Shown: piece by piece, positions 1 to 64,000 of the stretch
Layout of the letters: every line of letters starts with the position of its first letter
Position numbering within the stretch: position 1 is the stretch's first letter
Assembly: GCA_963701295.1 (NCBI GenBank)
Contig: OY969585.1
Coordinates: 64,001-128,000, forward strand
DNA: 64,000 nt
Source: Ignavibacteriota bacterium
Lineage (GTDB): Bacteria; Bacteroidota; Ignavibacteria; UBA10030
Direction of reading: 5' to 3'
Position numbers and translations under genes: made by a program
Notes under the pieces: model-generated
What the model saw: only the letters and a program-made list of their open reading frames with translations
Databases searched by the model: none
Told to the model about the DNA's origin: nothing

Positions 1-1
1 A

Positions 2-247
2 GGTGCGATTGAGATTATTGAAGAAGGAAGTTCTGGTCTCTTTGCCAAACCACTTGACGGTGCGGACATGGCACAGAAAGTGGAATGGCTGCTCGATCAC
101 CCGCAGTATCATCGTACGATGAAAGAACAAGCGCATCGACGTGCTCAGCAGTATCGCTGGGAATCGATCTTGAAACAATTATTTGACAACTATGAAGATG
201 TACTACAGGAGAACAAACGCCGCCGTCAAATGGAAACGGCTGCCTGA
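2..247 (+). CDS. Glycosyltransferase (GT4/GT-B) C-terminal fragment, truncated by window start
   Basis: Manual translation of frame 2: GAIEIIEEGSSGLFAKPLDGADMAQKVEWLLDHP...AQQYRWESILKQLFDNY...METAA*, typical GT4 C-terminus; stop 9 nt before next ATG. Confidence 0.75.
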   Translation, partial: GAIEIIEEGSSGLFAKPLDGADMAQKVEWLLDHPQYHRTMKEQAHRRAQQYRWESILKQLFDNYEDVLQENKRRRQMETAA

Positions 248-256
248 GAATTTTCA

Positions 257-1225
257 ATGTCCCCGTCATTTCAAATAGCACATATTTCAGATCCACATAT
301 CAGCAGACAATATTACCGCGAGCATATGAAGTCCTTCAAGCTTCTCTTGCGGGCTGTACTGGACGAAGGTGTCGATCACATTATCATCTCCGGGGACATT
401 ATCAGCACAGGACACGAAGATGATTCTTATCTTGCACGAGAGATATTTTCAAATCTGGGTCTTCTCGACAGCAATAGACTCACCGTCGTCCCAGGTAATC
501 ACGATATTTTTGGCGGTCCGCATCGAGCTGTGGATGTGTTAAGTTTTCCTCAATATATTCGGTCCGTCGATTATAAATATCGCAAAGAATTATTTCAGAA
601 CGCCTTTGCTGAAACATATCATGGAGTCCACCACGTCAGTACTTCGGATCTTTTTCCCTTTATCAAAATCATTGGACCGTTCAACATCATCGGATTAAAT
701 TCTATTCCCCCTTGGTCGCTCACCCGTAATCCGTTCGGAACGAACGGCAGTCTGGATGATAAACAGATCGAACTATTAGAACATATAGGCACATCCGATC
801 TTTTGGCAGATCGCACGAATATTATCGTCTTACATCACCACTTCAACGATCTGCTCCAATCGGATTATCAAGCAGGCAATATCTGGACACGCATCGAATC
901 CAACACGATGCGCATGAAGAAACGACGAAAAATAATTCGAATATTTCAATCTTTAAATATACGCTATGTACTTCACGGACACATTCATCGTAATGAAATC
1001 TATGAACGCAACGGTATCCTCTTTGCTAATGGCGCAGGAGCTGTATGTGATGATCCGGTACGGTACCTAAAATACAACCTTCTTCAACAGAACGACGGTT
1101 ACTGTACAATAAAAATCCGCCAACTGCCGATCCCGTATCAAGTATCCACATTGACAATGGCGCTTCATCGGAGACATAGACCTCTCTCCATACCAGAGTT
1201 TGCTATGAAATCTCTTGATTCCTAA
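257..1225 (+). CDS. Calcineurin-like metallophosphoesterase (CpdA/Icc-like)
   Basis: Motifs HISDPH, SGD, PGNHD, LHHH, LHGHIH. Confidence 0.9.
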   Translation: MSPSFQIAHISDPHISRQYYREHMKSFKLLLRAVLDEGVDHIIISGDIISTGHEDDSYLAREIFSNLGLLDSNRLTVVPGNHDIFGGPHRAVDVLSFPQYIRSVDYKYRKELFQNAFAETYHGVHHVSTSDLFPFIKIIGPFNIIGLNSIPPWSLTRNPFGTNGSLDDKQIELLEHIGTSDLLADRTNIIVLHHHFNDLLQSDYQAGNIWTRIESNTMRMKKRRKIIRIFQSLNIRYVLHGHIHRNEIYERNGILFANGAGAVCDDPVRYLKYNLLQQNDGYCTIKIRQLPIPYQVSTLTMALHRRHRPLSIPEFAMKSLDS

Positions 1226-1230
1226 ACGAA

Positions 1231-2079
1231 ATGATCGAGCTTGCGACATATCAGGACATGCCTTTGAATACGGGTGACATCATCCTGCAGTCGGATTTAT
1301 TGGAGAGTCTTCTGAATATCGAACTTCGATTCGGTGAATCCCACCTTGGAGGAAAAAGCCGTGTCGCGGTCTTTGATCTAGACAATACATTGCTCATAGG
1401 TGATATCGGCGATGCAGTATATGCTCAATTGCTTTCAGACGGCTTTCCGCTTCCTTTATCCTGGCTGGATTATCAACAAATGATTAAAGAAGATCCGAAG
1501 AATGCGTACATTGAAGTAGTGAAAGCACTAGATGGCATTCCTTTTGAATATCTTGTGCGAACAACAAAGCGAGTTCTGCAATCCAAAGACGATATCATTC
1601 TGTGTGGAGACTCAGAAGTTTTAATCCCAAAACCGAATTATTTGATGTACGAACTTGTGCGTCTTTTACATCAATGGCAATATACTATTTTTGTGATTTC
1701 AGCAAGCAATGACATATCGGCAAAAATTGCAGGTTCTATGATATTCGATATCCCGGCGAATAATATTGCTGGAATAAAACCCTATATTTCAGATGGAAAG
1801 ATTGTTGGGCAAATTCAGCACCCTATTCCTTTCGGTGAAGGAAAGGTCGCACAGTACCGCAGGATGAGCGGCGAAGTGATACCTATGGTTGTAGCAACAG
1901 ATAACGAATCTGATCTACCGATGCTGCAAATGTGCGATCCTGATGGATTAGCTATTTTAGTCGGGGAAAGTCATATCCTCTATACGAAAGCAAAGAACCA
2001 ACTGCCGATTTCGATCCACATTCAACGTGTTATCACCAATCCTATTTCATTTCTCCAACAACAATACCGCGTTGCCTGA
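1231..2079 (+). CDS. HAD-superfamily phosphatase (phosphoserine-phosphatase-like)
   Basis: Motif I VFDLDNTL, motif II ISAS, motif III GEGK, motif IV-like TDNESDLPM. Confidence 0.85.
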   Translation: MIELATYQDMPLNTGDIILQSDLLESLLNIELRFGESHLGGKSRVAVFDLDNTLLIGDIGDAVYAQLLSDGFPLPLSWLDYQQMIKEDPKNAYIEVVKALDGIPFEYLVRTTKRVLQSKDDIILCGDSEVLIPKPNYLMYELVRLLHQWQYTIFVISASNDISAKIAGSMIFDIPANNIAGIKPYISDGKIVGQIQHPIPFGEGKVAQYRRMSGEVIPMVVATDNESDLPMLQMCDPDGLAILVGESHILYTKAKNQLPISIHIQRVITNPISFLQQQYRVA

Positions 2080-4461
2080 AGAACATTTGATACGCGTCTT
2101 GGCTTCCTCTGTCACAACCTGAACCTCAATTCCTGGCGTAACTGCTAATACTCTTGTGAGGGTAAATGGAAGACGGATATCCACAATAGACGGCTTTGTA
2201 TCAGAGGATAGTTCTAATGTTAAAGAACAAAGGGCTTTTTTCTCTGTCTCATATTGCAATGAACAATGAAACTTCCCAAACGATGTCGCGATTCCATTGA
2301 CCGATGTGTCCGTTCCCCACTTCAACATTCCCGGATATATATCATGGAAAACCAAAAGAGCATTTTCTTTTTCCCGTACAAGACAATCGAGCAGAAACAA
2401 AACGATTTCCGCTGCAACCCATCCGTGATGTCCATCTCCCATAGCACCACCGCCGGTCTTTGGGTGGATCGCTTCTGGAAGCGAATAGGGAGATATACAT
2501 CGATGAAAAATTGTATTTGCAATGCGCCATGCACGTTGAGGATTATTCCTGAGTAAATATGCATGCGCCAATTGGAGCGTTAAGTAGGCATTGTATCCGG
2601 AATGAATGATAGGATGGTAAAAACCTTTTTCATCAACATAACGATCTGTGAATTCATCCAGCGTCATTTGAAACGCGTTTGGATATACATCCTCCAGCGC
2701 CAGCGGATAAATTCCACACACAAACCCAATGGCACTTTCATCGAACGGACGCGATGGCGATGCGGGAATTACTTCCCTGCCAAGCCGTGCAGCAACTTTC
2801 TCGAGTGAACGATAAATATCTCCGGCGAACATCTCCGCTTCACGTTCCCAATGAACTGCTAATTCTTCCTTATGCACTTTGTGCGCCAAACCAACGGCAG
2901 ATCGAATTCCTGCCAATCCCCAGAATGAATCCCAATAGTATTGATCAACCGTTCCAAAATGTTCAGCGCTTAAACTCGGCGGTAAAAGTCCGCGATGTGT
3001 TGTTGCAGTGTCTTTACTTGTTCGCTTCTTTTTGAGAATCCATTCCGCTGCTCGCTGGAGCGATGGGAAATAATGGTTCAGCCATGAATACGAATGTGTC
3101 AGCTTTGCATGCTGCTCCACGACCCAGAGGGCTTCACCGTTGGAATCCCATTCGCCATCCGGGCCGCGGAAAAAACCATCGCTCATTTGCCGCTCTGGAA
3201 ACGCGTCGATCACCTGCCGTACTCGCCTATGAAACCCCATCCGGTCAAGAGCATATACCATTGGTGCTGCATCGCGAAACCAGAAATGATGATAGAGATA
3301 TGGTCCGGGAGAAATAAATTTTCCATCGTGGAGCTGCAACAATGCCAGCACATTTGCATCAAACATTTTTTGCAATGATTCATCTGCAAGAGTAATCTGC
3401 GCGCCAAGCGACCGCTCTTTGATCCAGTGTGTCTGGTGCCGTTCAAGCCGGTTTTCAAAGGAAACGCGCCATGTTGCTTTGGGTTGAAGAAGGTGAAGCT
3501 CCTCTTTCGTTCCAAGAGCCGTGCTATAATGAATCGAATGATGCTGCCCAGGTAAAAGCTTCAACGGAAAAACCACAACGGCATGAGCAAGACCGATAGT
3601 ACACGAAATAGACTGTTTCTCTTGGATGTTTTCATCTTCTTCGTACCATCTCTGAAGGTTCTGCTGCCGGAGAAGATTCACAACATCTCCCTGTTCGGAA
3701 TTTGAGCAGAACACAGCCCGTGGTTCTTCTGCGAACACGATACCAAGACATTGATCGATAACAATCTGCCTCGATGGACGGTATTCAATACGATGGATGG
3801 GCGACACACCTTCCGGATTAAATGGACGAACGGCGACACACACGGCTAGATTGCCAGACAACTTTCCGTCATTCATAACGGTAATTCTTTGAAAAAGGAC
3901 ATCTCTCCCATGATTAGTCGAATCAACGAACGCTTCCAAGTCAAGAACAAAACCATCAACCTCGAATCGGGTAATAACTCGCGGGGCTTGTGTATCAAAT
4001 TTCTGGCTCGATGGAAAATGAAACGACGGGAGAAAGAGATCTTTCTCTGTTTTCAACCAGACATCGATAGACCATTCCCTGGGAAGCGGTGTCGCCAAAC
4101 CACGCGGATCAATAATTGCCTCGTGTTTTCCTGTCGGACTTCCTAAGAGTGTCCAATTTCTATGCGTGATATTCAAGAGAAGAGGATTTTGTGATCTTGC
4201 AATAAAACTTTCATTTTTAGGATCAAGTTGTCGATGCACCCAGTGTGGATACACCCAATCCCGCTTCATCTGCAGAAGCGCATAATTCAGTAATCCGCGT
4301 GTAATCATTGGAGCGCTTAACTGAAAGAGCTCGGCTGGGAAACCGCTTCCATCCACATCGCTTAATTGCCCCGCAATCTGCAATTGATGAATCGCCTGCG
4401 AAGGAATTTTCAACTGTTTCAATACTTGTTCAAATGCAAAAGAAGAAACGTTCATCATCAC
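2047..4461 (-). CDS. Putative six-hairpin (alpha/alpha)6 glycoside-hydrolase-like protein
   Basis: 804 aa; YHHFWFRDAA, EWDSNGEALW, YYWDSFWGLAG and LPEAIHP segments resemble GH15/GH63-like barrels; family not resolvable by eye. Confidence 0.6.
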   Translation of the reverse strand: MMMNVSSFAFEQVLKQLKIPSQAIHQLQIAGQLSDVDGSGFPAELFQLSAPMITRGLLNYALLQMKRDWVYPHWVHRQLDPKNESFIARSQNPLLLNITHRNWTLLGSPTGKHEAIIDPRGLATPLPREWSIDVWLKTEKDLFLPSFHFPSSQKFDTQAPRVITRFEVDGFVLDLEAFVDSTNHGRDVLFQRITVMNDGKLSGNLAVCVAVRPFNPEGVSPIHRIEYRPSRQIVIDQCLGIVFAEEPRAVFCSNSEQGDVVNLLRQQNLQRWYEEDENIQEKQSISCTIGLAHAVVVFPLKLLPGQHHSIHYSTALGTKEELHLLQPKATWRVSFENRLERHQTHWIKERSLGAQITLADESLQKMFDANVLALLQLHDGKFISPGPYLYHHFWFRDAAPMVYALDRMGFHRRVRQVIDAFPERQMSDGFFRGPDGEWDSNGEALWVVEQHAKLTHSYSWLNHYFPSLQRAAEWILKKKRTSKDTATTHRGLLPPSLSAEHFGTVDQYYWDSFWGLAGIRSAVGLAHKVHKEELAVHWEREAEMFAGDIYRSLEKVAARLGREVIPASPSRPFDESAIGFVCGIYPLALEDVYPNAFQMTLDEFTDRYVDEKGFYHPIIHSGYNAYLTLQLAHAYLLRNNPQRAWRIANTIFHRCISPYSLPEAIHPKTGGGAMGDGHHGWVAAEIVLFLLDCLVREKENALLVFHDIYPGMLKWGTDTSVNGIATSFGKFHCSLQYETEKKALCSLTLELSSDTKPSIVDIRLPFTLTRVLAVTPGIEVQVVTEEAKTRIKCSSGNAVLLLEK

Positions 4462-4524
4462 TCTGAATAGTGTTCATACGAATATACGACCACAATTCCA
4501 TCGAGACAAGCAACGTCGGAGAAC

Positions 4525-4578
4525 TTAACAATTTGGTAATAAATCGTTCATCGTTCTGAAAACCCGATTCGTTATACT
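4525..4578 (+). promoter_or_regulatory. Pho-box-like array plus -10-like hexamer
   Basis: TTAAC(4525) GTAAT(4536) TTCAT(4547) at 11-bp spacing; TATACT at 4573; 43/51 nt identical to the pst operon 1 promoter. Confidence 0.75.
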
Positions 4579-4610
4579 TGTATGAATTCAATTTGCGGAC
4601 AAAACATCTC

Positions 4611-5402
4611 ATGTCTCTTGGAACAACCCACATGATGCAAATCTTATTATCAGGTATGCTCGTCATGGTCATTATGCTTTCTCACTTCTCAAAAGACGAT
4701 CATCTGATGAAAGGAGATACGTTTTATCAATCCTGCGATAATGAACAGGCGCTAAAAGAGTATCAACTTGCATATAATGATTCTCCATCCGATTACAACA
4801 CTTTGCTGCGAATAGTCCGGATCCATAACGATATGGGAAGAATCCAAATGAGGACAGGGACTGAATCAGAAAAGCATTATCGCTTAGCGGTTGTTTACGC
4901 TGATTCACTCCAACGGTATTATCCAGACAGCGCGGCTGCTCATTTTTGGTTTGCCCTGGCAAAAGGGAGCCTCATTCCGTTTGTTGGTATGCGTGAGAAG
5001 ATTGCCATTGGGAAAGAGGTGAAACAACAGCTTCAAGCTGCGCTTCAGCGGGATTCTACGTTCTCATATGCATATGTTCTCAAAGCGATCTTTGAACGCG
5101 AAGGAAGTCAGCTCAGCTGGCTCGAGAAAGGGATTGTTCGAATTGTATTCGGCGAAGACCTTTCAGGTTCTCTTCAAACATCAGAACAATATTTGCGAAA
5201 GGCATTGCAATACGATACGACGAATTCGTTTGCCTATTATGAACTGTACTGGACATATAAGGCGATGGAAGATACAGCCGGCGCTCGTTCTGCATTGCAG
5301 CACATCTTGAAGATGCCTCCAAGAAATTTGCGGGAACAAAATCAGCAGGAAGAAGCCCAACAGCAATTGCAAATATTCAATAATAATAATCAAACGGATT
5401 GA
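4611..5402 (+). CDS. Secreted/membrane-anchored TPR-like helical repeat protein
   Basis: Hydrophobic N-terminus, TPR-like repeats (ALKEYQLAY, AAAHFWFALAKG, YLRKALQYD); TTG 4578 overlaps the -10 box so ATG 4611 or 4632 is the more likely start. Confidence 0.7.
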   Translation: MSLGTTHMMQILLSGMLVMVIMLSHFSKDDHLMKGDTFYQSCDNEQALKEYQLAYNDSPSDYNTLLRIVRIHNDMGRIQMRTGTESEKHYRLAVVYADSLQRYYPDSAAAHFWFALAKGSLIPFVGMREKIAIGKEVKQQLQAALQRDSTFSYAYVLKAIFEREGSQLSWLEKGIVRIVFGEDLSGSLQTSEQYLRKALQYDTTNSFAYYELYWTYKAMEDTAGARSALQHILKMPPRNLREQNQQEEAQQQLQIFNNNNQTD

Positions 5403-5460
5403 AGTTTCGAAATGACGGGATAACTAATAGTTCATATCAGGAGAGTGACCACGAATTCAT

Positions 5461-5769
5461 TTATTCCTCGATCTGTTCAAGTTCATCTGTTTGTTGCAGG
5501 ATTATGATTTTTCTTGCCATCTGACACAAATGTTGAAGAGCAATAATTGTCCGCTGTAAATGAAAATTATTTGCATCAAGAAATTGTCGCGGATTTTTGC
5601 ATACATATAGTATACGGGAAAGGCGTCGTTTCAACGCTTGCGCAAAGTAATTCGTTGAATCATATGTCAATATGGAAACGACATCTTGTTGTGCTTTTTC
5701 AAGTTCATGGTTCTGAAGTCGTTCTTCAATTCTTTGGAACATCGGAATGAGCGGTGATATTGTCTGCAT
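5461..5769 (-). CDS. Hypothetical helical protein
   Basis: 102-aa ATG ORF preceded by GGAG; one TPR-like segment; fills an otherwise empty gap. Confidence 0.55.
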   Translation of the reverse strand: MQTISPLIPMFQRIEERLQNHELEKAQQDVVSILTYDSTNYFAQALKRRLSRILYVCKNPRQFLDANNFHLQRTIIALQHLCQMARKIIILQQTDELEQIEE

Positions 5770-5872
5770 ATATTCTCCGATCGATAATAGAATGATCGTA
5801 TATTGAACGCTTCAGTAAGCGATGAACGCATAAAACATATTCATTGATCTGGATAAGCGCAAGAATGAATTG

Positions 5873-5899
5873 ATTAATCTCTTGTTATAGTATTGTAAA
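5873..5899 (-). promoter_or_regulatory. Pho-box-like array (weaker), also overlapping the upstream region of the response regulator
   Basis: Minus-strand TTTAC(5899) ATAAC(5888) TTAAT(5877) at 11-bp spacing; no -10 hexamer at the usual distance. Confidence 0.4.
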
Positions 5900-5922
5900 C
5901 ACAAAAAGATTGTGTAGCGACA

Positions 5923-6612
5923 ATGCAGAAATGTATTCTTATTATAGACAATGCAAAGGAACATCTTGACTTTCTCTCCTCAAATTTGGCGAATGAGGGG
6001 TATAGAGTGATCACCGCGAGAAATGGCGCCTCTGCGTTAGAACTCGTGAAACAAATACCCGACTTAATCATTCTTGATATTATACTACCGGATATAAATG
6101 GATTGGATATCATCAGAGAATTGAAACGCACAACAACGACATCGGCAATTCCGATTTTTGTTCTGACATCAAAAAAAACGGAAGCCGATGAAATCATTAG
6201 TCTGGAACTCGGGTCTGATGATTTTATTGTCAAACCGGTTCAAATCCAAAGGCTTCTGGCGCGCATACGAGCAATATTTCGTCAACAGGACAAGAGACAA
6301 TCAGCTTTCATGGATGAAGATGTTGTTTCATTTGAAGGCCTTGAAATTCGCATACCTGATTACACCATATCGTACGGAAATACTACGCTCCCCTTCCCTC
6401 GAAAGGAATTTGAGATTCTCATCCATCTTTTCCGACATCGCGATAGAGTCGTAACACGCGAAGCAATTTCTCGTGCGGTCTGGGGATCGAGCATTCAAGT
6501 ACCAAACCGCACCATAGATGTTCATATCGGAAGAATTCGTAAGAAGTTGGGCCGCTACGCGCACCTTATCGGAACTGTTCATGGTATCGGTTATCGATGT
6601 TATATTCCGTAA
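5923..6612 (+). CDS. OmpR/PhoB-family DNA-binding response regulator (PhoB/PhoP-like)
   Basis: Receiver LIILDIILP...VLTS...DFIVKP; winged helix KEFEIL...RTIDVHIGRIRKKLG...TVHGIGYR. Confidence 0.9.
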   Translation: MQKCILIIDNAKEHLDFLSSNLANEGYRVITARNGASALELVKQIPDLIILDIILPDINGLDIIRELKRTTTTSAIPIFVLTSKKTEADEIISLELGSDDFIVKPVQIQRLLARIRAIFRQQDKRQSAFMDEDVVSFEGLEIRIPDYTISYGNTTLPFPRKEFEILIHLFRHRDRVVTREAISRAVWGSSIQVPNRTIDVHIGRIRKKLGRYAHLIGTVHGIGYRCYIP

Positions 6613-6678
6613 TAACCGATCCGTAAAAAATTATCCTGCATAGCATTATTCCATTTCGACGGTTCAATTTATAAAACC

Positions 6679-6721
6679 TTAACCCTTCCATGATACTCCA
6701 GTAATATCTTTATCGCATATT
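6679..6721 (+). promoter_or_regulatory. Pho-box-like array plus -10-like hexamer
   Basis: TTAAC(6679) ATGAT(6690) GTAAT(6701); CATATT at 6716; shares CTTCCATGATACTCC with 18834-18848. Confidence 0.7.
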
Positions 6722-6757
6722 GATACATCGACATATTCAAAAAAAGAAAAGAACTCT

Positions 6758-7252
6758 ATGGACGCTTCATTATCACAGCTCGCAATGAAAATATCAGGAA
6801 TCGATATAACGGTTTCAAGTGGCAAAGTGACGGAATTATCTGTACATCACAAAATCCCATCAGATGCCAGGACTGAAGGCGGACAACCAATCGGATTCAT
6901 ATCATCCGGAAAAACATTTGAACAGCTATTAGAGGAATTAGAAATATACCACGAGTGTGTGTCCGTAGCGAATGCTCAGTTAAGACAAAAAATGAAAGCT
7001 CCCATCGGAACGGAAGGACAGTTTATGCCAACTAAAAGACAAGAAGACATCGAGATATTTACAACCGCCATTATTCTTGCATACAACAATATGGTCGGCG
7101 CAATTTTTTATCGAACACAAAAGCTGAAGACAAAACCAACTGATGATATATCATTTTCGACGCAGTACTCGAGGATCGTCAAAAACGCAATACAAAGCTC
7201 GATAGAGGTAACGAATCAACTTCTTAATTTCTCGCTTTTCATCCGTTCCTAA
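6758..7252 (+). CDS. Hypothetical protein (164 aa)
   Basis: Clean ORF between a Pho-box-like promoter and a hairpin; no recognisable motif. Confidence 0.7.
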   Translation: MDASLSQLAMKISGIDITVSSGKVTELSVHHKIPSDARTEGGQPIGFISSGKTFEQLLEELEIYHECVSVANAQLRQKMKAPIGTEGQFMPTKRQEDIEIFTTAIILAYNNMVGAIFYRTQKLKTKPTDDISFSTQYSRIVKNAIQSSIEVTNQLLNFSLFIRS

Positions 7253-7302
7253 TTCCTCTCCCCAATCTTCAACGCTTCTTTCTCTTTTTCTGTTGTACTT
7301 GA

Positions 7303-7329
7303 AGCCGACGTCATTGACGTCGGCTCTTT
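7303..7329 (+). terminator. Probable intrinsic terminator/palindrome
   Basis: AGCCGACGTCA-T-TGACGTCGGCT perfect inverted repeat followed by CTTT, 50 nt after the stop. Confidence 0.6.
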
Positions 7330-7734
7330 GCTAAATTTACATAATGCTATTACAATTTTATGATGGACTTTCTGTTAACGGAATTGTGAAATTATTTTTT
7401 GTTCTTATAATAAATCGCAACCTTAAAAGAAACGTAACTGTGACAAAGTCTTGTGTTCGTGATAGTTATAAGAACATATTGCGGTTACGATTTTAGTTCC
7501 TCAGCCCCTATCTCTTTTCGCTAAATGTTCAATGTCCGATTTATATCCATATAGTCAGCCACCCGATGCATCGGAATTCCTTACCACATCGGCAGTGAAT
7601 GCGGGCAGGGCAGATGACGGAAAAATGAAATTCTCCATTTTAGATGAATTGTTTGCAAAAACAGTATTTGAGAATCATTTGTTTGGCAGGTTCGAGGAAT
7701 GCAGGACGTTCTATGCTTTTACCAACCTGTAAAA

Positions 7735-8487
7735 TCATATTATCCAGCGAATTCCTATATAGGCAACATATGTTCTGCCTCGTTCGGGAGAATACACCGT
7801 TGTTCCTGTAGATGCTAGAAATCCAAGTAACGGACTCAGTTTGCATGTCAAGCCAATATTTAGAATTATTTCTCCAAGTCCGGCATGAATTTGATTGTCA
7901 CCATGAAGTTCTGCAAGAAGCTCGCACTGTTCCGATTGTTCATATCCCATCACGATACCGTACGCAAGTTCATCCTGTCTTGATGCAATAAAAGAGTAAC
8001 CGATATCGGCGGCATAATGAAATCGCCTGAATGTTTTTGCCACTTCAAAAGGAAGGAAAAATTGCGGGGCTTCACCTTCTTCTGTAATCGAGGAATTGTT
8101 GAATTCATACTGAGGATAGGTTGAAACCGCAATGCCGTATGCTTCTTCATCAAGGAATCTTGCTTTTACACCTATTTTGATATTCCCGCAGCCAATAAGA
8201 GAGCCATTATCGTTGTGAAGATAGTTCATCATCGGCATCTCTATTTTTAATTGAATGTGATCTCCATACCCATAATTGATATCGACTGCGGGAAAACTCA
8301 TTTCTTGTGTTGAAGCTGTTTCAGTAAATTGTATTGCGAAATTGTTTTCCCAGTGTCCACCTCCCGGCGTAAAGGGATCATCGGTAATCATCGGTGGACC
8401 GCCTTGTCCGTATGCACGTATAGCCGCGATAAGCACTAACAGAAATAAAAGAGAAAACCGAAACTGATGATGCAATGATGAAACCAC
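7735..8487 (-). CDS. Putative outer-membrane beta-barrel protein
   Basis: Signal peptide, GGPPMITDDP N-terminal motif, alternating aromatic beta-strands, C-terminal YIGIRW. Confidence 0.65.
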   Translation of the reverse strand: MVSSLHHQFRFSLLFLLVLIAAIRAYGQGGPPMITDDPFTPGGGHWENNFAIQFTETASTQEMSFPAVDINYGYGDHIQLKIEMPMMNYLHNDNGSLIGCGNIKIGVKARFLDEEAYGIAVSTYPQYEFNNSSITEEGEAPQFFLPFEVAKTFRRFHYAADIGYSFIASRQDELAYGIVMGYEQSEQCELLAELHGDNQIHAGLGEIILNIGLTCKLSPLLGFLASTGTTVYSPERGRTYVAYIGIRWII

Positions 8488-8849
8488 GGATCTTATTTCC
8501 TTAACTTCTCTTTGAATACGTGGCCAAGGATTTGACGCGAATGTTTCCTTTCAATATTCAGTGCCAAGTGAATAGGATGCACTATTTGCTGAAAAACGGT
8601 TTGAGCCGTTTGTTGCGATAAATTGTACCACTCTTGTGCCTTAAAATCTGAAGCTTAAGTCGTTCCCTGCAAGTCAAGCTCCCTTGCTATCGAAAAATAA
8701 GAGCATACATGCAAGAATATCTTACACAATTGCCGATTTTCATCTTCGACCTTCACACAAAATAATATCAATATATTTGTATTGATCTGCAATTACTTTT
8801 CGTTCTTTACTACCTTTACAGCTGGAGAGGTCGATGCATTATGGACGTT

Positions 8850-9851
8850 TTATCGAACCCCAACGATGAGTACCATCATCTCTCCTTTCATACCGCTGGG
8901 TTCATCTACTTGGCGAGCTGCGGGAAGGAATATTCGGTGCGATTGCGGATCAATAGCAAGCGTTTTTGCTCCAAGAGAAGTAAGAACTTTACCGACTAAA
9001 GCAAACTTCGCCGGACCTTCTTCGCGGATGACATCAACGCTGCCATCCTTATTCGAGACATAGATCAGTCCGGTACCGGCATCGAACGCCGTACCATCCA
9101 CACCCTTGCCGATGGAAAAATGTGCTAGAATGTGTCCATCATCCGCGTTCATTGCTACAAAAATCTGGTTTCTTCCACCGATGAAGAGAACACGGTTTGT
9201 TCGATCCATCGAAAGTCCCGTTGGTGTTTCTGCCGGAGCAAGTGGCCATCTCGAACATATCTTGAGTGATGTTGCATCGAACCGTATGATCTCATTTGTA
9301 TTCTCAATGTTCACAAAAATATCTCCTCTGCCGTCCGCTACAGGACATTCTGGTGGGCCGCCGAGTTCCATCATTCCAACAACAGCCATAGTTGCGGCAT
9401 CGATAGCAGTACAATTTTCACTTTCACCATTGAACGTGAAGATGCGCTTCGTCACCGGTTCATACAGGATGGCATCAGGTTTTTTCCCTACATCAATCGT
9501 TCCAATGATCCCCAGCGTCTTGAGGTCGAAGACAGTGACATTGTCGCTTTTACCGTTGCTTGTGAAACCGCGGGAGAATTCAGAAGCAAGTGCGACACCA
9601 TGAACACCTGACGTTTTTTCGATACTTCCTATGCGATCCTTTGTATCGTATTGAACGACTTCGACACAAGTACCGTGAGAGATATACAGGCGGTGTGCTA
9701 AAGTATCGCATGTGATGTAATCCATCCCTCCGGAACCACCCACAGCGATTGTATCGAGGACAACAGGAAGAACGGATTGTGCCAAGGTGAACGAGGCTGC
9801 GTTGCAGAGGAGCACGATGAGAATAAGCAACCATGTGAATGTGCGTTTCAT
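8850..9851 (-). CDS. YncE-family beta-propeller secreted protein
   Basis: Signal peptide; GGMDY, GVHGVA, GFTSNG, VGKKPDAI repeats (YVTN-like). Confidence 0.85.
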   Translation of the reverse strand: MKRTFTWLLILIVLLCNAASFTLAQSVLPVVLDTIAVGGSGGMDYITCDTLAHRLYISHGTCVEVVQYDTKDRIGSIEKTSGVHGVALASEFSRGFTSNGKSDNVTVFDLKTLGIIGTIDVGKKPDAILYEPVTKRIFTFNGESENCTAIDAATMAVVGMMELGGPPECPVADGRGDIFVNIENTNEIIRFDATSLKICSRWPLAPAETPTGLSMDRTNRVLFIGGRNQIFVAMNADDGHILAHFSIGKGVDGTAFDAGTGLIYVSNKDGSVDVIREEGPAKFALVGKVLTSLGAKTLAIDPQSHRIFLPAARQVDEPSGMKGEMMVLIVGVR

Positions 9852-9915
9852 AAAAGTCTCTCAAGAAGTCATGGAATAGTTTTCGTTGATTCGAATGTCG
9901 CTTTTCTAAACGACC

Positions 9916-10896
9916 TCATTTGTGGATCTCATATTTATAGATTTGCTCCCCCTTCTCATTTACAAAGCTGAATCTCATAGTGCTTTGAGTTAATGAAACC
10001 ACTCCAAAGCCGAGAGAAGCAATACTATACTTGGTAAAAGGTGTTTGACCCACAGGCCTCGTTTCAGAGCCTCCGCCGCAGCCAAAATATTCAACAGTTG
10101 CGCTGTCTGGGCGTGAGTGTTGCAAGTCATGATCATGACCTGAGAAACAAGCATTGACATGATACTTTTCAAACAAAGGAACAAACGTGCGTTGAATTTC
10201 CAGTGTGCTGCCATGTGTAGAAGAGGCGGAGTATGCGGGATGATGGAAGAATATGAATTTCCACGTTGCCGTCGATGTGCTGAGCACGCTATCGCACCAT
10301 CTCAATTGCACAACTGTCTTTTGGCCCATCACATGATGTTTATCCTCTTTTTCATTAATGTATTCCTCAACAAGAGGAGAAGAGTCAAGAATCACAAAAA
10401 GGACTCGGGTTGAATCGTGAAGTTTCTTCGTGAAGCTAAAGTACCGTGCAGGTTCAACCCATCTCTTACTCGTCTTTGCATACTCAAGTTCCGCCTCGAC
10501 ATTGCCTTCATAATCATGGTTTCCGAGTGTGATGTACCATGGAATCATCAAAGATTCGTCAGCATATACTTTTTCAAAATTCACGTTCCAAAGCGGATCC
10601 GTGACACTTGATACACCCTTGCTATGAAAATTGTCGCCACACGTCACCACAAATGACGCTTTGATGTCTTTGGCTGTAACTCCGAATTGTTTCGCGACCT
10701 TGAGTTGGCCTGGAGTCTTCTTATTCGTGTCGTTGATTCCTTCTCTGCCCCAGTCACTGAGGATAAGGAAATTCAATGAACTTTTGCCAAGTGATAATTG
10801 ATTCGGATTCCCATTCAATGATTGAGATCGCAGCTTTACGAAGGACCCTAAAACTAGAATTATTAGAGTGAACGATAAAATACGTAATCGATTCAT
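9916..10896 (-). CDS. Secreted purple-acid-phosphatase/ACP5-like metallophosphatase
   Basis: SDWG, GDNFH, GNHDY, FHHP, GHDH motifs; AAGGAG RBS before ATG 10896; signal peptide. Confidence 0.88.
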   Translation of the reverse strand: MNRLRILSFTLIILVLGSFVKLRSQSLNGNPNQLSLGKSSLNFLILSDWGREGINDTNKKTPGQLKVAKQFGVTAKDIKASFVVTCGDNFHSKGVSSVTDPLWNVNFEKVYADESLMIPWYITLGNHDYEGNVEAELEYAKTSKRWVEPARYFSFTKKLHDSTRVLFVILDSSPLVEEYINEKEDKHHVMGQKTVVQLRWCDSVLSTSTATWKFIFFHHPAYSASSTHGSTLEIQRTFVPLFEKYHVNACFSGHDHDLQHSRPDSATVEYFGCGGGSETRPVGQTPFTKYSIASLGFGVVSLTQSTMRFSFVNEKGEQIYKYEIHK

Positions 10897-11011
10897 AACG
10901 TACTCCTTAATTGACAGTATGGAACAGATGAATAAACGGCGATGCAAACCTGTGCGGCAGCACCGCCGTTCAACATAGATGGAACAGGAACTTGTTTATA
11001 TCCAGTTCTGG

Positions 11012-12520
11012 TTATTTCAGCATCACCATACGACTGACGCTGCTCATCGAACCGGATTCTAGTTTATACATATAAACTCCTGATGCTAAGTTTGATCCAT
11101 AGAACTGCACGTTATGCGTTCCTGCAGTTTCCACTTCATCGACAAGCGTACGCACCAATTGTCCAAGAATATTAAACACTCTTAGTGTAACCTGTCCATT
11201 ATGTGGCAGAACATATTGGATAGTCGTTGTCGGGTTGAAAGGATTTGGATAGTTCTGTTTCAGCGCGAATGTGGCTGGGATGCTCGTGGGCGCATTGTCG
11301 ACACCGCTTGCTTTCATTACGCCAAGAGCACCCACGTCTGCGGCACCAGGAAGCTGTCCAGCGAATACTGGGTTTGTCCAGCTCGCAGGTGGCGTGTAGC
11401 CCTTGTTGGCATAAGTTGCGAGAAGATGATAATCATTATTGCTATCAAGTGAGTTGTAATCGTCCGCAAACCATGGGCTGTAACGGACAAACGGAGAGCC
11501 GGTATGGCCGATAAATTTATCGTTCGCTTGCTGCCGAGCAACACCATCCGGAGCATAGAAAACGTTCGTCATGCTCAAGCTGTCGGCGGAACCGAAGAAG
11601 AAATTGTTGTCGTAATGCACGCGCAGTGTATCCGCTGCCGTCGTGATCTCGATATCCTGGTTGTTGTCGCCAAAAATGTTATTATAGATTTCTGCGCGGG
11701 CGCTTACATCCACGAGAATGCCATATCCGGTTTCCCCGGTACGGCGCCAGCCGCTCGCAACGCACGTGTTGTTATGCACACATACATTCGTCAAGCGCGT
11801 GAGGCCGCTCTTATCCGAATTAATTTTGATAGCGCTTCCACCGGCTGCCCAGACGATATTATACGCTATCTCTCCATACGCGCCGCTCTTAATATTGAGG
11901 TTATCGCCATCCGGTGCACCGCAATATTTGCAGACATTTCGCAGAATGCTGAATGTGCCGCCATGAATGCCAATGGCATCATCAACGGTACCATTGATTA
12001 AATTATCCGTAAATATTGTCTGTGTTTGATTTTGATAATCCGAATAGACGTCTACCGTTCTATAGGCATGTCCGGCGAGATTGGTTCCACCTGCACAATA
12101 GATTTTCGTAAATTTCATGCTGAAGATTCCGCAAGAATCTGCCATGATACCACCCCATTGGCCCGGGCCGAGATTTCTGCGGTTAGCAGGAACCGTAACG
12201 ACGATGGGATTTGTTGAAGTGCCATCGAAATAGAACTTACCAAATGTAAACATTGCTCCGTTCACGCTTTGCATGATGATCGTATCACCCGCACTCACAT
12301 GAAGTGAATCACCCGGATTGACCACAATAGAATCTGTGATAACATAGGTTGTATTCGGAAGTGTCGTTCCATGAATGGGGCCAGAAAGCGGCCCTGATGT
12401 GATCGTTTGAGCATGCATAACGGCATGCCATGAAATTGCAACTATTATAAGAAGTGCAGACACATATCTTCCCATAGTAGTTTGTTGTAACGGTTTCAAA
12501 TTGTTTAGTAAAGCACTCAT
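11012..12520 (-). CDS. Secreted right-handed beta-helix protein with T9SS-type C-terminal sorting domain
   Basis: PGQWGGI, DDAIGIHGG and Asn-ladder repeats; C-terminal FALKQNYPNPFNPTTTI...NLASGVY; AAGGAG RBS. Confidence 0.82.
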   Translation of the reverse strand: MSALLNNLKPLQQTTMGRYVSALLIIVAISWHAVMHAQTITSGPLSGPIHGTTLPNTTYVITDSIVVNPGDSLHVSAGDTIIMQSVNGAMFTFGKFYFDGTSTNPIVVTVPANRRNLGPGQWGGIMADSCGIFSMKFTKIYCAGGTNLAGHAYRTVDVYSDYQNQTQTIFTDNLINGTVDDAIGIHGGTFSILRNVCKYCGAPDGDNLNIKSGAYGEIAYNIVWAAGGSAIKINSDKSGLTRLTNVCVHNNTCVASGWRRTGETGYGILVDVSARAEIYNNIFGDNNQDIEITTAADTLRVHYDNNFFFGSADSLSMTNVFYAPDGVARQQANDKFIGHTGSPFVRYSPWFADDYNSLDSNNDYHLLATYANKGYTPPASWTNPVFAGQLPGAADVGALGVMKASGVDNAPTSIPATFALKQNYPNPFNPTTTIQYVLPHNGQVTLRVFNILGQLVRTLVDEVETAGTHNVQFYGSNLASGVYMYKLESGSMSSVSRMVMLK

Positions 12521-12564
12521 AAAAAATACTCCTTTAGTAATTTGTGATATATTATTGAATTAGT

Positions 12565-15426
12565 TTATAAGCGAAAATTAATTCCAATGGTACCGTGAAG
12601 CCTATTGGTGTCTCTTTGAACAAACATAGTCGGATGTTTAATCAGCTCGCCGGATGGAATTTCTTGTACGACATGAGAATTCAATAAGTTTGAAAGCTTC
12701 AATGAAAGCTTGAGACCGGGAAGTATCTCCTGATCAGCAGCGCAATCCATATCGTCGACGGCATCTTCATATATGTCTAATGCATCATAATTATTGACAG
12801 CAACGAGCCGCCTGCCGGTATAATTATAGGATACACGTATACCAGTACCCCATTGCGCATTCTCATAAGAAAGAGTAGCATTCGCTAAAACCGGTGATTG
12901 AGATTGAAGCGGACGAGTGCGCTTGAAATAGACGGTAAATTGGTCGCCAGTGTTCTGATTTATCGTATCGCAATAGACTTGATCGGTGATGCGTGAATAG
13001 ACATATGTATAATTTCCGGATATCCCAAAGTTTTCGAGGTGCACGAGAGCAGATACTTCTGCACCATAAACATCCGCCGGATTGCCGTTACCTTTTGTTA
13101 TGGTTGATATATTAGTCCCATATACTTCATCCTCAATTGGATCAATGATGCGTTTTGCATAAACACCAATAGAGAACTGATTTGTGGTAGAAGTAACATA
13201 CTCATATTGCAAGTCGATATTGGTTGAGCGTGCGGCTCTCAGGTTGGGATTGCCTTGAGTTGAAGTATTGTCTCCCTTATCCTGTGCCGGAACAAGATCA
13301 AAATAACTTGGACGGCTCATTGTCCGAGTGACAGAAAAACGAATAATATTTTCTGGATCGAGAGCGTAGCGGATGTGCATACTCGGCATTAAATCGACAA
13401 ATATCACGGTATCTTGAGTTGGACCTGAAATTGGGCCTTGCGTGATGGGAGCCGCTGTCCAGTACACGTCATGCGCCTGTTCCCAACGAACGCCGGTAAG
13501 AACCTGCAGTGAACCTATGTTAAAAGCATATTCGGCATAACCCGACCAAAGACCTTCCTGTGCTTTGTAATTCTGATAGCCAAAAACAGGATTCCCAGCA
13601 CTGCCAACCACGAAAACCTGCACACTGTCTATTTCTGTGAAGGTTTGTGTCCTTCCATTTTTCTGGATTATCGGGTTTAATAAAAAATCATCCTGGAAGT
13701 TTACGCGATTAAGCGCCTGATAGCTTGCACCGGTTTGAATAGTATGTGTACCATCTTCTGTCAACTTCCAGGAAATATCCACTTTCGTAAGATATTGTTT
13801 GTCGTTATTCTTTCGCCATGAATGAAAAATACTGCCGAATCCGTATGTAGATGGAAGATTTCCATACTTGTCGTAGGATTGCAGCAACGTATATTCCGCA
13901 TCATCCGGACGATCCTGGATTGCATCTGAATAATTCGCGACCCATCGAAGTGAGATGGAGGATAATGTAAAATGTTCACCTGAGAGAGAATAATTCGCTA
14001 TGGTCTGTATGTTCAGTGCTGAGCGGTAGGAAGTTGTAACGGATGCTGCCCCCCTTTCACCGTTAAGAGTTGATGAAATACCATGCAAGGTCAAATCTTG
14101 AACCTGATTGACATAAATGAATGTCGCTGCAAGCTGCTGATCGATATCCATAATATAGTCGGCCTTGACTGTCGCTCCGTCGCGCATCTTGTGTATCCCG
14201 TACGTTCGATTATCCAGTGTCTGATTGTATGGTATATAATTGCTACTAAATTGCTTATCAACCGTGTAAACCTGTGTCTCGGTCACATTGTAAGTGTTTT
14301 GATAACTTCCGGCGGCAATAATACCGAATTGCTTATCAAAGAATCGATTGCCGATGACGAGGGAGTATATTCCATCCGGTGGTGCGGTCTTATTTGTAAA
14401 TTTGAGATCGTTGACTGTAAAATCAGATGGACTTGCTATATAGCGATGTGCAAGCAGCGTTGTCGGATCAGATTCGCTTACCGTACCGTGGAGCCGGTCA
14501 GGATCAAGTTCAGGGACCGTACTCGGATCGAACGACGTTATCGTGCCATGAATGAGTGAAGAGCTGTAGCCCGTAGCAGCACTCGCATTGAGAACGAGAG
14601 TTTCCGGAGCACTGCGAAAAATGAGGTCGGTCGTTCCTCCAATAGCATCGCCAGGAAGATCAGGCGTTAGGGCTTTCGTTACATCGATACGTTCGAAAAG
14701 GGCGGAGGGAAAGATGTCGAGAGGAACGAATCTGTCCTTTGATTCGGGACTTGGAATTTTGATTCCGTCCACCAGCGTGTTGTTGTACTGCTGTTCCAAT
14801 CCTCGCATAACGACATAGCGTCCTTCTCCGTTATCCTTTATGAGCGAGAGCCCGGAGATACGCTGGAGTACTTCGGCTGCGGTTCTATCAGTGGAGCGTT
14901 CGATGGTCTGAGCCGTTATAATATTGATGATATTGTTAGATTCGAACTCGCTACGAATTCCAGAGGATTCGAGCTCGCGGTTTGCCCTTCCACGGATGAC
15001 GACATCTGAGACGCTCATAGGACTTTCCTTGATGATGATCTCAAGAAACACTTCAGAAGTGTCATCCGGAACAATCACATTCTTGTCTTCATAGGGAGCG
15101 TATCCGAGCATGCTGACACGGATCGTGTATGTTCCTGCAAACATCGACACAAAAAAATCACCTGAAGCATTCGTAACAGCTCCCATCCCTGTTCCAGGTA
15201 ACGAGACATTTGCTCCTACGATGGGTTCTTTTGTTCCTTTCGCGCGTATAGTGCCGCGGATTGTGCCGGCATAAACACCACCGAAGCAGAGTGCAGTAAA
15301 TATAAATGCAGTAATCAAGCGAATTATTATTTGTGCATCCAATGTGTAATAAGTCAGATGAGTGCGGTTTCCAATCCAGGCATAGTTTCCAGATACTTCG
15401 CCGAGAGAATGTGATGATATCATCAT
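12565..15426 (-). CDS. TonB-dependent outer-membrane receptor
   Basis: Carboxypeptidase-regulatory-like N-domain, plug EGRYVVMRGL...IDVTKALTPDLPGDAIGG, GNPNL, terminal INFRL; true start may be TTG ~15342. Confidence 0.92.
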   Translation of the reverse strand: MMISSHSLGEVSGNYAWIGNRTHLTYYTLDAQIIIRLITAFIFTALCFGGVYAGTIRGTIRAKGTKEPIVGANVSLPGTGMGAVTNASGDFFVSMFAGTYTIRVSMLGYAPYEDKNVIVPDDTSEVFLEIIIKESPMSVSDVVIRGRANRELESSGIRSEFESNNIINIITAQTIERSTDRTAAEVLQRISGLSLIKDNGEGRYVVMRGLEQQYNNTLVDGIKIPSPESKDRFVPLDIFPSALFERIDVTKALTPDLPGDAIGGTTDLIFRSAPETLVLNASAATGYSSSLIHGTITSFDPSTVPELDPDRLHGTVSESDPTTLLAHRYIASPSDFTVNDLKFTNKTAPPDGIYSLVIGNRFFDKQFGIIAAGSYQNTYNVTETQVYTVDKQFSSNYIPYNQTLDNRTYGIHKMRDGATVKADYIMDIDQQLAATFIYVNQVQDLTLHGISSTLNGERGAASVTTSYRSALNIQTIANYSLSGEHFTLSSISLRWVANYSDAIQDRPDDAEYTLLQSYDKYGNLPSTYGFGSIFHSWRKNNDKQYLTKVDISWKLTEDGTHTIQTGASYQALNRVNFQDDFLLNPIIQKNGRTQTFTEIDSVQVFVVGSAGNPVFGYQNYKAQEGLWSGYAEYAFNIGSLQVLTGVRWEQAHDVYWTAAPITQGPISGPTQDTVIFVDLMPSMHIRYALDPENIIRFSVTRTMSRPSYFDLVPAQDKGDNTSTQGNPNLRAARSTNIDLQYEYVTSTTNQFSIGVYAKRIIDPIEDEVYGTNISTITKGNGNPADVYGAEVSALVHLENFGISGNYTYVYSRITDQVYCDTINQNTGDQFTVYFKRTRPLQSQSPVLANATLSYENAQWGTGIRVSYNYTGRRLVAVNNYDALDIYEDAVDDMDCAADQEILPGLKLSLKLSNLLNSHVVQEIPSGELIKHPTMFVQRDTNRLHGTIGINFRL

Positions 15427-15779
15427 GAGAGTGTCAACTTGCCTTTATGAACAGCCATTGTTGATGAGAAAGTCCAGGCAAATGATTCAATAGAAAAAAG
15501 AAGAAGGAGTGTTGTGACTCCAACATTGAGAGAAGAGAACCGATATGTGATATTCCCGATAGAAAATCTCGCAGCATTCTTGAAAACAAAAATTTTTATC
15601 AACTGAAGTATTACAACGGAACATAGCAGAAACGTAAGATGAATACAGGTCATAAATGAACGGAGCCTCAAGACAAAACAAAAAAATGACGGTGCTTAAT
15701 TTTGTGATTCTCACTCTCCAAAGCAGTAAACGCAAACCAGACGGGAATGGAGGAAAAGAAACGAACAAAAGACGTTATC

Positions 15780-15833
15780 AATATAAACCTGCGACGTTAC
15801 AGCAGTACTATGAGAAGGTTATCTGATTGTAAC
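15780..15833 (-). promoter_or_regulatory. Pho-box-like array plus -10-like hexamer for the TonB receptor locus
   Basis: Minus GTTAC(15833) ATAAC(15822) ATAGT(15811) GTAAC(15800); TATATT begins 15 nt after start of last repeat (15785). Confidence 0.65.
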
Positions 15834-16115
15834 TTGTGCGCGAAAAAAATCAAAGTGGGGCTGGGCTCGGGCTGAATGGAGCGATCTGCTCTCAACTATT
15901 ATGTGGCAATGAGTAATTTAGTTTTTAATTCAACCATCCGCATTCTAAGGCGCATATACTTTTTTTAGTTATACAATTTTTGAAGGTAACTTTTACATAA
16001 CGCCATTTTCAAAGAGATAAGCACGAGTTCCTATAAAGGTTTTCTTATTTCGATCAAGACAAACAACGCTTGATGAGCAATACCGTCAGGTCGAACGGCT
16101 GGTGGGTTAGCTTTG

Positions 16116-16490
16116 TCACATTTTAAGAAATTTTTCAATAAATAATGGAGTAAGTACACTTCCATATGACCCAATAATATTATTGTCAGGTATATTCCAG
16201 TCGGGAAACCGTCGCCTTAGTGCATCTGCAACGCGGTGTGGAATCTCAACACCATGACTTCGATCATGTGCAGTTCCATCCTTATTGATTGCAATAATCT
16301 GATTTTGCCTATTATAAATGTGCAAATGTGTCATACCGGCAGGAATATAAGGACGATGTAAGATTAGTGAATATGGTCCTATGATTGGTTGACCATTTTG
16401 TCCTGCTTCATAAAGACGATTCTCTGTGTTGACATCAGAGAAATAAATCCAGATTGTGTATTGTTCAATCCTAATGGACGCCCATTTCAT
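16116..16490 (-). CDS. Hypothetical His-rich protein, gene-cassette-like
   Basis: ORF with THLHIY and INKDGTAHDRSHG motifs; flanked by degenerate integron core/inverse-core-like sites. Confidence 0.6.
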   Translation of the reverse strand: MKWASIRIEQYTIWIYFSDVNTENRLYEAGQNGQPIIGPYSLILHRPYIPAGMTHLHIYNRQNQIIAINKDGTAHDRSHGVEIPHRVADALRRRFPDWNIPDNNIIGSYGSVLTPLFIEKFLKM

Positions 16491-16919
16491 AGATATTGTT
16501 TCCTGTAACGCCACCAGATAAACCGTGATCAAGCTCCACCGGGAATAGAAAGGAAACGCATTCTTGCTTTCACTTAAGCATCGGGCAGCGGACTGAATCG
16601 TTTAGTGAAAACCTGCAGCAGTAATAGTATCCGTGCGAGTACATCCAGCAGCATGCCGATGAAGGAGGGACTCGGCAGAGGCAGCATCATCCACTCAATG
16701 CGGATTTTCGAGAAATCAACCTGCTGGATGACACGCACAGATATTTCTTTCTGAAGTTCACACACGTTTATTCTGATGCCATATGGCATACACAATCCGA
16801 ATGCAAGAAGTACATCCTAATAAAATGATGATTGATATAAGAAGCACTTGTGCATGAAGATTCTTGTATAAGATAGATATTTGTTGTTACTTGAAAATTA
16901 TTAATAGATTATAAAGTTG

Positions 16920-18716
16920 TTACATAGAAAAAACGGCCGGCTTCGTTATAGTCCGCCCCGGATAATAGAGAACAGAGGCATATTGCCCGATATAGCGTTC
17001 ATACTTTTCGTGTGTTAAATGCGCAAGATCTAATTGAAAGAACCCGTCGATACATAATCCAAACCCTTCATCGATACCAAAATCGCAGAACCGCACTCCC
17101 TCCGGCGAACAGAGTTCCGAATATTGCCGTATGAGTGTAGGGATGGATACACCGATAGCACGCAAGCGCAGCTTCAATTTGTTTAAATCTTCCCGGTACG
17201 ATGTTCCGCAGAAATATTCCTGCAGTGCTGCCTGCCTTTCTTCAGGAATACGATAACGGTGTACTGAGGTCACATACCCTTCCGGCGCACCGTACCATTT
17301 GGAGCAGACATGCACCATTGCTTCCTTTGCCTCCGCAGTATAAGTTCCGCTGATGGAAACCGGTCCATAGAGATATTTCACCGTTGGTTCATTGGCGATC
17401 ACAGTACCGATTCCTGCCCACAAATATTCGAGAGCATGCGAATTCCAATATGGCCGTTGAATGAAACTGCGCCCCATTTCCACTGCAGAAGGAAGCAGTT
17501 TGAGAAACTCTTCAGAGAAATGAAAAAGAGACGAAGTATACAACCCTTGTATGCCATGCTTCGGCAGAATTTCATCGCAGAATCCAAGTCGATAGGCGCC
17601 GATAATTTCCAGCTCTTCATCATCCCATAACAGCAGGTGCCGATAATATTGGTCGTATCTGTCAATATCGAGCCGCTTTCCTGTTCCTTCGCCGACATGC
17701 CTGAATGTTACTTCTCGCAACCGGGCAATTTCGCGAACGACGAAAGGCGATTCTTTGGCAGTGACAAGGAATAATTTTCTATTAGGCATCGGCGATCCTA
17801 AATATATCGCAGCATTGAGTTCCCGCCGAAGTACCCGCCATTCGATAGGCCGCGCAATGCCCCTCTCTGTTTTGAAAGGTCCTTTTCGCCCAAAGGGTAA
17901 TGATTCAACTTGTTTGCGCATGAGTTTTGTTGCACCTTTAGGATGAAGATGGATAAATGCATCGGAAGGAATTAATTCGCCAACACGTAAGCGAATAGGT
18001 TCTTGATTTTTACGCAGCATTTCATGCGGCAATAAGAGGGTGGAAGCCTTCTTTGAAATGACAGAAACACCATAAAAGAGCGGAGAATTTTTTGCACCGA
18101 CATGTATCGGCAAAATAGGAGCTTTATGCCGCTGGGCAAAACGCATTGCACCTGTATGCCAATATGCATCGGTAATACCGCGCAACGATATACGCGATAC
18201 TTCTGCAGCGGGGAAAAAAACCACAGCTTCATCATGCTCTAATGCTTGGTCAATCCGACGAATGTTTGAACGGGTGTTTGAACCGGAAAACACATCGATG
18301 GGAAGAAACAAATCTGCTAGATTATCCAGCGCAAGCAGGATATTGTTCGCAACGACACGAACATCTGGACGGACTTCATGGATGGCTTTAAGAATTACCA
18401 ATCCGTCCAGCGCACCTAATGGATGGTTGCTGACGCATACCACTTTGCCTGTTACCGGTATTCTTTCCATCTCACGCGATGAGACGAGGAATGAAACTTC
18501 AAGTGCATCGAATAAATCATCGATCGAATTAAATCCGCGAACGCCGCGATGGTTACGCAAGAACTCTTCCATCCTGTCCATCGATAAAAGGCGGCGGAAG
18601 AATTGAACAATTGTCGACTGAATAGCTACTGGAAGTCTATGCCAATATAAAGGTGCATATCGTGCAAGGATCGCTTCGAGATCAATGTGAGCATCTTGAT
18701 GGGCAGCCTGTACCAA
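16920..18716 (-). CDS. olsF: Bifunctional acyltransferase (PlsC-like + GNAT), OlsF-like ornithine/amino-lipid synthase
   Basis: N-domain NHPLGALD (HxxxxD) and FFPAAEVSR; C-domain RLREVTFR...GEGTGK...DIDRYD...IIGAYR...EMGRSF; TTG 18716 follows GAAAGGA. Confidence 0.8.
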   Translation of the reverse strand: MVQAAHQDAHIDLEAILARYAPLYWHRLPVAIQSTIVQFFRRLLSMDRMEEFLRNHRGVRGFNSIDDLFDALEVSFLVSSREMERIPVTGKVVCVSNHPLGALDGLVILKAIHEVRPDVRVVANNILLALDNLADLFLPIDVFSGSNTRSNIRRIDQALEHDEAVVFFPAAEVSRISLRGITDAYWHTGAMRFAQRHKAPILPIHVGAKNSPLFYGVSVISKKASTLLLPHEMLRKNQEPIRLRVGELIPSDAFIHLHPKGATKLMRKQVESLPFGRKGPFKTERGIARPIEWRVLRRELNAAIYLGSPMPNRKLFLVTAKESPFVVREIARLREVTFRHVGEGTGKRLDIDRYDQYYRHLLLWDDEELEIIGAYRLGFCDEILPKHGIQGLYTSSLFHFSEEFLKLLPSAVEMGRSFIQRPYWNSHALEYLWAGIGTVIANEPTVKYLYGPVSISGTYTAEAKEAMVHVCSKWYGAPEGYVTSVHRYRIPEERQAALQEYFCGTSYREDLNKLKLRLRAIGVSIPTLIRQYSELCSPEGVRFCDFGIDEGFGLCIDGFFQLDLAHLTHEKYERYIGQYASVLYYPGRTITKPAVFSM

Positions 18717-18745
18717 TCCATTTCCTTTCTCATAAATGATGCAAC

Positions 18746-18799
18746 AAGATAGTGTTCTCATATTACGGTGTGATTAGAAAGTCATTAGCGAATCGTAAA
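18746..18799 (-). promoter_or_regulatory. Pho-box-like array plus -10-like hexamer for olsF-like gene
   Basis: Minus TTTAC(18799) CTAAT(18788) CTAAT(18777) GTAAT(18766); TATCTT begins 15 nt after last repeat (18751). Confidence 0.65.
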
Positions 18800-18827
18800 A
18801 ACTATTAGCTTAATAGTTTTCAAATTG

Positions 18828-18870
18828 GTAATTCTTCCATGATACTCCCTTAACATCTGCATGGCATATT
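18828..18870 (+). promoter_or_regulatory. Pho-box-like array plus -10-like hexamer for PAP2 gene
   Basis: GTAAT(18828) ATGAT(18839) TTAAC(18850); CATATT at 18865 (15 nt rule). Confidence 0.7.
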
Positions 18871-18928
18871 ATCGATACCATGGTGTTAGAGAATTAATCC
18901 TTCATTGTAACTATTTCAGGGTTGGGTA

Positions 18929-19642
18929 GTGGTTTCAAGAAACTCTGCTTGCAGAGAACATAATCAATCAAGACAAACACTTTTGCAAAGAATTGTTCAG
19001 CAGGTAAGGTACAGTTCACCGTTTATTGAATGGATGTGTGCATTCATTCTTTTCGGCGGTCTCACCCTCCTTTTTTTCTCTAAAGCATCCATTCATCTTT
19101 TTGTAAATCAATTCCACTCTGCCTTTCTCGATGTCTTTTTCACATATGCAACTTTTATGGGAGACGGTATTAGCGCAACGATTCTGGTTATTATTCTCTG
19201 CTTTGTCAGATTTCGGTATGCAATCATAATAGCAGTAAGCAATATCCTTTGTTCCATTATTGTCCAATCGCTGAAGCGATTGTTCTTCTTCGATTCAGTC
19301 CGCCCATACCAATTCTTCAAAGGTATTCACGATTTGCACCTCGTACCTGGTGTCGAAGTCTATTCCTTCAATAGTTTTCCATCAGGACACAGCGGCACAA
19401 TATTTACCACCTGTATGCTTTTATGTCTGATGACAAAACAACGACTGTTGCGGGTACTTTTATTCCATATAGCATTACTTATTGCATTCTCTCGCGTCTA
19501 TTTGTCGCAACATTTTTTTGAAGATATTTATGCAGGTGCCATTATTGGTGTGGTTGTTGCCTATAGTACAGCAACATGCCTTAACAAAGAAAGTGACACT
19601 CCAGCTTGGTTTGAGTATTCGTTAGCAACGATACTGGAATAG
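18929..19642 (+). CDS. PAP2-family membrane phosphatase
   Basis: K...RP, FPSGH, SRVYLSQHF motifs; multiple TM helices; start uncertain. Confidence 0.88.
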   Translation: MVSRNSACREHNQSRQTLLQRIVQQVRYSSPFIEWMCAFILFGGLTLLFFSKASIHLFVNQFHSAFLDVFFTYATFMGDGISATILVIILCFVRFRYAIIIAVSNILCSIIVQSLKRLFFFDSVRPYQFFKGIHDLHLVPGVEVYSFNSFPSGHSGTIFTTCMLLCLMTKQRLLRVLLFHIALLIAFSRVYLSQHFFEDIYAGAIIGVVVAYSTATCLNKESDTPAWFEYSLATILE

Positions 19643-19672
19643 TTGATCTGAAATACAAAGAACCGTCTATTC

Positions 19673-20761
19673 TCAATGAAGAGCGAGGATGCTTCCTTTT
19701 TTCACTTGAACCGTTCCTCTTATTGGAATCCAGAAATCAGCGACGACCGGAAAGTGATCTGAAACTTTAAGAAGCGGCCGGCGAGCGTGATCAGGAACAA
19801 CATCATTCATACAAAAAAGGTAATCTAATCTCATCGTGGGTAATTCTGAACGAAATGTATAATCTCCCCAAAAATGATTCGCCATGTATGCATCGGTTGC
19901 CATGCATTGAATCTTACGCATAGGTTTTGAAGAAGGTGGCGCATTCAGGTCGCCGCCAAAAATAATCGGACCGTGAAGGCCGCGCAAATATGCGGTAAAA
20001 GTGTCGACCTCCTGCATTTGCATTGCAAGGAGATATTTTCCCCACCGCAAGTTTTCTTCAATAGTATGATTCTTCGGCCTGCCTGCGATAAACCTGATCG
20101 AGACTACATGAACATACGTTCCATCCACATTGAGAAGTGCGTGGACAAAAGAACGATGTGGATGGTGAGGAAGATCGTTGATATCGTTACTCCCCGACAA
20201 AGATGCCTCACGACTCGGAAGTTCAATTTCTTTAAAATCAATAACAGGATACAGCGAGAGAATGGCCGTGCTGTTTTGGTGGCCCATATACAGCTGCATC
20301 GGCGCAATCTTTCGTTTGACAAGAGAACAAAGACTATCTGTCAGGTCGTTTTCAGAAAGAAGAGTAACATCTGCACCAAGGGAAATAATACCATCCATTA
20401 CTTCGTTGACGCCATGGGTGTAGTACTGGACATTCAGTGCAGCAACAGTGATCTTCTTAACCGAACCAGCTGGCGGCTGGTTCCGTGGAATAAGGAATGA
20501 AAGAGAGAAATCACCAAAAGCAGCTATGTAAATGGAAGCAATAGTCAACAATGATAAGGCGATTTTTCCTTTCCCCAATAAAAATAATAAAACGACAGGT
20601 GCTACAGCGAGAGCACCAATCCACAATGCTGGAAGATAGTCTAATCCGTACAAAGCATCTTTGCTGCTGAAGGCATCGAGGTGATCGAGTGTAGAGATAA
20701 TCATAAGTATTATAATGAGTGCTGCTAGAACCCATCCCACTACCAAGAAACTGTGTTTCAT
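19673..20761 (-). CDS. Membrane-anchored endonuclease/exonuclease/phosphatase (EEP) family protein
   Basis: Three N-terminal TM segments; ALNV, LSE, GGDLNAPP, RLDYLF, SDHFPV. Confidence 0.87.
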   Translation of the reverse strand: MKHSFLVVGWVLAALIIILMIISTLDHLDAFSSKDALYGLDYLPALWIGALAVAPVVLLFLLGKGKIALSLLTIASIYIAAFGDFSLSFLIPRNQPPAGSVKKITVAALNVQYYTHGVNEVMDGIISLGADVTLLSENDLTDSLCSLVKRKIAPMQLYMGHQNSTAILSLYPVIDFKEIELPSREASLSGSNDINDLPHHPHRSFVHALLNVDGTYVHVVSIRFIAGRPKNHTIEENLRWGKYLLAMQMQEVDTFTAYLRGLHGPIIFGGDLNAPPSSKPMRKIQCMATDAYMANHFWGDYTFRSELPTMRLDYLFCMNDVVPDHARRPLLKVSDHFPVVADFWIPIRGTVQVKKGSILALH

Positions 20762-20777
20762 ATCATTTTCCTCGCAT

Positions 20778-22334
20778 TTAACGAGCTATCGCAAATTCAA
20801 TTTTCTTACGATAAGCGGTTTCAAATAATTGCTTCTTTCGATTCGCGCCCCACAATTCCAAATCCGGACAGACTTTTGACGTATGGAAAATCCAGACGCG
20901 CAGTTTTCCCTTTATTTTACGGACTTTCAATCGTTGGATATGTGAAGCATGCGAACGATCAAGACCATCAGCAATACGTAAAAGAGCTGCTAACTTTGCA
21001 ACCATTCTTCGATCTTCGATTGAGAGAAGGTTATATCCCTCATGCTTCATCTTGGGATGGCTCTTACGATGGTATCGTGCAATATTTGCTATAATCTCTT
21101 TCTCGTTTTCCGTATAACCGAGCAACTCTGCGTTTCTGATCAGATAATAGGAATGACGGTGATGTTGTGCATGCGAGACAAATAATCCTACTTCATGGAG
21201 AATCGCCGCCGCTTCTAGATATTCATATGCCTGTTCATTGAGCTTGTGGAGATATTTGGTTTGATTGAATAACTGTAGTGCCAGGTCAGTAACATGGTGC
21301 GAATGGTTTTTTTCATAATGATAATTCTCGGCTAAATGAAGAACACTGCTCCGCCGAAGATTATGGAGATAAACAGACAGCTTCTTCGTGTGCATTTTTT
21401 CGATACTGTCAAGAAGAATCCCTTCACGCAGGGAGTATTCCGATACGGTTACTTTTTTAATTCCCAAGACAAGAAATATTTGTTCAAGTATAATAGCTCC
21501 TGCAGGAAGAATATCGGCGCGTTCAGGATCAATCCCTTCGATTTCCTTCCTCTCCGTTAGTGTCGGAAAGGATAGAATATTTTTAACAGTCTCAAGTAAC
21601 TCTGTTCGTGAAAATGATACATTGTTCAGGGGAAGCTCCGTAGCTTCAGAACGATTTGCTCGTATGATATTTGCCAGAGTATTGATAGTACCAGAAGTTC
21701 CAACACAAATCCCGAATTGCTGTTTTTTTACTTCGCGAACGATCGGGACCAGAGATCCGCGTACGAATTTTCTGCATTCATCAATTGTTTTCTTGCTAAG
21801 CATACCTGATTTAAAAAACCGATCTGTTAACCGAACTGCCCCAAGTTTTAAACTATTGCTAAAGTGGATGGACCGTTTCTCCCCTATGAGAAATTCGGTG
21901 CTGCCACCGCCAATATCGATAAGTAATATGTTTTTTCGAAATACCGGCAGTGCCTGCAACACGCCCAAATAGATCAACCGAGCTTCTTCAGATCCGGAAA
22001 TAATTTCCATCCGAATTCCTGTTTCCATCTTCACGCGGCGGAGAAATTCCGGTTTATTTGTTGCCTCACGAACAGCACTGGTAGCAACCGCCCGAACATC
22101 TGCATGAAATGCATCCGCGACAGTGCGAAACCGTTTCAAGACGGCAATTCCCCGGTTCATGACAGCCTCGGTAAGATATTTCATGTCCGTCGAACCGGAG
22201 CCCAAGCGGACAACCTCTTTTTCTTTTCCAAGAATTTTAAATCGTCCAGTCACAGTATTGATTTCGGCTGCAACGAGATGGAAAGAATTTGTTCCGATAT
22301 CAATTGCGGCGAAATTTTTCTTCTGGTTTTTCAT
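20778..22334 (-). CDS. ppx: Ppx/GppA exopolyphosphatase with C-terminal HD domain
   Basis: AAIDIGTNSFHL, ATSAVREA, EEARLIY, DIGGGSTE, LREG, LRIADGLDRSH; start ATG 22334 or 22346. Confidence 0.93.
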   Translation of the reverse strand: MKNQKKNFAAIDIGTNSFHLVAAEINTVTGRFKILGKEKEVVRLGSGSTDMKYLTEAVMNRGIAVLKRFRTVADAFHADVRAVATSAVREATNKPEFLRRVKMETGIRMEIISGSEEARLIYLGVLQALPVFRKNILLIDIGGGSTEFLIGEKRSIHFSNSLKLGAVRLTDRFFKSGMLSKKTIDECRKFVRGSLVPIVREVKKQQFGICVGTSGTINTLANIIRANRSEATELPLNNVSFSRTELLETVKNILSFPTLTERKEIEGIDPERADILPAGAIILEQIFLVLGIKKVTVSEYSLREGILLDSIEKMHTKKLSVYLHNLRRSSVLHLAENYHYEKNHSHHVTDLALQLFNQTKYLHKLNEQAYEYLEAAAILHEVGLFVSHAQHHRHSYYLIRNAELLGYTENEKEIIANIARYHRKSHPKMKHEGYNLLSIEDRRMVAKLAALLRIADGLDRSHASHIQRLKVRKIKGKLRVWIFHTSKVCPDLELWGANRKKQLFETAYRKKIEFAIAR

Positions 22335-23062
22335 GATCCAGGACACTTAATATCCCCTGTTTTAATTCCCTGTTAATTTCTTCAAACGAGCGTGATGCAT
22401 CAACAACCCGGAATTTGAATTCTTTGGACATCTTGTGAAATTCAAGAAGAATACGTTTCTGGTACTCCATAAAGCTGTCGTAAAAATCATCTCCGAGATG
22501 CAGATCCATACCTGATTCCCAGTAATCCATTCCCTCGCCCGAATCTTCCTCCCAGTAACGTTTATTCAATGTCTGACTATTGATCACTCGTGGTATCAAA
22601 TCGTCAATTTGCACATGCATATAAAATATTGCATCAGGGTACTAGCGCAAAACCAAAGATTTTTCGAATCCATTGCGGGTCTGCACCACGGACCATCGAT
22701 CGAGCGAATGCAGTATAGATGTAACGGTCAGCAAGAACAATAAATCCTGCTTTCAACGCCGGGATTACTTCATGCTCAAGACGATCGGCAAAATCCGCAG
22801 CGTATAATAAACTAAACGTGTTGACGTTAAGAGTGTGACCTGACTTTGCTTCATCAATTGCATCTCCCATTAATGGCGAACGGGTCCATCCAGTTGTGGT
22901 TACTCCATGACCTTTGACTTCAAGCCATTTCTTCAATGATTCTATTTGGGTTGACCGCCCTACACCATCGGTGCCTTCAATAACAATGAGTTTTCCTTTC
23001 ATTTCATGAACGTCAATATATGGCAGTCCTGCATCATAAAACGCATGTGTTTTACGCGACAT
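22300..23062 (-). pseudogene. Thymidylate-kinase-like protein, second subunit (PPK3-like candidate); split by +1 frameshift at 22637-22639
   Basis: ORFs 22634..23062 and 22300..22620 join as ...GFALVP-DAIFYMHVQ if one C of GTA CCC TGA is skipped; P-loop GTDGVGRST; paralogous to 23052..23765. Confidence 0.8.
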
Positions 23063-23765
23063 ATATGTTCTCCTTTTTTTCCAGGAAAGGTGTGGGCTGA
23101 CACTCTTTCAACCTCTCTTCAACGATCCCGCGAATCATTGTCTGTTGTTTTTGAATTGGGAGAGTAGCATCGATGACCGTCAACCCAAATTCTGCTGCGA
23201 TCCTGTCATATTCTTCAAGTATTTTTGATTGAAACAGCCGAAAACTTTCCTTCGGATCTTCGCTGAGACCCAGATCCATTCCGGCTTCATGAAATTTTAA
23301 TTCCACCCTGCCGGTTAATATGCGTTTGAGGGATATATCGATTGGTACTTTAAAGTAAAATCCGATATCTGGCTTGACGGCAAATCCGTACAGATTGCGC
23401 ACCCATTCCGGATGAACGCCGCGCACAACATCGCGAGCAAAAGCCGTATAGATATACCGATCTGCACAGACAATCATTCCTGCTTTCATCGGAGGTATGA
23501 TCAGGTGCATCAAGCGGTCGGCAAAGTCCGTCGCATGGAGAATAGAAAATGTTGTCGGTGTGAGGAGATTTTTCTTTTTCCCGTGTTTAATCGTTTCTTT
23601 TACTAATGCCGATGAGTTCCATTCCGTAAAAAGGACTCGGTACTTTGAATTCAAAAGCCATTTGTGCAATAGTTGCAATTGCGTCGACTTACCGGATCCA
23701 TCGATCCCTTCGACAATAATCAGACGGCCTGGCAATTGGTGTTGCTGTTCAAAAATTCGGGACAT
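23052..23765 (-). CDS. Thymidylate-kinase-like P-loop kinase, first subunit (PPK3-like candidate)
   Basis: VEGIDGSGKSTQ, ADRY..TAFARD, EAGMDLGL. Confidence 0.85.
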   Translation of the reverse strand: MSRIFEQQHQLPGRLIIVEGIDGSGKSTQLQLLHKWLLNSKYRVLFTEWNSSALVKETIKHGKKKNLLTPTTFSILHATDFADRLMHLIIPPMKAGMIVCADRYIYTAFARDVVRGVHPEWVRNLYGFAVKPDIGFYFKVPIDISLKRILTGRVELKFHEAGMDLGLSEDPKESFRLFQSKILEEYDRIAAEFGLTVIDATLPIQKQQTMIRGIVEERLKECQPTPFLEKKENIYVA

Positions 23766-23780
23766 TAATTATTCTTTCTG

Positions 23781-24278
23781 TTATGCCATTAATCGTAACT
23801 GTTTTGGTGTAAGGTGCCAGAGCAATACTCCATCCCGGCGCGATGGGATCATCGTCACCTCGATGCAGCAAAGAGAGCCTTTCTTGAATTCGATGATTGA
23901 CGATTTTTTCCCAAGTAATGCAGATGCAAAATAAGAGAGATCCGGCTCATGTCCCACAATCATTATACTATTCAGCTTTTTAAATTTTACCATATAGGCG
24001 AGAAGATTATTTAATGAACTTCCCGGAGCAAGTTCATTACATATTTGAAGTTTTGACTCCACGTTTAATGCTTTTGCTACAATCTCTGCAGTGTCTACAG
24101 CACGCACTAATGGACTTGTAAGAATAATGTCAACATAATCGACGATACGTATAATTCCCTTTGCACCTTTTAGCATCTTCTCAATCCCCTCTTCTGTAAG
24201 CGGACGATCGTCACGGGGGAATAGTTTGACACCGCGTGGTGCCGCAATTGCATGACGAAGAATATATACCAGCATCAA
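23781..24278 (-). CDS. sixA: Phosphohistidine phosphatase SixA
   Basis: LRHAIA, DRPLTEEG, TSPLVRA, VGHEPD. Confidence 0.9.
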   Translation of the reverse strand: MMLVYILRHAIAAPRGVKLFPRDDRPLTEEGIEKMLKGAKGIIRIVDYVDIILTSPLVRAVDTAEIVAKALNVESKLQICNELAPGSSLNNLLAYMVKFKKLNSIMIVGHEPDLSYFASALLGKKSSIIEFKKGSLCCIEVTMIPSRRDGVLLWHLTPKQLRLMA

Positions 24279-24373
24279 TCATCCTTGGCAAATGGTTATT
24301 GGATCAAGTCCACAAATACGGTTTGTTGTATTTCTATTCGATTATAAAATAAGAGAACATTCTCTTGCTTTCG

Positions 24374-24411
24374 GCTAATTTTCTGTTAACAAAATATTAT
24401 CAAAATGTAAC
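24374..24411 (-). promoter_or_regulatory. Pho-box-like array upstream of sixA-kinase-ppx operon
   Basis: Minus GTTAC ATTTTG ATAAT ATTTTG TTAAC AGAAAA TTAGC, exact 11-bp period; TATAAT at 24346-24341. Confidence 0.72.
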
Positions 24412-24556
24412 ATTCACGATAACGCGCAGCGTGGTCAGGAATGAACTGACAAGATGGACAGGAGTAGTTATAGATAATGCAACCGCTCAGCTTAGCATAG
24501 ATAATAGGCAAGCGGTATGTGGGTATATCGGCAAAAAAACCTTTAAAAAAAATGCA

Positions 24557-25483
24557 TCACGAAAAAGCCATAGAACTTTCCGTTGAGGTAGGAACTGGAT
24601 CCAGAGAATCGACACGGCGCAACTTATTGCGCTGGCCAATCTCGCTCGGATACACACGCTTGATACCGTCGCCAAGTGCATGTTCGATATCACGAATATT
24701 TTGAACAAGACGAATAAGACCGCCTATTTCCACCGAAGCAGCTTGATCACTTCCCCACATTGCTCGATCAAGTGTGATATGTCGCTCAATAAATGTTGCA
24801 CCCAGTGCAACAGCCGCCCATGTAGGTGATAAACCTGTTTCATGGCCTGAATAACCGATAGGATTGTTCGGATATTTTTCATGTAGTGTATGAATCATCC
24901 GAAGATTAATTTCATGGGGAGGACAAGGATATGTTGATGTCGTATGGGCGATTAAAAGATTTTCGAGTCCCAGACGATGGAAGACTTTATCAATCTCATT
25001 CATTGTTGACATACCGGTAGAGATGATCAACGGCTTGCCTGTAGATTTCATCTTACGAAGAAGTTCAACATCTGTGAGCGAGGCAGAAGGTGCTTTATAA
25101 CATGGAACGGTATATTGTTCCATAAAATCGACGGAGTCTTCATCCCAGCATGATGCGAACCAGGCGATTCCGCGCGCACGGCAGTACTGATCGATCTCGT
25201 CATATTGTTCCTTCCCGAATTCCATCCTATGGCGGTAGTTGATATATGTCATGCGCCCCCAAGGTGTATCGCGCTCGACATTCCATTGATCTAATGGAAC
25301 ACATTTTACAGGAGTTCGTTTTTGAAATTTGACCGCATCACATCCTGCAAGGAATGCAGCATCGATGAGCTTCTTCGCTAATTCGAGCGACCCATTGTGG
25401 TTGATGCCGATTTCAGCGATGACATACACCGGCTGATGAGTTCCGATGAATTTATCTCCAATTCTCATAACATTGGAATTCAT
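24557..25483 (-). CDS. neuB: NeuB-family PEP-dependent ulosonic acid synthase, short form without SAF domain
   Basis: IAEIGINHNG, VKFQKR, ISTGMS, GYSGHE, IERHITLDRAMWGSDQAAS; 308 aa. Confidence 0.9.
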   Translation of the reverse strand: MNSNVMRIGDKFIGTHQPVYVIAEIGINHNGSLELAKKLIDAAFLAGCDAVKFQKRTPVKCVPLDQWNVERDTPWGRMTYINYRHRMEFGKEQYDEIDQYCRARGIAWFASCWDEDSVDFMEQYTVPCYKAPSASLTDVELLRKMKSTGKPLIISTGMSTMNEIDKVFHRLGLENLLIAHTTSTYPCPPHEINLRMIHTLHEKYPNNPIGYSGHETGLSPTWAAVALGATFIERHITLDRAMWGSDQAASVEIGGLIRLVQNIRDIEHALGDGIKRVYPSEIGQRNKLRRVDSLDPVPTSTESSMAFS

Positions 25484-26106
25484 ACTTTCTCCTCTGAAAG
25501 ATTCAGCAATTGAATCATCTGTTTCACCGTTGGGTTTTCTGCGGAGCGAAGATCAAGAATCCAATCTGAAAACTCTCGAAAGGCACCTTGGCCTCCATTT
25601 GCTCTGCATACATAATGTGCGAAGAAGCGTACAGAAGGAATCGCATCGCCGGGAACGGCAGTGAGACTCATCTCATACAGTTCAGACATAACATCGGCAT
25701 CATTCACATCATCTCCGATGTATGCAATAGCATCCAGTGGAATTTTATGATGATTTGAAAGAGTTAGTATTCGCTCAAGTTTATCTTTCACACCGAGATA
25801 TACATGCGTAATGCACAGTTTATCAGCACGCTGTTGCACGCTCCGTGATACCTCTCCCGAAATGATTCCTGTCTCAATTCCTGCATTTCGCAATCGAGCC
25901 ACTCCCATACCGTCACGGATAGAAAATCGTTTCATTACCTCACCCTGATCGGAATAGTAAACGCCGCCATCTGTCAACACACCATCACAATCGCTTAATA
26001 ACAGCTGTATGCGATTTGCACGTCTTCTTTGCACACTTCCATGTAACGGTAAAGCAACGTATGTTGTTCTTTTTTCCATGAATTTCTTCACTACCAGATT
26101 GTCCAT
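25480..26106 (-). CDS. kdsC: KdsC/YrbI-family HAD phosphatase (Kdo-8-P/Kdn-9-P phosphatase-like)
   Basis: LSDCDGVLTDG, RDGMG, YIGDDVND, GGQGAFRE; start 26106 or 26079. Confidence 0.88.
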   Translation of the reverse strand: MDNLVVKKFMEKRTTYVALPLHGSVQRRRANRIQLLLSDCDGVLTDGGVYYSDQGEVMKRFSIRDGMGVARLRNAGIETGIISGEVSRSVQQRADKLCITHVYLGVKDKLERILTLSNHHKIPLDAIAYIGDDVNDADVMSELYEMSLTAVPGDAIPSVRFFAHYVCRANGGQGAFREFSDWILDLRSAENPTVKQMIQLLNLSEEKV

Positions 26107-26909
26107 CCGCCATCTACGACTAAATTTGCACCTGTCATATACTGGGATGCGTCGCTCGCAAGAAAAACAATTGCACCTCTATAATCATTTGGATGTGCCA
26201 TACGCTGCAAAGGTGTTTTCGCGGAATATTTTTCGATAAAAAATTCTTCCTGCCCATTTTCAACTCCACCTGGTGAAAGGGCATTCACTCGAATGCCTTT
26301 GCCTCCCCAATATGCAGCCAAGTATTTTGTCAAAGCAAGTACTGCACCTTTCGTTGTAGGATATGCGGGCGATTTGAACATCATTCGTGTGCCATCGGAG
26401 CGAACATAGAGCGACTGGTCCGGTGCAACCATTCCATAGGTTGATGCAATATTGATAATATTTCCGCCGCCATTTTCAACCATGAGCGAACCAAATATTT
26501 TGCAGCATAAAAAAAGCCCGGTTACATTAACTTCCAAAGTTTGTTTCCATATAGGGAGCGGAAAGAATTCAAAGCTTGAATAATCCACTGTGCCATCGCG
26601 CTGTTCGACTTTATCATTGATCGCAGCATTGTTGACCAGAATATTGATCCTGCCAAATTGTTTCAGCAGCATTTCGCGAACGCCACACAATGATCCTTCA
26701 TCGGTAATATCCATCGCACAACCAACAGCTATGATATGGTATTCCAGGGAAAGATCTCTGGCAAATGCTTCGCATCCCTCCTGATCCACATCAGTCAAAA
26801 CGATATGCGCACCGGCTTGAGCAAGCGCATCACAATGCTGTCTGCCAAGCAGGCCTAATGCGCCTGTTACCAATGCCACTTTATCTTCCAATGAAAAGAG
26901 TGAATTCAT
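26091..26909 (-). CDS. SDR-family oxidoreductase
   Basis: TGALGLLG, LVNNAA, NIASTYG, YPTTK, VNALSPGG, VDGG. Confidence 0.92.
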   Translation of the reverse strand: MNSLFSLEDKVALVTGALGLLGRQHCDALAQAGAHIVLTDVDQEGCEAFARDLSLEYHIIAVGCAMDITDEGSLCGVREMLLKQFGRINILVNNAAINDKVEQRDGTVDYSSFEFFPLPIWKQTLEVNVTGLFLCCKIFGSLMVENGGGNIINIASTYGMVAPDQSLYVRSDGTRMMFKSPAYPTTKGAVLALTKYLAAYWGGKGIRVNALSPGGVENGQEEFFIEKYSAKTPLQRMAHPNDYRGAIVFLASDASQYMTGANLVVDGGWTIW

Positions 26910-28255
26910 TTTTTGTCACCGAGTACTATTTTTGGTTTAGTATGAAAGTTATTGGTCTTCCGAAAAACAGGTTCTACCACATCACCACGAAGAGATTTTA
27001 GCACCCTGTTTTCTTCTACTGCTCGTTTTGCAATTTTAAGTACTTCATTATACACTTCCAGGGTATATTCAATATCTTCATCGGTGTGAGAGTAAGAGAT
27101 GTTATGGAATCCGCTCCATAAAATGCCTCTTTTGAAGAACTCCTGTTGGATAAGCGATTTCAATGCTAGCGGAGTATTGACGGATGGATCAAATGTAAGC
27201 ATTGTTCGGCAGTCAAATCCTTGGCAACTTATAAAATCAACACCCGCTTCATTCAGAATTGTTTCAAGACCGTTGCGCAACTTTTTACCTTGTGCTGCGA
27301 GATATTGGGGAACAAGGTGAGCTAGCATTTCGAGAAGAGTTGCTTTTGCTGCTGCAAGGGAAAGAGCCTCGCCGCCAAATGTCGTAAAGAAGAACACATC
27401 CTTTTCAAGCAATTGCATTACATCGGCGCGCCCAGTCAGAACCGAAAGCGGCATGCCGTTGGCAATTGCCTTAGAAAAAACGGCTAGATCTGCTCTTACA
27501 CCGAAGTATTCCTGAGCACCGCCAAGTGCTAAGCGAAACCCTGTCCACATCTCATCAAAAATTAATAACGTCCCTTTTTGTTCGCAAATATCCTTTAATT
27601 GATGAAGAAAATTTTCTTTTGGGTTTTCAAACATAACGGGCTCGAGAATTACGCATGCGGTATCGTTATCGATCGAATCAATGACCGAGCCGATGTCATT
27701 GTAATTGAATGTGTGCGTGAGTTTTGCTATCTCCTTCGGAATTCCTCTGTTGCGATTTGTTATACTAATGAACCAATCATGCCAGCCATGATATCCGCAA
27801 CAGAGAATTTTTCTCTTCCCTGTAAAAGCACGTGCCAATCGAATTGCGGCACTTGCGACGTCGGCGCCGGTTTTACTGAAACGCACCATTTCTGCATTTG
27901 GCACAAGTGAGCAGATAAACTCTGCAACCTCTACCTCCAACGGATGCATCATGGAAAATGTTATTCCGCTCTTCAGTTGCTCAATGATTGCTTCATCGAC
28001 AGCAGGGTAACAATATCCGAGTGAGAGCGGACCAATACCCATATTATAGTCGATGAACTCATTTCCATCTACATCCCAAACATGTGAACCCTTGCCGCGC
28101 AGGAGATATTTGGGAGCGACACCTTTTATATATTGTCCCGGACCCTTTGCGAGCGTTTGTGTCTGCGAAGGAATAAGCCGTACAGCGCGTTTATACAATT
28201 TATTCGATTGAGTAATATCTGGATATTTTTCGTTGTTTTGCACTTTGTTTGCCAT
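26906..28255 (-). CDS. Class III PLP aminotransferase (glutamate-1-semialdehyde aminomutase-like)
   Basis: WDVDGNEFID, RFSKTG, YHGWHD, LIFDEMWTGFR, FSKAIANG, TTFGGE. Confidence 0.9.
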   Translation of the reverse strand: MANKVQNNEKYPDITQSNKLYKRAVRLIPSQTQTLAKGPGQYIKGVAPKYLLRGKGSHVWDVDGNEFIDYNMGIGPLSLGYCYPAVDEAIIEQLKSGITFSMMHPLEVEVAEFICSLVPNAEMVRFSKTGADVASAAIRLARAFTGKRKILCCGYHGWHDWFISITNRNRGIPKEIAKLTHTFNYNDIGSVIDSIDNDTACVILEPVMFENPKENFLHQLKDICEQKGTLLIFDEMWTGFRLALGGAQEYFGVRADLAVFSKAIANGMPLSVLTGRADVMQLLEKDVFFFTTFGGEALSLAAAKATLLEMLAHLVPQYLAAQGKKLRNGLETILNEAGVDFISCQGFDCRTMLTFDPSVNTPLALKSLIQQEFFKRGILWSGFHNISYSHTDEDIEYTLEVYNEVLKIAKRAVEENRVLKSLRGDVVEPVFRKTNNFHTKPKIVLGDKK

Positions 28256-28315
28256 GCCAATCCTTTTTCAACAAATTGATTGTATAAAGAGTGAAGTCAA
28301 TTGATGCTTGAATAC

Positions 28316-29236
28316 TCATTGATGTTTCCGATTCATCGACGTAAGTTTGGCAAGAATTTGCAGAGAAAGTTGTTCACCGGAAAATTCTTCTTGTTCGAGC
28401 ACATCCGGCAGCAAGCCGGGTGTAAACCATCGATCCTCCAGTGCAATCGGCAGTACTTGTGCCATTGTCTGATATCTAACAAGGATCTCACTAAGAATAC
28501 TAAACAAGCCTCCGGTTAGAAAATGATCTTCAACTGTCACGAGCAACTGCGTTTCTCGAGCAGCTCTTATGATTGCGGACTCATCGATTGGCTGAAGACT
28601 GCGAAGATTGATAAGACGAACAGACACGCCCGACTTTTCGAGTTGCTCCCGAGCAATAAATGCTTGTTCCAATAAAAAACCATATGTCAATATTGCTACA
28701 TCGAAGCCATCGGTAATCGTCTCGGACACTCCAAATGCAAACGGTACAAAATGCTTGATCACTAATGGGCGAGCATTAAAACGGACATAGCAGGGATTTT
28801 TGCTTTGGACCACATGACTCAGTCCGTCGACAAGTTCGTCAGCATCAGCGGGACAGAATATCTGCATAGATGGAATCGAACGCATCAGTGCGATATCTTC
28901 AATCGCTTGATGAGTCGGACCATTGCCATCAGAAAGAAATCCTGGAACCGCCCCTATTAATTTTACAGGTAATTTTGGGATTCCAACATCTGTTCGGATA
29001 AATTCAAATGCGCGCATGGTAAGAAACGTTGCCAAGGCATGAACTATCGGAATTCTGCCGCGCAGTGCAAGACCTGCCGCCGCTCCGACCATCGTTTGTT
29101 CTGCAATGCCAAAATCCATAAACCGCTTCCCGAGCAACTGAGGAAGAGATCGAATGGCTGCGCGATTCTCAGCCGTAAGGATCATTAAATTGGAATTTTG
29201 TGCGCACAAATGTGCAAGCTTTTCTTCGTAGGTCAT
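28316..29236 (-). CDS. Transketolase-like C-terminal (pyrimidine-binding) subunit
   Basis: DFGIAEQTMVG, GPTHQAIED, VEDHFLTGGL. Confidence 0.88.
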   Translation of the reverse strand: MTYEEKLAHLCAQNSNLMILTAENRAAIRSLPQLLGKRFMDFGIAEQTMVGAAAGLALRGRIPIVHALATFLTMRAFEFIRTDVGIPKLPVKLIGAVPGFLSDGNGPTHQAIEDIALMRSIPSMQIFCPADADELVDGLSHVVQSKNPCYVRFNARPLVIKHFVPFAFGVSETITDGFDVAILTYGFLLEQAFIAREQLEKSGVSVRLINLRSLQPIDESAIIRAARETQLLVTVEDHFLTGGLFSILSEILVRYQTMAQVLPIALEDRWFTPGLLPDVLEQEEFSGEQLSLQILAKLTSMNRKHQ

Positions 29237-29237
29237 C

Positions 29238-30095
29238 TTATCGAACCATAAGAATTTCAGAGGTGAGCACTGTAGGAATTGAGCTATGTAATTCTTGCAG
29301 AAGCATCTCTACTTCGTATTTCGAAAAGTTGGCGAACCATCGATCTGCGCGTTGTTCAATGCTGGGTAATCCTTTTCCGCGCACAGTGTTTGCAATAATC
29401 ACATTCGGTTTCCCGTGTTGAAACGGAACGTGGCAGAAAACATTTTCCATTTCATTGAAGTCGTGACCATCAATCCGTTTCCAGTTCCAGCCAAATGCCT
29501 CAAATTTTGCTCCAAGCGGTTCGAGTGGAATAAGTTCCTCTGTCCGGGTATTCGCTTGAAACTCGTTCCGATCCACGATAACGACAAGATTATCAAGTTT
29601 ATGAGCTGCCGCAGAGAGGCAGGCTTCCCAGATTGATCCTTCATTCAATTCTCCATCACCAAGAAGTACGAAAACACGATTGCGCCCGCCTTGCATCTTA
29701 ATATCATATGCAACACCGATCGCAACTGCGAATAAATGTCCCAATGAACCGGAATGAAATTCAACTGCCGGAATTGATCGATTCGGATGCCAATAGATTG
29801 AATCGAATATTTTCAAATGATTTTCTAAACGTTTCTTTGGGATGAAGTTTAATTCAGCAAGTGTTCCATACAACGCTGGAACATCATGACCCTTGGAAAG
29901 AAAAAAATAATCACGATCAGGATCATGAATCCGATCCGGGGTAATATCTAATACATCGGAATAGAGATAGACAATAAGGTCAGTACATGAAAGTGATGCA
30001 CCAATGAAACACCCGCCGCCAGTTGCCATCCGGATAATATGTTCCCGGACATGAACCGCACGGTTTTTCAGCACTTGGTGTTGGTCTTCGTTCAT
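29238..30095 (-). CDS. Transketolase-like N-terminal (ThDP-binding) subunit
   Basis: DRDYFFLSKGH, GSLGH, GDGELNEGSIWEA...N, DGHD, TVRGKG. Confidence 0.88.
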   Translation of the reverse strand: MNEDQHQVLKNRAVHVREHIIRMATGGGCFIGASLSCTDLIVYLYSDVLDITPDRIHDPDRDYFFLSKGHDVPALYGTLAELNFIPKKRLENHLKIFDSIYWHPNRSIPAVEFHSGSLGHLFAVAIGVAYDIKMQGGRNRVFVLLGDGELNEGSIWEACLSAAAHKLDNLVVIVDRNEFQANTRTEELIPLEPLGAKFEAFGWNWKRIDGHDFNEMENVFCHVPFQHGKPNVIIANTVRGKGLPSIEQRADRWFANFSKYEVEMLLQELHSSIPTVLTSEILMVR

Positions 30096-30096
30096 T

Positions 30097-30909
30097 TTAA
30101 ACGGTTTCTAATAATATTCTTGTTTCTTTCGAGGTCACTGTTTTCAATTCATTTAAATGATGGCGATACCAGTTGACGCCGGCATATTTTGCATTAAGAA
30201 GAGGCAGAATTGGCTCCTGCTTTAGCAATTCTATGATATCATAAAGTGAAAAGATCGGGTTATCCGATGTATACAGATGATCATATACTTTTTTAATGAA
30301 GATATAGTCCTCAGGATAATCGATCGTCCAACGATGAGACATCGAAAAATCTTTATCTGTTTCCCACCGTACATTTCCGATTCGGAATCGTTCAGGATGT
30401 TCCCAGATAAATGGTGTGGTATGCTCGCGTTCCAACGGCCGCGTGGCTTCTTTCCATGCAATTTCAAGAATATGGAATGGCATCACTTCGACATCGTTTC
30501 CGTCCGGATATGTTGCCGGATGAAGATTGCTAACGAAATCATACTGGCCAGTATGATCTTCATAGAACCTTACTACTTTGTCAATGATACGCGGATCTAT
30601 CAAAGGACAATCTGAAGGAATTTTTATAACAACATCGGCCTGTTCATGGAGAGCGGCCTGATAGTGCCGATCTAACAGGTCGGTAGGATGACCACTAAAG
30701 CAGGAAAGATTGAACTTCTGGCAGAGATCGCGAATTGCATCATCTTCCGGATTTGTCGTTGTAGCAACCAGGAGATCGCAATCAACTTTTGCTGCGGTTA
30801 CCCGTTGAATCATACGCAGAAGCAAGGGATTTCCCTTCAATGGCATCATTACTTTCCGTGGCAACCGCGAAGAACCAAGTCTCGCCTGGATAATAATGAG
30901 TTTCTTCAA
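30097..30909 (-). CDS. spsF: SpsF-like cytidylyltransferase (CMP-ulosonate synthetase family)
   Basis: IIQARLGSSRLPRKV, SDCPLIDP, REHTTP, WTIDYPED. Confidence 0.85.
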   Translation of the reverse strand: MKKLIIIQARLGSSRLPRKVMMPLKGNPLLLRMIQRVTAAKVDCDLLVATTTNPEDDAIRDLCQKFNLSCFSGHPTDLLDRHYQAALHEQADVVIKIPSDCPLIDPRIIDKVVRFYEDHTGQYDFVSNLHPATYPDGNDVEVMPFHILEIAWKEATRPLEREHTTPFIWEHPERFRIGNVRWETDKDFSMSHRWTIDYPEDYIFIKKVYDHLYTSDNPIFSLYDIIELLKQEPILPLLNAKYAGVNWYRHHLNELKTVTSKETRILLETV

Positions 30910-31904
30910 GACGCTAACTCCAGAGATAATTCAGGAACATTTATCTCTTCTTCCTCCAGAAGCCGACAACACACTCGTGAAATATTTTTTGCTGCCGAGG
31001 CATGCTGCAGTGGTAACAACCTGCGCAGCATCTCAATGTCAAAATACGAGTACACTTCTTTTCCCAGAGCAATGCCCACATATACAACGCTAGAATACTG
31101 TGTGATCAACACATCGCAGTTTGCGATCATTTCTTCAGTTTTCCCGTCTGCAATCACCAAAGCGCCGGGTGCATATGTTTGAATTTCTTTGGTCGCGCGT
31201 ACAATATTTTCATTGGGATGGAGTTTAAAGATCAATTGTCTATCGCTGGCAAACTCAAACACCTGTCGTATAAACTTCTTTCTATTTTCGATCTTGAATG
31301 TTTCGCGTGAATCCGAAGTGCATACAAGGATGTATCCATGAAATGGAAATGTGTTGTCATAATACTTTTTGCAATTATCAAAGTTCGGAATTCCTGTCAC
31401 AATGATTTTTCCCGGCTTTACGCCTTTCCGGATAAACAAATCACGATATCCATCGCTCGCAACACAAAACACATCGTAGAGATCGCTCAACCCGTTTGCG
31501 GAACTGCTGGCAATCCAATGGGGCAGGAAAGGAAACCGTTGAACCATACGGAACATAAAATTCTCAGGATCGGTCATTCCTTCTTGCACAAGAATAACTT
31601 TTCCATTAAAAATATTTCTTGGCACAATCAAATCGGTCGTAATCATTGTTAAATCATAATCTGCTGCTTTACCGCCGTAGTCTTCCTCTAGATGGTGATC
31701 ATGGATGTACACCTTTATCCGTTCGACCCAGAAACGTCCGGGAGTGGTGAAGTCCAACCAGCCCAATTTCTGAACAACACGTAATACTCCATCGCAATAC
31801 TGGGGGGAAAAAAAGTGATCGCATTCGGGAAGTTCATTTGCAATCTGGTGCAGTTGAGTAATTTGATTCAATGTTCCTCCGATATGCAGAATCTTTCTTC
31901 TCAT
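30906..31904 (-). CDS. Putative GT-B-fold transferase (candidate ulosonic-acid transferase)
   Basis: VTGIPNFD, FKLHPNE and DVLITQYSSV motifs resemble TagF/KpsS/sialyltransferase-type C-domains. Confidence 0.55.
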   Translation of the reverse strand: MRRKILHIGGTLNQITQLHQIANELPECDHFFSPQYCDGVLRVVQKLGWLDFTTPGRFWVERIKVYIHDHHLEEDYGGKAADYDLTMITTDLIVPRNIFNGKVILVQEGMTDPENFMFRMVQRFPFLPHWIASSSANGLSDLYDVFCVASDGYRDLFIRKGVKPGKIIVTGIPNFDNCKKYYDNTFPFHGYILVCTSDSRETFKIENRKKFIRQVFEFASDRQLIFKLHPNENIVRATKEIQTYAPGALVIADGKTEEMIANCDVLITQYSSVVYVGIALGKEVYSYFDIEMLRRLLPLQHASAAKNISRVCCRLLEEEEINVPELSLELAS

Positions 31905-32890
31905 AGACTCTCCTTTATAGTCTTATAAGAAAGTGATGTACGTTTCCAAATCGATCCTACTCCTTGACCCAAGAGGACGAGATAACCGATTGTGATACAG
32001 AAGATGGACACCAAGCGTTTCACCAAAACAAATGCAGCTATCTGAACGGCAAATGCGCGAATATGAAAAGATGTAAAGAGAGCGAAATACCCGAGATCTT
32101 TTACCACTATCCCTCCGGGTAGAAAGAATACACCCAGTCGGACAACAGAAAGAACTGCTTCGATGAGGATAGCATGGATAAAAGTAATATGAAATCCTGA
32201 TGATTGAGCAACCAGCATTGTTTCCCAGACATCCATCGTCCACAGGAAAAGATAGAAAAGCGCTGGATAGAGGATGCTCCATGCGTTCCTTTTACCTAAT
32301 GCAGCGAAGCATTCGTCGGCCTTTTTGAAAGAAGGAAGTGCACGCTTTAATCGGTCTTTAAACGATTGGATATTTATACCGTGGAGTAATTCCCATGCTC
32401 TACAGGCGAGTGTACCACGCATAAGGTTCCGAACGATAATGCCAAGGCTGAAGCTTACAAGGATGAGTACACTAATTGCGATGAACAACGTTCCATTTTG
32501 AACATAGGAAGTCAATAATTGCTGTTCCGTAACAAAGAATCCAAGTATACAAGCTGTGCAGATAAAGATGAGTTGTGTGATTCCCAATAGCCAATGACGA
32601 GTAATCAAACTACCGAGTACTTCAATAGGCGGAACATGAAAACGGCGCTTAAGAATGTACAGCTTGATCGGATCTGTCATAGCAAAACCGCCGGGGATAG
32701 AGAGCAGCACAGATTCGGCGCTCAACTGGGCACCAAACAGAGATTTTACTCCGATCTTCGATATAGGGAATAGCATGGACTTCCAAGCGATTGTATCCAA
32801 TAACATGCCTATATAAAAAGGAAGCGGTAACACGAGCAGCATCCAATTATATTGAATTATAGAGAAATTGAATTGAGAGAGAGTGCTCAA
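31901..32890 (-). CDS. Lysylphosphatidylglycerol-synthase TM/flippase-like (UPF0104) membrane protein
   Basis: About 7-8 TM segments; PGG...DPIK and FFLPGG motifs; TTG start after GAAGGAAG. Confidence 0.72.
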   Translation of the reverse strand: MSTLSQFNFSIIQYNWMLLVLPLPFYIGMLLDTIAWKSMLFPISKIGVKSLFGAQLSAESVLLSIPGGFAMTDPIKLYILKRRFHVPPIEVLGSLITRHWLLGITQLIFICTACILGFFVTEQQLLTSYVQNGTLFIAISVLILVSFSLGIIVRNLMRGTLACRAWELLHGINIQSFKDRLKRALPSFKKADECFAALGKRNAWSILYPALFYLFLWTMDVWETMLVAQSSGFHITFIHAILIEAVLSVVRLGVFFLPGGIVVKDLGYFALFTSFHIRAFAVQIAAFVLVKRLVSIFCITIGYLVLLGQGVGSIWKRTSLSYKTIKESL

Positions 32891-32927
32891 CAGCTGCTTC
32901 CTTCTGAAGGTTCACTTTTTCAGTTGA

Positions 32928-32981
32928 AAGATAATTATTCTATATTATCCAATGATTAGGAATGCATTATGAAGATGCAAA
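32928..32981 (-). promoter_or_regulatory. Pho-box-like array plus -10-like hexamer heading the ulosonic-acid operon
   Basis: Minus TTTGC(32981) ATAAT(32970) CTAAT(32959) ATAAT(32948); TATCTT begins exactly 15 nt after last repeat (32933), same geometry as the olsF promoter. Confidence 0.62.
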
Positions 32982-33809
32982 GTTAATATGAAATTGCAGC
33001 CTGCAATATTTATCGACTTGCATGGATGAGCAATGATTTATACTGTCCAATACATTGTTCGTATTTTTCTTTCGTATATCTAATGAGAATAGATGTTGGT
33101 TGAATGAGTAGAAGACGCTTCGTTATATTGATTGTCACGGCTTGTTCCAATGCTGCACAATGCCAGAGCGTTCAGCAGCAGGACTCGGTTTCGACTAAAT
33201 CTCTTTTTCAGCGTTCCTTGTTCCGACGCCAGGGAGTTTCTTGACTGCATCAAACTTCGCCTTCATGAAGCGACGCATCCTGATGAATCCTCATTTATAT
33301 CAGTAGGGATTGTCGCGGGAACGAATGTGGCTCGCGACATTGAAGAAATATCAAATCTTTTCTCAACCGCTCTTTTTTTGTTGTCCTCTGGTTTTGGATT
33401 TACCATGGAATTTTAATCGAATACGTATAAGCATACATCACTTATCACGGCATAGTGAAGTCGTAGTCTACCTGCATTCCTTAATGCAATCAATGCTTGG
33501 AAACTTATTATACTTATGCAAGTATTTTACCAATGGAGTGGACAGGTTTGTATAAAGGGAAATCTGACGTGTAAGCCTTGATGGACATCGATAATGATTG
33601 AGAGGCGGGTTTGTTCGCCATCGCTTCATCATATATGTCTTTTCGATAGATAGATCAGCACCGACGAGTATCGATGACAACTACATCTGCGCCATAGGCG
33701 GTTGCACCTCTGGCGCAAAAGAACATAGATGGCATTATAGATTGCATGATACCTCGAGAGTTTTTTTCTCTTAACTTATTCCTTTTTAAAATAGTTAAGT
33801 GACCCTGAA

Positions 33810-34254
33810 TCATACTGCCACATCTGTACCACGTCCAAAGGGTTTCCTCGCGATATTAGGAAAGAAGCCGGCAATGCCGCAGAGTATGGACAGAACAATG
33901 ACGGCGAACGGCCAAACCCAATTATTGGCGTTCCACCGTGCATCACCTGGAGACGAAGGATCATACAGAACGGAGACTATCTTTCCCGGCCGCAATTTTG
34001 CCCTCTCTAAACCACTCATGCCTTTTGTACTTGGAAGAGCCTCCTTGATTCGGAACGTCTGACCTTCAACAGTGTACTGAATGGTGAAATTTGATCCGTC
34101 TCTTGCTACGACTTGCCCCTGAGTTTCGGACGCTGATGAAGTAAAAATCAAGTAGTCCGACAAAAGGCAAACCCCATAAGGCAATCCAATGGCTGACAAA
34201 ACGATTAAGAATAAAATTCTTGGCTTTTGTGGATATGGTGGCATGTTCATTTGA
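33810..34254 (-). CDS. DUF3592-like two-TM membrane protein
   Basis: TM - ETQGQVV...IQYTVEGQ...VSVLYDPSSP - TM architecture; start uncertain. Confidence 0.65.
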
Positions 34255-34382
34255 ATTCTCAAATGATGATAAACGGGATCACATTTGATTGTGACGATGC
34301 TCGACGCAATTAGGACCACCTGACGGATGACGGCTCTGCCCAAAAGGCAGCGGACAATTGATTTTAGCAATTAACCACATAT

Positions 34383-34898
34383 CTATTTCCTTTTGATCTT
34401 CACTCGTGCAAAGGGTTGCAATTTCCCGTTCTCTTCGCCATCCATCAACCATTGCCAAGTGTCAGTACCTTTTTCGTACACGAATGTTGTATGGAAAAGA
34501 CTGCCATCACTGCCCTTAAATAAGAACGCAATCTTATCGTCGCTCCGTTCTGCATGACCGATGGCTTGAGCTGAGAGGCCACCGCTACCGGTTACATCGA
34601 GCCAAAGACAAGCGTACTGGTTTGATGGTTTATCCCAGCCGAAAAAAACAATTGCTTCATACATCGCCTCACCATGAGCGTTTTTTTCGCGCGACACTTC
34701 ATGAAGTCTCACGTACTGATGACCGAGTACCCATTCTGTAACAATATCGTGTATCGTCTCTTTTCCAGCTATGGTACCTTGAAGAACCCACTTCCCAATC
34801 AGATGATCAAGCAAGGAATCCTTGAATGTCGTTTGTTGTGCTAAAACAGAGGAAGAAACCAGAACAATGAAAAGGAAGATTTTCATAATTATTTTCAT
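34383..34898 (-). CDS. Secreted beta-barrel hypothetical protein (DUF1579-like)
   Basis: Signal peptide; LDHLIGKW, EWVLGHQY; GGAG RBS before ATG 34898. Confidence 0.7.
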   Translation of the reverse strand: MKIIMKIFLFIVLVSSSVLAQQTTFKDSLLDHLIGKWVLQGTIAGKETIHDIVTEWVLGHQYVRLHEVSREKNAHGEAMYEAIVFFGWDKPSNQYACLWLDVTGSGGLSAQAIGHAERSDDKIAFLFKGSDGSLFHTTFVYEKGTDTWQWLMDGEENGKLQPFARVKIKRK

Positions 34899-34926
34899 TG
34901 AATATATCTCCAAAATACTATTTTGC

Positions 34927-34945
34927 GTCTAACATGTAATTAGAT
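34927..34945 (-). mobile_element. Integron simple-site-like recombination sequence
   Basis: Minus ATCTAAT-TACAT-GTTAGAC (inverse core, 5-bp spacer, GTTRRRY) just upstream of a gene start. Confidence 0.4.
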
Positions 34946-35344
34946 AGACTTAGTCTATATTTTGTCTGTAATAGGAAAATATAAAAACTTTGTGCTTCCT
35001 ATTGCATCCACAAATTGCCAATCCTCGGGCTCAATGTGCGGCCACAATTCCCTTCCATAGTTTGGAATATTAAAAACAATCATAGGAATGTGTATGTTAT
35101 CCGCAGGGACATTTAATGAAACGTTTCTGCAATAGCAATAAATTTTAATTTCTCAAGAACTGCCATTGGCAATTCCCAAGTGTAACAATCAACGATTTGA
35201 GAATTTTTTATGTTATAAATATACGCGTTTCTCGATGGGAGGGCAAGATCAAAAGTAATAAGTAAAACAGTAACGAGTTATTAAGTGACATCAGAATTTA
35301 CTTCCCAATACTCATAAAAGTTCAGGGAGAACTTGTAAGAGAAC

Positions 35345-35398
35345 TTAACAAATTGGTAATGATTTGTTCATCGTTTGGAAAAGCGGATTTACTATTTT
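35345..35398 (+). promoter_or_regulatory. Pho-box-like array plus -10-like hexamer of pst operon 1
   Basis: TTAAC(35345) GTAAT(35356) TTCAT(35367); TATTTT 35393; directly upstream of the porin-pstSCAB-phoU unit. Confidence 0.8.
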
Positions 35399-35439
35399 AT
35401 TACCATCAATTATGAGCAACAATTTGCAAGGAGGTTCAA

Positions 35440-35589
35440 ATGAAACAATGGTTATCAGCACACATCCTCTCTTCCGAAGATTTCATGCCGGAAGACACCT
35501 TCCCCCCGAGTAATGAAGAGTTTTATATAACCCTCAGTATGGTGGGCATTGCCTTAGTGCTCTTTGCCGTTATCGTGCATCTTCTCTGA
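35440..35589 (+). CDS. Small membrane protein, 49 aa (not in ORF track)
   Basis: AAGGAGGT RBS at 35428-35435; MKQWLSAHILSSEDFMPEDTFPPSNEEFYITLSMVGIALVLFAVIVHLL*; single C-terminal TM helix. Confidence 0.72.
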   Translation: MKQWLSAHILSSEDFMPEDTFPPSNEEFYITLSMVGIALVLFAVIVHLL

Positions 35590-35730
35590 ACTTAATTTAT
35601 CTCTTTCATTTGTCATTACAGAGCCATAAAATATTCTCAGAAATAGATTTATACATTCTCTTTACTTTCGCGCAGCAAGATGTAAAAAAATCAATCCACA
35701 ACCATTCACAAACAAAAGGAACAACTCACA

Positions 35731-36876
35731 ATGAAGAAAACCCTACCTATCATTGCATCCCTGATATTGCTGAGCTCAACAGCAATTTTCGGCCAAGGAA
35801 AATTCAGCGGCTATATGTTTGGGGATTACTATTATAACGTTACACGTGATCCGAATATCGGGAGTTCGAACATCGCCAGCCCAGCTGGAACGACCGCATA
35901 TCAAGCATTCCAATTACGACGAATTTATTTCACTTACGATAACGACATCTCCGAGCAATTTACCACCCGGTTTCGATTAGAAGCCGATCAGGCGGCTGCC
36001 ACAAGTGCCCCGACCGCATCAGGTGACGTTCTCCCCAGCGGCAAAGTCGGTGTGTTTGTCAAAGACGCTTACTTGATGTGGAAAAATATTTTTACCGGAA
36101 GCAACCTGATATTTGGTGTTCAGCCCACTCCCGCCTATGATGTCTCTGAAGCGGCTTGGGGGTATCGTTCACTTGAAAAGACAATTATGGATTTACGCGG
36201 GATTGTTTCTTCACGTGATCTCGGAGTTTCTCTGAAAGGAAAAATCACAGACAATGGGATGATCAACTACTGGGCAATGTTTGCAAATGGAAGCGGCAAC
36301 AACGTGGAAACAGATAAATACAAGCGCTACTATGCACACATTCAACTCAAACCAGTTACAAACCTTCAAGCAACATTATATGTAGATTATAAAGATGCAG
36401 CAAACATACTCAACAGCTACACAAAGAGTAGTGTCAACAACAGCGCCGTAACTACTGCATTGTTTATTGGCTATAGCGAACCGTATAGTTATAATATCGG
36501 CGTTGAAGCCTTCATGCAATCCATTTCCAACGCTCTCAAAGATACACTCACAAAAGCATATTCGTCAAAATCTATTTTAGGTTACTCTGTGTTTGGTTCT
36601 TTCAACATCATACCTGAACTTGCAATCGTTGCTCGCTATGACAATTTCAATCCAAGCACTGATGATATGGGGAAAGACCCTGTTTCAGTAACTGCCGCTG
36701 TCGCAAACGGAAATTTATCGCGTAACTATGTGATCGCCGGATTATCATGGAAAGTCGACAAGAATGTATCGATTATGCCGAACATTTTGTACGAGACCTA
36801 TGAGACACCGAAGGGCGGAAAATCCATAGATGCTTCTACGACCGCCCGCCTCACATTCTATTATGTATTTTTATAG
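35731..36876 (+). CDS. Outer-membrane porin, probably phosphate/anion-selective
   Basis: Signal peptide; FQLRRIYFTYD, VKDAYL, SSRDLGV, ARYD beta-strands; lies just upstream of pstS. Confidence 0.75.
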   Translation: MKKTLPIIASLILLSSTAIFGQGKFSGYMFGDYYYNVTRDPNIGSSNIASPAGTTAYQAFQLRRIYFTYDNDISEQFTTRFRLEADQAAATSAPTASGDVLPSGKVGVFVKDAYLMWKNIFTGSNLIFGVQPTPAYDVSEAAWGYRSLEKTIMDLRGIVSSRDLGVSLKGKITDNGMINYWAMFANGSGNNVETDKYKRYYAHIQLKPVTNLQATLYVDYKDAANILNSYTKSSVNNSAVTTALFIGYSEPYSYNIGVEAFMQSISNALKDTLTKAYSSKSILGYSVFGSFNIIPELAIVARYDNFNPSTDDMGKDPVSVTAAVANGNLSRNYVIAGLSWKVDKNVSIMPNILYETYETPKGGKSIDASTTARLTFYYVFL

Positions 36877-36891
36877 TCAACAATTCAGCAG

Positions 36892-36921
36892 GAATCCCGA
36901 AGTCTGAAGATTTCGGGATTC
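36892..36921 (+). other. Intergenic hairpin between porin and pstS
   Basis: GAATCCCGAAGTCT-GA-AGATTTCGGGATTC (one G-U pair). Confidence 0.6.
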
Positions 36922-36939
36922 TATTTTATATAGAAGGAG

Positions 36940-37977
36940 ATGAAAATGAAATTAACGAAGATAATTCTGAGCCTGCTCGTTGCAGTTTCGCTGGGAAGTG
37001 CAGTGCAGGCACAATTAAAACTTAATGGCGCAGGTGCAACGTTTCCCTATGTCATTTATTCCAAATGGTTCGATGTGTACAGCAAAGATAACGGTGTTCA
37101 GTTCAATTACCAGTCGATAGGAAGCGGAGGCGGAATAAAACAAACGATCGAAGGAACAGTCGATTTCGGGGCAACAGATGGACCGATGTCGAACGATCAA
37201 CTCAAAGAAGCAAAAGAAAAACAGGGAACAGATGTTTTACACATCCCGACCGTCATGGGAGCGGTTGTCGTGACGTATAACCTTCCGGAAGGCGGAAAAG
37301 ATCTGCATCTTTCACCGGATGTACTGGCGCAAATATACCTTGGCCAGATCACAAAGTGGAACGATGGACAAATTGCAAAAATTAATTCCGGAAAAAATTT
37401 GCCGGATAAATCGATTATCGTCGTTCATCGATCGGATGGAAGCGGCACGACAAACATCTTTACTGATTATCTTACAAAAGTCAGCAAAACATGGTCCGTG
37501 AATATTGGCAAAGGAACTTCCGTGAACTGGCCGGTCGGCCTCGGTGGGAAAGGAAACGAAGGCGTTGCCGGCCTTGTGAAGCAATCGGATGGCTCCATCG
37601 GGTACGTCGAGCTTGCGTATGCCGTAAAGAACAACCTCCCGTATGCAGTTCTCCAGAATAAAGCCGGTAAATTTGTAGATGCAAGTTTTGAATCTGTTTC
37701 CGCAGCAGCCGCAGGTGCCCTCGACAACATGCCGGAAGATTTGCGCGTTTCAATTACAAACGCAGATGGAAAAGAATCTTATCCAATCTCCGGATTTACA
37801 TGGCTCTTGGTTTATAAAAACATGAAAGATAAATCCAAAGCACAGGAAATCGTAAAATTCTTGAAGTGGGCGATGAACGATGGGCAATCCTATGCAAAAG
37901 ATTTGTACTATGCTCCCCTGCCTAAAGAAGTAGTGGCACTCTGTGAAAAGAAAATTGAAAGCATTCAAACAAAGTGA
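36940..37977 (+). CDS. pstS: Phosphate ABC transporter binding protein (E. coli-type)
   Basis: GAGATFP, YQSIGSGGG, VDFGATD, HRSDGSGTT, GKGNEGV, YPISGFTW. Confidence 0.97.
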   Translation: MKMKLTKIILSLLVAVSLGSAVQAQLKLNGAGATFPYVIYSKWFDVYSKDNGVQFNYQSIGSGGGIKQTIEGTVDFGATDGPMSNDQLKEAKEKQGTDVLHIPTVMGAVVVTYNLPEGGKDLHLSPDVLAQIYLGQITKWNDGQIAKINSGKNLPDKSIIVVHRSDGSGTTNIFTDYLTKVSKTWSVNIGKGTSVNWPVGLGGKGNEGVAGLVKQSDGSIGYVELAYAVKNNLPYAVLQNKAGKFVDASFESVSAAAAGALDNMPEDLRVSITNADGKESYPISGFTWLLVYKNMKDKSKAQEIVKFLKWAMNDGQSYAKDLYYAPLPKEVVALCEKKIESIQTK

Positions 37978-38002
37978 TTTGAATAATTACTTGAATATAA
38001 TC

Positions 38003-38032
38003 AGTAGCCGGACAACTTCTTGTCCGGCTACT
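38003..38032 (+). other. Perfect 13-bp hairpin after pstS (stabiliser/partial terminator)
   Basis: AGTAGCCGGACAA-CTTC-TTGTCCGGCTACT, no long U-run. Confidence 0.7.
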
Positions 38033-38054
38033 CAATTTCCTTATTGATATCATT

Positions 38055-39023
38055 ATGGATTCAGTGCTGACCGGACAAAATATACCCAAAGCTTCAAAAG
38101 GTAGGTTGCAAAACCCAGGCGATTTTCTTTTTAAAAATCTTACGCGATTTTTTGCGGCACTCATACTTGTACTCGTAGTGCTCATGGCATATGAAATGAT
38201 GCGCACATCGGCATTATCATGGCATAAATTTGGATTTAACTTTTTTGTACGCAGCATCTGGGATCCAGTCCAGGATGAGTACGGCGCCCTTCCATTTATT
38301 TACGGAACATTGGTGTCGTCTCTGCTTTCTCTTCTTATTGCAGTTCCTTTGAGCCTGGGCATCGCTGTATTCTTGACCGAAGTAGCTCCACGGTGGCTTG
38401 AACGCCCGGTCTCGTTCTTTGTAGAAATGCTGGCGGGAATTCCCAGTATCGTGTACGGTGTATGGGGATTTTTCGTGATGGTTCCCTGGCTGCGCAGTAC
38501 CATAGAACCATTCATCTCAAATCATTTGGGATTCATTCCGCTTTTCCGCGGCGCACCGTACGGCGTCGGGATGCTTGCAGCCGGCTTCATTCTTTCGATC
38601 ATGATTTTGCCGATTATTGCATCTATCTCGCGGGACGTTCTGAAAGCAGTGCCTCGTTCGCAAACTGAAGCATCGCTGGCACTCGGTTCAACGCGCTGGC
38701 AGGCGACACGCATTGCATTGGCATATTCGCGTTCCGGCATTTTTGGCGCTGTCGTCCTTGGACTTGGGAGAGCAATCGGTGAAACTATGGCAGTGACAAT
38801 GGTTATCGGCAACCGCCCGACAATTTCGGCGTCTCTCTTTGAGCCGGGTTATACGATGGCAAGCGTGTTAGCGAATGAATTTACTGAAGCAACCTCGGAA
38901 ATGTACATTAGTGCGCTCGTTGAAATCGCGTTGACATTGTTCATCATCACTATCATTATCAATTCATTTGCGCGATTGCTTATATGGAGCGTCACTTCCA
39001 ATGAAAGAGCCCAAAAGGCATAA
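38055..39023 (+). CDS. pstC: Phosphate ABC transporter permease
   Basis: WDP..DEYGALPFIYGT, IPSIVYG, GRAIGETMAV, LANEF. Confidence 0.96.
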   Translation: MDSVLTGQNIPKASKGRLQNPGDFLFKNLTRFFAALILVLVVLMAYEMMRTSALSWHKFGFNFFVRSIWDPVQDEYGALPFIYGTLVSSLLSLLIAVPLSLGIAVFLTEVAPRWLERPVSFFVEMLAGIPSIVYGVWGFFVMVPWLRSTIEPFISNHLGFIPLFRGAPYGVGMLAAGFILSIMILPIIASISRDVLKAVPRSQTEASLALGSTRWQATRIALAYSRSGIFGAVVLGLGRAIGETMAVTMVIGNRPTISASLFEPGYTMASVLANEFTEATSEMYISALVEIALTLFIITIIINSFARLLIWSVTSNERAQKA

Positions 39024-39027
39024 GAGC

Positions 39028-39882
39028 ATGGAGAACTACCGATTTCATATTCGAAAATTTATAAGCCTGCTTATGTTCACATTGTGCGGATTAAGCGTGC
39101 TTGTAGCACTCGTTCCGCTCATTCTCATTTTTTATCGGACTGCCGCATTTGGATTTTCTGCTATCAATTGGGATTTTTTCACACAGATGCCCAAGCCTGT
39201 CGGTGAATCCGGCGGAGGCCTGGCAAATGCGATTGTCGGTACCATGATTCTTGTCGGATTAGGATCCTGCATGAGTTTGCCGATCGGTGTTATGGCGGGA
39301 ATTTATTTAGCCGAATACGGAAATAATTGGTTCGGACAATCCGTCCGTTTTTTGACAGATGTTTTGAACGGTGTTCCTTCTATTGTCACGGGTGTTGTCG
39401 CATATACCGTGGTTGTGCTGCCTATGAAACATTTTTCGGCATATGCCGGCGGTGTAGCGTTAGGCATTCTAATGATTCCGACTATTACCCGAACGACAGA
39501 AGAAATACTGAGGACCGTTCCGCATTCACTGCGGGAGGCCGCTCTAGCTCTTGGAATTCCCCGTTGGAAAACATCGCTTCAAATTGTCTTACGTACCGCA
39601 ATGAGCGGTGTTGTTACTGGTATACTGTTAGCCGTTGCAAGAGCGGCCGGAGAAACTGCGCCTCTGCTATTTACAGCGCTCAACAATCGTTTTTGGAACA
39701 CCTCCATGAATCAGCCGATGGCTTCGCTTACTGTCTTCATCTACAATTACGCGGTATCGCCGTTTGACGATTGGATTGCACAAGCTTGGGCAGGAACTTT
39801 CGTGTTGATGACATTAATTTTACTTCTAAGCCTGACGGTTCGGTTTGCTACACGCAATAAATTTGCCGGGAACCTATTATGA
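39028..39882 (+). CDS. pstA: Phosphate ABC transporter permease
   Basis: [37 protein letters not shown]. Confidence 0.96.
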
Positions 39883-40709
39883 GAGATTATCCCGGAACAA
39901 CACAAACTTTCACCGAGATGGATACGATACCTGAAAATGGCAAAGGGATTCCTGTGGACCATAACAAAATAGTCGCAGAAAATGTATCGGCATTTTTTGG
40001 CAAGGTACAAGCAATTAAGGATATTCAAATAAGTATTCCGGAGAATTCAATTGTAGCCATCATCGGCCCTTCGGGCTGCGGCAAGTCGACATTCCTTCGT
40101 TCGATCAATCGAATGCATGAATTAATTCATGGAACAAGAGTCACAGGAAAGATTCTTCTTGATGGAGAAGATGTGTACAGTATGGATCCAGTGCTTATTC
40201 GAAAAAAGATTGGTATGGTATTCCAAAAACCCAACCCGTTTCCAACGATGTCTATTTTCGACAATGTCGCTGCGGGCTTACGCATGGGAGGTGCGCATGA
40301 CCGCAAGAATGTCGCGGAGATTGTCGAGCGAAGTCTTCAGCAAGCAGCGTTGTGGAATGAAGTGAAAGATTCACTTTCAAAGAGCGGGGTCGGTCTTTCG
40401 GGCGGACAGCAGCAGAGATTGTGTATTGCACGTGCACTCGCTGTTAATCCAGAAGTACTTTTGATGGATGAACCGGCAAGCGCTCTTGATCCGATTGCCA
40501 CTGCAAAAATTGAAGAACTCCTTTTTGAATTGAAAAAGCGTTATACGATTGTTATTGTCACACACAACATGCAGCAAGCAGCTCGCGTGAGCGATTATAC
40601 CGCTTTTTTTTATATGGGGGAACTGATCGAATACGATATAACAAAAAAGATATTCACGGCGCCATCGATTAAACAAACAGAAGATTATGTTACAGGAAGA
40701 TTTGGATAA
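39879..40709 (+). CDS. pstB: Phosphate ABC transporter ATPase
   Basis: [47 protein letters not shown]. Confidence 0.97.
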
Positions 40710-40728
40710 TAACGAGGAGAAAATAAAG

Positions 40729-41412
40729 ATGGATAGGCATTTTCAACATGAGCTGGAAAGTTTAAAAACAATACTCATCAAAATGGGAAGCATTGTCGAA
40801 GAAAATATTACCAATGCCCTTCAAGCATTGTTGGATCGAAATGAATCCCTTGCGCAAAAAGTTTTCGAAAACGAGGTGCGTATAAACACCCTTGAATTAG
40901 AGATAGACAATGCTATCATTGACTTGCTCGCACTCCAGCAGCCAGTCGCAAGCGACTTGCGGTTTATTATCGCAGCGCAAAAGATCAATAATGATCTCGA
41001 ACGTATCGGCGACCATGCAGTCAATATTGCAGAATCCGATTTAAACCTTCTCAAAATGAAACCATTAGATACTCTGTTAGAACTTCCCAAAATGGTAGTG
41101 ACGACAAAACTTATGCTGCGCAATGCACTTGACAGCTTTATCTTGCTGGATCCAAAAATGGCACAGACAGTGCTTGAAACCGACGACCAGATTGACAACC
41201 TCAACAGGTCTATGACATCAGAAGTTATTGAAATGCTTAGGTCAGATAAACGGTCAATAGAATGTGGATTGGAACTTATTCGCATCAGCCGAAATTTAGA
41301 ACGCGTTGCAGACATTGCCACTAACATCGCCGAGGATGTAATATTTCACACCCAAGCACGAGTTGTGAAACATCATGCAGAAGAAAAAGAATTAATTCAA
41401 ACCCGGCAGTAA
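40729..41412 (+). CDS. phoU: Phosphate signalling protein PhoU
   Basis: QQPVASDLR, DLERIGDHAVNIA, LERVAD..TNIAE; GAGGAG RBS before ATG 40729. Confidence 0.96.
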   Translation: MDRHFQHELESLKTILIKMGSIVEENITNALQALLDRNESLAQKVFENEVRINTLELEIDNAIIDLLALQQPVASDLRFIIAAQKINNDLERIGDHAVNIAESDLNLLKMKPLDTLLELPKMVVTTKLMLRNALDSFILLDPKMAQTVLETDDQIDNLNRSMTSEVIEMLRSDKRSIECGLELIRISRNLERVADIATNIAEDVIFHTQARVVKHHAEEKELIQTRQ

Positions 41413-41417
41413 CAATA

Positions 41418-41849
41418 CTATTTCAGATTAATAAGAATAACGCCGACTGAACTCAATATAATACCGACGATATTTATGAACGTTATCTCTTCTCTGTACC
41501 ACAGAACTCCAATGAATGCTAAAGCAATCGTAGTAAAAGAACCAGCGATGATTGATGTTGTACTTATTTTCCATCCAGTTCGATACGCGTACAGAAAACC
41601 CAATTCAACCATTACAAGAGAAAAACCTAATAACACAATCGGCTACCATTTTTGACTGTTGAACAATAATGTTCCTTTTTTAATTTCACTATTGAATATC
41701 AAAACTGCAACACAGCTCACGAATGCAATGAAATATGCCGATGCTATGGCAATGAGTGCATTCGCTTCTTTGGGAATATTTTTCTGACACACACTGTACA
41801 GTAAAACGCCAATTATGATAAGTGGGATGGAAAGAGTATGCCAATTCAT
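41418..41849 (-). pseudogene. EamA/DMT-like small membrane protein interrupted by in-frame TAG at 41643-41645
   Basis: ORFs 41643..41849 and 41418..41636 are in the same frame (TGG TAG CCG ATT GTG); joined 143 codons with ELGFLYAYRTGW and WYREEIT motifs. Confidence 0.72.
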
Positions 41850-41871
41850 AAATTATCTCCTAATTTTTGCT

Positions 41872-41931
41872 GCCTAACAGAATCACAATACGCAACGGGC
41901 GAAACCTGTCCGCTTCATTGCGATGTGAGGC
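41872..41931 (-). mobile_element. Degenerate attC-like site (60 bp)
   Basis: Minus GCCTCAC-ATCGCAATGAAGCGG...CCGTTGCGTATTGTGAT-TCT-GTTAGGC imperfect palindrome overlapping one gene end and preceding the next gene start. Confidence 0.45.
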
Positions 41932-42736
41932 CGAATCGCTGTCCTATTTTCGATAAGTACTCAAGCGCAACTTTTTCTGGCTCCCCTTCAGTTTCAGTGC
42001 CGTTCACATTCGGACGCAAAGATCGGTAGAGATCGACGGAGGCTCGGAGAGCACGAAGGCAATCGGCAGCCTCGTAGTTCGCAATTGTTCGGCGCAGTTC
42101 CACGGCAAATTCTGGCGCTAACATCTCAATCTTTCGAACGCCCGCCGGGCGGCGGCCCGCACGATAAAGGGCTAACGGACCGAGAACGTTCACTCGCAAG
42201 AATGAAAGAGACTCGATCGCTTCAAACAGTTCACCTCGGCCGATTTTTGTCGCAACGTAATGCACCCAAATCCAGAAACGCTCTTCGATCCACCGCGGGT
42301 TCGGGATCGGGTACTCCGGCTTCCCTTGCTTTAGCACCCTAGTGAAACGTCCTTCGCGCTCCCAGAGGATGGCTGGATCCTCGACTCGCTTGGCAACGTC
42401 TTCAAGAGATACAAACTTCAGATCGATGTGCAAGAGGGGTTCATCATACAGACAGATGAGCAGCCGCGGCTCGCTGACATGTTCGCCGGTAAATGCTGCC
42501 ACGAGATGCCCCAACGAAGCGGCAATTGTTTGGCGCTCGGCCATTACACTCAAGTACTCGTGCGGTTCGATGGCGATGATGAGATCGAGGTCGCTAAATT
42601 CGTCCATGGAATTGGTGAGATACGACCCGCCTGCCGCGACACCCACGATCCGACTGTCAGCGCTCAATAGCTCAACTAACCTGCGGAGAAATTGCCAATG
42701 CGGCTTAGGAACAGTATTGAAGATTTCTTTAATCAT
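41915..42736 (-). CDS. Pol-beta-type nucleotidyltransferase (aminoglycoside/lincosamide adenylyltransferase-like fold)
   Basis: GGSYL..SMDEFSDLDL motif, HIDLKF, helical C-domain ERFWIWVHY...GRGELFEA. Confidence 0.8.
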   Translation of the reverse strand: MIKEIFNTVPKPHWQFLRRLVELLSADSRIVGVAAGGSYLTNSMDEFSDLDLIIAIEPHEYLSVMAERQTIAASLGHLVAAFTGEHVSEPRLLICLYDEPLLHIDLKFVSLEDVAKRVEDPAILWEREGRFTRVLKQGKPEYPIPNPRWIEERFWIWVHYVATKIGRGELFEAIESLSFLRVNVLGPLALYRAGRRPAGVRKIEMLAPEFAVELRRTIANYEAADCLRALRASVDLYRSLRPNVNGTETEGEPEKVALEYLSKIGQRFGLTSQ

Positions 42737-43035
42737 GTCGATCCTCTGTCGATCTAACAGATGGCAACTATATTACTGTAGTTTATTAATATCACACGCA
42801 ATAGCGTGTGCCTGAAGCTACGCAGATCTATGATAGAACTTAAAATGTACCATCGCACGACCTGAGTTCCATGTATTTTACTTTTAAGTTTCACAGAAGC
42901 TCTACATGTCATGATTTTTGCATGCAATAAATTTGTATGGCACTTCGTACAATTATATTTTTAAGCCTCCGGCCGTGATGTATTCTTCTGGACAAGCCGA
43001 GTGAGCGCCACAGGCGCCATCCTGCTACATTAGAA

Positions 43036-43626
43036 TTAATATTGATAGCAGGATTTGAGCGGCATATTAGGTATTTTCATAATTGCAGACCAACAGAAAG
43101 GCAATCGAGGTCCTTGGTCTATTTTGAATCCAACATTTTCAGCAATTTTCTTTGTTAATTCAAAACCTTTTCGGGATACATGAAATAATTTTGGTTCTAC
43201 AATTAAGACTTGTCCATTTTCATTCAAGATAGATCTCAGCTCTTTAAAAAACGGTTCTTTGTTGGGGATTTCATGAACCATAAAAAATGCTAACCCAAAA
43301 TCAATCTTTTCTGACACATTTATTTTATCTTTGCCACACTTTACAAGTTTGATTCTCTTTTCTAATTCTGTTCCACGAATTTTGTTGGCAAGTTTTTGCA
43401 GCATTCCATCTTGCAAATCAGCCGAGACTACTTTTCCATTCCTGCCAACCATTTTTGCTAACTCAACAGAAAAAAAACCAGGGCCACATCCAACATCGAG
43501 AACGGTCATTCCTTCTCGAATATAAGGAGACAGTATCTTTTGTGGGTTTTGCAACCACTTCCTAATTTTGCCGTCGAGTGAATTCGCAAGCTCAACAGGA
43601 CAAACACGATTTCTATCATTATCCAT
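43036..43626 (-). CDS. Class I SAM-dependent methyltransferase
   Basis: VLDVGCGPGFF, ADLQ..ML, MVHEIP; GGAG RBS before ATG 43626. Confidence 0.9.
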   Translation of the reverse strand: MDNDRNRVCPVELANSLDGKIRKWLQNPQKILSPYIREGMTVLDVGCGPGFFSVELAKMVGRNGKVVSADLQDGMLQKLANKIRGTELEKRIKLVKCGKDKINVSEKIDFGLAFFMVHEIPNKEPFFKELRSILNENGQVLIVEPKLFHVSRKGFELTKKIAENVGFKIDQGPRLPFCWSAIMKIPNMPLKSCYQY

Positions 43627-43881
43627 ATATTCTCCAATAATAAAAAAAATAAACATGGTATTCGGTTGACTGAGTCGACCATATGCGGCTATGAAGTTGT
43701 ACATAGCAGACATAATTTTTCTTCTTCCCAAACGCTGTTTCTTCAATATGCATCATAAATTTAAATCAGCAAAGATTGCTTAATACCATGGTAACCTCGG
43801 GAACAGAGATAATATGTTTTTTCTTGAGTATAATGTCAAGAAGTGTACTGGGGCGTATGTTATTAAAGTTTCGAACCATTC

Positions 43882-43928
43882 TTAACAATTTCATAACATC
43901 TTGTTTACAGAATGTTTACGTATATTTG
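43882..43928 (+). promoter_or_regulatory. Pho-box-like array plus -10-like element of pst operon 2
   Basis: TTAAC(43882) ATAAC(43893) TTTAC(43904) TTTAC(43915), then TATATTTG at 43921. Confidence 0.82.
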
Positions 43929-43967
43929 AAACATTAAATGATTCATAATTTCATAAGGAATTCAAGT

Positions 43968-44837
43968 ATGACTAAATCATCACATTTCATTATTGGCACA
44001 ACTCTGACGCTACTCTTTCTCAGCGGCTGTGCAAGGAAGAGCAATGAACAATCCAATGCCCTGCAAATTAAAGGGTCCGACACCATGGTAAATCTCGGAC
44101 AGGCTTGGGCTGAAGCATATATGAAACTAAATCCGGGAACATCTATTGCAGTAACGGGCGGCGGCTCCGGAACAGGGATATCAGCGATAGTGAACAATAC
44201 ATGCGATATCGCAGAAGTATCGCGTGAGATGAAAGAGAGTGAAATCAAACTTGTTGAATCAAAAGGATTTACTCCAAAAAAAATTATTGTTGCTCTGGAC
44301 GGCCTTGCTGTTGTAGTGAATCCGGCAAATAAAATCTCCGAACTCATGATCGACCAGCTTGCTGATGTGTTTACGGGAAAGATTAAGAATTGGAAAGAAC
44401 TCGGTGGACGCGATGCAAAGATCGTACTACTCTCTCGCGAAGTCAACTCTGGAACGCATGTATATTTTAAAGAACATGTTCTCCGCCACGGGATAGCAGA
44501 TGGGAAAGAAGAATTTGCACCGGAAGCGCTGCTCCTTTCAAGCTCTCAGGCAATTGCCGATGAGGTGTCGCAAAATCATGATGCAATCGGATACTACGGC
44601 ATGGGATATATCACATCAAAGGAGAAAGCCTTGAAGATTTCGAAGGAAAAGAATTCCCCGGCAGAAGCTCCTACAATGGAAAATGTTATCAGTAATGCTT
44701 ATCCCATTTCACGTCCGCTTTTGATGTACACGAAAGGCGAACCGCAAGGTCTAGTAAAGAAGTTTATTGACTATATTCTTTCTCCTGCTGGGCAAGAGAT
44801 AGTGAAAAAACTGGATTTCGTTCCGGTGCAAAAGTAA
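43968..44837 (+). CDS. pstS: Phosphate-binding lipoprotein (second PstS family)
   Basis: Lipobox LSGC; IKGSDTM, GGGSGTG, ALDGLAVVVN, SRE.NSGT, YPISRPL. Confidence 0.94.
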   Translation: MTKSSHFIIGTTLTLLFLSGCARKSNEQSNALQIKGSDTMVNLGQAWAEAYMKLNPGTSIAVTGGGSGTGISAIVNNTCDIAEVSREMKESEIKLVESKGFTPKKIIVALDGLAVVVNPANKISELMIDQLADVFTGKIKNWKELGGRDAKIVLLSREVNSGTHVYFKEHVLRHGIADGKEEFAPEALLLSSSQAIADEVSQNHDAIGYYGMGYITSKEKALKISKEKNSPAEAPTMENVISNAYPISRPLLMYTKGEPQGLVKKFIDYILSPAGQEIVKKLDFVPVQK

Positions 44838-44856
44838 TCATCATTTCACTTGCACA

Positions 44857-45753
44857 GTGCTCAAGCGAATGGACCTTCGTATTAGAATTCAGAAAATAAG
44901 AGAATTCATCATTGAACGGATGATTTCTCTCAGTGCGATTCTGTCCATCATCATTGTAGCATTGATCTTTGCATTTCTCTTGAAAGAGGGGCTGTCCATC
45001 TTCTGGCGGGTTCCTCTTTCCGATTTTTTATTCGCACGAAATTGGTATCCTATTTCCGAACCTCCGCAATTCGGAATTTTGCCTCTGATCCTCGGTTCAA
45101 TTCTCGTCACGGCAGGCGCGGGAATAATTTCGATTCCCATCGGAATCGCCAGCGCACTCTTCATAGCAGAAATCGCCCCGCGTAAAACGAAAGAAGTGAT
45201 GAAAGCCGGCATTGAACTCCTTGCAGCTATTCCTTCTGTCGTCATAGGTTTTATCGGAATGATAACGCTTGGCCCGATGATAAAAACGATATTCAATCTT
45301 TCTACCGGCCTCACCGCATTATCAGGCTCTATCACGCTCGCATTTATGGCAATGCCGACGATTGTTTCCATTGCAGAGGATGCGATTACAGCCGTACCCC
45401 GTCAGTACCGCGAAGCGGCAATTGCCATGGGAGCTACAAAGTGGCAAACCACATGGCGCATTGTTGCATACGCCGCCCGTCCAGGAATGCTTGCCGCGGT
45501 CATGCTTGGTATCGGAAGAGTAATCGGTGAAACGATGGCAGTTATGATGGTAACCGGAAACGCCGCACTCATTCCCCACAGCATCCTTCAACCTGTGCGT
45601 ACGTTGACTGCAACCGTTGCGGCTGAAATGGGTGAGACAGTTCAAGGCGGTGAACATTACGCTGCACTCTTTGCAATCGGCATCGTCTTATTCATCATTA
45701 CTTTCTTAATTAACGGTGTAGCAGATATTTATCTCAATAAAACAAAGAAATAG
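44857..45753 (+). CDS. pstC: Phosphate ABC transporter permease
   Basis: WYP...PQFGILPLI.GS, IPSVVIG, GRVIGETMAV, AEMGE. Confidence 0.94.
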   Translation: MLKRMDLRIRIQKIREFIIERMISLSAILSIIIVALIFAFLLKEGLSIFWRVPLSDFLFARNWYPISEPPQFGILPLILGSILVTAGAGIISIPIGIASALFIAEIAPRKTKEVMKAGIELLAAIPSVVIGFIGMITLGPMIKTIFNLSTGLTALSGSITLAFMAMPTIVSIAEDAITAVPRQYREAAIAMGATKWQTTWRIVAYAARPGMLAAVMLGIGRVIGETMAVMMVTGNAALIPHSILQPVRTLTATVAAEMGETVQGGEHYAALFAIGIVLFIITFLINGVADIYLNKTKK

Positions 45754-46616
45754 TGAGCCCGGATAAATTTATGAATGTCCAAGTAGAACAAAAGATTGCT
45801 TTCAGTATTCTCTTCTTCTGCACATTGCTGGTCATTCTACCGGTTCTGGTGATTCTTTTTATTATATTCGCCAGAGGAATCAGTGCCATAGATATTTCGT
45901 TTCTTACCGAGATGCCGACGAACGGAATGACTGCCGGTGGTATTTTGCCTGCAATTCTTGGCACACTCTATCTTGTGCTTGGAGCAATTCTCTTTGCTGT
46001 ACCGTTGGGAGTTCTCTCCGCAATTTATCTTGTTGAGTATTCGCGTGAAAACATATTAAGCCGTATTGTGAAACTCGCGATTGTCAATCTTGCCGGAGTT
46101 CCATCGGTGGTCTATGGTCTCTTCGGATTAGGCATCTTTGTTTTGTTCTTAGGATTTGGCGCATCGATTCTTTCCGGTTCGCTGACTTTAGGAATTATGA
46201 TTTTGCCGGTGATCATTACTGCATCTCGTGAAGCGTTGGAGAGTGTTCCAAAATCATTTCGCATTGTCAGTCTATCACTCGGTGCGAGTAAATGGCAAAC
46301 GATTCGACATTCTGTGCTGCCGCATGCACTCCCGGGCATTCTCACCGGGACCATTCTCGGCCTCGGCCGAGCTGCGGGTGAGACAGCTCCCATCTTGTTT
46401 ACTGTTGCAGCGTTCTATCTTCCAAAACTGCCGACCTCGTTATTCGACCAAACAATGGCGCTGCCGTATCATCTGTATGTTATTTCCACACAGGTTCCGG
46501 GTATTCCGGAAAACGTTCGTTACGGAACTGCCCTTGTTCTCCTTTTACTGGTATTACTTTTAAATCTCACTGCCATTATTCTGCGATACCAATTCAGAAA
46601 GCGCAAAAAATGGTAG
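45753..46616 (+). CDS. pstA: Phosphate ABC transporter permease
   Basis: [38 protein letters not shown]. Confidence 0.94.
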   Translation: MSPDKFMNVQVEQKIAFSILFFCTLLVILPVLVILFIIFARGISAIDISFLTEMPTNGMTAGGILPAILGTLYLVLGAILFAVPLGVLSAIYLVEYSRENILSRIVKLAIVNLAGVPSVVYGLFGLGIFVLFLGFGASILSGSLTLGIMILPVIITASREALESVPKSFRIVSLSLGASKWQTIRHSVLPHALPGILTGTILGLGRAAGETAPILFTVAAFYLPKLPTSLFDQTMALPYHLYVISTQVPGIPENVRYGTALVLLLLVLLLNLTAIILRYQFRKRKKW

Positions 46617-47372
46617 AGACCGAGAGAGTAAAAATTTCTATCCGCGATTTTTCTATTCACTTTGGTGATGTCACAGCACTCAAAGGGTTAAATCTTGATA
46701 TTTATAAAAATGAAATATTTACGATCATCGGTCCGGCGAACTCAGGAAAATCATCATTACTGCAATCATTAAATCGCTTGAATGATCTCACTCCGTCATA
46801 TAAAAGAACCGGCACGATTCTTATTGATGACCAAGAGATAGACTCTGTCGATGTGGAATCACTTCGCAAAAGAGTCAGCATCGTGTTTGCATTGCCCTTT
46901 CCACTTCCAATATCCATCTTTGATAATATTGCCTACGGACCGCGTATGCACGGCGTTAAAAACAAATTGAGGCTTGCCGAGATCATTGAAAAGGGATTGC
47001 GTGAAGCATATCTTTGGGATGAGGTAAAAGATCGGCTCGATTTGCCTGCGATGAACCTTTCTGGCGGTCAGCAGCAGCGATTATGTATTGCGCGCATATT
47101 AGCAGTTGAGCCGGAAATTATTATGTTCGACGAACCAACATCTGGTCTCGATCCGATTTCTACAGCACGTGTCGAAGAAACCCTACGAGTACCTGAAAGA
47201 ACGTTACACGATTATTCTTGTAACAAACAATGTTGCTCAGGCAGCTCGTGTAGGTGATAGAACAGCATTTCTCTTGATGGGAGAGCTGATTGAATTAAAT
47301 GAAACAAAACGCCTATTCACAATGGCGCAGGATAAACGCACCGATGATTATCTTACCGGGAAATTCGGATGA
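46610..47372 (+). pseudogene. pstB: Phosphate ABC ATPase PstB, +1 frameshift near 47192
   Basis: [27 protein letters not shown]; removing one C in GTACCTGAAA restores ...[13 protein letters not shown]...TGKFG (253 aa). Confidence 0.85.
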
Positions 47373-48132
47373 GTACAGATAAACCAATCATCGAAGCGCG
47401 TCATCTCAATTTATTCTACGGGAAATTCCAGGCACTTATCGATATAGGCCTCGTGATCGAACAACAGCACATTACCGCTTTGATCGGGCCTTCGGGATGC
47501 GGCAAATCGACACTTGTGCGTGTATTCAATCGAATGAATGATTTGATTGAAGGAGTTCGGGTCAACGGAGAGGTAACGGTTCAGGGTGACAATATTTTTG
47601 CTCCGGAAACCGATCTCATAGCGCTGCGAAGAAAAGTCGGCATGGTATTCCAGCGGCCAAACCCATTTCCGTTATCTGTTCGAGATAATCTTACATTCGG
47701 CCTTGAGATTCATCGCGAGCACTCAAAAAAGAACCACTCTGGTATCATCGAGCAATCATTAAAAGACGTATCCTTTGGGATGATTTGAAAGATCGCCTCG
47801 ATCAATCTGCGCTGCGCCTTTCTCTGGAACAACAGCAGCGCTTGTGTATTGCGCGTGTCTTGGCAATGAAACCGCAAATCATTCTTATGGATGAGCCATG
47901 TTCAACGCTCGATCCCATTGCAACATTGAAGATTGAAGAACTGATGCAAGAATTAAAAAAGGATTATACAATCGTCATAGTCACACACAACATGCAGCAA
48001 GCCGCGCGCGCCAGTGATTACACCGCATTTCTTTATATCGGCAAATTGATAGAGTTTGGAGAAACAAAACGCATCTTTTCTGCCCCGGAAGAAAAACAAA
48101 CGGAAGATTATATTACAGGAAGATTTGGATAA
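47369..48132 (+). pseudogene. pstB: Phosphate ABC ATPase PstB, -1 frameshift near 47771-47779
   Basis: [18 protein letters not shown] then [10 protein letters not shown]...TGRFG in another frame; adding one base restores LWDDLKDRL (254 aa). Confidence 0.85.
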
Positions 48133-48146
48133 GAGGAGATACCGCT

Positions 48147-48824
48147 ATGGAACGTCATTTTCAAAAAGAATTAGAAAGCCTTAAGACCTCACTCGTCAAA
48201 ATGGGAAGTGTGGTGGAAGAAAATATTGCGATAGCAATTCGTTCAGTGATGGAGAAGAATCAAGAACTGGCGCTCAAAGTCATCGAAGCAGACACACGAG
48301 TCGATGCTCTTGAGATCGAAATCGACAATGCCATCGTTGATTTACTTGCCTTGCAGCAGCCTGTAGCAAGCGACTTGAGATTTATTCTAGCTGCATTAAA
48401 AATTAATAACGATTTGGAACGCATTGGCGACCATGCTGTGAACATCGCTCAGGCGGCACAAGTACTCTGTTCGCTCCCCAACGCAGAGTTACTAGACGAA
48501 ATTCCTAAAATGGCAGATATCACAAGGACAATGTTGAAAGAAGCGATCGACAGCTTCATCCTTCTCGATCCTGTGAAAGCACGTATTGTTTTAAAAACCG
48601 ACGACCAGATCGATGATCTCAACCGAATAGTCATACGAAAAGTCATTGAATTGCTGAAGACCAACAAACAGACTGCCGAATGCGGGCTGGAAGTAAGCCT
48701 TGTGAGCAGAAACATGGAACGTGTTGCCGATTTAGCGACGAACATTGCCGAAGAAGTTATCTTCCATACACAGGCACGCGTCGTCAAACATCATGCAGAG
48801 GAAAAAAAGAAACCAGTTTCATAA
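48147..48824 (+). CDS. phoU: Phosphate signalling protein PhoU (second copy)
   Basis: QQPVASDLR, DLERIGDHAVNIA; GAGGAG RBS. Confidence 0.96.
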   Translation: MERHFQKELESLKTSLVKMGSVVEENIAIAIRSVMEKNQELALKVIEADTRVDALEIEIDNAIVDLLALQQPVASDLRFILAALKINNDLERIGDHAVNIAQAAQVLCSLPNAELLDEIPKMADITRTMLKEAIDSFILLDPVKARIVLKTDDQIDDLNRIVIRKVIELLKTNKQTAECGLEVSLVSRNMERVADLATNIAEEVIFHTQARVVKHHAEEKKKPVS

Positions 48825-48896
48825 TATTCTTGTTCATAGAATACGAAATCTTGCAGCAACGGTACTTCGAGATTCTTCTTCCTCTCATCGACGTAT

Positions 48897-51722
48897 CTAA
48901 ATCTCATTCTTCGGCGGATTATTCTTCTCTTGCATCTTCGCCATAAGTTGCGGATACAATTTTTGCGCACACTCTGGACAAACGCCATGACTAAATGTAG
49001 CTTCCGAGTGCTCATTGATGTACTCTTCCAACTGGTTCCAGTATCCTTTATCATCACGTATTTTCTTACAGCTTGCACAAATTAGAATAAGGCCATTCAA
49101 CACTTTGATTTTGGCTAAAGCTTCATCAACACTTTTTATTAGTTCTTCTTTACGCTTGAGGAGTTGTCTTACACGCAGACGATACACACCAAAACCGGCT
49201 CCAATAAAAGCAACGATCACTAATCCATAGAACCATATTGTTTTCCAAAAAGGAGGAGTGATGATAATTCGAATAGAAGTTCCCTTATCATTCCATACGC
49301 CTTGATTATTAGAAGCTTTGACACGAAATGTGTATGTCCCTCCCGACAAATTCGTATATGTTACGAAACGCCTATCCGCATCCGTATAATTCCATTCTTT
49401 CTCAAATCCTTCCATCATATATGCATAGGAATTTCCCTTTGGTGAAACATAATGAAGGCCTGCAAATTCAAAAGAAAAAACATTCTCTTTATAGGAAAGA
49501 TGAACCTCGTCGCACTCTGAGATGGAACGTTGAAGAATTGTGCGTCCGTCAATTCCCTTACCTATTGGAACAGGTTTATTAAAGATTTGAAAATCGGTGA
49601 TCACAACTGATGGGCGAGATGTATCAACACGGATACTGTCTGGGTGAAAAATATTGAAACCATTCGTGCCGCCAAAAATCATCTCTCCGCTTTTAAGCTT
49701 ACAACAGGCATTTGTTGCAAACTCATTGCTTTGAAGTCCATTACTCTGATAGTAATTCTTAAATTTAATTGTGCGAGGATCAAGTTTAGATAATCCATGA
49801 TTGGTGCCGATCCAGAGATTGCCATGATCATCTTCAAGTATTCCTTGTACACTGTTGTCTGGTAACCCGTCACTTTCGAAATACTGATGGAAAGTTTCGG
49901 TATTTTGATCAAATTTATTGAGACCGTTTGATGTGCCTAACCAAATTGCACCGATGCGATCTTCATGGAGACATATAACTTTATCATCGCTTATACTGTT
50001 GGAATCTCGACTATCAGACCGATAATGGAAGAATATTCCTTTTTCAGGATCAAAACGTTCCACCCCCTTGAACAGGGTTCCAATCCAAAAACTACCCGAA
50101 GAAACCTCACACAATGTCCAAACACAATTGTCGCTTATACTCTTCGAGTCATTTTGATCGTGAACATATCGAGTAAATTCTCCCTTTTCATAATCGAATC
50201 GATTTATGCCGCCGCCAAAGGTTCCTACCCACAAATTTCCTACTCGGTCCTCGCAAATTCTCCATATAAAATTATTACTTAAACTATGAGGATTATTGTT
50301 ATCCAATTGATAATGGATGAATTTCCCTTTCTTCCGATCAAAATAATCCAAACCATTATCTGTGCCGATCCATAATTTATTGTATCTATCTTCGTATATA
50401 CTTCGAACCACATCATTGCTCAGACTATTAGAATTGTTCGGAATATGAATATAGTGCGTAAATTGATTTTTCCCCCGGTCTAAACAATCTAAACCTCCTC
50501 CATCAGTTCCTATCCAAATCATTCCCTGGCGATCTTCGTAAACAGCATGGACCGTATTCTTACACAAGCTGTTTACATCATTGGGATGATTTCTATAAAG
50601 TTTGAATTGTCTTTTACCCATATTATATTTATTGATTCCATTATAACTCGTTCCTACCCATAGTATGCCCAACTTATCTTCAAAGATTGAAAGCACCGAA
50701 TTACCGCTAAGGCTTGCAGGATCTTGAGGATTGTTTCGATAATGAACAAATTTATCATTGATCCCAACTTTTGAACCAGCAACAAATTTATCAAGTCCTC
50801 CACCATCGGTACCGATCCAGAGATTTCCGTCATGATCTTCGATAATAGATCTGACAATATTGTGACTTAAACTATTAGGTTTGTTCGGATTGTTCTGATA
50901 ATGGACAAATTGCTTCTTTTGAGGATCAAACCGATTCAATCCACCGCCCCATGTCCCTACCCACAGATTCCCTACATGGTCTTCGCAGATTCTCGATGAG
51001 CCATTTATACTGTGAGGATTATCAGGATCATTTTGATAGCAGGTGAATTCTCCTTTCTTTCGGTCAAAATAATTCAATCCGTCATCAGTGCCAACCCAAA
51101 GACGTCCGTGCCTATCCTCAAGAATCGATAATACATTATTCTGTCTCAGACTTTTGGGGTTACTCGGATTACATTTGTAATGTATAAATTTTTCTTTTTT
51201 CCTGTCAAACTGATCGAGACCTCCTCCTTGTGTACCTATCCAAAGTGTTCCCGACCGATCTTCGTAAATAGATCGAACAAAGTTAGTACTTAAGCTATTC
51301 GGATCATTCAGATTATTTTTGTAATGAATAAATTTTTCTTCTTCTCTATCAAAGCGATTAAGTCCATCTTCCGTTCCAACCCAAAACGTACCCAAGTGAT
51401 CCTCTATAATAGATTCAACACTATTATTGCTCAGGCTAAACGGGTTTTTAGGATCGTTTTTATATACCTTAAAAGTATATCCATCATAACGATTGAGACC
51501 TGCATAAGTACCAAACCATAAAAAACCCTTGCTGTCTTGACAGATGCTTAATATCGAACTCTGGGATAGCCCGGATTCAGTCGATATCCTTTCAAATTGA
51601 ATTTCATCCGTCTGAGAATAGGATCGGGGGGCAAAGAATATTATTGTAATGTTCAATGCAATAGCCAGTCTATATATTGCATTTTTCATTTTCATTCTTT
51701 CTATAGTGAAAATGAATATCAA
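48897..51722 (-). CDS. Membrane sensor: Reg_prop beta-propellers + Y_Y_Y + TM + Cys-rich C-terminal domain
   Basis: Repeated ED..G.LWIGT.GGL blades, YTNL..GTYTFRVKASN, PPFWKT TM, tail CASC...SHGVCPEC; start likely ~51695. Confidence 0.9.
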   Translation of the reverse strand: MIFIFTIERMKMKNAIYRLAIALNITIIFFAPRSYSQTDEIQFERISTESGLSQSSILSICQDSKGFLWFGTYAGLNRYDGYTFKVYKNDPKNPFSLSNNSVESIIEDHLGTFWVGTEDGLNRFDREEEKFIHYKNNLNDPNSLSTNFVRSIYEDRSGTLWIGTQGGGLDQFDRKKEKFIHYKCNPSNPKSLRQNNVLSILEDRHGRLWVGTDDGLNYFDRKKGEFTCYQNDPDNPHSINGSSRICEDHVGNLWVGTWGGGLNRFDPQKKQFVHYQNNPNKPNSLSHNIVRSIIEDHDGNLWIGTDGGGLDKFVAGSKVGINDKFVHYRNNPQDPASLSGNSVLSIFEDKLGILWVGTSYNGINKYNMGKRQFKLYRNHPNDVNSLCKNTVHAVYEDRQGMIWIGTDGGGLDCLDRGKNQFTHYIHIPNNSNSLSNDVVRSIYEDRYNKLWIGTDNGLDYFDRKKGKFIHYQLDNNNPHSLSNNFIWRICEDRVGNLWVGTFGGGINRFDYEKGEFTRYVHDQNDSKSISDNCVWTLCEVSSGSFWIGTLFKGVERFDPEKGIFFHYRSDSRDSNSISDDKVICLHEDRIGAIWLGTSNGLNKFDQNTETFHQYFESDGLPDNSVQGILEDDHGNLWIGTNHGLSKLDPRTIKFKNYYQSNGLQSNEFATNACCKLKSGEMIFGGTNGFNIFHPDSIRVDTSRPSVVITDFQIFNKPVPIGKGIDGRTILQRSISECDEVHLSYKENVFSFEFAGLHYVSPKGNSYAYMMEGFEKEWNYTDADRRFVTYTNLSGGTYTFRVKASNNQGVWNDKGTSIRIIITPPFWKTIWFYGLVIVAFIGAGFGVYRLRVRQLLKRKEELIKSVDEALAKIKVLNGLILICASCKKIRDDKGYWNQLEEYINEHSEATFSHGVCPECAQKLYPQLMAKMQEKNNPPKNEI

Positions 51723-51804
51723 GAACAGAAAAAGAAAATAAATAGTGAAGAGAGGTTTTGGCTTATAATCATCGAAAATACTTCCTCCTTCATATTATAA
51801 CACC

Positions 51805-54800
51805 CTATTTTTTCTTCATATAGTCTGGATAGAGTTTTGCCGCACAGTCCGGACAAATGCTATGACTAAACTTGGCATCTGATCGATCTTGGATATACGA
51901 TTCGATTTGCGTCCAATATCCTTGATCATCACGGATCTTCTTGCAATTCGCACAAATCGGTACCAGCCCACTTAACAACTTTACATCAGCAAGGGCATCT
52001 TGAAGCTCGGTGATAAGACGTTCGCGTTCGACTTCTGCCTTTTTGCGTTCAGTGATGTCACGGCCAATACCAACCAGGCCATTAGTTTGACCTTTTTCAT
52101 CTCGTAATGGAAGCTTTGAAGTGACCAGCCAATGTTTTTGACCCTGTTCATCAATTACATATTCTTCTCTGTTGATCACCGGCTGACCGGTTTGAATCAC
52201 TGTTCGGTCGTCAGCAATAAAACCTTCTGCTAATTCCTTCGGAAATAAATCGAAGTCGTCCTTTCCGAGTACGTCCGCTTCCAATTTAAGACCCATATTG
52301 TGGATATCTGCCAGGTTAGCGATAGTTTTTCGGCATTGAATATCTTTCACATAAATTGCATCCGGGATATTATCAATTAATGTTCGAAGAAGGTTGCGCT
52401 CTTTTGTAAGGGCTGCTTCCATTCGTTTTTGTGCTGCAAGATCTCTGGCTTGCGCTCGCCACCTGTAAATCCAAAAGATAATGCCTGTTATAACGACAAA
52501 CAGTATAAATCTGAACCAAAGAGTATGCCAGAATGGGGGTGTGATGAAGATTTTCAGCGAGACACCTTTTTCATTCCAAACCCCATCGTTATTGCTTGCT
52601 TTTATCCTGAAAGTGTATTCGCCCGGGTTTAAATTCGTATATGTCGCTATTCGGTTATGAGCACTTGTAGTATGCCATCGATCATCGAATCCTTTCAATG
52701 TGTAGGTATATTTGTTTTTTTCAGGATTTGTAAAATCTAATGCAGTAAACTCGATAGAAAAAAAGTCCGCTTTATGAGACAAGATTATTGTGTCAGTTTC
52801 AGTGATTGATTTTTTAAAAATAATGTTGCCGTCAATCTCCTGTCCAACAGTTATCGAATTGTTGTAAATCTTAAAATCTGATAATACTATCTGAGGGGGA
52901 ATACTATTGGTTGTTAAACTCTTTGGATCGAAAATATTAAACCCATTCGGCCCTCCAAATAACAACTTTCCATCTGTTGATTGGCAGTTGGCGTTAGAGA
53001 AAGCATAATCTTGCAGCCCATCGGTATAATCATAGGTATGGAAGGATTTAGTTTTTGGATTAAATTTTAAAATCCCGTTTGTTGTGCTTACCCATAAATT
53101 GTAATCATTATCTTCCAATATTGCTTTAATACTCATATCCGGCAATCCGTCTTTATCAGAGAAAGCAGTAAACTCATTTGTTTTCATATCTAGTTTATTC
53201 AGGCCCCAACCATCACTGCCAAACCACATATTGCCTTCATGATCTTCGAAAATACAAAATATATTATCATTACTGAGACTATTATGATCATTCATGTGTC
53301 TGTAATGATTAAATTTTATTTTGGGAAAAGATTTGTTGAAATCATAATCGTTTAATTTTACCATTTCCAGTCCTGAGGAAGTAGCAATCCAAATATAATG
53401 GCGGCTGTCTTCAAATATAGTGGTTGTATATTTTTCGACAAAACTATCAGGATCGTTTGGGTCATTTTTATAATGATAAAACCGGTTTGTTTTCCGGTCA
53501 TATAAATCCAATGTTCCATTCAGCCCTGCTGCCCACAGATTATGTTTGCTATCTTCCAATAAAGCCCAAACATTATTATCGATTAGACTATACTTATTGT
53601 TCGGATCATGTATAAATCGAATAAATTTATTCTCTTTTCTTTTATAACAATTGATGCCATGAGCATACGTGCCAACCCAGACGTTATCTTCAAAATCTTT
53701 AGCAAGGCAAACAACAGCGTTGCCGCTAATAGAATTTGGGTTACCGGGATTATTAAGAAAATGTTTGAACTTATTAGTTTTTTTATCCCAGAAATTCAAA
53801 CCGCCGCCATCCGTTCCAATCCAATATTTTTCATCTTTATCTTCAATAATTGAGGTTACAGATTTATTGCTCAAGCTGTTTTTATCAGAAGGATTAGGAG
53901 TGTGTAATCCGAAATTCGTTTTCTCCTCCTCATCCATATTCAAACCTGCATTAGAAGTGGCTACCCAAATTATTCCAGACCTGTCTTCAAAAGTTAGATT
54001 GATTCCATCGCTGCTAAGTGAGTTTGGGTTTGTTGTTTCATATTTACAATAATCAAATAACTCTGTCTTTTTATTATAAAGTGAAATACCGCCGCCATCG
54101 GTACTAATCCAAAAAATTCCGTCTTTATCCTGCCTGATGTGGTTTATAATGTTAGCAGATACTGAATTTTTCTTCGGTACGTTTATATATTGTTTGAAAA
54201 CATTATGATTTTTATCCCACGAAATTAAACCCGCACCGGACGAACCAAACCAATATAAACCGTCAGTATCTTCCAAAAACATAGACATCCTGCTTGCTTG
54301 TTTTTCTATATTGGGAATTAAGATTGGATAATGTTCATAATTACCAGTTTGTGGATTGAATCTATCAATTATTTTATTGCTCGCGCTAATCCAGATATTG
54401 GAATGTTTATCTTCATAAGCGCCATAAATTACATTTCCACTAATACTATTCGGATTATCATTGTTGTGTTCATATCGTTTAAAAACAGATTTTGCTTTAC
54501 TAAAATCGGTACCATCATTGACCGGTAATGTCCAGATGCCTTCCGAAAATGTACCTAACCATAGAACTCCTTTTGAATCACAGAAAATACTAGTGAAGTG
54601 GTTGCCGTTCTCATTCGCATAAATAGATTTGAACCTTTCTTTCTTTTTATCGAACATAGTAAGCCCGGTGGAGAAATAATCCAAATCCTGTCATTATTAT
54701 CTTCAGCGAAAAATTGTATTCCGTTTGAAATCGTAGCAGGATCACTTTCTACAGGTTTATATGCTTTAAATTGATAACCGTCATAACGAAATAATCCATT

Positions 54801-54992
54801 CCATGTTCCTATCCATAAAAAACCATGTTTATCCTGCGAAATTGCATTGATATAATTATTTGTAAGTCCCTGTTCCTTAGAAAATTTCTTAAACTCTATA
54901 TTTCTATTTTGTCCGAAACCATTATTCAAAGTAATGATAAGAATAATGAAAATGCTAAGGACTTTAATAATCCGAAAAGATTTCATGCTCAT
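51805..54992 (-). pseudogene. Membrane sensor: propellers + Y_Y_Y + TM + PAS + Cys-rich domain; frameshift near 54667-54676
   Basis: ORF 54555..54992 supplies signal peptide and first blades, 51805..54684 the rest; one missing base joins WIIS.TGLTMFD. Confidence 0.82.
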
Positions 54993-55165
54993 CCTTCATG
55001 GATGATACTAGGTATGAAGTTCTTCGCTATTCTTCTCAATTTATTCCTGCTGCTCGATGAAAAGATTGTTTGCCTTTTTCAGATCTTCACTCCACGAGCA
55101 AAGTTCTTTGCCACTAATATATATATAGCAACAATAAATCAATTTTTGCTCTAAGGCAACATCCC

Positions 55166-55330
55166 CTATGAATCTTCCTTTTGTGTAAAATCCGGATACA
55201 GTTTCTTCATACAATCAGGACAGATACCATGGGTGAAACGAGCCTGTGATCGCTCTTGAATATACGCTTCAACTTGAGTCCAGTATCCTTTATCATCACG
55301 AATCTGTTTACAATTTGCACAGATAGGAAA
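55166..55330 (-). pseudogene. Isolated Cys-rich C-terminal domain (gene remnant or stand-alone module)
   Basis: PICANCKQIRDDKGYW...FTHGICPDCMKKLYP closely matches the tail of 59667..62300; upstream ORF residues are non-homologous. Confidence 0.65.
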
Positions 55331-55418
55331 ATGAGAATATCCTATCACTTGTTTCAATCCATTGAAATACGCGTTGTGAAGCACCATGCGGAAGAGAAAC
55401 ACTAGCATTTCTGATATA

Positions 55419-58400
55419 CTATTTTTTCTTCATATAGTCTGGATAGAGTTTTGCCGCACAGTCCGGACAAATGCTATGACTAAACTTGGCATCTGATCGA
55501 TCCTGGATATACGATTCGATTTGCGTCCAATACCCTTGGTCATCACGGATCTTCTTGCAATTCGCACAAATCGGTACCAATCCACTTAACAACTTTACAT
55601 CAGCAAGTGCATCTTGAAGCTGTGCGATGAGCTTCTCACGCTCAGCTTCAGCTTTTTTTTGTTCAGTGATGTCATGGCTAACACCAACCAGACCGATAGT
55701 TTGACCTTTTTCATCTCGTAATGGAAGCTTTGAAGTGACCAACCAACGTTTCTGACCCTGTTTATCAATTACATATTCTTCTCTGTTGATCACCGGCTGT
55801 CCGGTTTGTATCACTGTTTGGTCGTCAGCAACAAAGCCTTCTGCTAGTTCTTTCGAAAATAATTCAAAGTCGTCTTTCCCTAAAGCTTCAGCCTCTGATT
55901 GCAGACCCATGTTGTGCACATCGGCTAAGTTGGCGACGGTCTTGCGGGAGGCTGTGTCTTTTACATAAATTGCATCAGGAATATTATCAATGAGTGTCCG
56001 AAGAAGGTTGCGCTCGCGTTGCAATGACTCCTGCGCCCTCATAAGGTCGCTGATTTCGCGCGAGATCCCCACGAGCCCCACGATTTGACCACTGTCATCG
56101 CGCATCGGGACTTTTGTGGTCCAAGTCCAAATGGTCTGTCCGTCCTCCAATTGCCTGCTCTCAATGAGGCCTATGATCGGTTCGCCTGATTCCATCATTC
56201 GCTGTTCAATTTCTATTGACTTTCGGCCATGCTCCTCGCCCCACAGGTCTATATCGGTCTTTCCGACGATCTGACTCATATCGTCCACATTCAGGTCTCG
56301 CATTTCTTTACGGTTCATTCTAATATGACGGCACTGCCGGTCTTTAAAGTAAATACTATCCGGGATGTTATCCATCAGTGCATCTAAAAGTGATTTTTCA
56401 TGTTTTAGTGCTTCCTCAATATGCTTTTGTTCTGTAATTTCTCGACCGACACCCACAAGACCAGTAATCTGACCCTGTTCATCCCGCAAGGGCAGCTTGG
56501 AGGTAAGCAACCAATGTCCTTTGCCCTCTTTGTCAATAAGAAATTCCTCCTTATTGAGCACCGGTTGACCAGTTTGGATAACCGATTGATCATCGGCACA
56601 GAAAGCTGCCGCTATATCTGACGGATAGATATCGTAATCATTCTTTCCCAACACTTCAGCTTCTGATTGTGCACCCATATTGCGAACATCCGCTGCATTA
56701 GCGACGGTCTTGCAACATTTAGTGTCTTTCACATATACCGCATCCGGTAGATTATCGATCAATGTCCGAATAAGATTGCGCTCTTGAGTAAGGGCTGCAT
56801 CCATCCGTTTTTCTGCTGATAGGTCTCTTGCTTGCATACGCCACTTGTAGATCCAGAAAGCAATACTCCCAAGAACAATGAGGAGAAGTCCATAGAACCA
56901 AAATGTTTTCCAAAAAGGAGGAGTGATAATGATGCGAATAGAAGTTCCCTGATCATTCCATCTGCCTTGATTATTGGAAGCTTTGACACGAAATGTGTAC
57001 GTCCCTCCCGGCAAATTCGTGTACGTCACGAAACGCCTGTTTGCGTCCGTGTAATTCCATTCTTTATCAAATCCTTCCATCATATATGCATAGAGATTAC
57101 CCTTTGGTGAAGCATAATGAAGGCCTGCAAATTCAAAAGAAAAAACATTCTCTTTATAGGAAAGATGAATTTCATTACAGTCTGATATGGATTTTGCAAG
57201 AATTGTGCGTCCTTCTGCATTCTCACCTATAGCGACAGGCTTATTAAAGATTTGAAAATCGGTAACCACTACCCTTGGAAGGGATGGATCATCTATAATA
57301 CTGTCCGGATTAAAAATATTGAAACCATGGACTCCGCCAAAGATCATCTCACCGCTCCGGCTTCTAAAGCAGGCATTCGCACTAAATTCATTGCCTTGCA
57401 GTCCATAATTTTCAAAATAGCTTTTAAAGTTACCGGTACTGGGATTATATTTTGATAAACCATGATTGGTACTGATCCAGAGATTGCCATGATCGTCTTC
57501 CAGTATTCCGTGTATGCTGTTGTTTGGTAATCCATCGCTTTCGTTATATCGATGAAAAGTTCCGGCATTTCGATCAAATTTATTGAGACCGTTCGATGTG
57601 CCTACCCAGAAAGCTCCTGCGCGACCTTCATAGAGACAAATGACTTTATTATCGCTTATGGTGTTGGAATCCCGATTATCAGACTGATAATGAAAGAATA
57701 TTCCTTTTTCAGTATCAAAACGGTACAAGCCTCCTGTAAGGGTTCCAATCCAAAAAATATCGGAAGAATCTTCATGCATTGTCCAAATAAAACTGTCGCT
57801 TATACTCTTTGGGTCATTTTGATCATAATTATAACGAGTAAATTCACCCTTTGCATAATCGAATCGATTCAATCCTCCGCCAAAGGTTCCTACCCACAGA
57901 TTCCCTGCCCGGTCTTCGTAGATGCTCCATGCACTATTATTACTTATACTGTGAGGATTATTGGGATCATTTCGATAGCGGATGAATTTCCCTTCCTGTC
58001 TGTCAAAATAATTTAACCCATCATCTGTACCAATCCATAACCTATTGTGCCGATCTTCATAGACACTTCTGATCGTGTTATTACTCACACTGTAAGGATT
58101 CTGCGGATTATACACATAGTGCGTAAATCGATTTTTTTTTCGGTCTAAACGATCTAAACCTCCACCACCGGTTCCTATCCAGATCATTTCCTGGCTATCC
58201 TCGCAAATGGCATGGACCGTATTCTTAGACAAGCTGTTTATATCATTGGGACGATTTCTGTAAAGCACGAAATGTTTTTTGCCCGGATTATATTTATTGA
58301 TACCATTGAAATTTGTTCCTACCCACAGGATGCCCAACTGATCTTCAAATATTGAAAGCACCGAATTACCGCTCAGACTCGTAAGATCTTGAGGATCGTT

Positions 58401-59366
58401 TCGATAATGAATAAACAGATCATTGCCTCCAACTTTAGAACCAGCTACAAATTTATCGAGTCCCCCACCATCGGTACCTATCCAGAGATTTCCATTATGA
58501 TCTTCGTGAATGGATCTGACAATATTTTGATTTAAACTAGTAGGATCGTTCGGATTGTTCCGATAATGGACAAACCGATTCTTCTGAGGATCAAACCGAT
58601 TCAATCCGCCGCCCCATGTCCCTACCCACAGGTTCCCTGAGCGGTCTTCATAGATTCTCCATATACCAGTAGGACTGATACTGTGAGGATTTTGAGGATC
58701 ATTTACATAACGCGTGAATTCTTTTGTTTCCCTGTTAAAATAATTCAATCCGTAATCGGTGCCAATCCAAAGACGTCCATGCCTATCCTCGAGAATCGAT
58801 AATACATTATTCTGGCTCAGACTTTTGGAATTACTCGGATCATTTATGTAACGGATAAATTTTTCTTCTTTTCTGTCAAACTGATTGAGCCCTCCCCCCT
58901 GGGTGCCTACCCAAAGGGTTCCCGACCGGTCTTCATAAATAGATCGGACATAATTATTACTCAGACTGCCCGGATCATTCGGATTGTTTGTGTAGTGAGT
59001 AAACCGTTCTTTTTCCCGATCAAACCGATTGAGACCACCTTCCGTTCCAATCCAAAGTGTACCCAAATGATCTTCAATAATAGCCTCAACATTGTTTTTG
59101 CTCAGGCTAAATGGATTCTCAGGATCGTTTTTATATACCTTAAAAGTATACCCATCATACCGATTAAGACCTTCATAAGTCCCAAACCATAAAAACCCCT
59201 TGCTGTCTTGACAGATGCACAATACCGAACTCTGAGATAACCCTGATTCAATGGATATCCTTTCGAATTGAATCTCGTTCATTTGAGAATGGGATGGGGA
59301 AATCAGAAAAATAGCGGTTATGCCCCATAAGACAAACACCTTCGATAAATTAGTTTTCATATTCAC
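55419..59366 (-). CDS. Membrane sensor: propellers + Y_Y_Y + TM + 3 PAS + Cys-rich domain
   Basis: Same blade repeats; three LIDN.PD..Y.KD...GK.D...KLPLRD PAS/PAC units; tail CANC...SHSICPDC. Confidence 0.92.
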   Translation of the reverse strand: MNMKTNLSKVFVLWGITAIFLISPSHSQMNEIQFERISIESGLSQSSVLCICQDSKGFLWFGTYEGLNRYDGYTFKVYKNDPENPFSLSKNNVEAIIEDHLGTLWIGTEGGLNRFDREKERFTHYTNNPNDPGSLSNNYVRSIYEDRSGTLWVGTQGGGLNQFDRKEEKFIRYINDPSNSKSLSQNNVLSILEDRHGRLWIGTDYGLNYFNRETKEFTRYVNDPQNPHSISPTGIWRIYEDRSGNLWVGTWGGGLNRFDPQKNRFVHYRNNPNDPTSLNQNIVRSIHEDHNGNLWIGTDGGGLDKFVAGSKVGGNDLFIHYRNDPQDLTSLSGNSVLSIFEDQLGILWVGTNFNGINKYNPGKKHFVLYRNRPNDINSLSKNTVHAICEDSQEMIWIGTGGGGLDRLDRKKNRFTHYVYNPQNPYSVSNNTIRSVYEDRHNRLWIGTDDGLNYFDRQEGKFIRYRNDPNNPHSISNNSAWSIYEDRAGNLWVGTFGGGLNRFDYAKGEFTRYNYDQNDPKSISDSFIWTMHEDSSDIFWIGTLTGGLYRFDTEKGIFFHYQSDNRDSNTISDNKVICLYEGRAGAFWVGTSNGLNKFDRNAGTFHRYNESDGLPNNSIHGILEDDHGNLWISTNHGLSKYNPSTGNFKSYFENYGLQGNEFSANACFRSRSGEMIFGGVHGFNIFNPDSIIDDPSLPRVVVTDFQIFNKPVAIGENAEGRTILAKSISDCNEIHLSYKENVFSFEFAGLHYASPKGNLYAYMMEGFDKEWNYTDANRRFVTYTNLPGGTYTFRVKASNNQGRWNDQGTSIRIIITPPFWKTFWFYGLLLIVLGSIAFWIYKWRMQARDLSAEKRMDAALTQERNLIRTLIDNLPDAVYVKDTKCCKTVANAADVRNMGAQSEAEVLGKNDYDIYPSDIAAAFCADDQSVIQTGQPVLNKEEFLIDKEGKGHWLLTSKLPLRDEQGQITGLVGVGREITEQKHIEEALKHEKSLLDALMDNIPDSIYFKDRQCRHIRMNRKEMRDLNVDDMSQIVGKTDIDLWGEEHGRKSIEIEQRMMESGEPIIGLIESRQLEDGQTIWTWTTKVPMRDDSGQIVGLVGISREISDLMRAQESLQRERNLLRTLIDNIPDAIYVKDTASRKTVANLADVHNMGLQSEAEALGKDDFELFSKELAEGFVADDQTVIQTGQPVINREEYVIDKQGQKRWLVTSKLPLRDEKGQTIGLVGVSHDITEQKKAEAEREKLIAQLQDALADVKLLSGLVPICANCKKIRDDQGYWTQIESYIQDRSDAKFSHSICPDCAAKLYPDYMKKK
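56029..56768. repeat. Near-identical direct repeat, copy 1 (two PAS domains); copy 2 at 60664-61403
   Basis: Sequences align at constant offset 4635 with very few mismatches over about the first 590 bp. Confidence 0.9.
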
Positions 59367-59666
59367 TCTTTCGCTTATGATTGCGAGTATGACAGTTCCT
59401 CATATTTCATTCATTACTAAGATTGTAAAATAAGAATATCCGATCAATAGTTCCGATTTATTTAAATATGCATTATGAAGTATTCTAAAGACAAGCCTGT
59501 CTGATGTACTATTCTTTCATGTCAAAGACCGGATAAAGCTTTGCTGCACAATTTCCTATTCTACATTCCATGATCCTAATCTTACCGAAAAATCATTTGC
59601 CATCTTCGCTATTTAAGATGTTCACGGATTTCCGTTTTGCAATTTCATTTTCAAAGATAGTATTCT

Positions 59667-62300
59667 CTACTCATCTTCTTTTTGTAAAAATTCCGGATAC
59701 AGTTTCTTCATACAATCAGGGCAGATACCGTGACTAAAGCGAGCATGCGACCGTTCTTGGATATAGGATTCTACTTGCATCCAGAATCCTTTGTCATCAC
59801 GTATTTGTTTGCAATTTGCACAGATAGGAACAAGTCCGCTCAGTGTTTTGACTTCAGAAAGAGCAGCTTGAAGTTTTTTGATAAGTTGTTCACGTTCTTC
59901 TTCGATTCGCTTCCGTTCAGTGATATCGCGATCAATGCCAATGGTCATTATCTTTCCCTGCATCTTAAAGGGAACCGCAGTGTATTCAATGACATTATCC
60001 TTTCCATCTGGCCGGATCCAGCTATATGATCCGCCAAACACAACATCATGGACGTTGGATTCATGATGGTCATCACTGAGCGATTTTGCAATGTCCATAG
60101 TAGTTCCAATTTGCAGCAATTCTTCTCGACTCCGCCCAGCCATCTCAGCATAGCGTTTATTGCAATCGATGAGCCTTCGATGTTTTCGATTAGAAGTTTC
60201 CTCAAAAACACTGAGACCATCGTATGCATTTTCAAAAACAAATCGAAATTTATCTGCAGTTTCCCGAAGTGTTTCTTCCATTCGTTTGCGCTCAGTGATG
60301 TCACGGTCAATACCAACAGTTCCAATGACTTTGCCTTCGACATCCCGAAGAGGGACTTTGGTCGTCGAAACCCATCTCTCTTTTTCTTCTTTGCTTGCGT
60401 CTACTGCAGGACCTTCGTAATCATATAACCCCTTACCTGATTGAATAATCTCCTGCTCATATGCATAGTATTGCAATGCCAAATCATGCGGAAAAAGGTC
60501 AAAATCCGTTTTCCCGATAAGTTTGTCCTCAGATGAAAATCCGAATTTATGCACCACAGCAATATTGCCTACGATATAACGGCCTTTGGTATCCTTTATA
60601 TAGATGTAATCTGGCAAGTTATCAATTAATGTACGAAGAAGAGTGCGTTCACGTTCGCGCTCTTCCTGCGCCCTCATAAGGTCGCTGATTTCGCGCGAGA
60701 TCCCCACGAGCCCCACGATTTGACCACTGTCATCGCGCATCGGGACTTTTGTGGTCCAAGTCCAAATGGTCTGTCCGTCCTCCAATTGCCTGCTCTCAAT
60801 GAGGCCTATGATCGGTTCGCCTGATTCCATCATTCGCTGTTCAATTTCTATTGACTTTCGGCCATGCTCCTCGCCCCACAGGTCTATATCGGTCTTTCCG
60901 ACGATCTGACTCATATCGTCCACATTCAGGTCTCGCATTTCTTTACGGTTCATTCTAATATGACGGCACTGCCGGTCTTTAAAGTAAATACTATCCGGGA
61001 TGTTATCCATCAGTGCATCTAAAAGTGATTTTTCATGTTTTAGTGCTTCCTCGATATGCTTTTGTTCTGTAATTTCTCGACCGACACCCACAAGACCAGT
61101 AATCTGACCCTGTTCATCCCGCAAGGGCAGCTTGGAGGTAAGCAACCAATGTCCTTTGCCCTCTTTGTCAATAAGAAATTCCTCCTTATTGAGCACCGGT
61201 TGACCAGTTTGGATAACCGATTGATCATCGGCATAGAAAGCTGCCGCTATATCTGCCGGATAGAAATCGTAATCATTCTTTCCCAAGACTTCTGCCTCTG
61301 ATTGTCCGCCCATATTATGAACATCTGCTAAATTAGCGACGGTCTTGCAACATTTAGTGTCTTTCACATATACCGCATCCGGTAGATTATCAATCAATGT
61401 CCGGAGAATATTACGTTCATGCTGAAAAGTCTCTTCTGTTTGTTTGCGTTCGGTGATATCACGAATTGTGAATATATGTAATTCCTTACCGCCCATTCGA
61501 GTGATTCTTCCACGAATCTCTGCAGGAAATGTTGTGTCATTTTTCCGCAGACCAAGAATTTCATAAGATTCTCTTATGTCCAATTGAATCGCCCCATTGA
61601 CGTGAGCACGTAATTCGGGTACGACTATATCGAGGAGTGATTTTCCAATGAGTTCACTCCTCTTATATTCATACATATGTGCAAGTTGATCGTTCATATC
61701 GACAATAATACCATTTTCCGTTAGTGCGATACCTTCAAAGGAAGCCTCAGCAAGCGTCCTGAATCTGTGCTCACTTTCATGCACCGCTTGTTCTATTTGT
61801 TTCTGTGCCTCTTCAGCTTTTTTACGAGAAGTGATATCCTTCACTGCCGAAATAACTGTTGGTTTTCCCTTCAACTCAAATAAATGATTACTCACCTCGA
61901 CCGGAATTCTATGACCATTTTTTGCAAGATGTATCCCTTCCCAGATTGTATATTTCTGTGTCATAAGTTTTTTCATCATCACTTCAACGTGGGGAATGGT
62001 CTCGGGGGCATGAATGTCGTATGGACCTTTTTTAAGAAGTTCCTCCCGGGTATATCCTAATTGTTTGCAGGCAACTCCATTCACTTCGAGAAACTTAGAA
62101 GGCACTCCCTCTTGATTGTGATATTCATAGACAAATATTTCATCATTAACGCTATTGAAAAGAAGATTGTATAACTCAGTAAAAGGCAGCAATACTGTTT
62201 TTGCCCTCTTGTTTGATGCAGCCCCATTTTTTTTTATGCGCTTGCGCAATCGAGCAACTTCGTTAAGAAGTTGAGCCTTTGTTTTAATCATGTGTTTCAT
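59667..62300 (-). CDS. Cytoplasmic multi-PAS (about 6) sensor + Cys-rich C-terminal domain
   Basis: No TM; serial PAS/PAC units ending DITERK; tail CANC...SHGICPDC; GGAG RBS. Confidence 0.9.
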   Translation of the reverse strand: MKHMIKTKAQLLNEVARLRKRIKKNGAASNKRAKTVLLPFTELYNLLFNSVNDEIFVYEYHNQEGVPSKFLEVNGVACKQLGYTREELLKKGPYDIHAPETIPHVEVMMKKLMTQKYTIWEGIHLAKNGHRIPVEVSNHLFELKGKPTVISAVKDITSRKKAEEAQKQIEQAVHESEHRFRTLAEASFEGIALTENGIIVDMNDQLAHMYEYKRSELIGKSLLDIVVPELRAHVNGAIQLDIRESYEILGLRKNDTTFPAEIRGRITRMGGKELHIFTIRDITERKQTEETFQHERNILRTLIDNLPDAVYVKDTKCCKTVANLADVHNMGGQSEAEVLGKNDYDFYPADIAAAFYADDQSVIQTGQPVLNKEEFLIDKEGKGHWLLTSKLPLRDEQGQITGLVGVGREITEQKHIEEALKHEKSLLDALMDNIPDSIYFKDRQCRHIRMNRKEMRDLNVDDMSQIVGKTDIDLWGEEHGRKSIEIEQRMMESGEPIIGLIESRQLEDGQTIWTWTTKVPMRDDSGQIVGLVGISREISDLMRAQEERERERTLLRTLIDNLPDYIYIKDTKGRYIVGNIAVVHKFGFSSEDKLIGKTDFDLFPHDLALQYYAYEQEIIQSGKGLYDYEGPAVDASKEEKERWVSTTKVPLRDVEGKVIGTVGIDRDITERKRMEETLRETADKFRFVFENAYDGLSVFEETSNRKHRRLIDCNKRYAEMAGRSREELLQIGTTMDIAKSLSDDHHESNVHDVVFGGSYSWIRPDGKDNVIEYTAVPFKMQGKIMTIGIDRDITERKRIEEEREQLIKKLQAALSEVKTLSGLVPICANCKQIRDDKGFWMQVESYIQERSHARFSHGICPDCMKKLYPEFLQKEDE
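60664..61403. repeat. Near-identical direct repeat, copy 2
   Basis: Matches 56029-56768. Confidence 0.9.
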
Positions 62301-62978
62301 AATGTAACTCCAACAAAACCTATAATACTCATATCTTATACCAGCTTATTCTGTTTCTCAATACTGCAAGCAATGAATAAAATAAAGAGAAGAAGCACTA
62401 TAGAATTAGGCTTCATAAAAGTATCACCAAGATTATATATGAATAAATAATCGCGAAACTGTAGTGAGAAGAATTCTATTAAGAAATAACTCATATTCCA
62501 TCTCTCCTACGGTGATAACAGTCACAGGAACGTAGGTATGGCATTTCTGCATACTATGTGGGAATATCAGAGATGATGAATGAGACAGCATCAGAATGAA
62601 TATTCGCATGTGCCCACGATGCAATGCTTACATCTGTTCCCCTTTTTCACCGAGATGTACGTTATGGCATTCAACAATAAAATCTTATAAAGAATCACCA
62701 AGACATCATCTGGTGGTAATTTTCGGCAAGATTCTTATCGTCAATGCCGGATGCGCGCTACCACTATTATTTGTACAAATTTACTTTATATCCTCTTCAA
62801 AATCAAAAAATGTTAAAATAGAAAGTAAGGATAAAAAGCAACGAGATCTTCTTGCTCGGCCACGAGAAGTTGCTGTTGCAGTGCATTGATGAGGCCTTTA
62901 CATGTTTATCTAAAATAACTCATGCTATTCAAACATCTTTATATCGCCCTGCCAGGGCTTTGTTTTTTTCTGGTTTAT

Positions 62979-63635
62979 CTACAAAACTGTTTTATATTCG
63001 ATTGCGAATTTAAGGAGGGAATGACTTCCGTGGATTTCAAGCTTGTTGCAGATGTTGGTTCGATGATTCTCGACGGTCCGATAACTGATATGTAAATCAT
63101 CTCCGATTTCTTTACTCGTTTTGTTTCCCGAGATGAGGCGTAGTACTTTGCGTTCGGTGGGTGTGAGGTTCTCCAACTGAGGTTTCTTCTTGAGCAGTGA
63201 ACGGACGTAATCACTTCTGCTGACGAGGTATTCTGAAATAGACGGACTAAGGTAGTACCGTCCAGTTGCAACAGTCTTAATAGCGGCGACGATATCACTT
63301 ACTGCGCTATCCTTCAACACATACCCTTTCACTCCAAGATCCATCGCTTCGTTGAACATATCTTCTTCTTTGTACATCGTTAAAAGGACAATGTGAGACG
63401 GGAGATGTCGTTTGATGATTTCCCCTGCGACCTGAAGGCCAGTTAATCCCGGCATTTCAATATCTAGCACGATAACATCCGGCTTGAGTTTTTCTGTAAG
63501 ATACAGTGCTTGTTGTCCGTCCCCCGCTTCACCGATGATTTCTATGGAACGTTCTGATCCAATTGCTAAGAGCAGGCCTTTGCGAAATATCGGATGATCA
63601 TCTGCAATGATGATTCGTAATTTAGTTTTCGCCAT
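62979..63635 (-). CDS. NarL/LuxR-family response regulator
   Basis: IADDHP, VLDIEMP, LLT, YVLK; HTH LTPTERKVL...TVENHRTNICNKL. Confidence 0.95.
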   Translation of the reverse strand: MAKTKLRIIIADDHPIFRKGLLLAIGSERSIEIIGEAGDGQQALYLTEKLKPDVIVLDIEMPGLTGLQVAGEIIKRHLPSHIVLLTMYKEEDMFNEAMDLGVKGYVLKDSAVSDIVAAIKTVATGRYYLSPSISEYLVSRSDYVRSLLKKKPQLENLTPTERKVLRLISGNKTSKEIGDDLHISYRTVENHRTNICNKLEIHGSHSLLKFAIEYKTVL

Positions 63636-63999
63636 CTATTCTATCGTACGTTTTTATTGTTATTAATACTCTGGTTCCTTTTCCAAGGTTCGATTCAATT
63701 CTCATCGTTCCTCCAATAAACCGAGTACGTTCTGCAATTCCCTGCAAACCTATCCCGCGTTCATTTTGAGTTCGCTGCAGTGAAACATTAAATCCGGTAC
63801 CGTTATCTTCTACGTCAATATTCAGCCGATTATACCATCGCTTGATGGTAACTTTTCCGGCAGTTGCATTCGCATGTTTGATGATATTGTTGACGCATTC
63901 CTGTATAATTCTATAGACATGAATTTCCATTTCTTTTGGAATAAGATTATCAATGGGATCGATATCTGATGTAAAGGAAATCGTCGTCGTCTGCGCTGC
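63622..63999 (-). CDS. NarX-type sensor histidine kinase, C-terminal HATPase part (truncated by window end)
   Basis: YRIIQECVNNIIKHA, EDNGTGF, GIGLQGIAER, GKGTRV; frame stays open to window edge. Confidence 0.92.
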   Translation of the reverse strand, partial: AAQTTTISFTSDIDPIDNLIPKEMEIHVYRIIQECVNNIIKHANATAGKVTIKRWYNRLNIDVEDNGTGFNVSLQRTQNERGIGLQGIAERTRFIGGTMRIESNLGKGTRVLITIKTYDRIDGEN

Positions 64000-64000
64000 T

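Follow-up and report, generated by a model that had tools for sequence, protein, structure and literature searches.

The window (the whole 64,000-nucleotide stretch analyzed here, from contig OY969585.1 of an Ignavibacteriota bacterium) carries a tight nine-gene operon on its minus strand. From first to last gene, the operon encodes a flippase-like protein, a transferase, a cytidylyltransferase, the two subunits of an atypical split transketolase (TkN and TkC), a class III aminotransferase, an SDR oxidoreductase, a KdsC-type phosphatase, and a NeuB-family synthase without a SAF domain:

31901..32890, minus strand: LPG_synthase_TM (MprF-type) membrane protein that opens the operon, a putative lipid flippase; PF03706, 55 bits (cut-off 33.4)
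30906..31904, minus strand: putative GT-B-like transferase for an activated sugar acid; weak matches
30097..30909, minus strand: CTP_transf_3 cytidylyltransferase, 1 nt upstream of TkN; PF02348, 92.3 bits
29238..30095, minus strand: TkN, 285 aa, the subunit with the N-terminal ThDP/PP domain of this atypical transketolase
28316..29236, minus strand: TkC, 306 aa, C-terminal subunit (Pyr plus C domain)
26906..28255, minus strand: aminotransferase of class III (GSA-aminomutase-like), the next gene after TkC; PF00202, 158.8 bits
26091..26909, minus strand: classical SDR oxidoreductase; adh_short_C2, 163.7 bits
25480..26106, minus strand: KdsC/YrbI-family ulosonate-phosphate phosphatase; TIGR01670, 128.1 bits (cut-off 106.95)
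24557..25483, minus strand: PEP-condensing synthase of the NeuB family that lacks the C-terminal SAF domain, last operon gene in the window; PF03102, 254.1 bits

The NeuB protein matched TIGR03569 over positions 1 to 277 of 329 and scored 249 bits against the NeuB_NnaB equivalog (cut-off 400); equivalog models for sugar identity all fell below their cut-offs. The phosphatase reached 150.3 bits with the KDN-9-P phosphatase model (cut-off 180), and a second KdsC, a better match than the operon copy, is encoded elsewhere in the genome. The cytidylyltransferase was closest to 6oew (E = 8.7e-38), its match to KdsB being weak (at most 65 bits against cut-offs of at least 193). For the aminotransferase, which scored 391 bits with NF004856 (cut-off 486), the nearest solved relatives were GSA aminomutases and C-6' sugar aminotransferases, and for the SDR they were galactitol dehydrogenase (2wdz) and gluconate 5-dehydrogenase (1vl8). 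The transferase gave 22.9 bits with Glyphos_transf and scored under the cut-offs with TIGR04396 (34.7 bits) and NF046086 (23.9 bits). A NeuB synthase, a YrbI-family phosphatase, and a CTP_transf_3 protein are encoded together here, the combination that marks a CMP-ulosonic acid pathway of the phosphorylated (Kdn-9-P / Neu5Ac-9-P) type. The operon seems to make the amino sugar-acid head group of a membrane lipid.

Gene order was unchanged in most of the 80 loci compared, and the run from transferase through cytidylyltransferase, TkN, TkC, aminotransferase, SDR, and KdsC to NeuB was collinear in Ignavibacteriota, Bacteroidota, Myxococcota, Acidobacteriota, Gemmatimonadota, and other phyla. Among cultured bacteria, Minicystis rosea DSM 24000 and Sorangium strains have the cassette. 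The transferase was collinear at 66 of these loci, and the LPG_synthase_TM protein was detected at 37. Where the cassette is split (L098 to L102), TkN and TkC stay with the cytidylyltransferase and the aminotransferase, and the SDR stays with KdsC and NeuB. Fusions of the cytidylyltransferase to TkN were found in 46 protein clusters (P0122 to P0166 and P0169), corresponding to three to four changes on the tree, and one locus carries an inserted aldo/keto reductase that separates TkN from TkC. Two fused TkN-TkC forms (P0167 and P0168) have divergent linkers, P0168 without the Arg discussed below, and are uninformative on the subunit junction. A single ORF spanning TkN, TkC, and the aminotransferase (P0173) was dismissed as an artefact with internal deletions on a 2-kb contig, and a second transketolase-like cluster in one genome (G301, locus L107) was set aside as lacking NeuB context.

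A scan of positions 23700 to 33900 returned 21 promoter-like and 8 terminator-like sites, no more than the shuffle backgrounds of 23.9 and 8.2. Genes for phosphate uptake and for phosphate-sparing lipids lie beside the operon in several genomes: the window has pstSCAB and Ppx, and relatives have an OlsF-like acyltransferase and a metallophosphoesterase. Visual inspection revealed no Pho box upstream of the operon or upstream of the gene at 35731. One metagenome DNA run contained a 0.14 share of the sampled words, and no RNA run was listed for the operon. A complex prediction of the cytidylyltransferase with TkN plus TkC returned a score of 0.00, which is no answer and counts neither way.

Replaced and retained active-site residues

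TkN and TkC are real, adjacent ORFs joined by the sequence TAA-G-ATG. TkN matched PF00456 (90.4 bits; cut-off 22), and TkC matched PF02779 (99.6 bits) and PF02780 (70 bits), all above gathering cut-offs. The best solved match is the split transketolase 6yak/6yaj (HMMER E = 2e-51 for TkN against the 6yak N chain and 1.2e-46 for TkC against 6yaj). The pair contains the three-domain fold (PP, Pyr, and C), the GDG...N ThDP/Mg motif, and the cofactor-activating Glu. Every motif on which the original prediction was built (CFIGASLS, SKGH, GDGELNEG, GKG...RWF, MTYEE, AENRAA, GIAEQ, GAVPG, DGNGPTHQ, and YVRFNA) was found in the two ORFs. Key residues are C29, F30, H70, H103, D147, N177, R252-W253-F254, and the C-terminal R285 in TkN, and T21-A-E23-N24-R25...R29, E46 (the cofactor Glu), H66, F79, V97, N105, H109, R152, and A155 in TkC.

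In canonical enzymes, a His pair binds and deprotonates the donor C3-OH and binds the acceptor carbonyl, three His (the equivalents of H70, H103, and H109) line the hydroxymethyl pocket, and an Asp, D469 in E. coli, reads the acceptor C2-OH. The phosphate site of the E. coli enzyme comprises R358, S385, H461, and R520. We mapped these residues by HMMER against 6yak and 6yaj, by MAFFT against the genome's own canonical transketolase (Tkt), and by hmmalign, using the E. coli TktA numbers that we take to be equivalent:

First catalytic His: H28 in own Tkt, H26 in E. coli; F30 in TkN
Second catalytic His: H263 in own Tkt, H261 in E. coli; F254 in TkN
Asp: D467 in own Tkt, D469 in E. coli; N105 in TkC
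Phosphate-site His: H459 in own Tkt, H461 in E. coli; V97 in TkC
Phosphate-site Arg: R518 in own Tkt, R520 in E. coli; A155 in TkC

The original prediction had both catalytic His replaced by Phe, and the alignments to 6yak and to own Tkt bear this out at F30 and F254; the proposed Asp-to-Asn change at the D469 equivalent was likewise recovered at N105 with 6yaj and own Tkt. The ThDP-binding motifs, which had been described as intact, are indeed so: the GDGE...N177 motif, E46 (GIAEQ), and H70 (SKGH) are kept, as are H103 (WHPN) and H109 (GPTHQ).

The phosphate site requires a more divided account. All four of its residues had been taken as absent, which holds for the His (V97) and the second Arg (A155). 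However, the end of TkN (...SEILMVR), continued into the start of TkC (MTYEEKL...), runs gap-free and collinear with SEAMATRDASGKVL... in the canonical enzyme, and the spacing from R285 to T21 is 21 residues, identical to that from R355 to S376 in own Tkt. Because of this collinear junction and identical spacing, R285, the last residue of the N subunit, would correspond to the first phosphate-site Arg and appears retained, and T21 would be a conservative replacement of the Ser. Since R285 and T21 remain, along with R25 and R29 as two more invariant Arg, the anionic group on the substrate need not be gone; these four residues may form an anion site, possibly for a carboxylate.

That TkN/TkC is something other than a sugar-phosphate transketolase (EC 2.2.1.1), as originally proposed, is well supported because the genome also encodes a canonical 663-aa transketolase with all of the His, Asp, and Arg residues, because scores against the NCBI transketolase equivalog (best model NF004559) are far too low (TkN 210.2 bits, TkC 172.6 bits; cut-off 488), and because of the clade-wide substitutions and the sugar-acid operon setting. 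An identity as 1-deoxy-D-xylulose-5-phosphate synthase was rejected: TIGR00204 scored 152.6 bits with TkC and 35.7 bits with TkN (cut-off 465.95), and DXS alignments read GADGQTHQ where TkC has DGNGPTHQ. The genome has its own separate canonical Tkt, KdsB, and KdsC, the context of a dedicated paralogue. The residue pattern would fit an altered substrate that lacks a phosphate group, together with a 2-oxo acid such as hydroxypyruvate as donor. In the parts of a mutagenesis study available to us, E. coli variants at D469, R520, and H26 were still active or improved on hydroxypyruvate plus propanal, a non-phosphorylated aldehyde (PMC3657141).

Conservation of the clade and cassettes without the enzyme

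The original prediction called for the Phe/Phe/Asn pattern to be followed in orthologues. In alignment counts across loci of at least six phyla, F30 and F254 were present in 92/92 relatives and N105 in 84/84. R285 was Arg in 91/92, T21, R25, and R29 were each kept in 84/84, and V97 in 80/84; position 155 was never a conserved Arg. The cofactor residues (GDGE..N and E46) together with H70, H103, and H109 were invariant (92/92 in TkN or 84/84 in TkC). Among 120 sequences, including the window's own protein, the regular expression GGCF[ILV]GASLS matched 119 and RWF matched 116, the rest giving no match to the expression. Every other transketolase-like protein recovered retains the His. By these alignments, the replacement pattern defines a clade and is more than chance.

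Identity of TkN across phyla is 62 to 80%, and TkN and NeuB are the best-kept cassette proteins in most loci. Since the cofactor residues and the three pocket His are invariant and TkN is well kept across phyla, the enzyme would be active rather than a relic. One part of the joint reading that we tentatively prefer is thus that TkN/TkC is catalytically active, depends on ThDP, and represents a separate "Phe/Phe" clade of the transketolase family.

It is very unlikely that the pair is dead (a decaying duplicate or a scaffold) or an ordinary second sugar-phosphate transketolase. Loss of both His important for ketose turnover would fit the former, as would the dispensability of TkN/TkC in some lineages, but 92 columns of TkN and 66 of TkC are near-invariant across phyla, all cofactor residues among them, and the ORFs are full-length everywhere. 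A canonical Tkt is already present, and scores lie far under the equivalog cut-offs.

Four otherwise complete cassettes lack TkN/TkC and are nested among cassettes that have the pair. Because these complete cassettes exist, TkN/TkC is no core pathway step but an optional module, with a tailoring function, in an operon that is itself conserved; like the fold, the residue pattern, the conservation, and the operon itself, this optional status is directly observed. In the TK-less cassettes, the aminotransferase, NeuB, cytidylyltransferase, and SDR are up to 83% identical to their TK-plus relatives, and their branches are not longer. The same cassettes show 7 coincident changes at otherwise conserved columns (in the aminotransferase, cytidylyltransferase, transferase, NeuB, KdsC, and a hydroxylase), one each in NeuB and KdsC. 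Across 84 control sets of TK-plus rows, the mean was 2.5 coincident changes and the maximum 5, with no set at 7. The excess is a hint that cassettes with TkN/TkC make a different product from those lacking it. His-192 of the cytidylyltransferase, changed in three of the four TK-less cassettes, was rejected as a specific coupling signal because 16 of the 84 control sets also gave a three-lineage column; the parallel-change evidence retained is the total count (7 versus a maximum of 5), which is weak. One genome (G213) has an intact Phe/Phe pair with the cassette nowhere nearby.

A candidate role in ulosonic acid remodeling

For the substrate, the direction of the reaction, and the place of the enzyme in the pathway, we infer the following scheme. 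NeuB would condense PEP with a sugar phosphate, and the KdsC-type phosphatase would release the free ulosonic acid. The SDR would oxidize a side-chain hydroxyl, the class III aminotransferase would add an amine, the cytidylyltransferase would form the CMP-sugar, and the transferase and the MprF-like membrane protein would place the sugar on a membrane acceptor. TkN/TkC would still form the two-carbon dihydroxyethyl-ThDP but would no longer handle open-chain sugar phosphates. Instead, its target would be the carbonyl that the SDR introduces into the free ulosonic acid, which still bears its carboxylate. The best reading, held tentatively and at somewhat less than even confidence, is that this ThDP enzyme acts on a non-phosphorylated keto-ulosonic acid ahead of amination and changes the length of its side chain by one C2 unit.

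The reading comes in two versions. The enzyme might cleave the terminal HOCH2-CO from a penultimate-keto sugar, leaving an aldehyde for the aminotransferase. The SDR would create the required ketose-type HOCH2-CO-CHOH end, since its nearest solved relatives (2wdz and 1vl8) oxidize the penultimate hydroxyl of polyols or sugar acids; the nearest relatives of the aminotransferase use aldehydes (GSA and 6'-oxo sugars), and the aldo/keto reductase insertion would fit removal of a glycolaldehyde by-product. The loss of both His argues against this version, as these bind and deprotonate the donor C3-OH in canonical enzymes. Alternatively, hydroxypyruvate might donate a C2 ketol that the enzyme transfers to a terminal aldehyde; this version needs an aldehyde-forming SDR and a hydroxypyruvate supply, neither of which is indicated. 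In favor of C2 remodeling in general are the invariant cofactor and pocket residues, the replaced substrate residues, the separate canonical Tkt, the collinear cassette and the way it splits, the cytidylyltransferase fusions, and the excess of parallel changes in TK-less cassettes. Several observations count against it. The stand-alone pair in G213 lacks a cassette, and the coincident NeuB and KdsC changes lie upstream of the proposed step. Downstream enzymes would have to accept both products, because those of TK-less cassettes are up to 83% identical to their TK-plus relatives. The fused transketolase of a sister cassette, which has an aldehyde dehydrogenase in place of the aminotransferase, has lost the Asp, His, and Arg equivalents but kept both catalytic His.

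The main rival, which we hold to be rather doubtful, is a 2-oxo-acid decarboxylase working outside the main line of the sugar. It might convert hydroxypyruvate to glycolaldehyde, for example in clearing the keto-acid co-product of the aminotransferase. Or its substrate might be the 3-deoxy-2-ulosonic acid, whose carboxylate would sit in the three-His pocket while the C3 methylene faces F30/F254 and R285/T21/R25/R29 bind the distal anion. Decarboxylation would need no base at a C3-OH, so the loss of the His pair, the Asp, and some of the distal site could be tolerated, and an apolar Phe/Phe/F79 pocket would favor loss of CO2. The optional status of TkN/TkC, whose loss leaves the other enzymes almost unaltered, its constant position beside the aminotransferase, the aldo/keto reductase insertion at one locus, and the intact pair in G213 all fit. 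However, R285, T21, R25, and R29 are strictly conserved, which speaks for a long anionic substrate over hydroxypyruvate, and decarboxylation of the ulosonic acid would remove the group activated by CTP_transf_3 and so lie off the main path; as a main-path step it was rejected because the cytidylyltransferase would have no substrate. The excess of parallel changes in TK-less cassettes is also left unexplained, as are the cytidylyltransferase fusions.

Those fusions, with at least three tree changes behind the 46 clusters, and the 1-nt distance between the cytidylyltransferase and TkN genes here, give indirect support to a carboligase on a CMP-linked sugar, with the SDR, TkN/TkC, and the aminotransferase modifying CMP-ulosonic acid after activation. 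Other sugars are usually modified at the nucleotide-sugar level, and the retained and new Arg could bind the CMP phosphate. We nevertheless consider this order improbable: fusions of neighboring genes arise easily, split cassettes keep the SDR with NeuB and KdsC, away from the cytidylyltransferase, and the aminotransferase is of class III rather than the DegT type usual for nucleotide sugars. Placing the enzyme upstream of NeuB, as the supplier of its unusual sugar phosphate, would follow the aminoshikimate route, which uses a transketolase upstream. Two of the four phosphate ligands are kept along with two further Arg, and NeuB and KdsC are among the proteins with parallel changes in TK-less cassettes. 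But forming an aldose phosphate by ketose cleavage needs the lost His pair, ketol addition yields a ketose, which to our knowledge no NeuB-type enzyme uses, and split cassettes keep TkN/TkC with the late genes; this placement is quite improbable.

In a more speculative reading, to which we give a low probability, the Phe/Phe enzyme would work with the adjacent class III aminotransferase as a transketolase-transaminase cascade that occurs naturally. Hydroxypyruvate would provide a C2 ketol for the aldehyde of a non-phosphorylated ulosonic acid (or for a lipid aldehyde), and the new ketone would be aminated, giving a 2-amino-1,3-diol (serinol- or sphingoid-like) terminus. This terminus would lie on a sugar-acid head group of higher carbon number, carried by a membrane lipid free of phosphorus.

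In textbooks, the two active-site His of transketolase are part of the catalytic machinery. A clade in which both are Phe, yet which is conserved at 60 to 80% identity across at least six phyla, would show ThDP ketol chemistry without them, and its substitutions fall at three positions mutated by enzyme engineers (H26, D469, and R520). The enzyme is also a handle on a widespread, unstudied operon, in which natural cassette pairs with and without TkN/TkC provide a ready-made experiment for product identification.

Relation to known systems

Our literature search found no paper describing the cassette or its Phe/Phe transketolase; PMC13663882, in the parts available, treats ordinary split transketolases. 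The split transketolase of Carboxydothermus hydrogenoformans (ChyTK; 6yak/6yaj) has in common with TkN/TkC the two-chain architecture, the domains, the ThDP-binding residues, and the cofactor Glu. Its motifs GHPGGSLS, WH, THAG, GEDG, and LGR contrast with CFIGASLS, WF, AVPG, DGNG, and FNA in TkN/TkC. The ChyTK C chain also has extra upstream residues, the 6yaj match starting at residue 39 for TkC residue 3, whereas TkN/TkC is cut directly after the linker Arg that ends TkN.

Engineered E. coli transketolases carry changes at D469, R520, and H26, as here; these are laboratory single to triple mutants, and in the portions of the report available to us, none has both His replaced by Phe and H261 is unmentioned (PMC3657141). 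The natural substrate of these variants remains a sugar phosphate. Nearer in setting is the sister cassette, represented by one genome (G401, locus L109), with the order NeuB(SAF+)-SDR-aldehyde dehydrogenase-cytidylyltransferase-TK-HAD. Its transketolase also lies in a NeuB operon, has lost the Asp-469, His-461, and Arg-520 equivalents like TkN/TkC, and shares the His at the TkC-66 position. In contrast, it is a single chain (identity to TkC about 30%) that retains the two catalytic His (SGHIG and YHSG) and has an aldehyde dehydrogenase as partner where TkN/TkC has an aminotransferase.

On the lipid side, the gpgSDF (P. aeruginosa) and hexSDF (C. difficile) operons pair a lipid glycosyltransferase with an MprF-like flippase and make an amino-sugar lipid, as is proposed here, but as described in the available parts of the two reports, they use UDP-GlcNAc-type sugars and a deacetylase, without NeuB, a cytidylyltransferase, or a ThDP enzyme (PMC12713373, PMC10128005). 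By comparison, the present operon has an LPG_synthase_TM protein at 55 bits, a transferase with weak matches to different families, and no deacetylase.

On the sugar side, the Kdn-9-phosphate route of Bacteroides thetaiotaomicron (also NCBIfam NF058599) runs through a synthase, a KDN-9-P phosphatase, and a CMP-Kdn synthetase. The two systems share a core of NeuB-family synthase, YrbI-family phosphatase, and CTP_transf_3 protein; they differ in that the phosphatase here scores below the KDN-9-P model (150 versus 180 bits), NeuB lacks SAF, and an SDR, an aminotransferase, TkN/TkC, a transferase, and a flippase-like protein are added. In the Kdo8N route of Shewanella, the alcohol oxidase KdnB and the aminotransferase KdnA act on the free ulosonic acid before CMP activation. 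That route has no ThDP enzyme and uses an Fe-ADH where the present operon has an SDR; by analogy, its order of oxidation followed by transamination is likely also the logic of the TK-less cassettes.

Operon organization and surroundings

The N and C subunits of the atypical split transketolase, TkN and TkC, are encoded within a nine-gene operon on the minus strand. Junctions are overlaps of 4 to 16 nt or 1-nt gaps, with the exception of a 60-nt gap between the TkC and aminotransferase genes. A single nucleotide lies between the end of the upstream cytidylyltransferase gene and TkN, and the TkN stop and TkC start meet as TAA-G-ATG. The closest solved relatives belong to the Carboxydothermus split transketolase (TkN to 6yak, E = 2e-51; TkC to 6yaj, E = 1.2e-46). 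Since the genome encodes a separate canonical transketolase (663 aa; hereafter own Tkt) and, also outside the operon, better matches to KdsB and KdsC, the operon enzymes are dedicated paralogues.

The operon and its flanking genes (positions in the window; families of operon genes other than TkN and TkC assigned by profile match)
19673-20761, EEP-family phosphoesterase, same flank as Ppx
20778-22346, Ppx exopolyphosphatase
23781-24278, SixA-type phosphohistidine phosphatase, same flank as Ppx
24557-25483, minus, NeuB-family synthase without SAF domain
25480-26106, minus, YrbI/KdsC-family phosphatase
26091-26909, minus, classical SDR
26906-28255, minus, class III aminotransferase, GSA-aminomutase-like
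28316-29236, minus, TkC, 306 aa; pyrimidine-binding PF02779 (99.6 bits) and C-terminal PF02780 (70 bits)
29238-30095, minus, TkN, 285 aa; ThDP-binding domain PF00456 (90.4 bits)
30097-30909, minus, CTP_transf_3 cytidylyltransferase
30906-31904, minus, transferase, weakly TagF/GT-B-like
31901-32890, minus, LPG_synthase_TM membrane protein
36940-40709, plus, pstS, pstC, pstA, and pstB, opposite flank

The operon thus sits between pstSCAB and a SixA/Ppx/EEP phosphoesterase group (19673-24278). No Pho box was identified by eye or in a promoter and terminator scan of the operon region. Ppx and SixA also flank the cassette, in a different arrangement, in relatives (L017, L027, L032, and L034), and at locus L105 genes for a two-domain, OlsF-like acyltransferase and for a metallophosphoesterase come after the cassette; the neighbor labels OlsF-like and PlcP-like are analogies that we assume. 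Also in the window, a second dTMP-kinase-like gene appears split into ORFs in two frames (22300-23062, minus strand; 22634-23062, 142 aa, and 22300-22620, 106 aa). Of the three closest relatives having the gene, two show a single ~250-aa ORF that both halves match; a frameshift, pseudogene formation, or a sequencing error may account for the split. The stretch at 50000-56000, with a G+C content of 0.37 versus about 0.43 elsewhere and strongly negative GC skew, may be a foreign island.

Active-site residues define a clade

Residues were compared using HMMER alignments to 6yak and 6yaj, a MAFFT alignment with own Tkt, and hmmalign of TkC relatives. Own-Tkt numbers come from the alignment; E. coli numbers and residue roles follow the literature.

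Canonical transketolase residues replaced in the split enzyme
TkN F30: own Tkt H28, E. coli H26
TkN F254: own Tkt H263, E. coli H261
TkC V97: own Tkt H459, E. coli H461
TkC N105: own Tkt D467, E. coli D469
TkC A155: own Tkt R518, E. coli R520

Alignments to both solved chains and own Tkt confirmed the original prediction that the two catalytic histidines are Phe (F30 and F254) and that the D469 equivalent is Asn (N105). The ThDP-binding motifs were intact, as had also been proposed; retained residues are H70 (SKGH), H103 (WHPN), D147...N177 (GDGE...N), E46 (GIAEQ), and H109 (GPTHQ). The further claim that the phosphate-binding Arg, Ser, His, and Arg were all absent held for the His and the last Arg (V97 and A155) but not for the first two positions, where Arg is kept as R285 and Ser is Thr (T21). 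The first Arg had been read as missing from the start of TkC (MTYEE); instead, it ends TkN. The TkN C terminus (...SEILMVR) followed by TkC (MTYEEKL...) aligns gap-free with SEAMATRDASGKVL... of the canonical enzyme, and the spacing of 21 residues from R285 to T21 matches that from R355 to S376 in own Tkt, so the gene split falls directly after this Arg. By this collinearity, R285 and T21 would be the first phosphate-site Arg and the Ser position. The former is Arg in 91/92 relatives and the latter Thr in 84/84.

The same replacements recur among relatives. The 119 listed are 64 to 82% identical to TkN; with the window protein included, GGCF[ILV]GASLS was found in 119/120 and RWF in 116/120, the remainder giving no regex match. 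In sequences cut out of 96 fetched loci (92 TkN and 84 TkC), C29, F30, H70, H103, R252, W253, and F254 were invariant in TkN (92/92), and T21, E23, N24, R25, R29, E46, H66, F79, N105, H109, and R152 were invariant in TkC (84/84), such that the predicted Phe/Phe/Asn pattern holds throughout these orthologues. V97 was present in 80/84, and position 155 was Ala in 47/84, with Arg outside the five commonest residues. A separate search aimed at longer proteins listed 120, including 46 cytidylyltransferase-TkN fusions. All 46 have Phe at the first position and 45 have WF at the second, where P0169 is unaligned; P0167, P0168, and P0173 likewise bear the clade motif. The other 71, at ≤46% identity and fused to methyltransferase, kinase, epimerase, DegT, or their own C-half, have His at the first position (71/71) and, in most cases where the alignment extends, at or adjacent to the second. 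As judged from these alignments, the residue pattern is the mark of a clade, not an accident.

Distribution, loss, and splitting of the cassette

A TkN scan of one genome per species yielded 138 relatives, of which the best 80 loci were kept. These come from Ignavibacteriota, Bacteroidota (Chitinophagales), Myxococcota (Minicystis, Sorangium, and Byssovorax), Kapaibacteria, Thermochlorobacter relatives, Acidobacteriota, Gemmatimonadota, and others. By tblastn with the window proteins, the best 80 contained TkC (73 loci), cytidylyltransferase (71), transferase (66), aminotransferase (60), SDR (55), NeuB (52), phosphatase (43), and membrane protein (37) in the same order, many of the loci being short contigs. 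A membrane fatty-acid-hydroxylase-family gene (PF04116) follows NeuB in 43 of these 80; it is absent from the window, and searching this genome with that query gave no match. At L009 (10994-12121, plus strand), an aldo/keto reductase gene lies between TkN and TkC, and in two Thermochlorobacter-type loci (L037:13976-14668 and L041:12361-13047, plus strand) a dienelactone hydrolase lies between TkC and the aminotransferase. The cassette in L032, a record titled Synechococcus sp. UW140 MAG, clusters tightly in the tree with Ignavibacteriota and Bacteroidota copies, which suggests a binning contaminant or recent transfer.

TkN-TkC is optional in the cassette, and its loss is repeated and nested. 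Among 301 sampled genomes of the phylum (orthologue threshold, E of 1e-60 or better), 100 had a NeuB orthologue and 43 a TkN match, 39 having both; 40 of the TkN matches are clade members (at least 59% identity), and three are different transketolase-like genes (39 to 42%). Four genomes (L104, L105, L106, and L119) carry the cassette as transferase-cytidylyltransferase-aminotransferase-SDR-KdsC-NeuB-hydroxylase, with TkN and TkC cleanly missing. In a 65-row FastTree phylogeny based on four concatenated proteins (aminotransferase, NeuB, cytidylyltransferase, and SDR), these TK-less rows are nested among rows having the enzyme, a pattern that takes three or more changes to explain. L104 shares 83% identity with the enzyme-bearing L113 and sits on a branch that does not exceed those of its neighbors in length. 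In three genomes (L098-L102), the cassette is split into membrane protein-transferase-cytidylyltransferase-TkN-TkC-aminotransferase and SDR-KdsC-NeuB-hydroxylase. In the small-genome family f20, 55 of 63 sampled relatives keep only KdsC-NeuB, the NeuB being ~70% identical to that of the cassette. All five loci inspected near NeuB (L093-L097; G158, G126, G206, G166, and G258) had this pair only, and no aminotransferase or cytidylyltransferase orthologues were found in these genomes, searched over all but 16 to 32 kb each. Each has a second KdsC-family match elsewhere, adjoining KdsA in the 4/4 searched for it. Conversely, an intact Phe/Phe pair occurs outside any cassette in genome G213 (L103:9560-11349, plus strand), where it is bounded by an amidohydrolase gene on one side and an MGDG-synthase-like gene on the other, with an OlsF-like acyltransferase and metallophosphoesterase close by. 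No NeuB orthologue was found in G213 at E of 1e-60, and its pair breaks 6/92 plus 4/66 near-invariant positions (maximum in any other member, 4).

Considering columns conserved in ≥95% of enzyme-bearing rows, seven changed in at least two independent TK-less lineages among the four TK-less cassettes sampled, and these columns belong to the aminotransferase, cytidylyltransferase, transferase, NeuB, phosphatase, and hydroxylase. For 84 control sets of same-clade enzyme-bearing rows, which are not independent, the mean was 2.5 and the highest count 5, a hint that cassettes with and without the enzyme differ in their product. Cytidylyltransferase His-192 changed in three TK-less lineages; a three-lineage coincidence also occurred in 16/84 control sets, and on its own we do not regard this change as special.

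Proposed role and comparison with known systems

The existence of TK-less cassettes shows that the SDR and aminotransferase function without the transketolase-like enzyme. The simplest core pathway would run from NeuB through the phosphatase, SDR oxidation, transamination, and CMP activation to transfer, the same order of oxidation and then amination as in Kdo8N. The closest solved relatives of the SDR, galactitol dehydrogenase and gluconate 5-dehydrogenase, both oxidize a penultimate hydroxyl to leave a HOCH2-CO-CHOH end, a ketose-type donor, and those of the aminotransferase use aldehydes (GSA and 6'-oxo aminoglycosides). Canonical transketolases place three His around the hydroxymethyl of the C2 unit; all three equivalents are kept in TkN-TkC, and R285, T21, R25, and R29 may form a retained anion site. 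Together with the TK-less core, these features lead us to favor, tentatively and at somewhat short of even chances, a scheme in which, ahead of amination, the enzyme remodels the side chain of the ulosonic acid by a C2 unit at the carbonyl that the SDR creates. The terminal C2 unit might be removed, leaving an aldehyde, or a C2 unit might be added from hydroxypyruvate. The similarities of the SDR and aminotransferase, and the aldo/keto reductase inserted at L009, favor removal; loss of both His favors a decarboxylative donor.

The main rival is an accessory 2-oxo-acid decarboxylase, which we consider unlikely though worth keeping in view. Action on a CMP-sugar is rather improbable. The fusions of TkN to the cytidylyltransferase, a weak signal of coupling, require three to four changes when mapped onto a phylogeny of 166 TkN domains. 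Supply of the NeuB substrate is more doubtful still. That the enzyme is dead or ordinary is very improbable. TkN is 62 to 80% identical across phyla and, with NeuB, is the best-conserved cassette protein in most of the best 80 loci, which does not fit a decaying gene.

The choice between removal and addition is also touched by a sister cassette in one Acidobacteriota genome (G401, L109:8103-15010, minus strand), ordered NeuB (with SAF)-SDR-aldehyde dehydrogenase-cytidylyltransferase-fused transketolase-HAD phosphatase and adjoined by GT4 and GT2 glycosyltransferases. In its single-chain transketolase-like enzyme the Asp, His, and Arg equivalents are missing, as they are in the Phe/Phe enzyme, yet both catalytic His remain; a side-chain-cleaving enzyme seems to need both. 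Nothing stated here depends on G352 and G327, two genomes flagged as unpublished.

Neither the cassette nor a Phe/Phe transketolase was found in the literature covered, which excludes most subscription journals, and we infer an uncharacterized operon of an amino-ulosonic-acid lipid type, whose transketolase is devoid of the catalytic His. New here are the retained R285/T21, the clade-specific Phe/Phe pair, repeated nested enzyme loss, the split-cassette arrangement, the cytidylyltransferase fusions, and the comparison with a sister enzyme that has kept its His. Given the lipid and phosphate neighbors, a membrane-lipid head group is a reasonable candidate for the end product, by analogy with gpgSDF (PMC12713373) and hexSDF (PMC10128005), described in those papers as operons of a lipid glycosyltransferase and an MprF-like flippase that yield amino-glycolipids.

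Follow-up and report, generated by a model that had tools for sequence, protein, structure and literature searches.

Bacterial signalling proteins usually act through kinases, cyclases, phosphodiesterases, DNA binding or the chemotaxis machinery. In a 64,000-nucleotide stretch of Ignavibacteriota DNA (the window), an array of large sensors lacks the expected output domains and ends in a shared module of ~50 residues with four cysteines. The question raised by this locus is what such a module, found where a kinase would normally stand, could act upon. The original prediction, made from the sequence alone, had described four sensors and one isolated copy with a common Cys4 tail, and a regular-expression search does find a single C-x2-C-x29-C-x2-C motif in each of the five. 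The features of the locus are as follows.

48897–51722 (−): P0001; signal or anchor segment, Reg_prop propeller, Y_Y_Y, TM helix, short helix and Cys4 tail, 0 PAS (ORF and Pfam)
48951–49100 (−): Cys4 tail module of P0001, residues 875–924; Cys motif at 48969–49079 (regular expression)
49182–49241 (−): TM helix of P0001, a hydrophobic segment after Y_Y_Y
51805–54992 (−): P0002 with its detached 5' part; propeller, Y_Y_Y, TM, 1 PAS and tail (ORFs and Pfam)
51805–54684 (−): main ORF of P0002
51826–51975 (−): Cys4 tail module of P0002, residues 904–953 (regular expression)
55166–55408 (−): orphan ORF of 80 residues with a complete tail module at 55193–55342 (ORF and regular expression)
55419–59366 (−): P0003; propeller, Y_Y_Y, TM (56847–56906), 3 PAS and tail (ORF and Pfam)
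55440–55589 (−): Cys4 tail module of P0003, residues 1260–1309 (regular expression)
59667–62300 (−): P0004; soluble, 6 PAS and tail (ORF and Pfam)
59694–59843 (−): Cys4 tail module of P0004, residues 820–869 (regular expression)
62979–63635 (−): NarL/LuxR-type response regulator (REC and GerE), adjoining the array at its head
63622–64000 (−): 3' part of a sensor-less kinase, which in full has 286 residues with one TM helix, HisKA_3 and HATPase_c

The proposed architectures, propeller-Y_Y_Y-TM sensors with zero, one or three PAS domains alongside a soluble protein with six, were borne out by Pfam. In P0001–P0003, the Reg_prop propeller (10 stretches in P0001 and 11 in P0003) and Y_Y_Y were assigned by Pfam and the TM helix from hydrophobic segments; this helix follows Y_Y_Y in P0001 and P0003 and is legible in the sequence of P0002. 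The first 145 codons of P0002 (ORF 54555–54992) are detached by an apparent frameshift near 54645–54665. Public sequencing runs cover at most a 0.15 share of the stretch, with aligned contigs that derive from relatives. P0003 is partly matched at 90–99% by contigs of the metatranscriptome run X13, which likewise belong to relatives and do not imply transcription of this locus.

The sensors had been said to lack a histidine kinase, GGDEF, PP2C or AraC-type output, and no HisKA, HATPase_c, GGDEF, PP2C or HTH family was found by Pfam in P0001–P0004. Neither a kinase core (HisKA or HisKA_3 with HATPase_c) nor a REC and HTH match was detected in these proteins with Pfam/NCBIfam at E≤0.01. The tail occupies the usual output slot, as had been suggested: a paralogue of P0001 in the same genome, with the order propeller-Y_Y_Y-TM-PAS-PAS-HisKA-HATPase (49.8% identity over 926 aligned columns), has its kinase in the same place, and the tail also ends a REC response regulator in an HK-REC-REC+tail operon of the source genome.

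The tail consensus of ~50 residues reads L-x-G-L-x-P-I-C-x2-C-K-K-I-R-D-D-x-G-Y-W-x-Q-I-E-x-Y-I...F-S-H-G-I-C-P-D/E-C-x2-K-L-Y-P. The residues of K-K-I-R-D-D-x-G-Y-W, E-x-Y and F-S-H-G-I-C-P are invariant among the five copies in the window, and R8, D9, D10, G12, W14, E18, Y20 and H31 are conserved at 93–100% in 303 distinct tails. The Cys motif, as read from the sequences, is a pattern far beyond chance, since it occurs in 263 of 265 fetched relatives and its spacer is exactly 29 residues in all 298 instances, under a search tolerance of 25–33. Together, the four cysteines would most likely coordinate a single metal ion, probably zinc. In the four sensors, the tail is C-terminal and lies directly behind a long helix. 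The coiled coil that had been placed before every tail stands in part: in the sensors we infer it from a predicted helix and heptad spacing judged by eye, but no helix comes before the isolated copy.

The tail is no degenerate remnant, an outcome that had been named as grounds for discarding its proposed role. The tails of P0002 and P0003 differ by six synonymous and no nonsynonymous changes, and the other tail pairs give omega values of 0.05–0.21, indicative of strong purifying selection. The array genes are recombination mosaics, with P0003 composed of segments resembling P0001, P0004 and P0002. The orphan ORF, which begins 10 nt past the stop codon of P0003 and shares 84% DNA identity with the tail of P0004, is a recombination scar that is retained in a congener too.

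The motif had been recognised as recurrent in sensor proteins, and the extent of this recurrence is considerable. A profile built from the five tails retrieved 23,303 representatives at E≤1e-3, and 18,773 at E≤1e-10, from a clustered set of 1.84 billion proteins. The survey of architectures that had been proposed places the tail nearly always at the C-terminus (the protein ends within 30 residues in 257 of the 263 relatives with the motif), behind PAS, REC, GAF, HAMP, MASE, Cache or propeller domains in many phyla, its partner domains being inputs only. Among 124 representatives, these partners include PAS_9 (63), MASE6 (13), REC (8), GAF_2 (7) and HAMP (5); 85 tail ORFs from 80 species have PAS (29), REC (6) and a few each of Reg_prop, MASE3, Cache and TPR. 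Kinase, GGDEF and HTH are absent among the 25 families listed for each of these two sets. The source genome has 11 copies of the tail, which is present in 33 of 41 relatives, and single genomes hold 6–19. We regard the tail as a selected mini-domain in its own right, one of a very large family that has no name, and read it as the output that kinase-less sensors and REC response regulators have in common.

The original prediction also held that the tail is uncharacterised, and searches of Pfam, NCBIfam and the PDB, by sequence and by fold, gave no match to a characterised family. Nothing exceeded the cut-off in Pfam/NCBIfam for the whole proteins, or in Pfam for the tails searched separately at E≤10. 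Among individual candidates, zf-C4pol, DZR_2, Zn_Ribbon_YjdM, Zn_ribbon_HMPTM and DUF3039 all scored below the Pfam cut-off (best 18.6 bits against 27). PF23545 gave a weak signal in 2 of 124 proteins that was not repeated in six two-copy proteins, and the literature on this name contained nothing relevant. The best of five AlphaFold2 models (pLDDT 88.3), the only confident one (68.8–76.6 for the other four), predicts a helix at residues 3–26 followed by beta-(CxxC)alpha-alpha-beta-(CxxC)alpha. Foldseek returned no PDB match at E≤0.001, and VIA-align against 48,161 chains reached a best Z of 3.0 with no Fur-type chain among the matches listed. The ESM Atlas gave matches only to unnamed "hypothetical protein" clusters. 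A literature search that included motif strings, with subscription journals outside its coverage, found no description of the module.

The weak resemblances that did emerge bear on whether the tail is an output at all. It could instead be a cap, sensitive to metal or redox state, that determines how the protein oligomerises and leaves the signalling to the PAS domains; it might then be a thiolate switch, an Fe(Cys)4 centre of the rubredoxin type or a zinc-locked dimerisation clamp like that of Fur. Its C-x2-C-x29-C-x2-C spacing with C-P-x-C is that of rubredoxin, and its carriers in 80 named loci belong mostly to largely anaerobic lineages such as Desulfobacterota, anammox Planctomycetes, Ignavibacteria, Spirochaetota and Anaerolineae. 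Cultured carriers include Geothrix rubra, Desulfoferrobacter suflitae and a Desulfurivibrio strain. However, the rubredoxin family PF00301 matches none of the 11 tails of the genome, among 41 candidates scored, and does not appear in the Pfam matches to the tails at E≤10. The second CxxC of PerR (4i7h) is the best PDB sequence-profile match (E 0.055 over 19 residues), and Fur/Zur chains appear at ranks 2, 4, 9 and 14 of the weak Foldseek matches (E 2.3–4.1); none of these Fur-type matches is significant. Natural proteins with two tandem tails would suit a cap. On the other hand, a clamp has no need of near-invariant exposed polar residues, and minimal members of the family, in which the tail is joined only to REC or to a small membrane module, contain no other output. 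We regard a role as a cap as rather unlikely.

If the tail is an output, its contact could be with nucleic acid, small molecules or protein. Cys4 fingers are frequently nucleic-acid binders, and the tail has a K-K-x-R patch directly after its first CxxC; the proteins would then be one-component regulators of transcription or RNA, some of them anchored in the membrane. A comparable case is HalOD2, a predicted zinc-finger output of haloarchaeal regulators with a proposed DNA- or RNA-binding role (PMC5847659). Such a role would also be compatible with the lack of a partner gene (see below). However, the net charge of 303 distinct tails averages 0.00 (range −5 to +4) and many are acidic, no DNA-binding family is matched in sequence or fold, and in many members the tail lies ~30 residues from the membrane. 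The residues that would confer specificity are identical in the 11 paralogues of the genome and across phyla, so that all sensors would bind one site. Sequence-specific DNA binding fits the features of the tail poorly, and we consider a nucleic-acid binder unlikely. A role in binding or producing a small molecule, for example a nucleotide second messenger, is very improbable. The near-invariant K, R, D, D, W, E, Y and H of the tail do resemble a ligand pocket, and an output on which many sensors converge is reminiscent of GGDEF, but 50 residues around a metal site leave little space for a catalytic or nucleotide pocket, and Pfam, PDB sequence and fold searches revealed no likeness to enzyme or nucleotide-binding families.

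The evidence leans towards protein contact, given the mean net charge of zero and polar residues that are near-invariant across paralogues. As a counterpoint, in a domain of this size the conserved charges could instead serve internal salt bridges and not an interface. A co-occurring partner gene, whose existence the original prediction had proposed to examine, did not emerge: no neighbour within ±3 genes is conserved across 80 loci, where the largest cluster, of PAS/GGDEF-type proteins, covers 19 loci and the next five. A self-sufficient DNA- or ligand-binding domain would likewise show no conserved neighbour.

Our preferred, still tentative reading, to which we give somewhat less than an even chance, is that the tail is an output that works by protein contact, locked by a metal and coupled to the helix, with a single shared target. 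It draws on the polar surface, near-invariant between paralogues and between phyla, the non-basic character of the module and the lack of a conserved neighbour gene. No flexible linker separates the tail from the long helix extending out of the last PAS, TM or REC module. In a sensor dimer, the two tails would therefore be held next to each other, and a movement of the helices upon a signal would alter how the paired tails face each other. Many different sensors would in this way converge on one conserved cellular target encoded elsewhere. Because so many members hold the tail close to the membrane, this target is probably membrane-associated or freely diffusing.

For the array in the window, a more specific target can be considered. 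The adjacent NarL regulator and kinase noted earlier are both present; their genes overlap by 14 nt, and the kinase gene extends to genome position 128482, 482 nt past the end of the window. Apart from HisKA_3 and HATPase_c, this short kinase has only one TM helix in front of them, whose P-P-I-W-x-T junction is of the kind usual in Y_Y_Y sensors. Orthologues at 65–91% identity occur in eight congeners, and tail genes lie 3–4 kb downstream on the same strand in seven of these as well as in the source genome; the order and strand of kinase, regulator and array are thus kept in 8 of 9 genomes with the short form. Relatives of the kinase in other genera (37–51% identity) are found in open frames of 980–1135 residues, and these full-length forms carry the same propeller-Y_Y_Y sensor that the tail proteins kept. 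In this genus, the truncated HisKA_3 kinase and NarL regulator ahead of the array would be a concrete candidate for its local target.

If the array tails dock on the sensor-less kinase, the locus would be a split, many-to-one two-component system served by one kinase/NarL pair. The geometry is compatible with docking, the tail of P0001 and the H-box of the kinase each being ~35 residues below the membrane, although contact could equally be made through the TM helices. Neighbourhood by itself is weak evidence, and it has exceptions. In congener G002, the short kinase is apart from the listed tails, and congeners G005, G011 and G015 have arrays with no kinase match at E≤1e-40. Around the six-gene array of G040, a related genome with 19 tails, flanks of 7–8 kb contain homologues of neither the short kinase nor the regulator. 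The family at large lacks such a neighbour, a similar kinase being nearby in only 1 of 80 cross-phylum tail loci. Since REC+tail regulators are already downstream of a kinase, a kinase fits poorly as the general target. Docking of the array on this kinase is, in our estimate, improbable as it stands.

The protein-contact reading can be extended into a broader one. The tail would represent a signalling output of a new class: a docking module, locked by metal, that joins dozens of unrelated sensors and response regulators per genome to a single conserved target. In this genus, it would connect periplasmic sensors that have no kinase of their own to one HisKA_3 kinase stripped of its sensor, with the sensor genes reshuffled by recombination within conserved tail and PAS sequences. 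Taken whole, this scheme has a low probability. If true, it would describe a modular two-component system in which many sensors feed one kinase. The mosaicism of the genes, the origin of the orphan as a scar and the position of the array behind a genus-conserved sensor-less HisKA_3 kinase/NarL pair are new in this analysis.

The module stands in the output position of ~23,000 protein clusters from many phyla, with neither a database model nor a solved structure among the searches made. Entire branches of the sensory networks in sediment and anaerobic bacteria are consequently unreadable at present. The window offers a tractable entry point, with a genus-conserved cluster, a candidate kinase/NarL partner, natural domain-swap variants and a free-standing copy of the tail.

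Among known outputs, the tail is closest in placement to HisKA/DHp and GGDEF domains. It takes the same architectural slot, immediately after the helix extending from the last PAS, TM or REC module, and is likewise used by both sensors and REC regulators, but it differs in its size of ~50 residues, its four cysteines, the lack of a catalytic motif and the lack of a family match. The C-terminal dimerisation domain of the Fur family (PerR, Zur, Fur) has a structural Cys4 zinc site. The tail resembles it in having two CxxC motifs that each follow a strand, and locally in hydrophobic-C-x2-C and G-I-C-P-D-C; however, the spacer between the CxxC stretches is ~36 in the PerR chain 4i7h_A as aligned, compared to 29 in the tail, which has no DNA-binding domain in front and is attached to sensors. 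Rubredoxin differs in that the tail is predicted to be helical between its Cys pairs.

HalOD2 and the tail are both small C-terminal modules with two CxxC on REC proteins. HalOD2 is a proposed DNA or RNA binder with a spacer of 20–25 residues, from a few halobacteria and known only from sequence analysis (PMC5847659); the tail differs in its fixed spacer of 29 and its occurrence in tens of thousands of bacterial proteins. The sensors themselves resemble the propeller/Y_Y_Y sensor kinases and hybrid two-component systems of the Bacteroidota type. P0001–P0003 keep the periplasmic Reg_prop propeller, Y_Y_Y and the TM junction of these systems but not the HisKA, HATPase_c, REC or AraC part, and the kinase module survives here only as the separate 286-residue gene that heads the array.

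A regular-expression search of the translations found exactly one C-x2-C-x29-C-x2-C motif, near the C-terminus, in each of five open reading frames of the region 48897–62300, four of them long and on the minus strand and one short. These frames, with their Pfam architectures, and the two genes at the head of the array are:

Sensor array and head genes
P0001, minus strand: sensor with Reg_prop propeller (10 stretches) and Y_Y_Y, no PAS; Cys motif at aa 882–918 of 941
P0002, minus strand: sensor with Reg_prop, Y_Y_Y and one PAS; Cys motif at aa 911–947 of 959
P0003, minus strand: sensor with Reg_prop (11 stretches), Y_Y_Y and three PAS; Cys motif at aa 1267–1303 of 1315
P0004, minus strand: sensor with six PAS; Cys motif at aa 827–863 of 877
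P0006, 55166–55408: orphan copy of the tail; Cys motif at aa 30–66 of 80
62979–63635, same strand as the array: NarL-type regulator
63622–64000 and onward (genome 127622–128482), same strand: 286-aa kinase

The original prediction had described four sensors of this propeller and PAS make-up sharing a CxxC-x29-CxxC end with an isolated copy, a description that is correct because the regular expression, Pfam/NCBIfam and an alignment of the five tails (27 invariant columns) agree with it. Kinase, GGDEF and PP2C outputs are missing, as it had also claimed: Pfam and NCBIfam gave no match to HisKA, HATPase_c, GGDEF, PP2C or HTH in the window tail proteins, and their last ∼60 residues had no Pfam match above the cut-off, even when searched at E≤10. 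The coiled coil that it placed before each tail holds in part, as a predicted helix with heptad spacing judged by eye, but this helix is absent from the orphan. The tail is the sole candidate output of these proteins.

The 3.64-Mb single-contig genome contains 11 tail copies, five inside the window. The remaining copies are:

Tail copies outside the window
PAS and tail, 217 aa
167-aa protein, front part unassigned, and tail
two REC and tail regulators, one within an HK-REC-REC+tail operon
propeller-Y_Y_Y and tail, 866 aa
PAS-PAS-GAF and tail, flanked by two hybrid kinases

REC regulators also terminate in the tail. Of the six Y_Y_Y proteins of the genome, four carry the tail at their end and the other two a kinase. 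P0001 is homologous to a 1345-aa propeller-Y_Y_Y-TM-PAS-PAS-HisKA-HATPase protein of the same genome (49.8% identity, 926 aligned columns); the tail therefore takes the kinase's place in one and the same slot of homologous sensor scaffolds.

A profile built from the five window tails was searched against 1.84 billion cluster representatives and matched 23,303 proteins at E≤1e-3; the number fell to 18,773 at E≤1e-10 and to 353 at E≤1e-30. A word-indexed search found 965 of 970 candidates, and the source names of its matches are only "PAS domain S-box protein", "response regulator" or "hypothetical". The motif is present in 263 of 265 fetched relatives, where the spacer is exactly 29 in all 298 instances and the protein ends no more than 30 residues beyond the motif in 257. 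Among the matches listed, carriers belong to Desulfobacterota (most), Ignavibacteriae, Spirochaetota, anammox Planctomycetes, Acidobacteria and Verrucomicrobia, and further to Chloroflexi, Nitrospirota, Gemmatimonas, Calditrichota and Chromatiaceae; one Ignavibacteriae relative is 97% identical to the query and all others listed 62–84%. At least 583 tail stretches, out of 600 listed, were confirmed in a scan of named genomes. Closer to the source, 33 of 41 related genomes (itself counted) carry the tail, including all 15 others of the genus with 6–13 copies apiece. G040, which belongs to a different family within the same order, carries 19 copies, and six of these form a tandem run of consecutive sensors of about 1060–1220 aa at C1:893506–911447.

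Input domains precede the tail in both sets sampled for the architecture survey that the original prediction had proposed. Pfam matches in 124 representatives comprise PAS_9 (63), MASE6 (13), REC (8), GAF_2 (7), HAMP (5), propeller/Y_Y_Y (3) and PocR (2). The second set, 85 ORFs picked by regular expression in 80 species-level genomes and including 4 ferredoxin false positives, has PAS (29), REC (6), Reg_prop (4), Tll0287-like (4), and MASE3, Cache and TPR (3 each). No kinase, cyclase or DNA-binding family occurs among the 25 families listed for either set (the rarer families, 8 in the first set and 49 in the second, lie beyond these lists). Natural tandem forms, [membrane module + tail] x2, [REC + tail] x2 and REC + tail + tail, occur in P0137, P0128, P0131, P0138, P0127 and P0008, and may represent tail dimers joined covalently.

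The original prediction had allowed that the tail might be a degenerate remnant. Across 63 codons, the tails of P0002 and P0003 are separated by 6 synonymous changes and by 0 nonsynonymous ones, omega is 0.135 for the PAS ahead of them, and other tail pairs give 0.05–0.21; the tail is thus under strong purifying selection and is not a remnant in decay. DNA self-comparison of the array shows that P0003 is a mosaic gene: its sensor part resembles P0001 (82% over 2.4 kb), its PAS 1–2 resemble PAS 3–4 of P0004 (94.6% over 834 nt), and its last PAS and tail resemble P0002 (86.8% over 597 nt). The orphan, directly downstream, resembles the tail of P0004 (84% over 158 nt). On the simplest reading, a P0002-like PAS-tail segment would have recombined ahead of an older P0004-like tail, which stayed behind as the orphan. 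The orphan, a putative gene, is not decayed: it retains all invariant residues and gives an omega of 0.08 against P0004. An orphan with the same odd 27-residue hydrophobic leader follows the orthologous sensor gene in a congener (L087:12884–13297), its distal half converted to the P0002/P0003 type; two further congeners lack the orphan.

P0002 is severed from its first 145 codons (ORF 54555–54992) by a frameshift near 54645–54665, which falls in a C/G run. The congener orthologue is unbroken (1068 aa), and one contig of the public sequencing run X1 (depth 12.9) has an additional C behind 54663 that would restore the frame; the lesion is either an assembly homopolymer error or strain-specific. 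The two pstB-like ABC ATPase genes in the pstSCAB-phoU operon also appear frameshifted: the first (46610–47257) runs out into an aberrant Cys-rich end, and the second (47369–48132) is split at 47785–47788. Three frameshifts inside 8 kb suggest that the assembly carries indel errors here. Elsewhere (genome 2817268–2818330), the HATPase_c match of a Y_Y_Y sensor kinase is split between an open frame of 1011 aa and one of 387 aa, a probable further frameshift.

AlphaFold2, given the last 85 residues of P0003 and 57 aligned sequences, produced a best model with pLDDT 88.3 (other four, 68.8–76.6), in which a helix (3–26) is followed by strand-(CxxC)helix-helix-strand-(CxxC)helix. The four cysteines would bind metal, and the helix would run into L-x-G-L-x-P-I-C without a linker, such that helix shifts in a sensor dimer may reposition the two tails. 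R8, D9, D10, W14, E18, Y20 and H31 are 93–100% conserved in 303 distinct tails, and as a set in 9 of the 11 paralogues of the genome. Because these polar residues are conserved, the mean net charge of the 303 tails is 0.00 and the tail lies near the membrane in many members (∼30 residues), the data point to one common protein target rather than DNA. The proposed survey of partner genes revealed no conserved neighbour across 80 loci; the target, if dedicated, would therefore be encoded elsewhere.

A candidate local target of the array tails is the pair formed by the NarL-type regulator and the 286-aa kinase; the two genes share a 14-nt overlap. The kinase consists of one TM helix, HisKA_3 and HATPase_c, without a sensor, and its N-terminus retains the P-P-I-W-x-T junction found after Y_Y_Y in tail sensors. 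Short orthologues occur in 8 congeners (65–91% identity, open frames of 254–337 aa), and tail genes lie 3–4 kb downstream on the same strand in 7 of these and here; in one congener the kinase is apart from its listed tails. The best homologues in other genera align from residue ∼25 on (37–51% identity), in frames of mostly 980–1135 aa, which by length alone correspond to full propeller sensor kinases. On this neighbourhood evidence, the locus looks like a sensor kinase stripped of its sensor beside sensors stripped of their kinase. Three array-bearing congeners gave no kinase match at the threshold used, neither the short kinase nor the regulator has a homologue in the flanks of the six-gene G040 array, and the neighbourhood link is absent in the family at large. 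The NarL gene and P0004 are 678 nt apart, and in this gap is a 97-aa Cys-rich ORF (62596–62889, plus strand), probably non-coding because it has no Pfam match and matches a congener only as three shifted pieces. What the window adds is a recombination mosaic, a conserved orphan and a truncated kinase.

Pfam, PDB sequence, Foldseek and VIA-align comparisons gave no significant match to a characterized family, which the original prediction had left conceivable. Foldseek against the PDB returned no rows at E≤0.001, and the top Z of VIA-align against 48,161 chains was only 3.0. A likeness to Fur, Zur and PerR is faint: Fur and Zur chains are among the weak Foldseek rows (ranks 2, 4, 9 and 14; E 2.3–4.1), and the second CxxC of PerR is the best PDB sequence match (E 0.055). 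Rubredoxin has the Cys spacing of the tail, yet its profile matched none of the tails. Neither a model of the module in the libraries searched nor a description in the literature searched was found. The nearest published concept is a predicted zinc-finger output with another spacer length, HalOD2, which a few haloarchaeal regulators carry (PMC5847659). The tail would be a new output module that fits the modular scheme already known for bacterial signalling.
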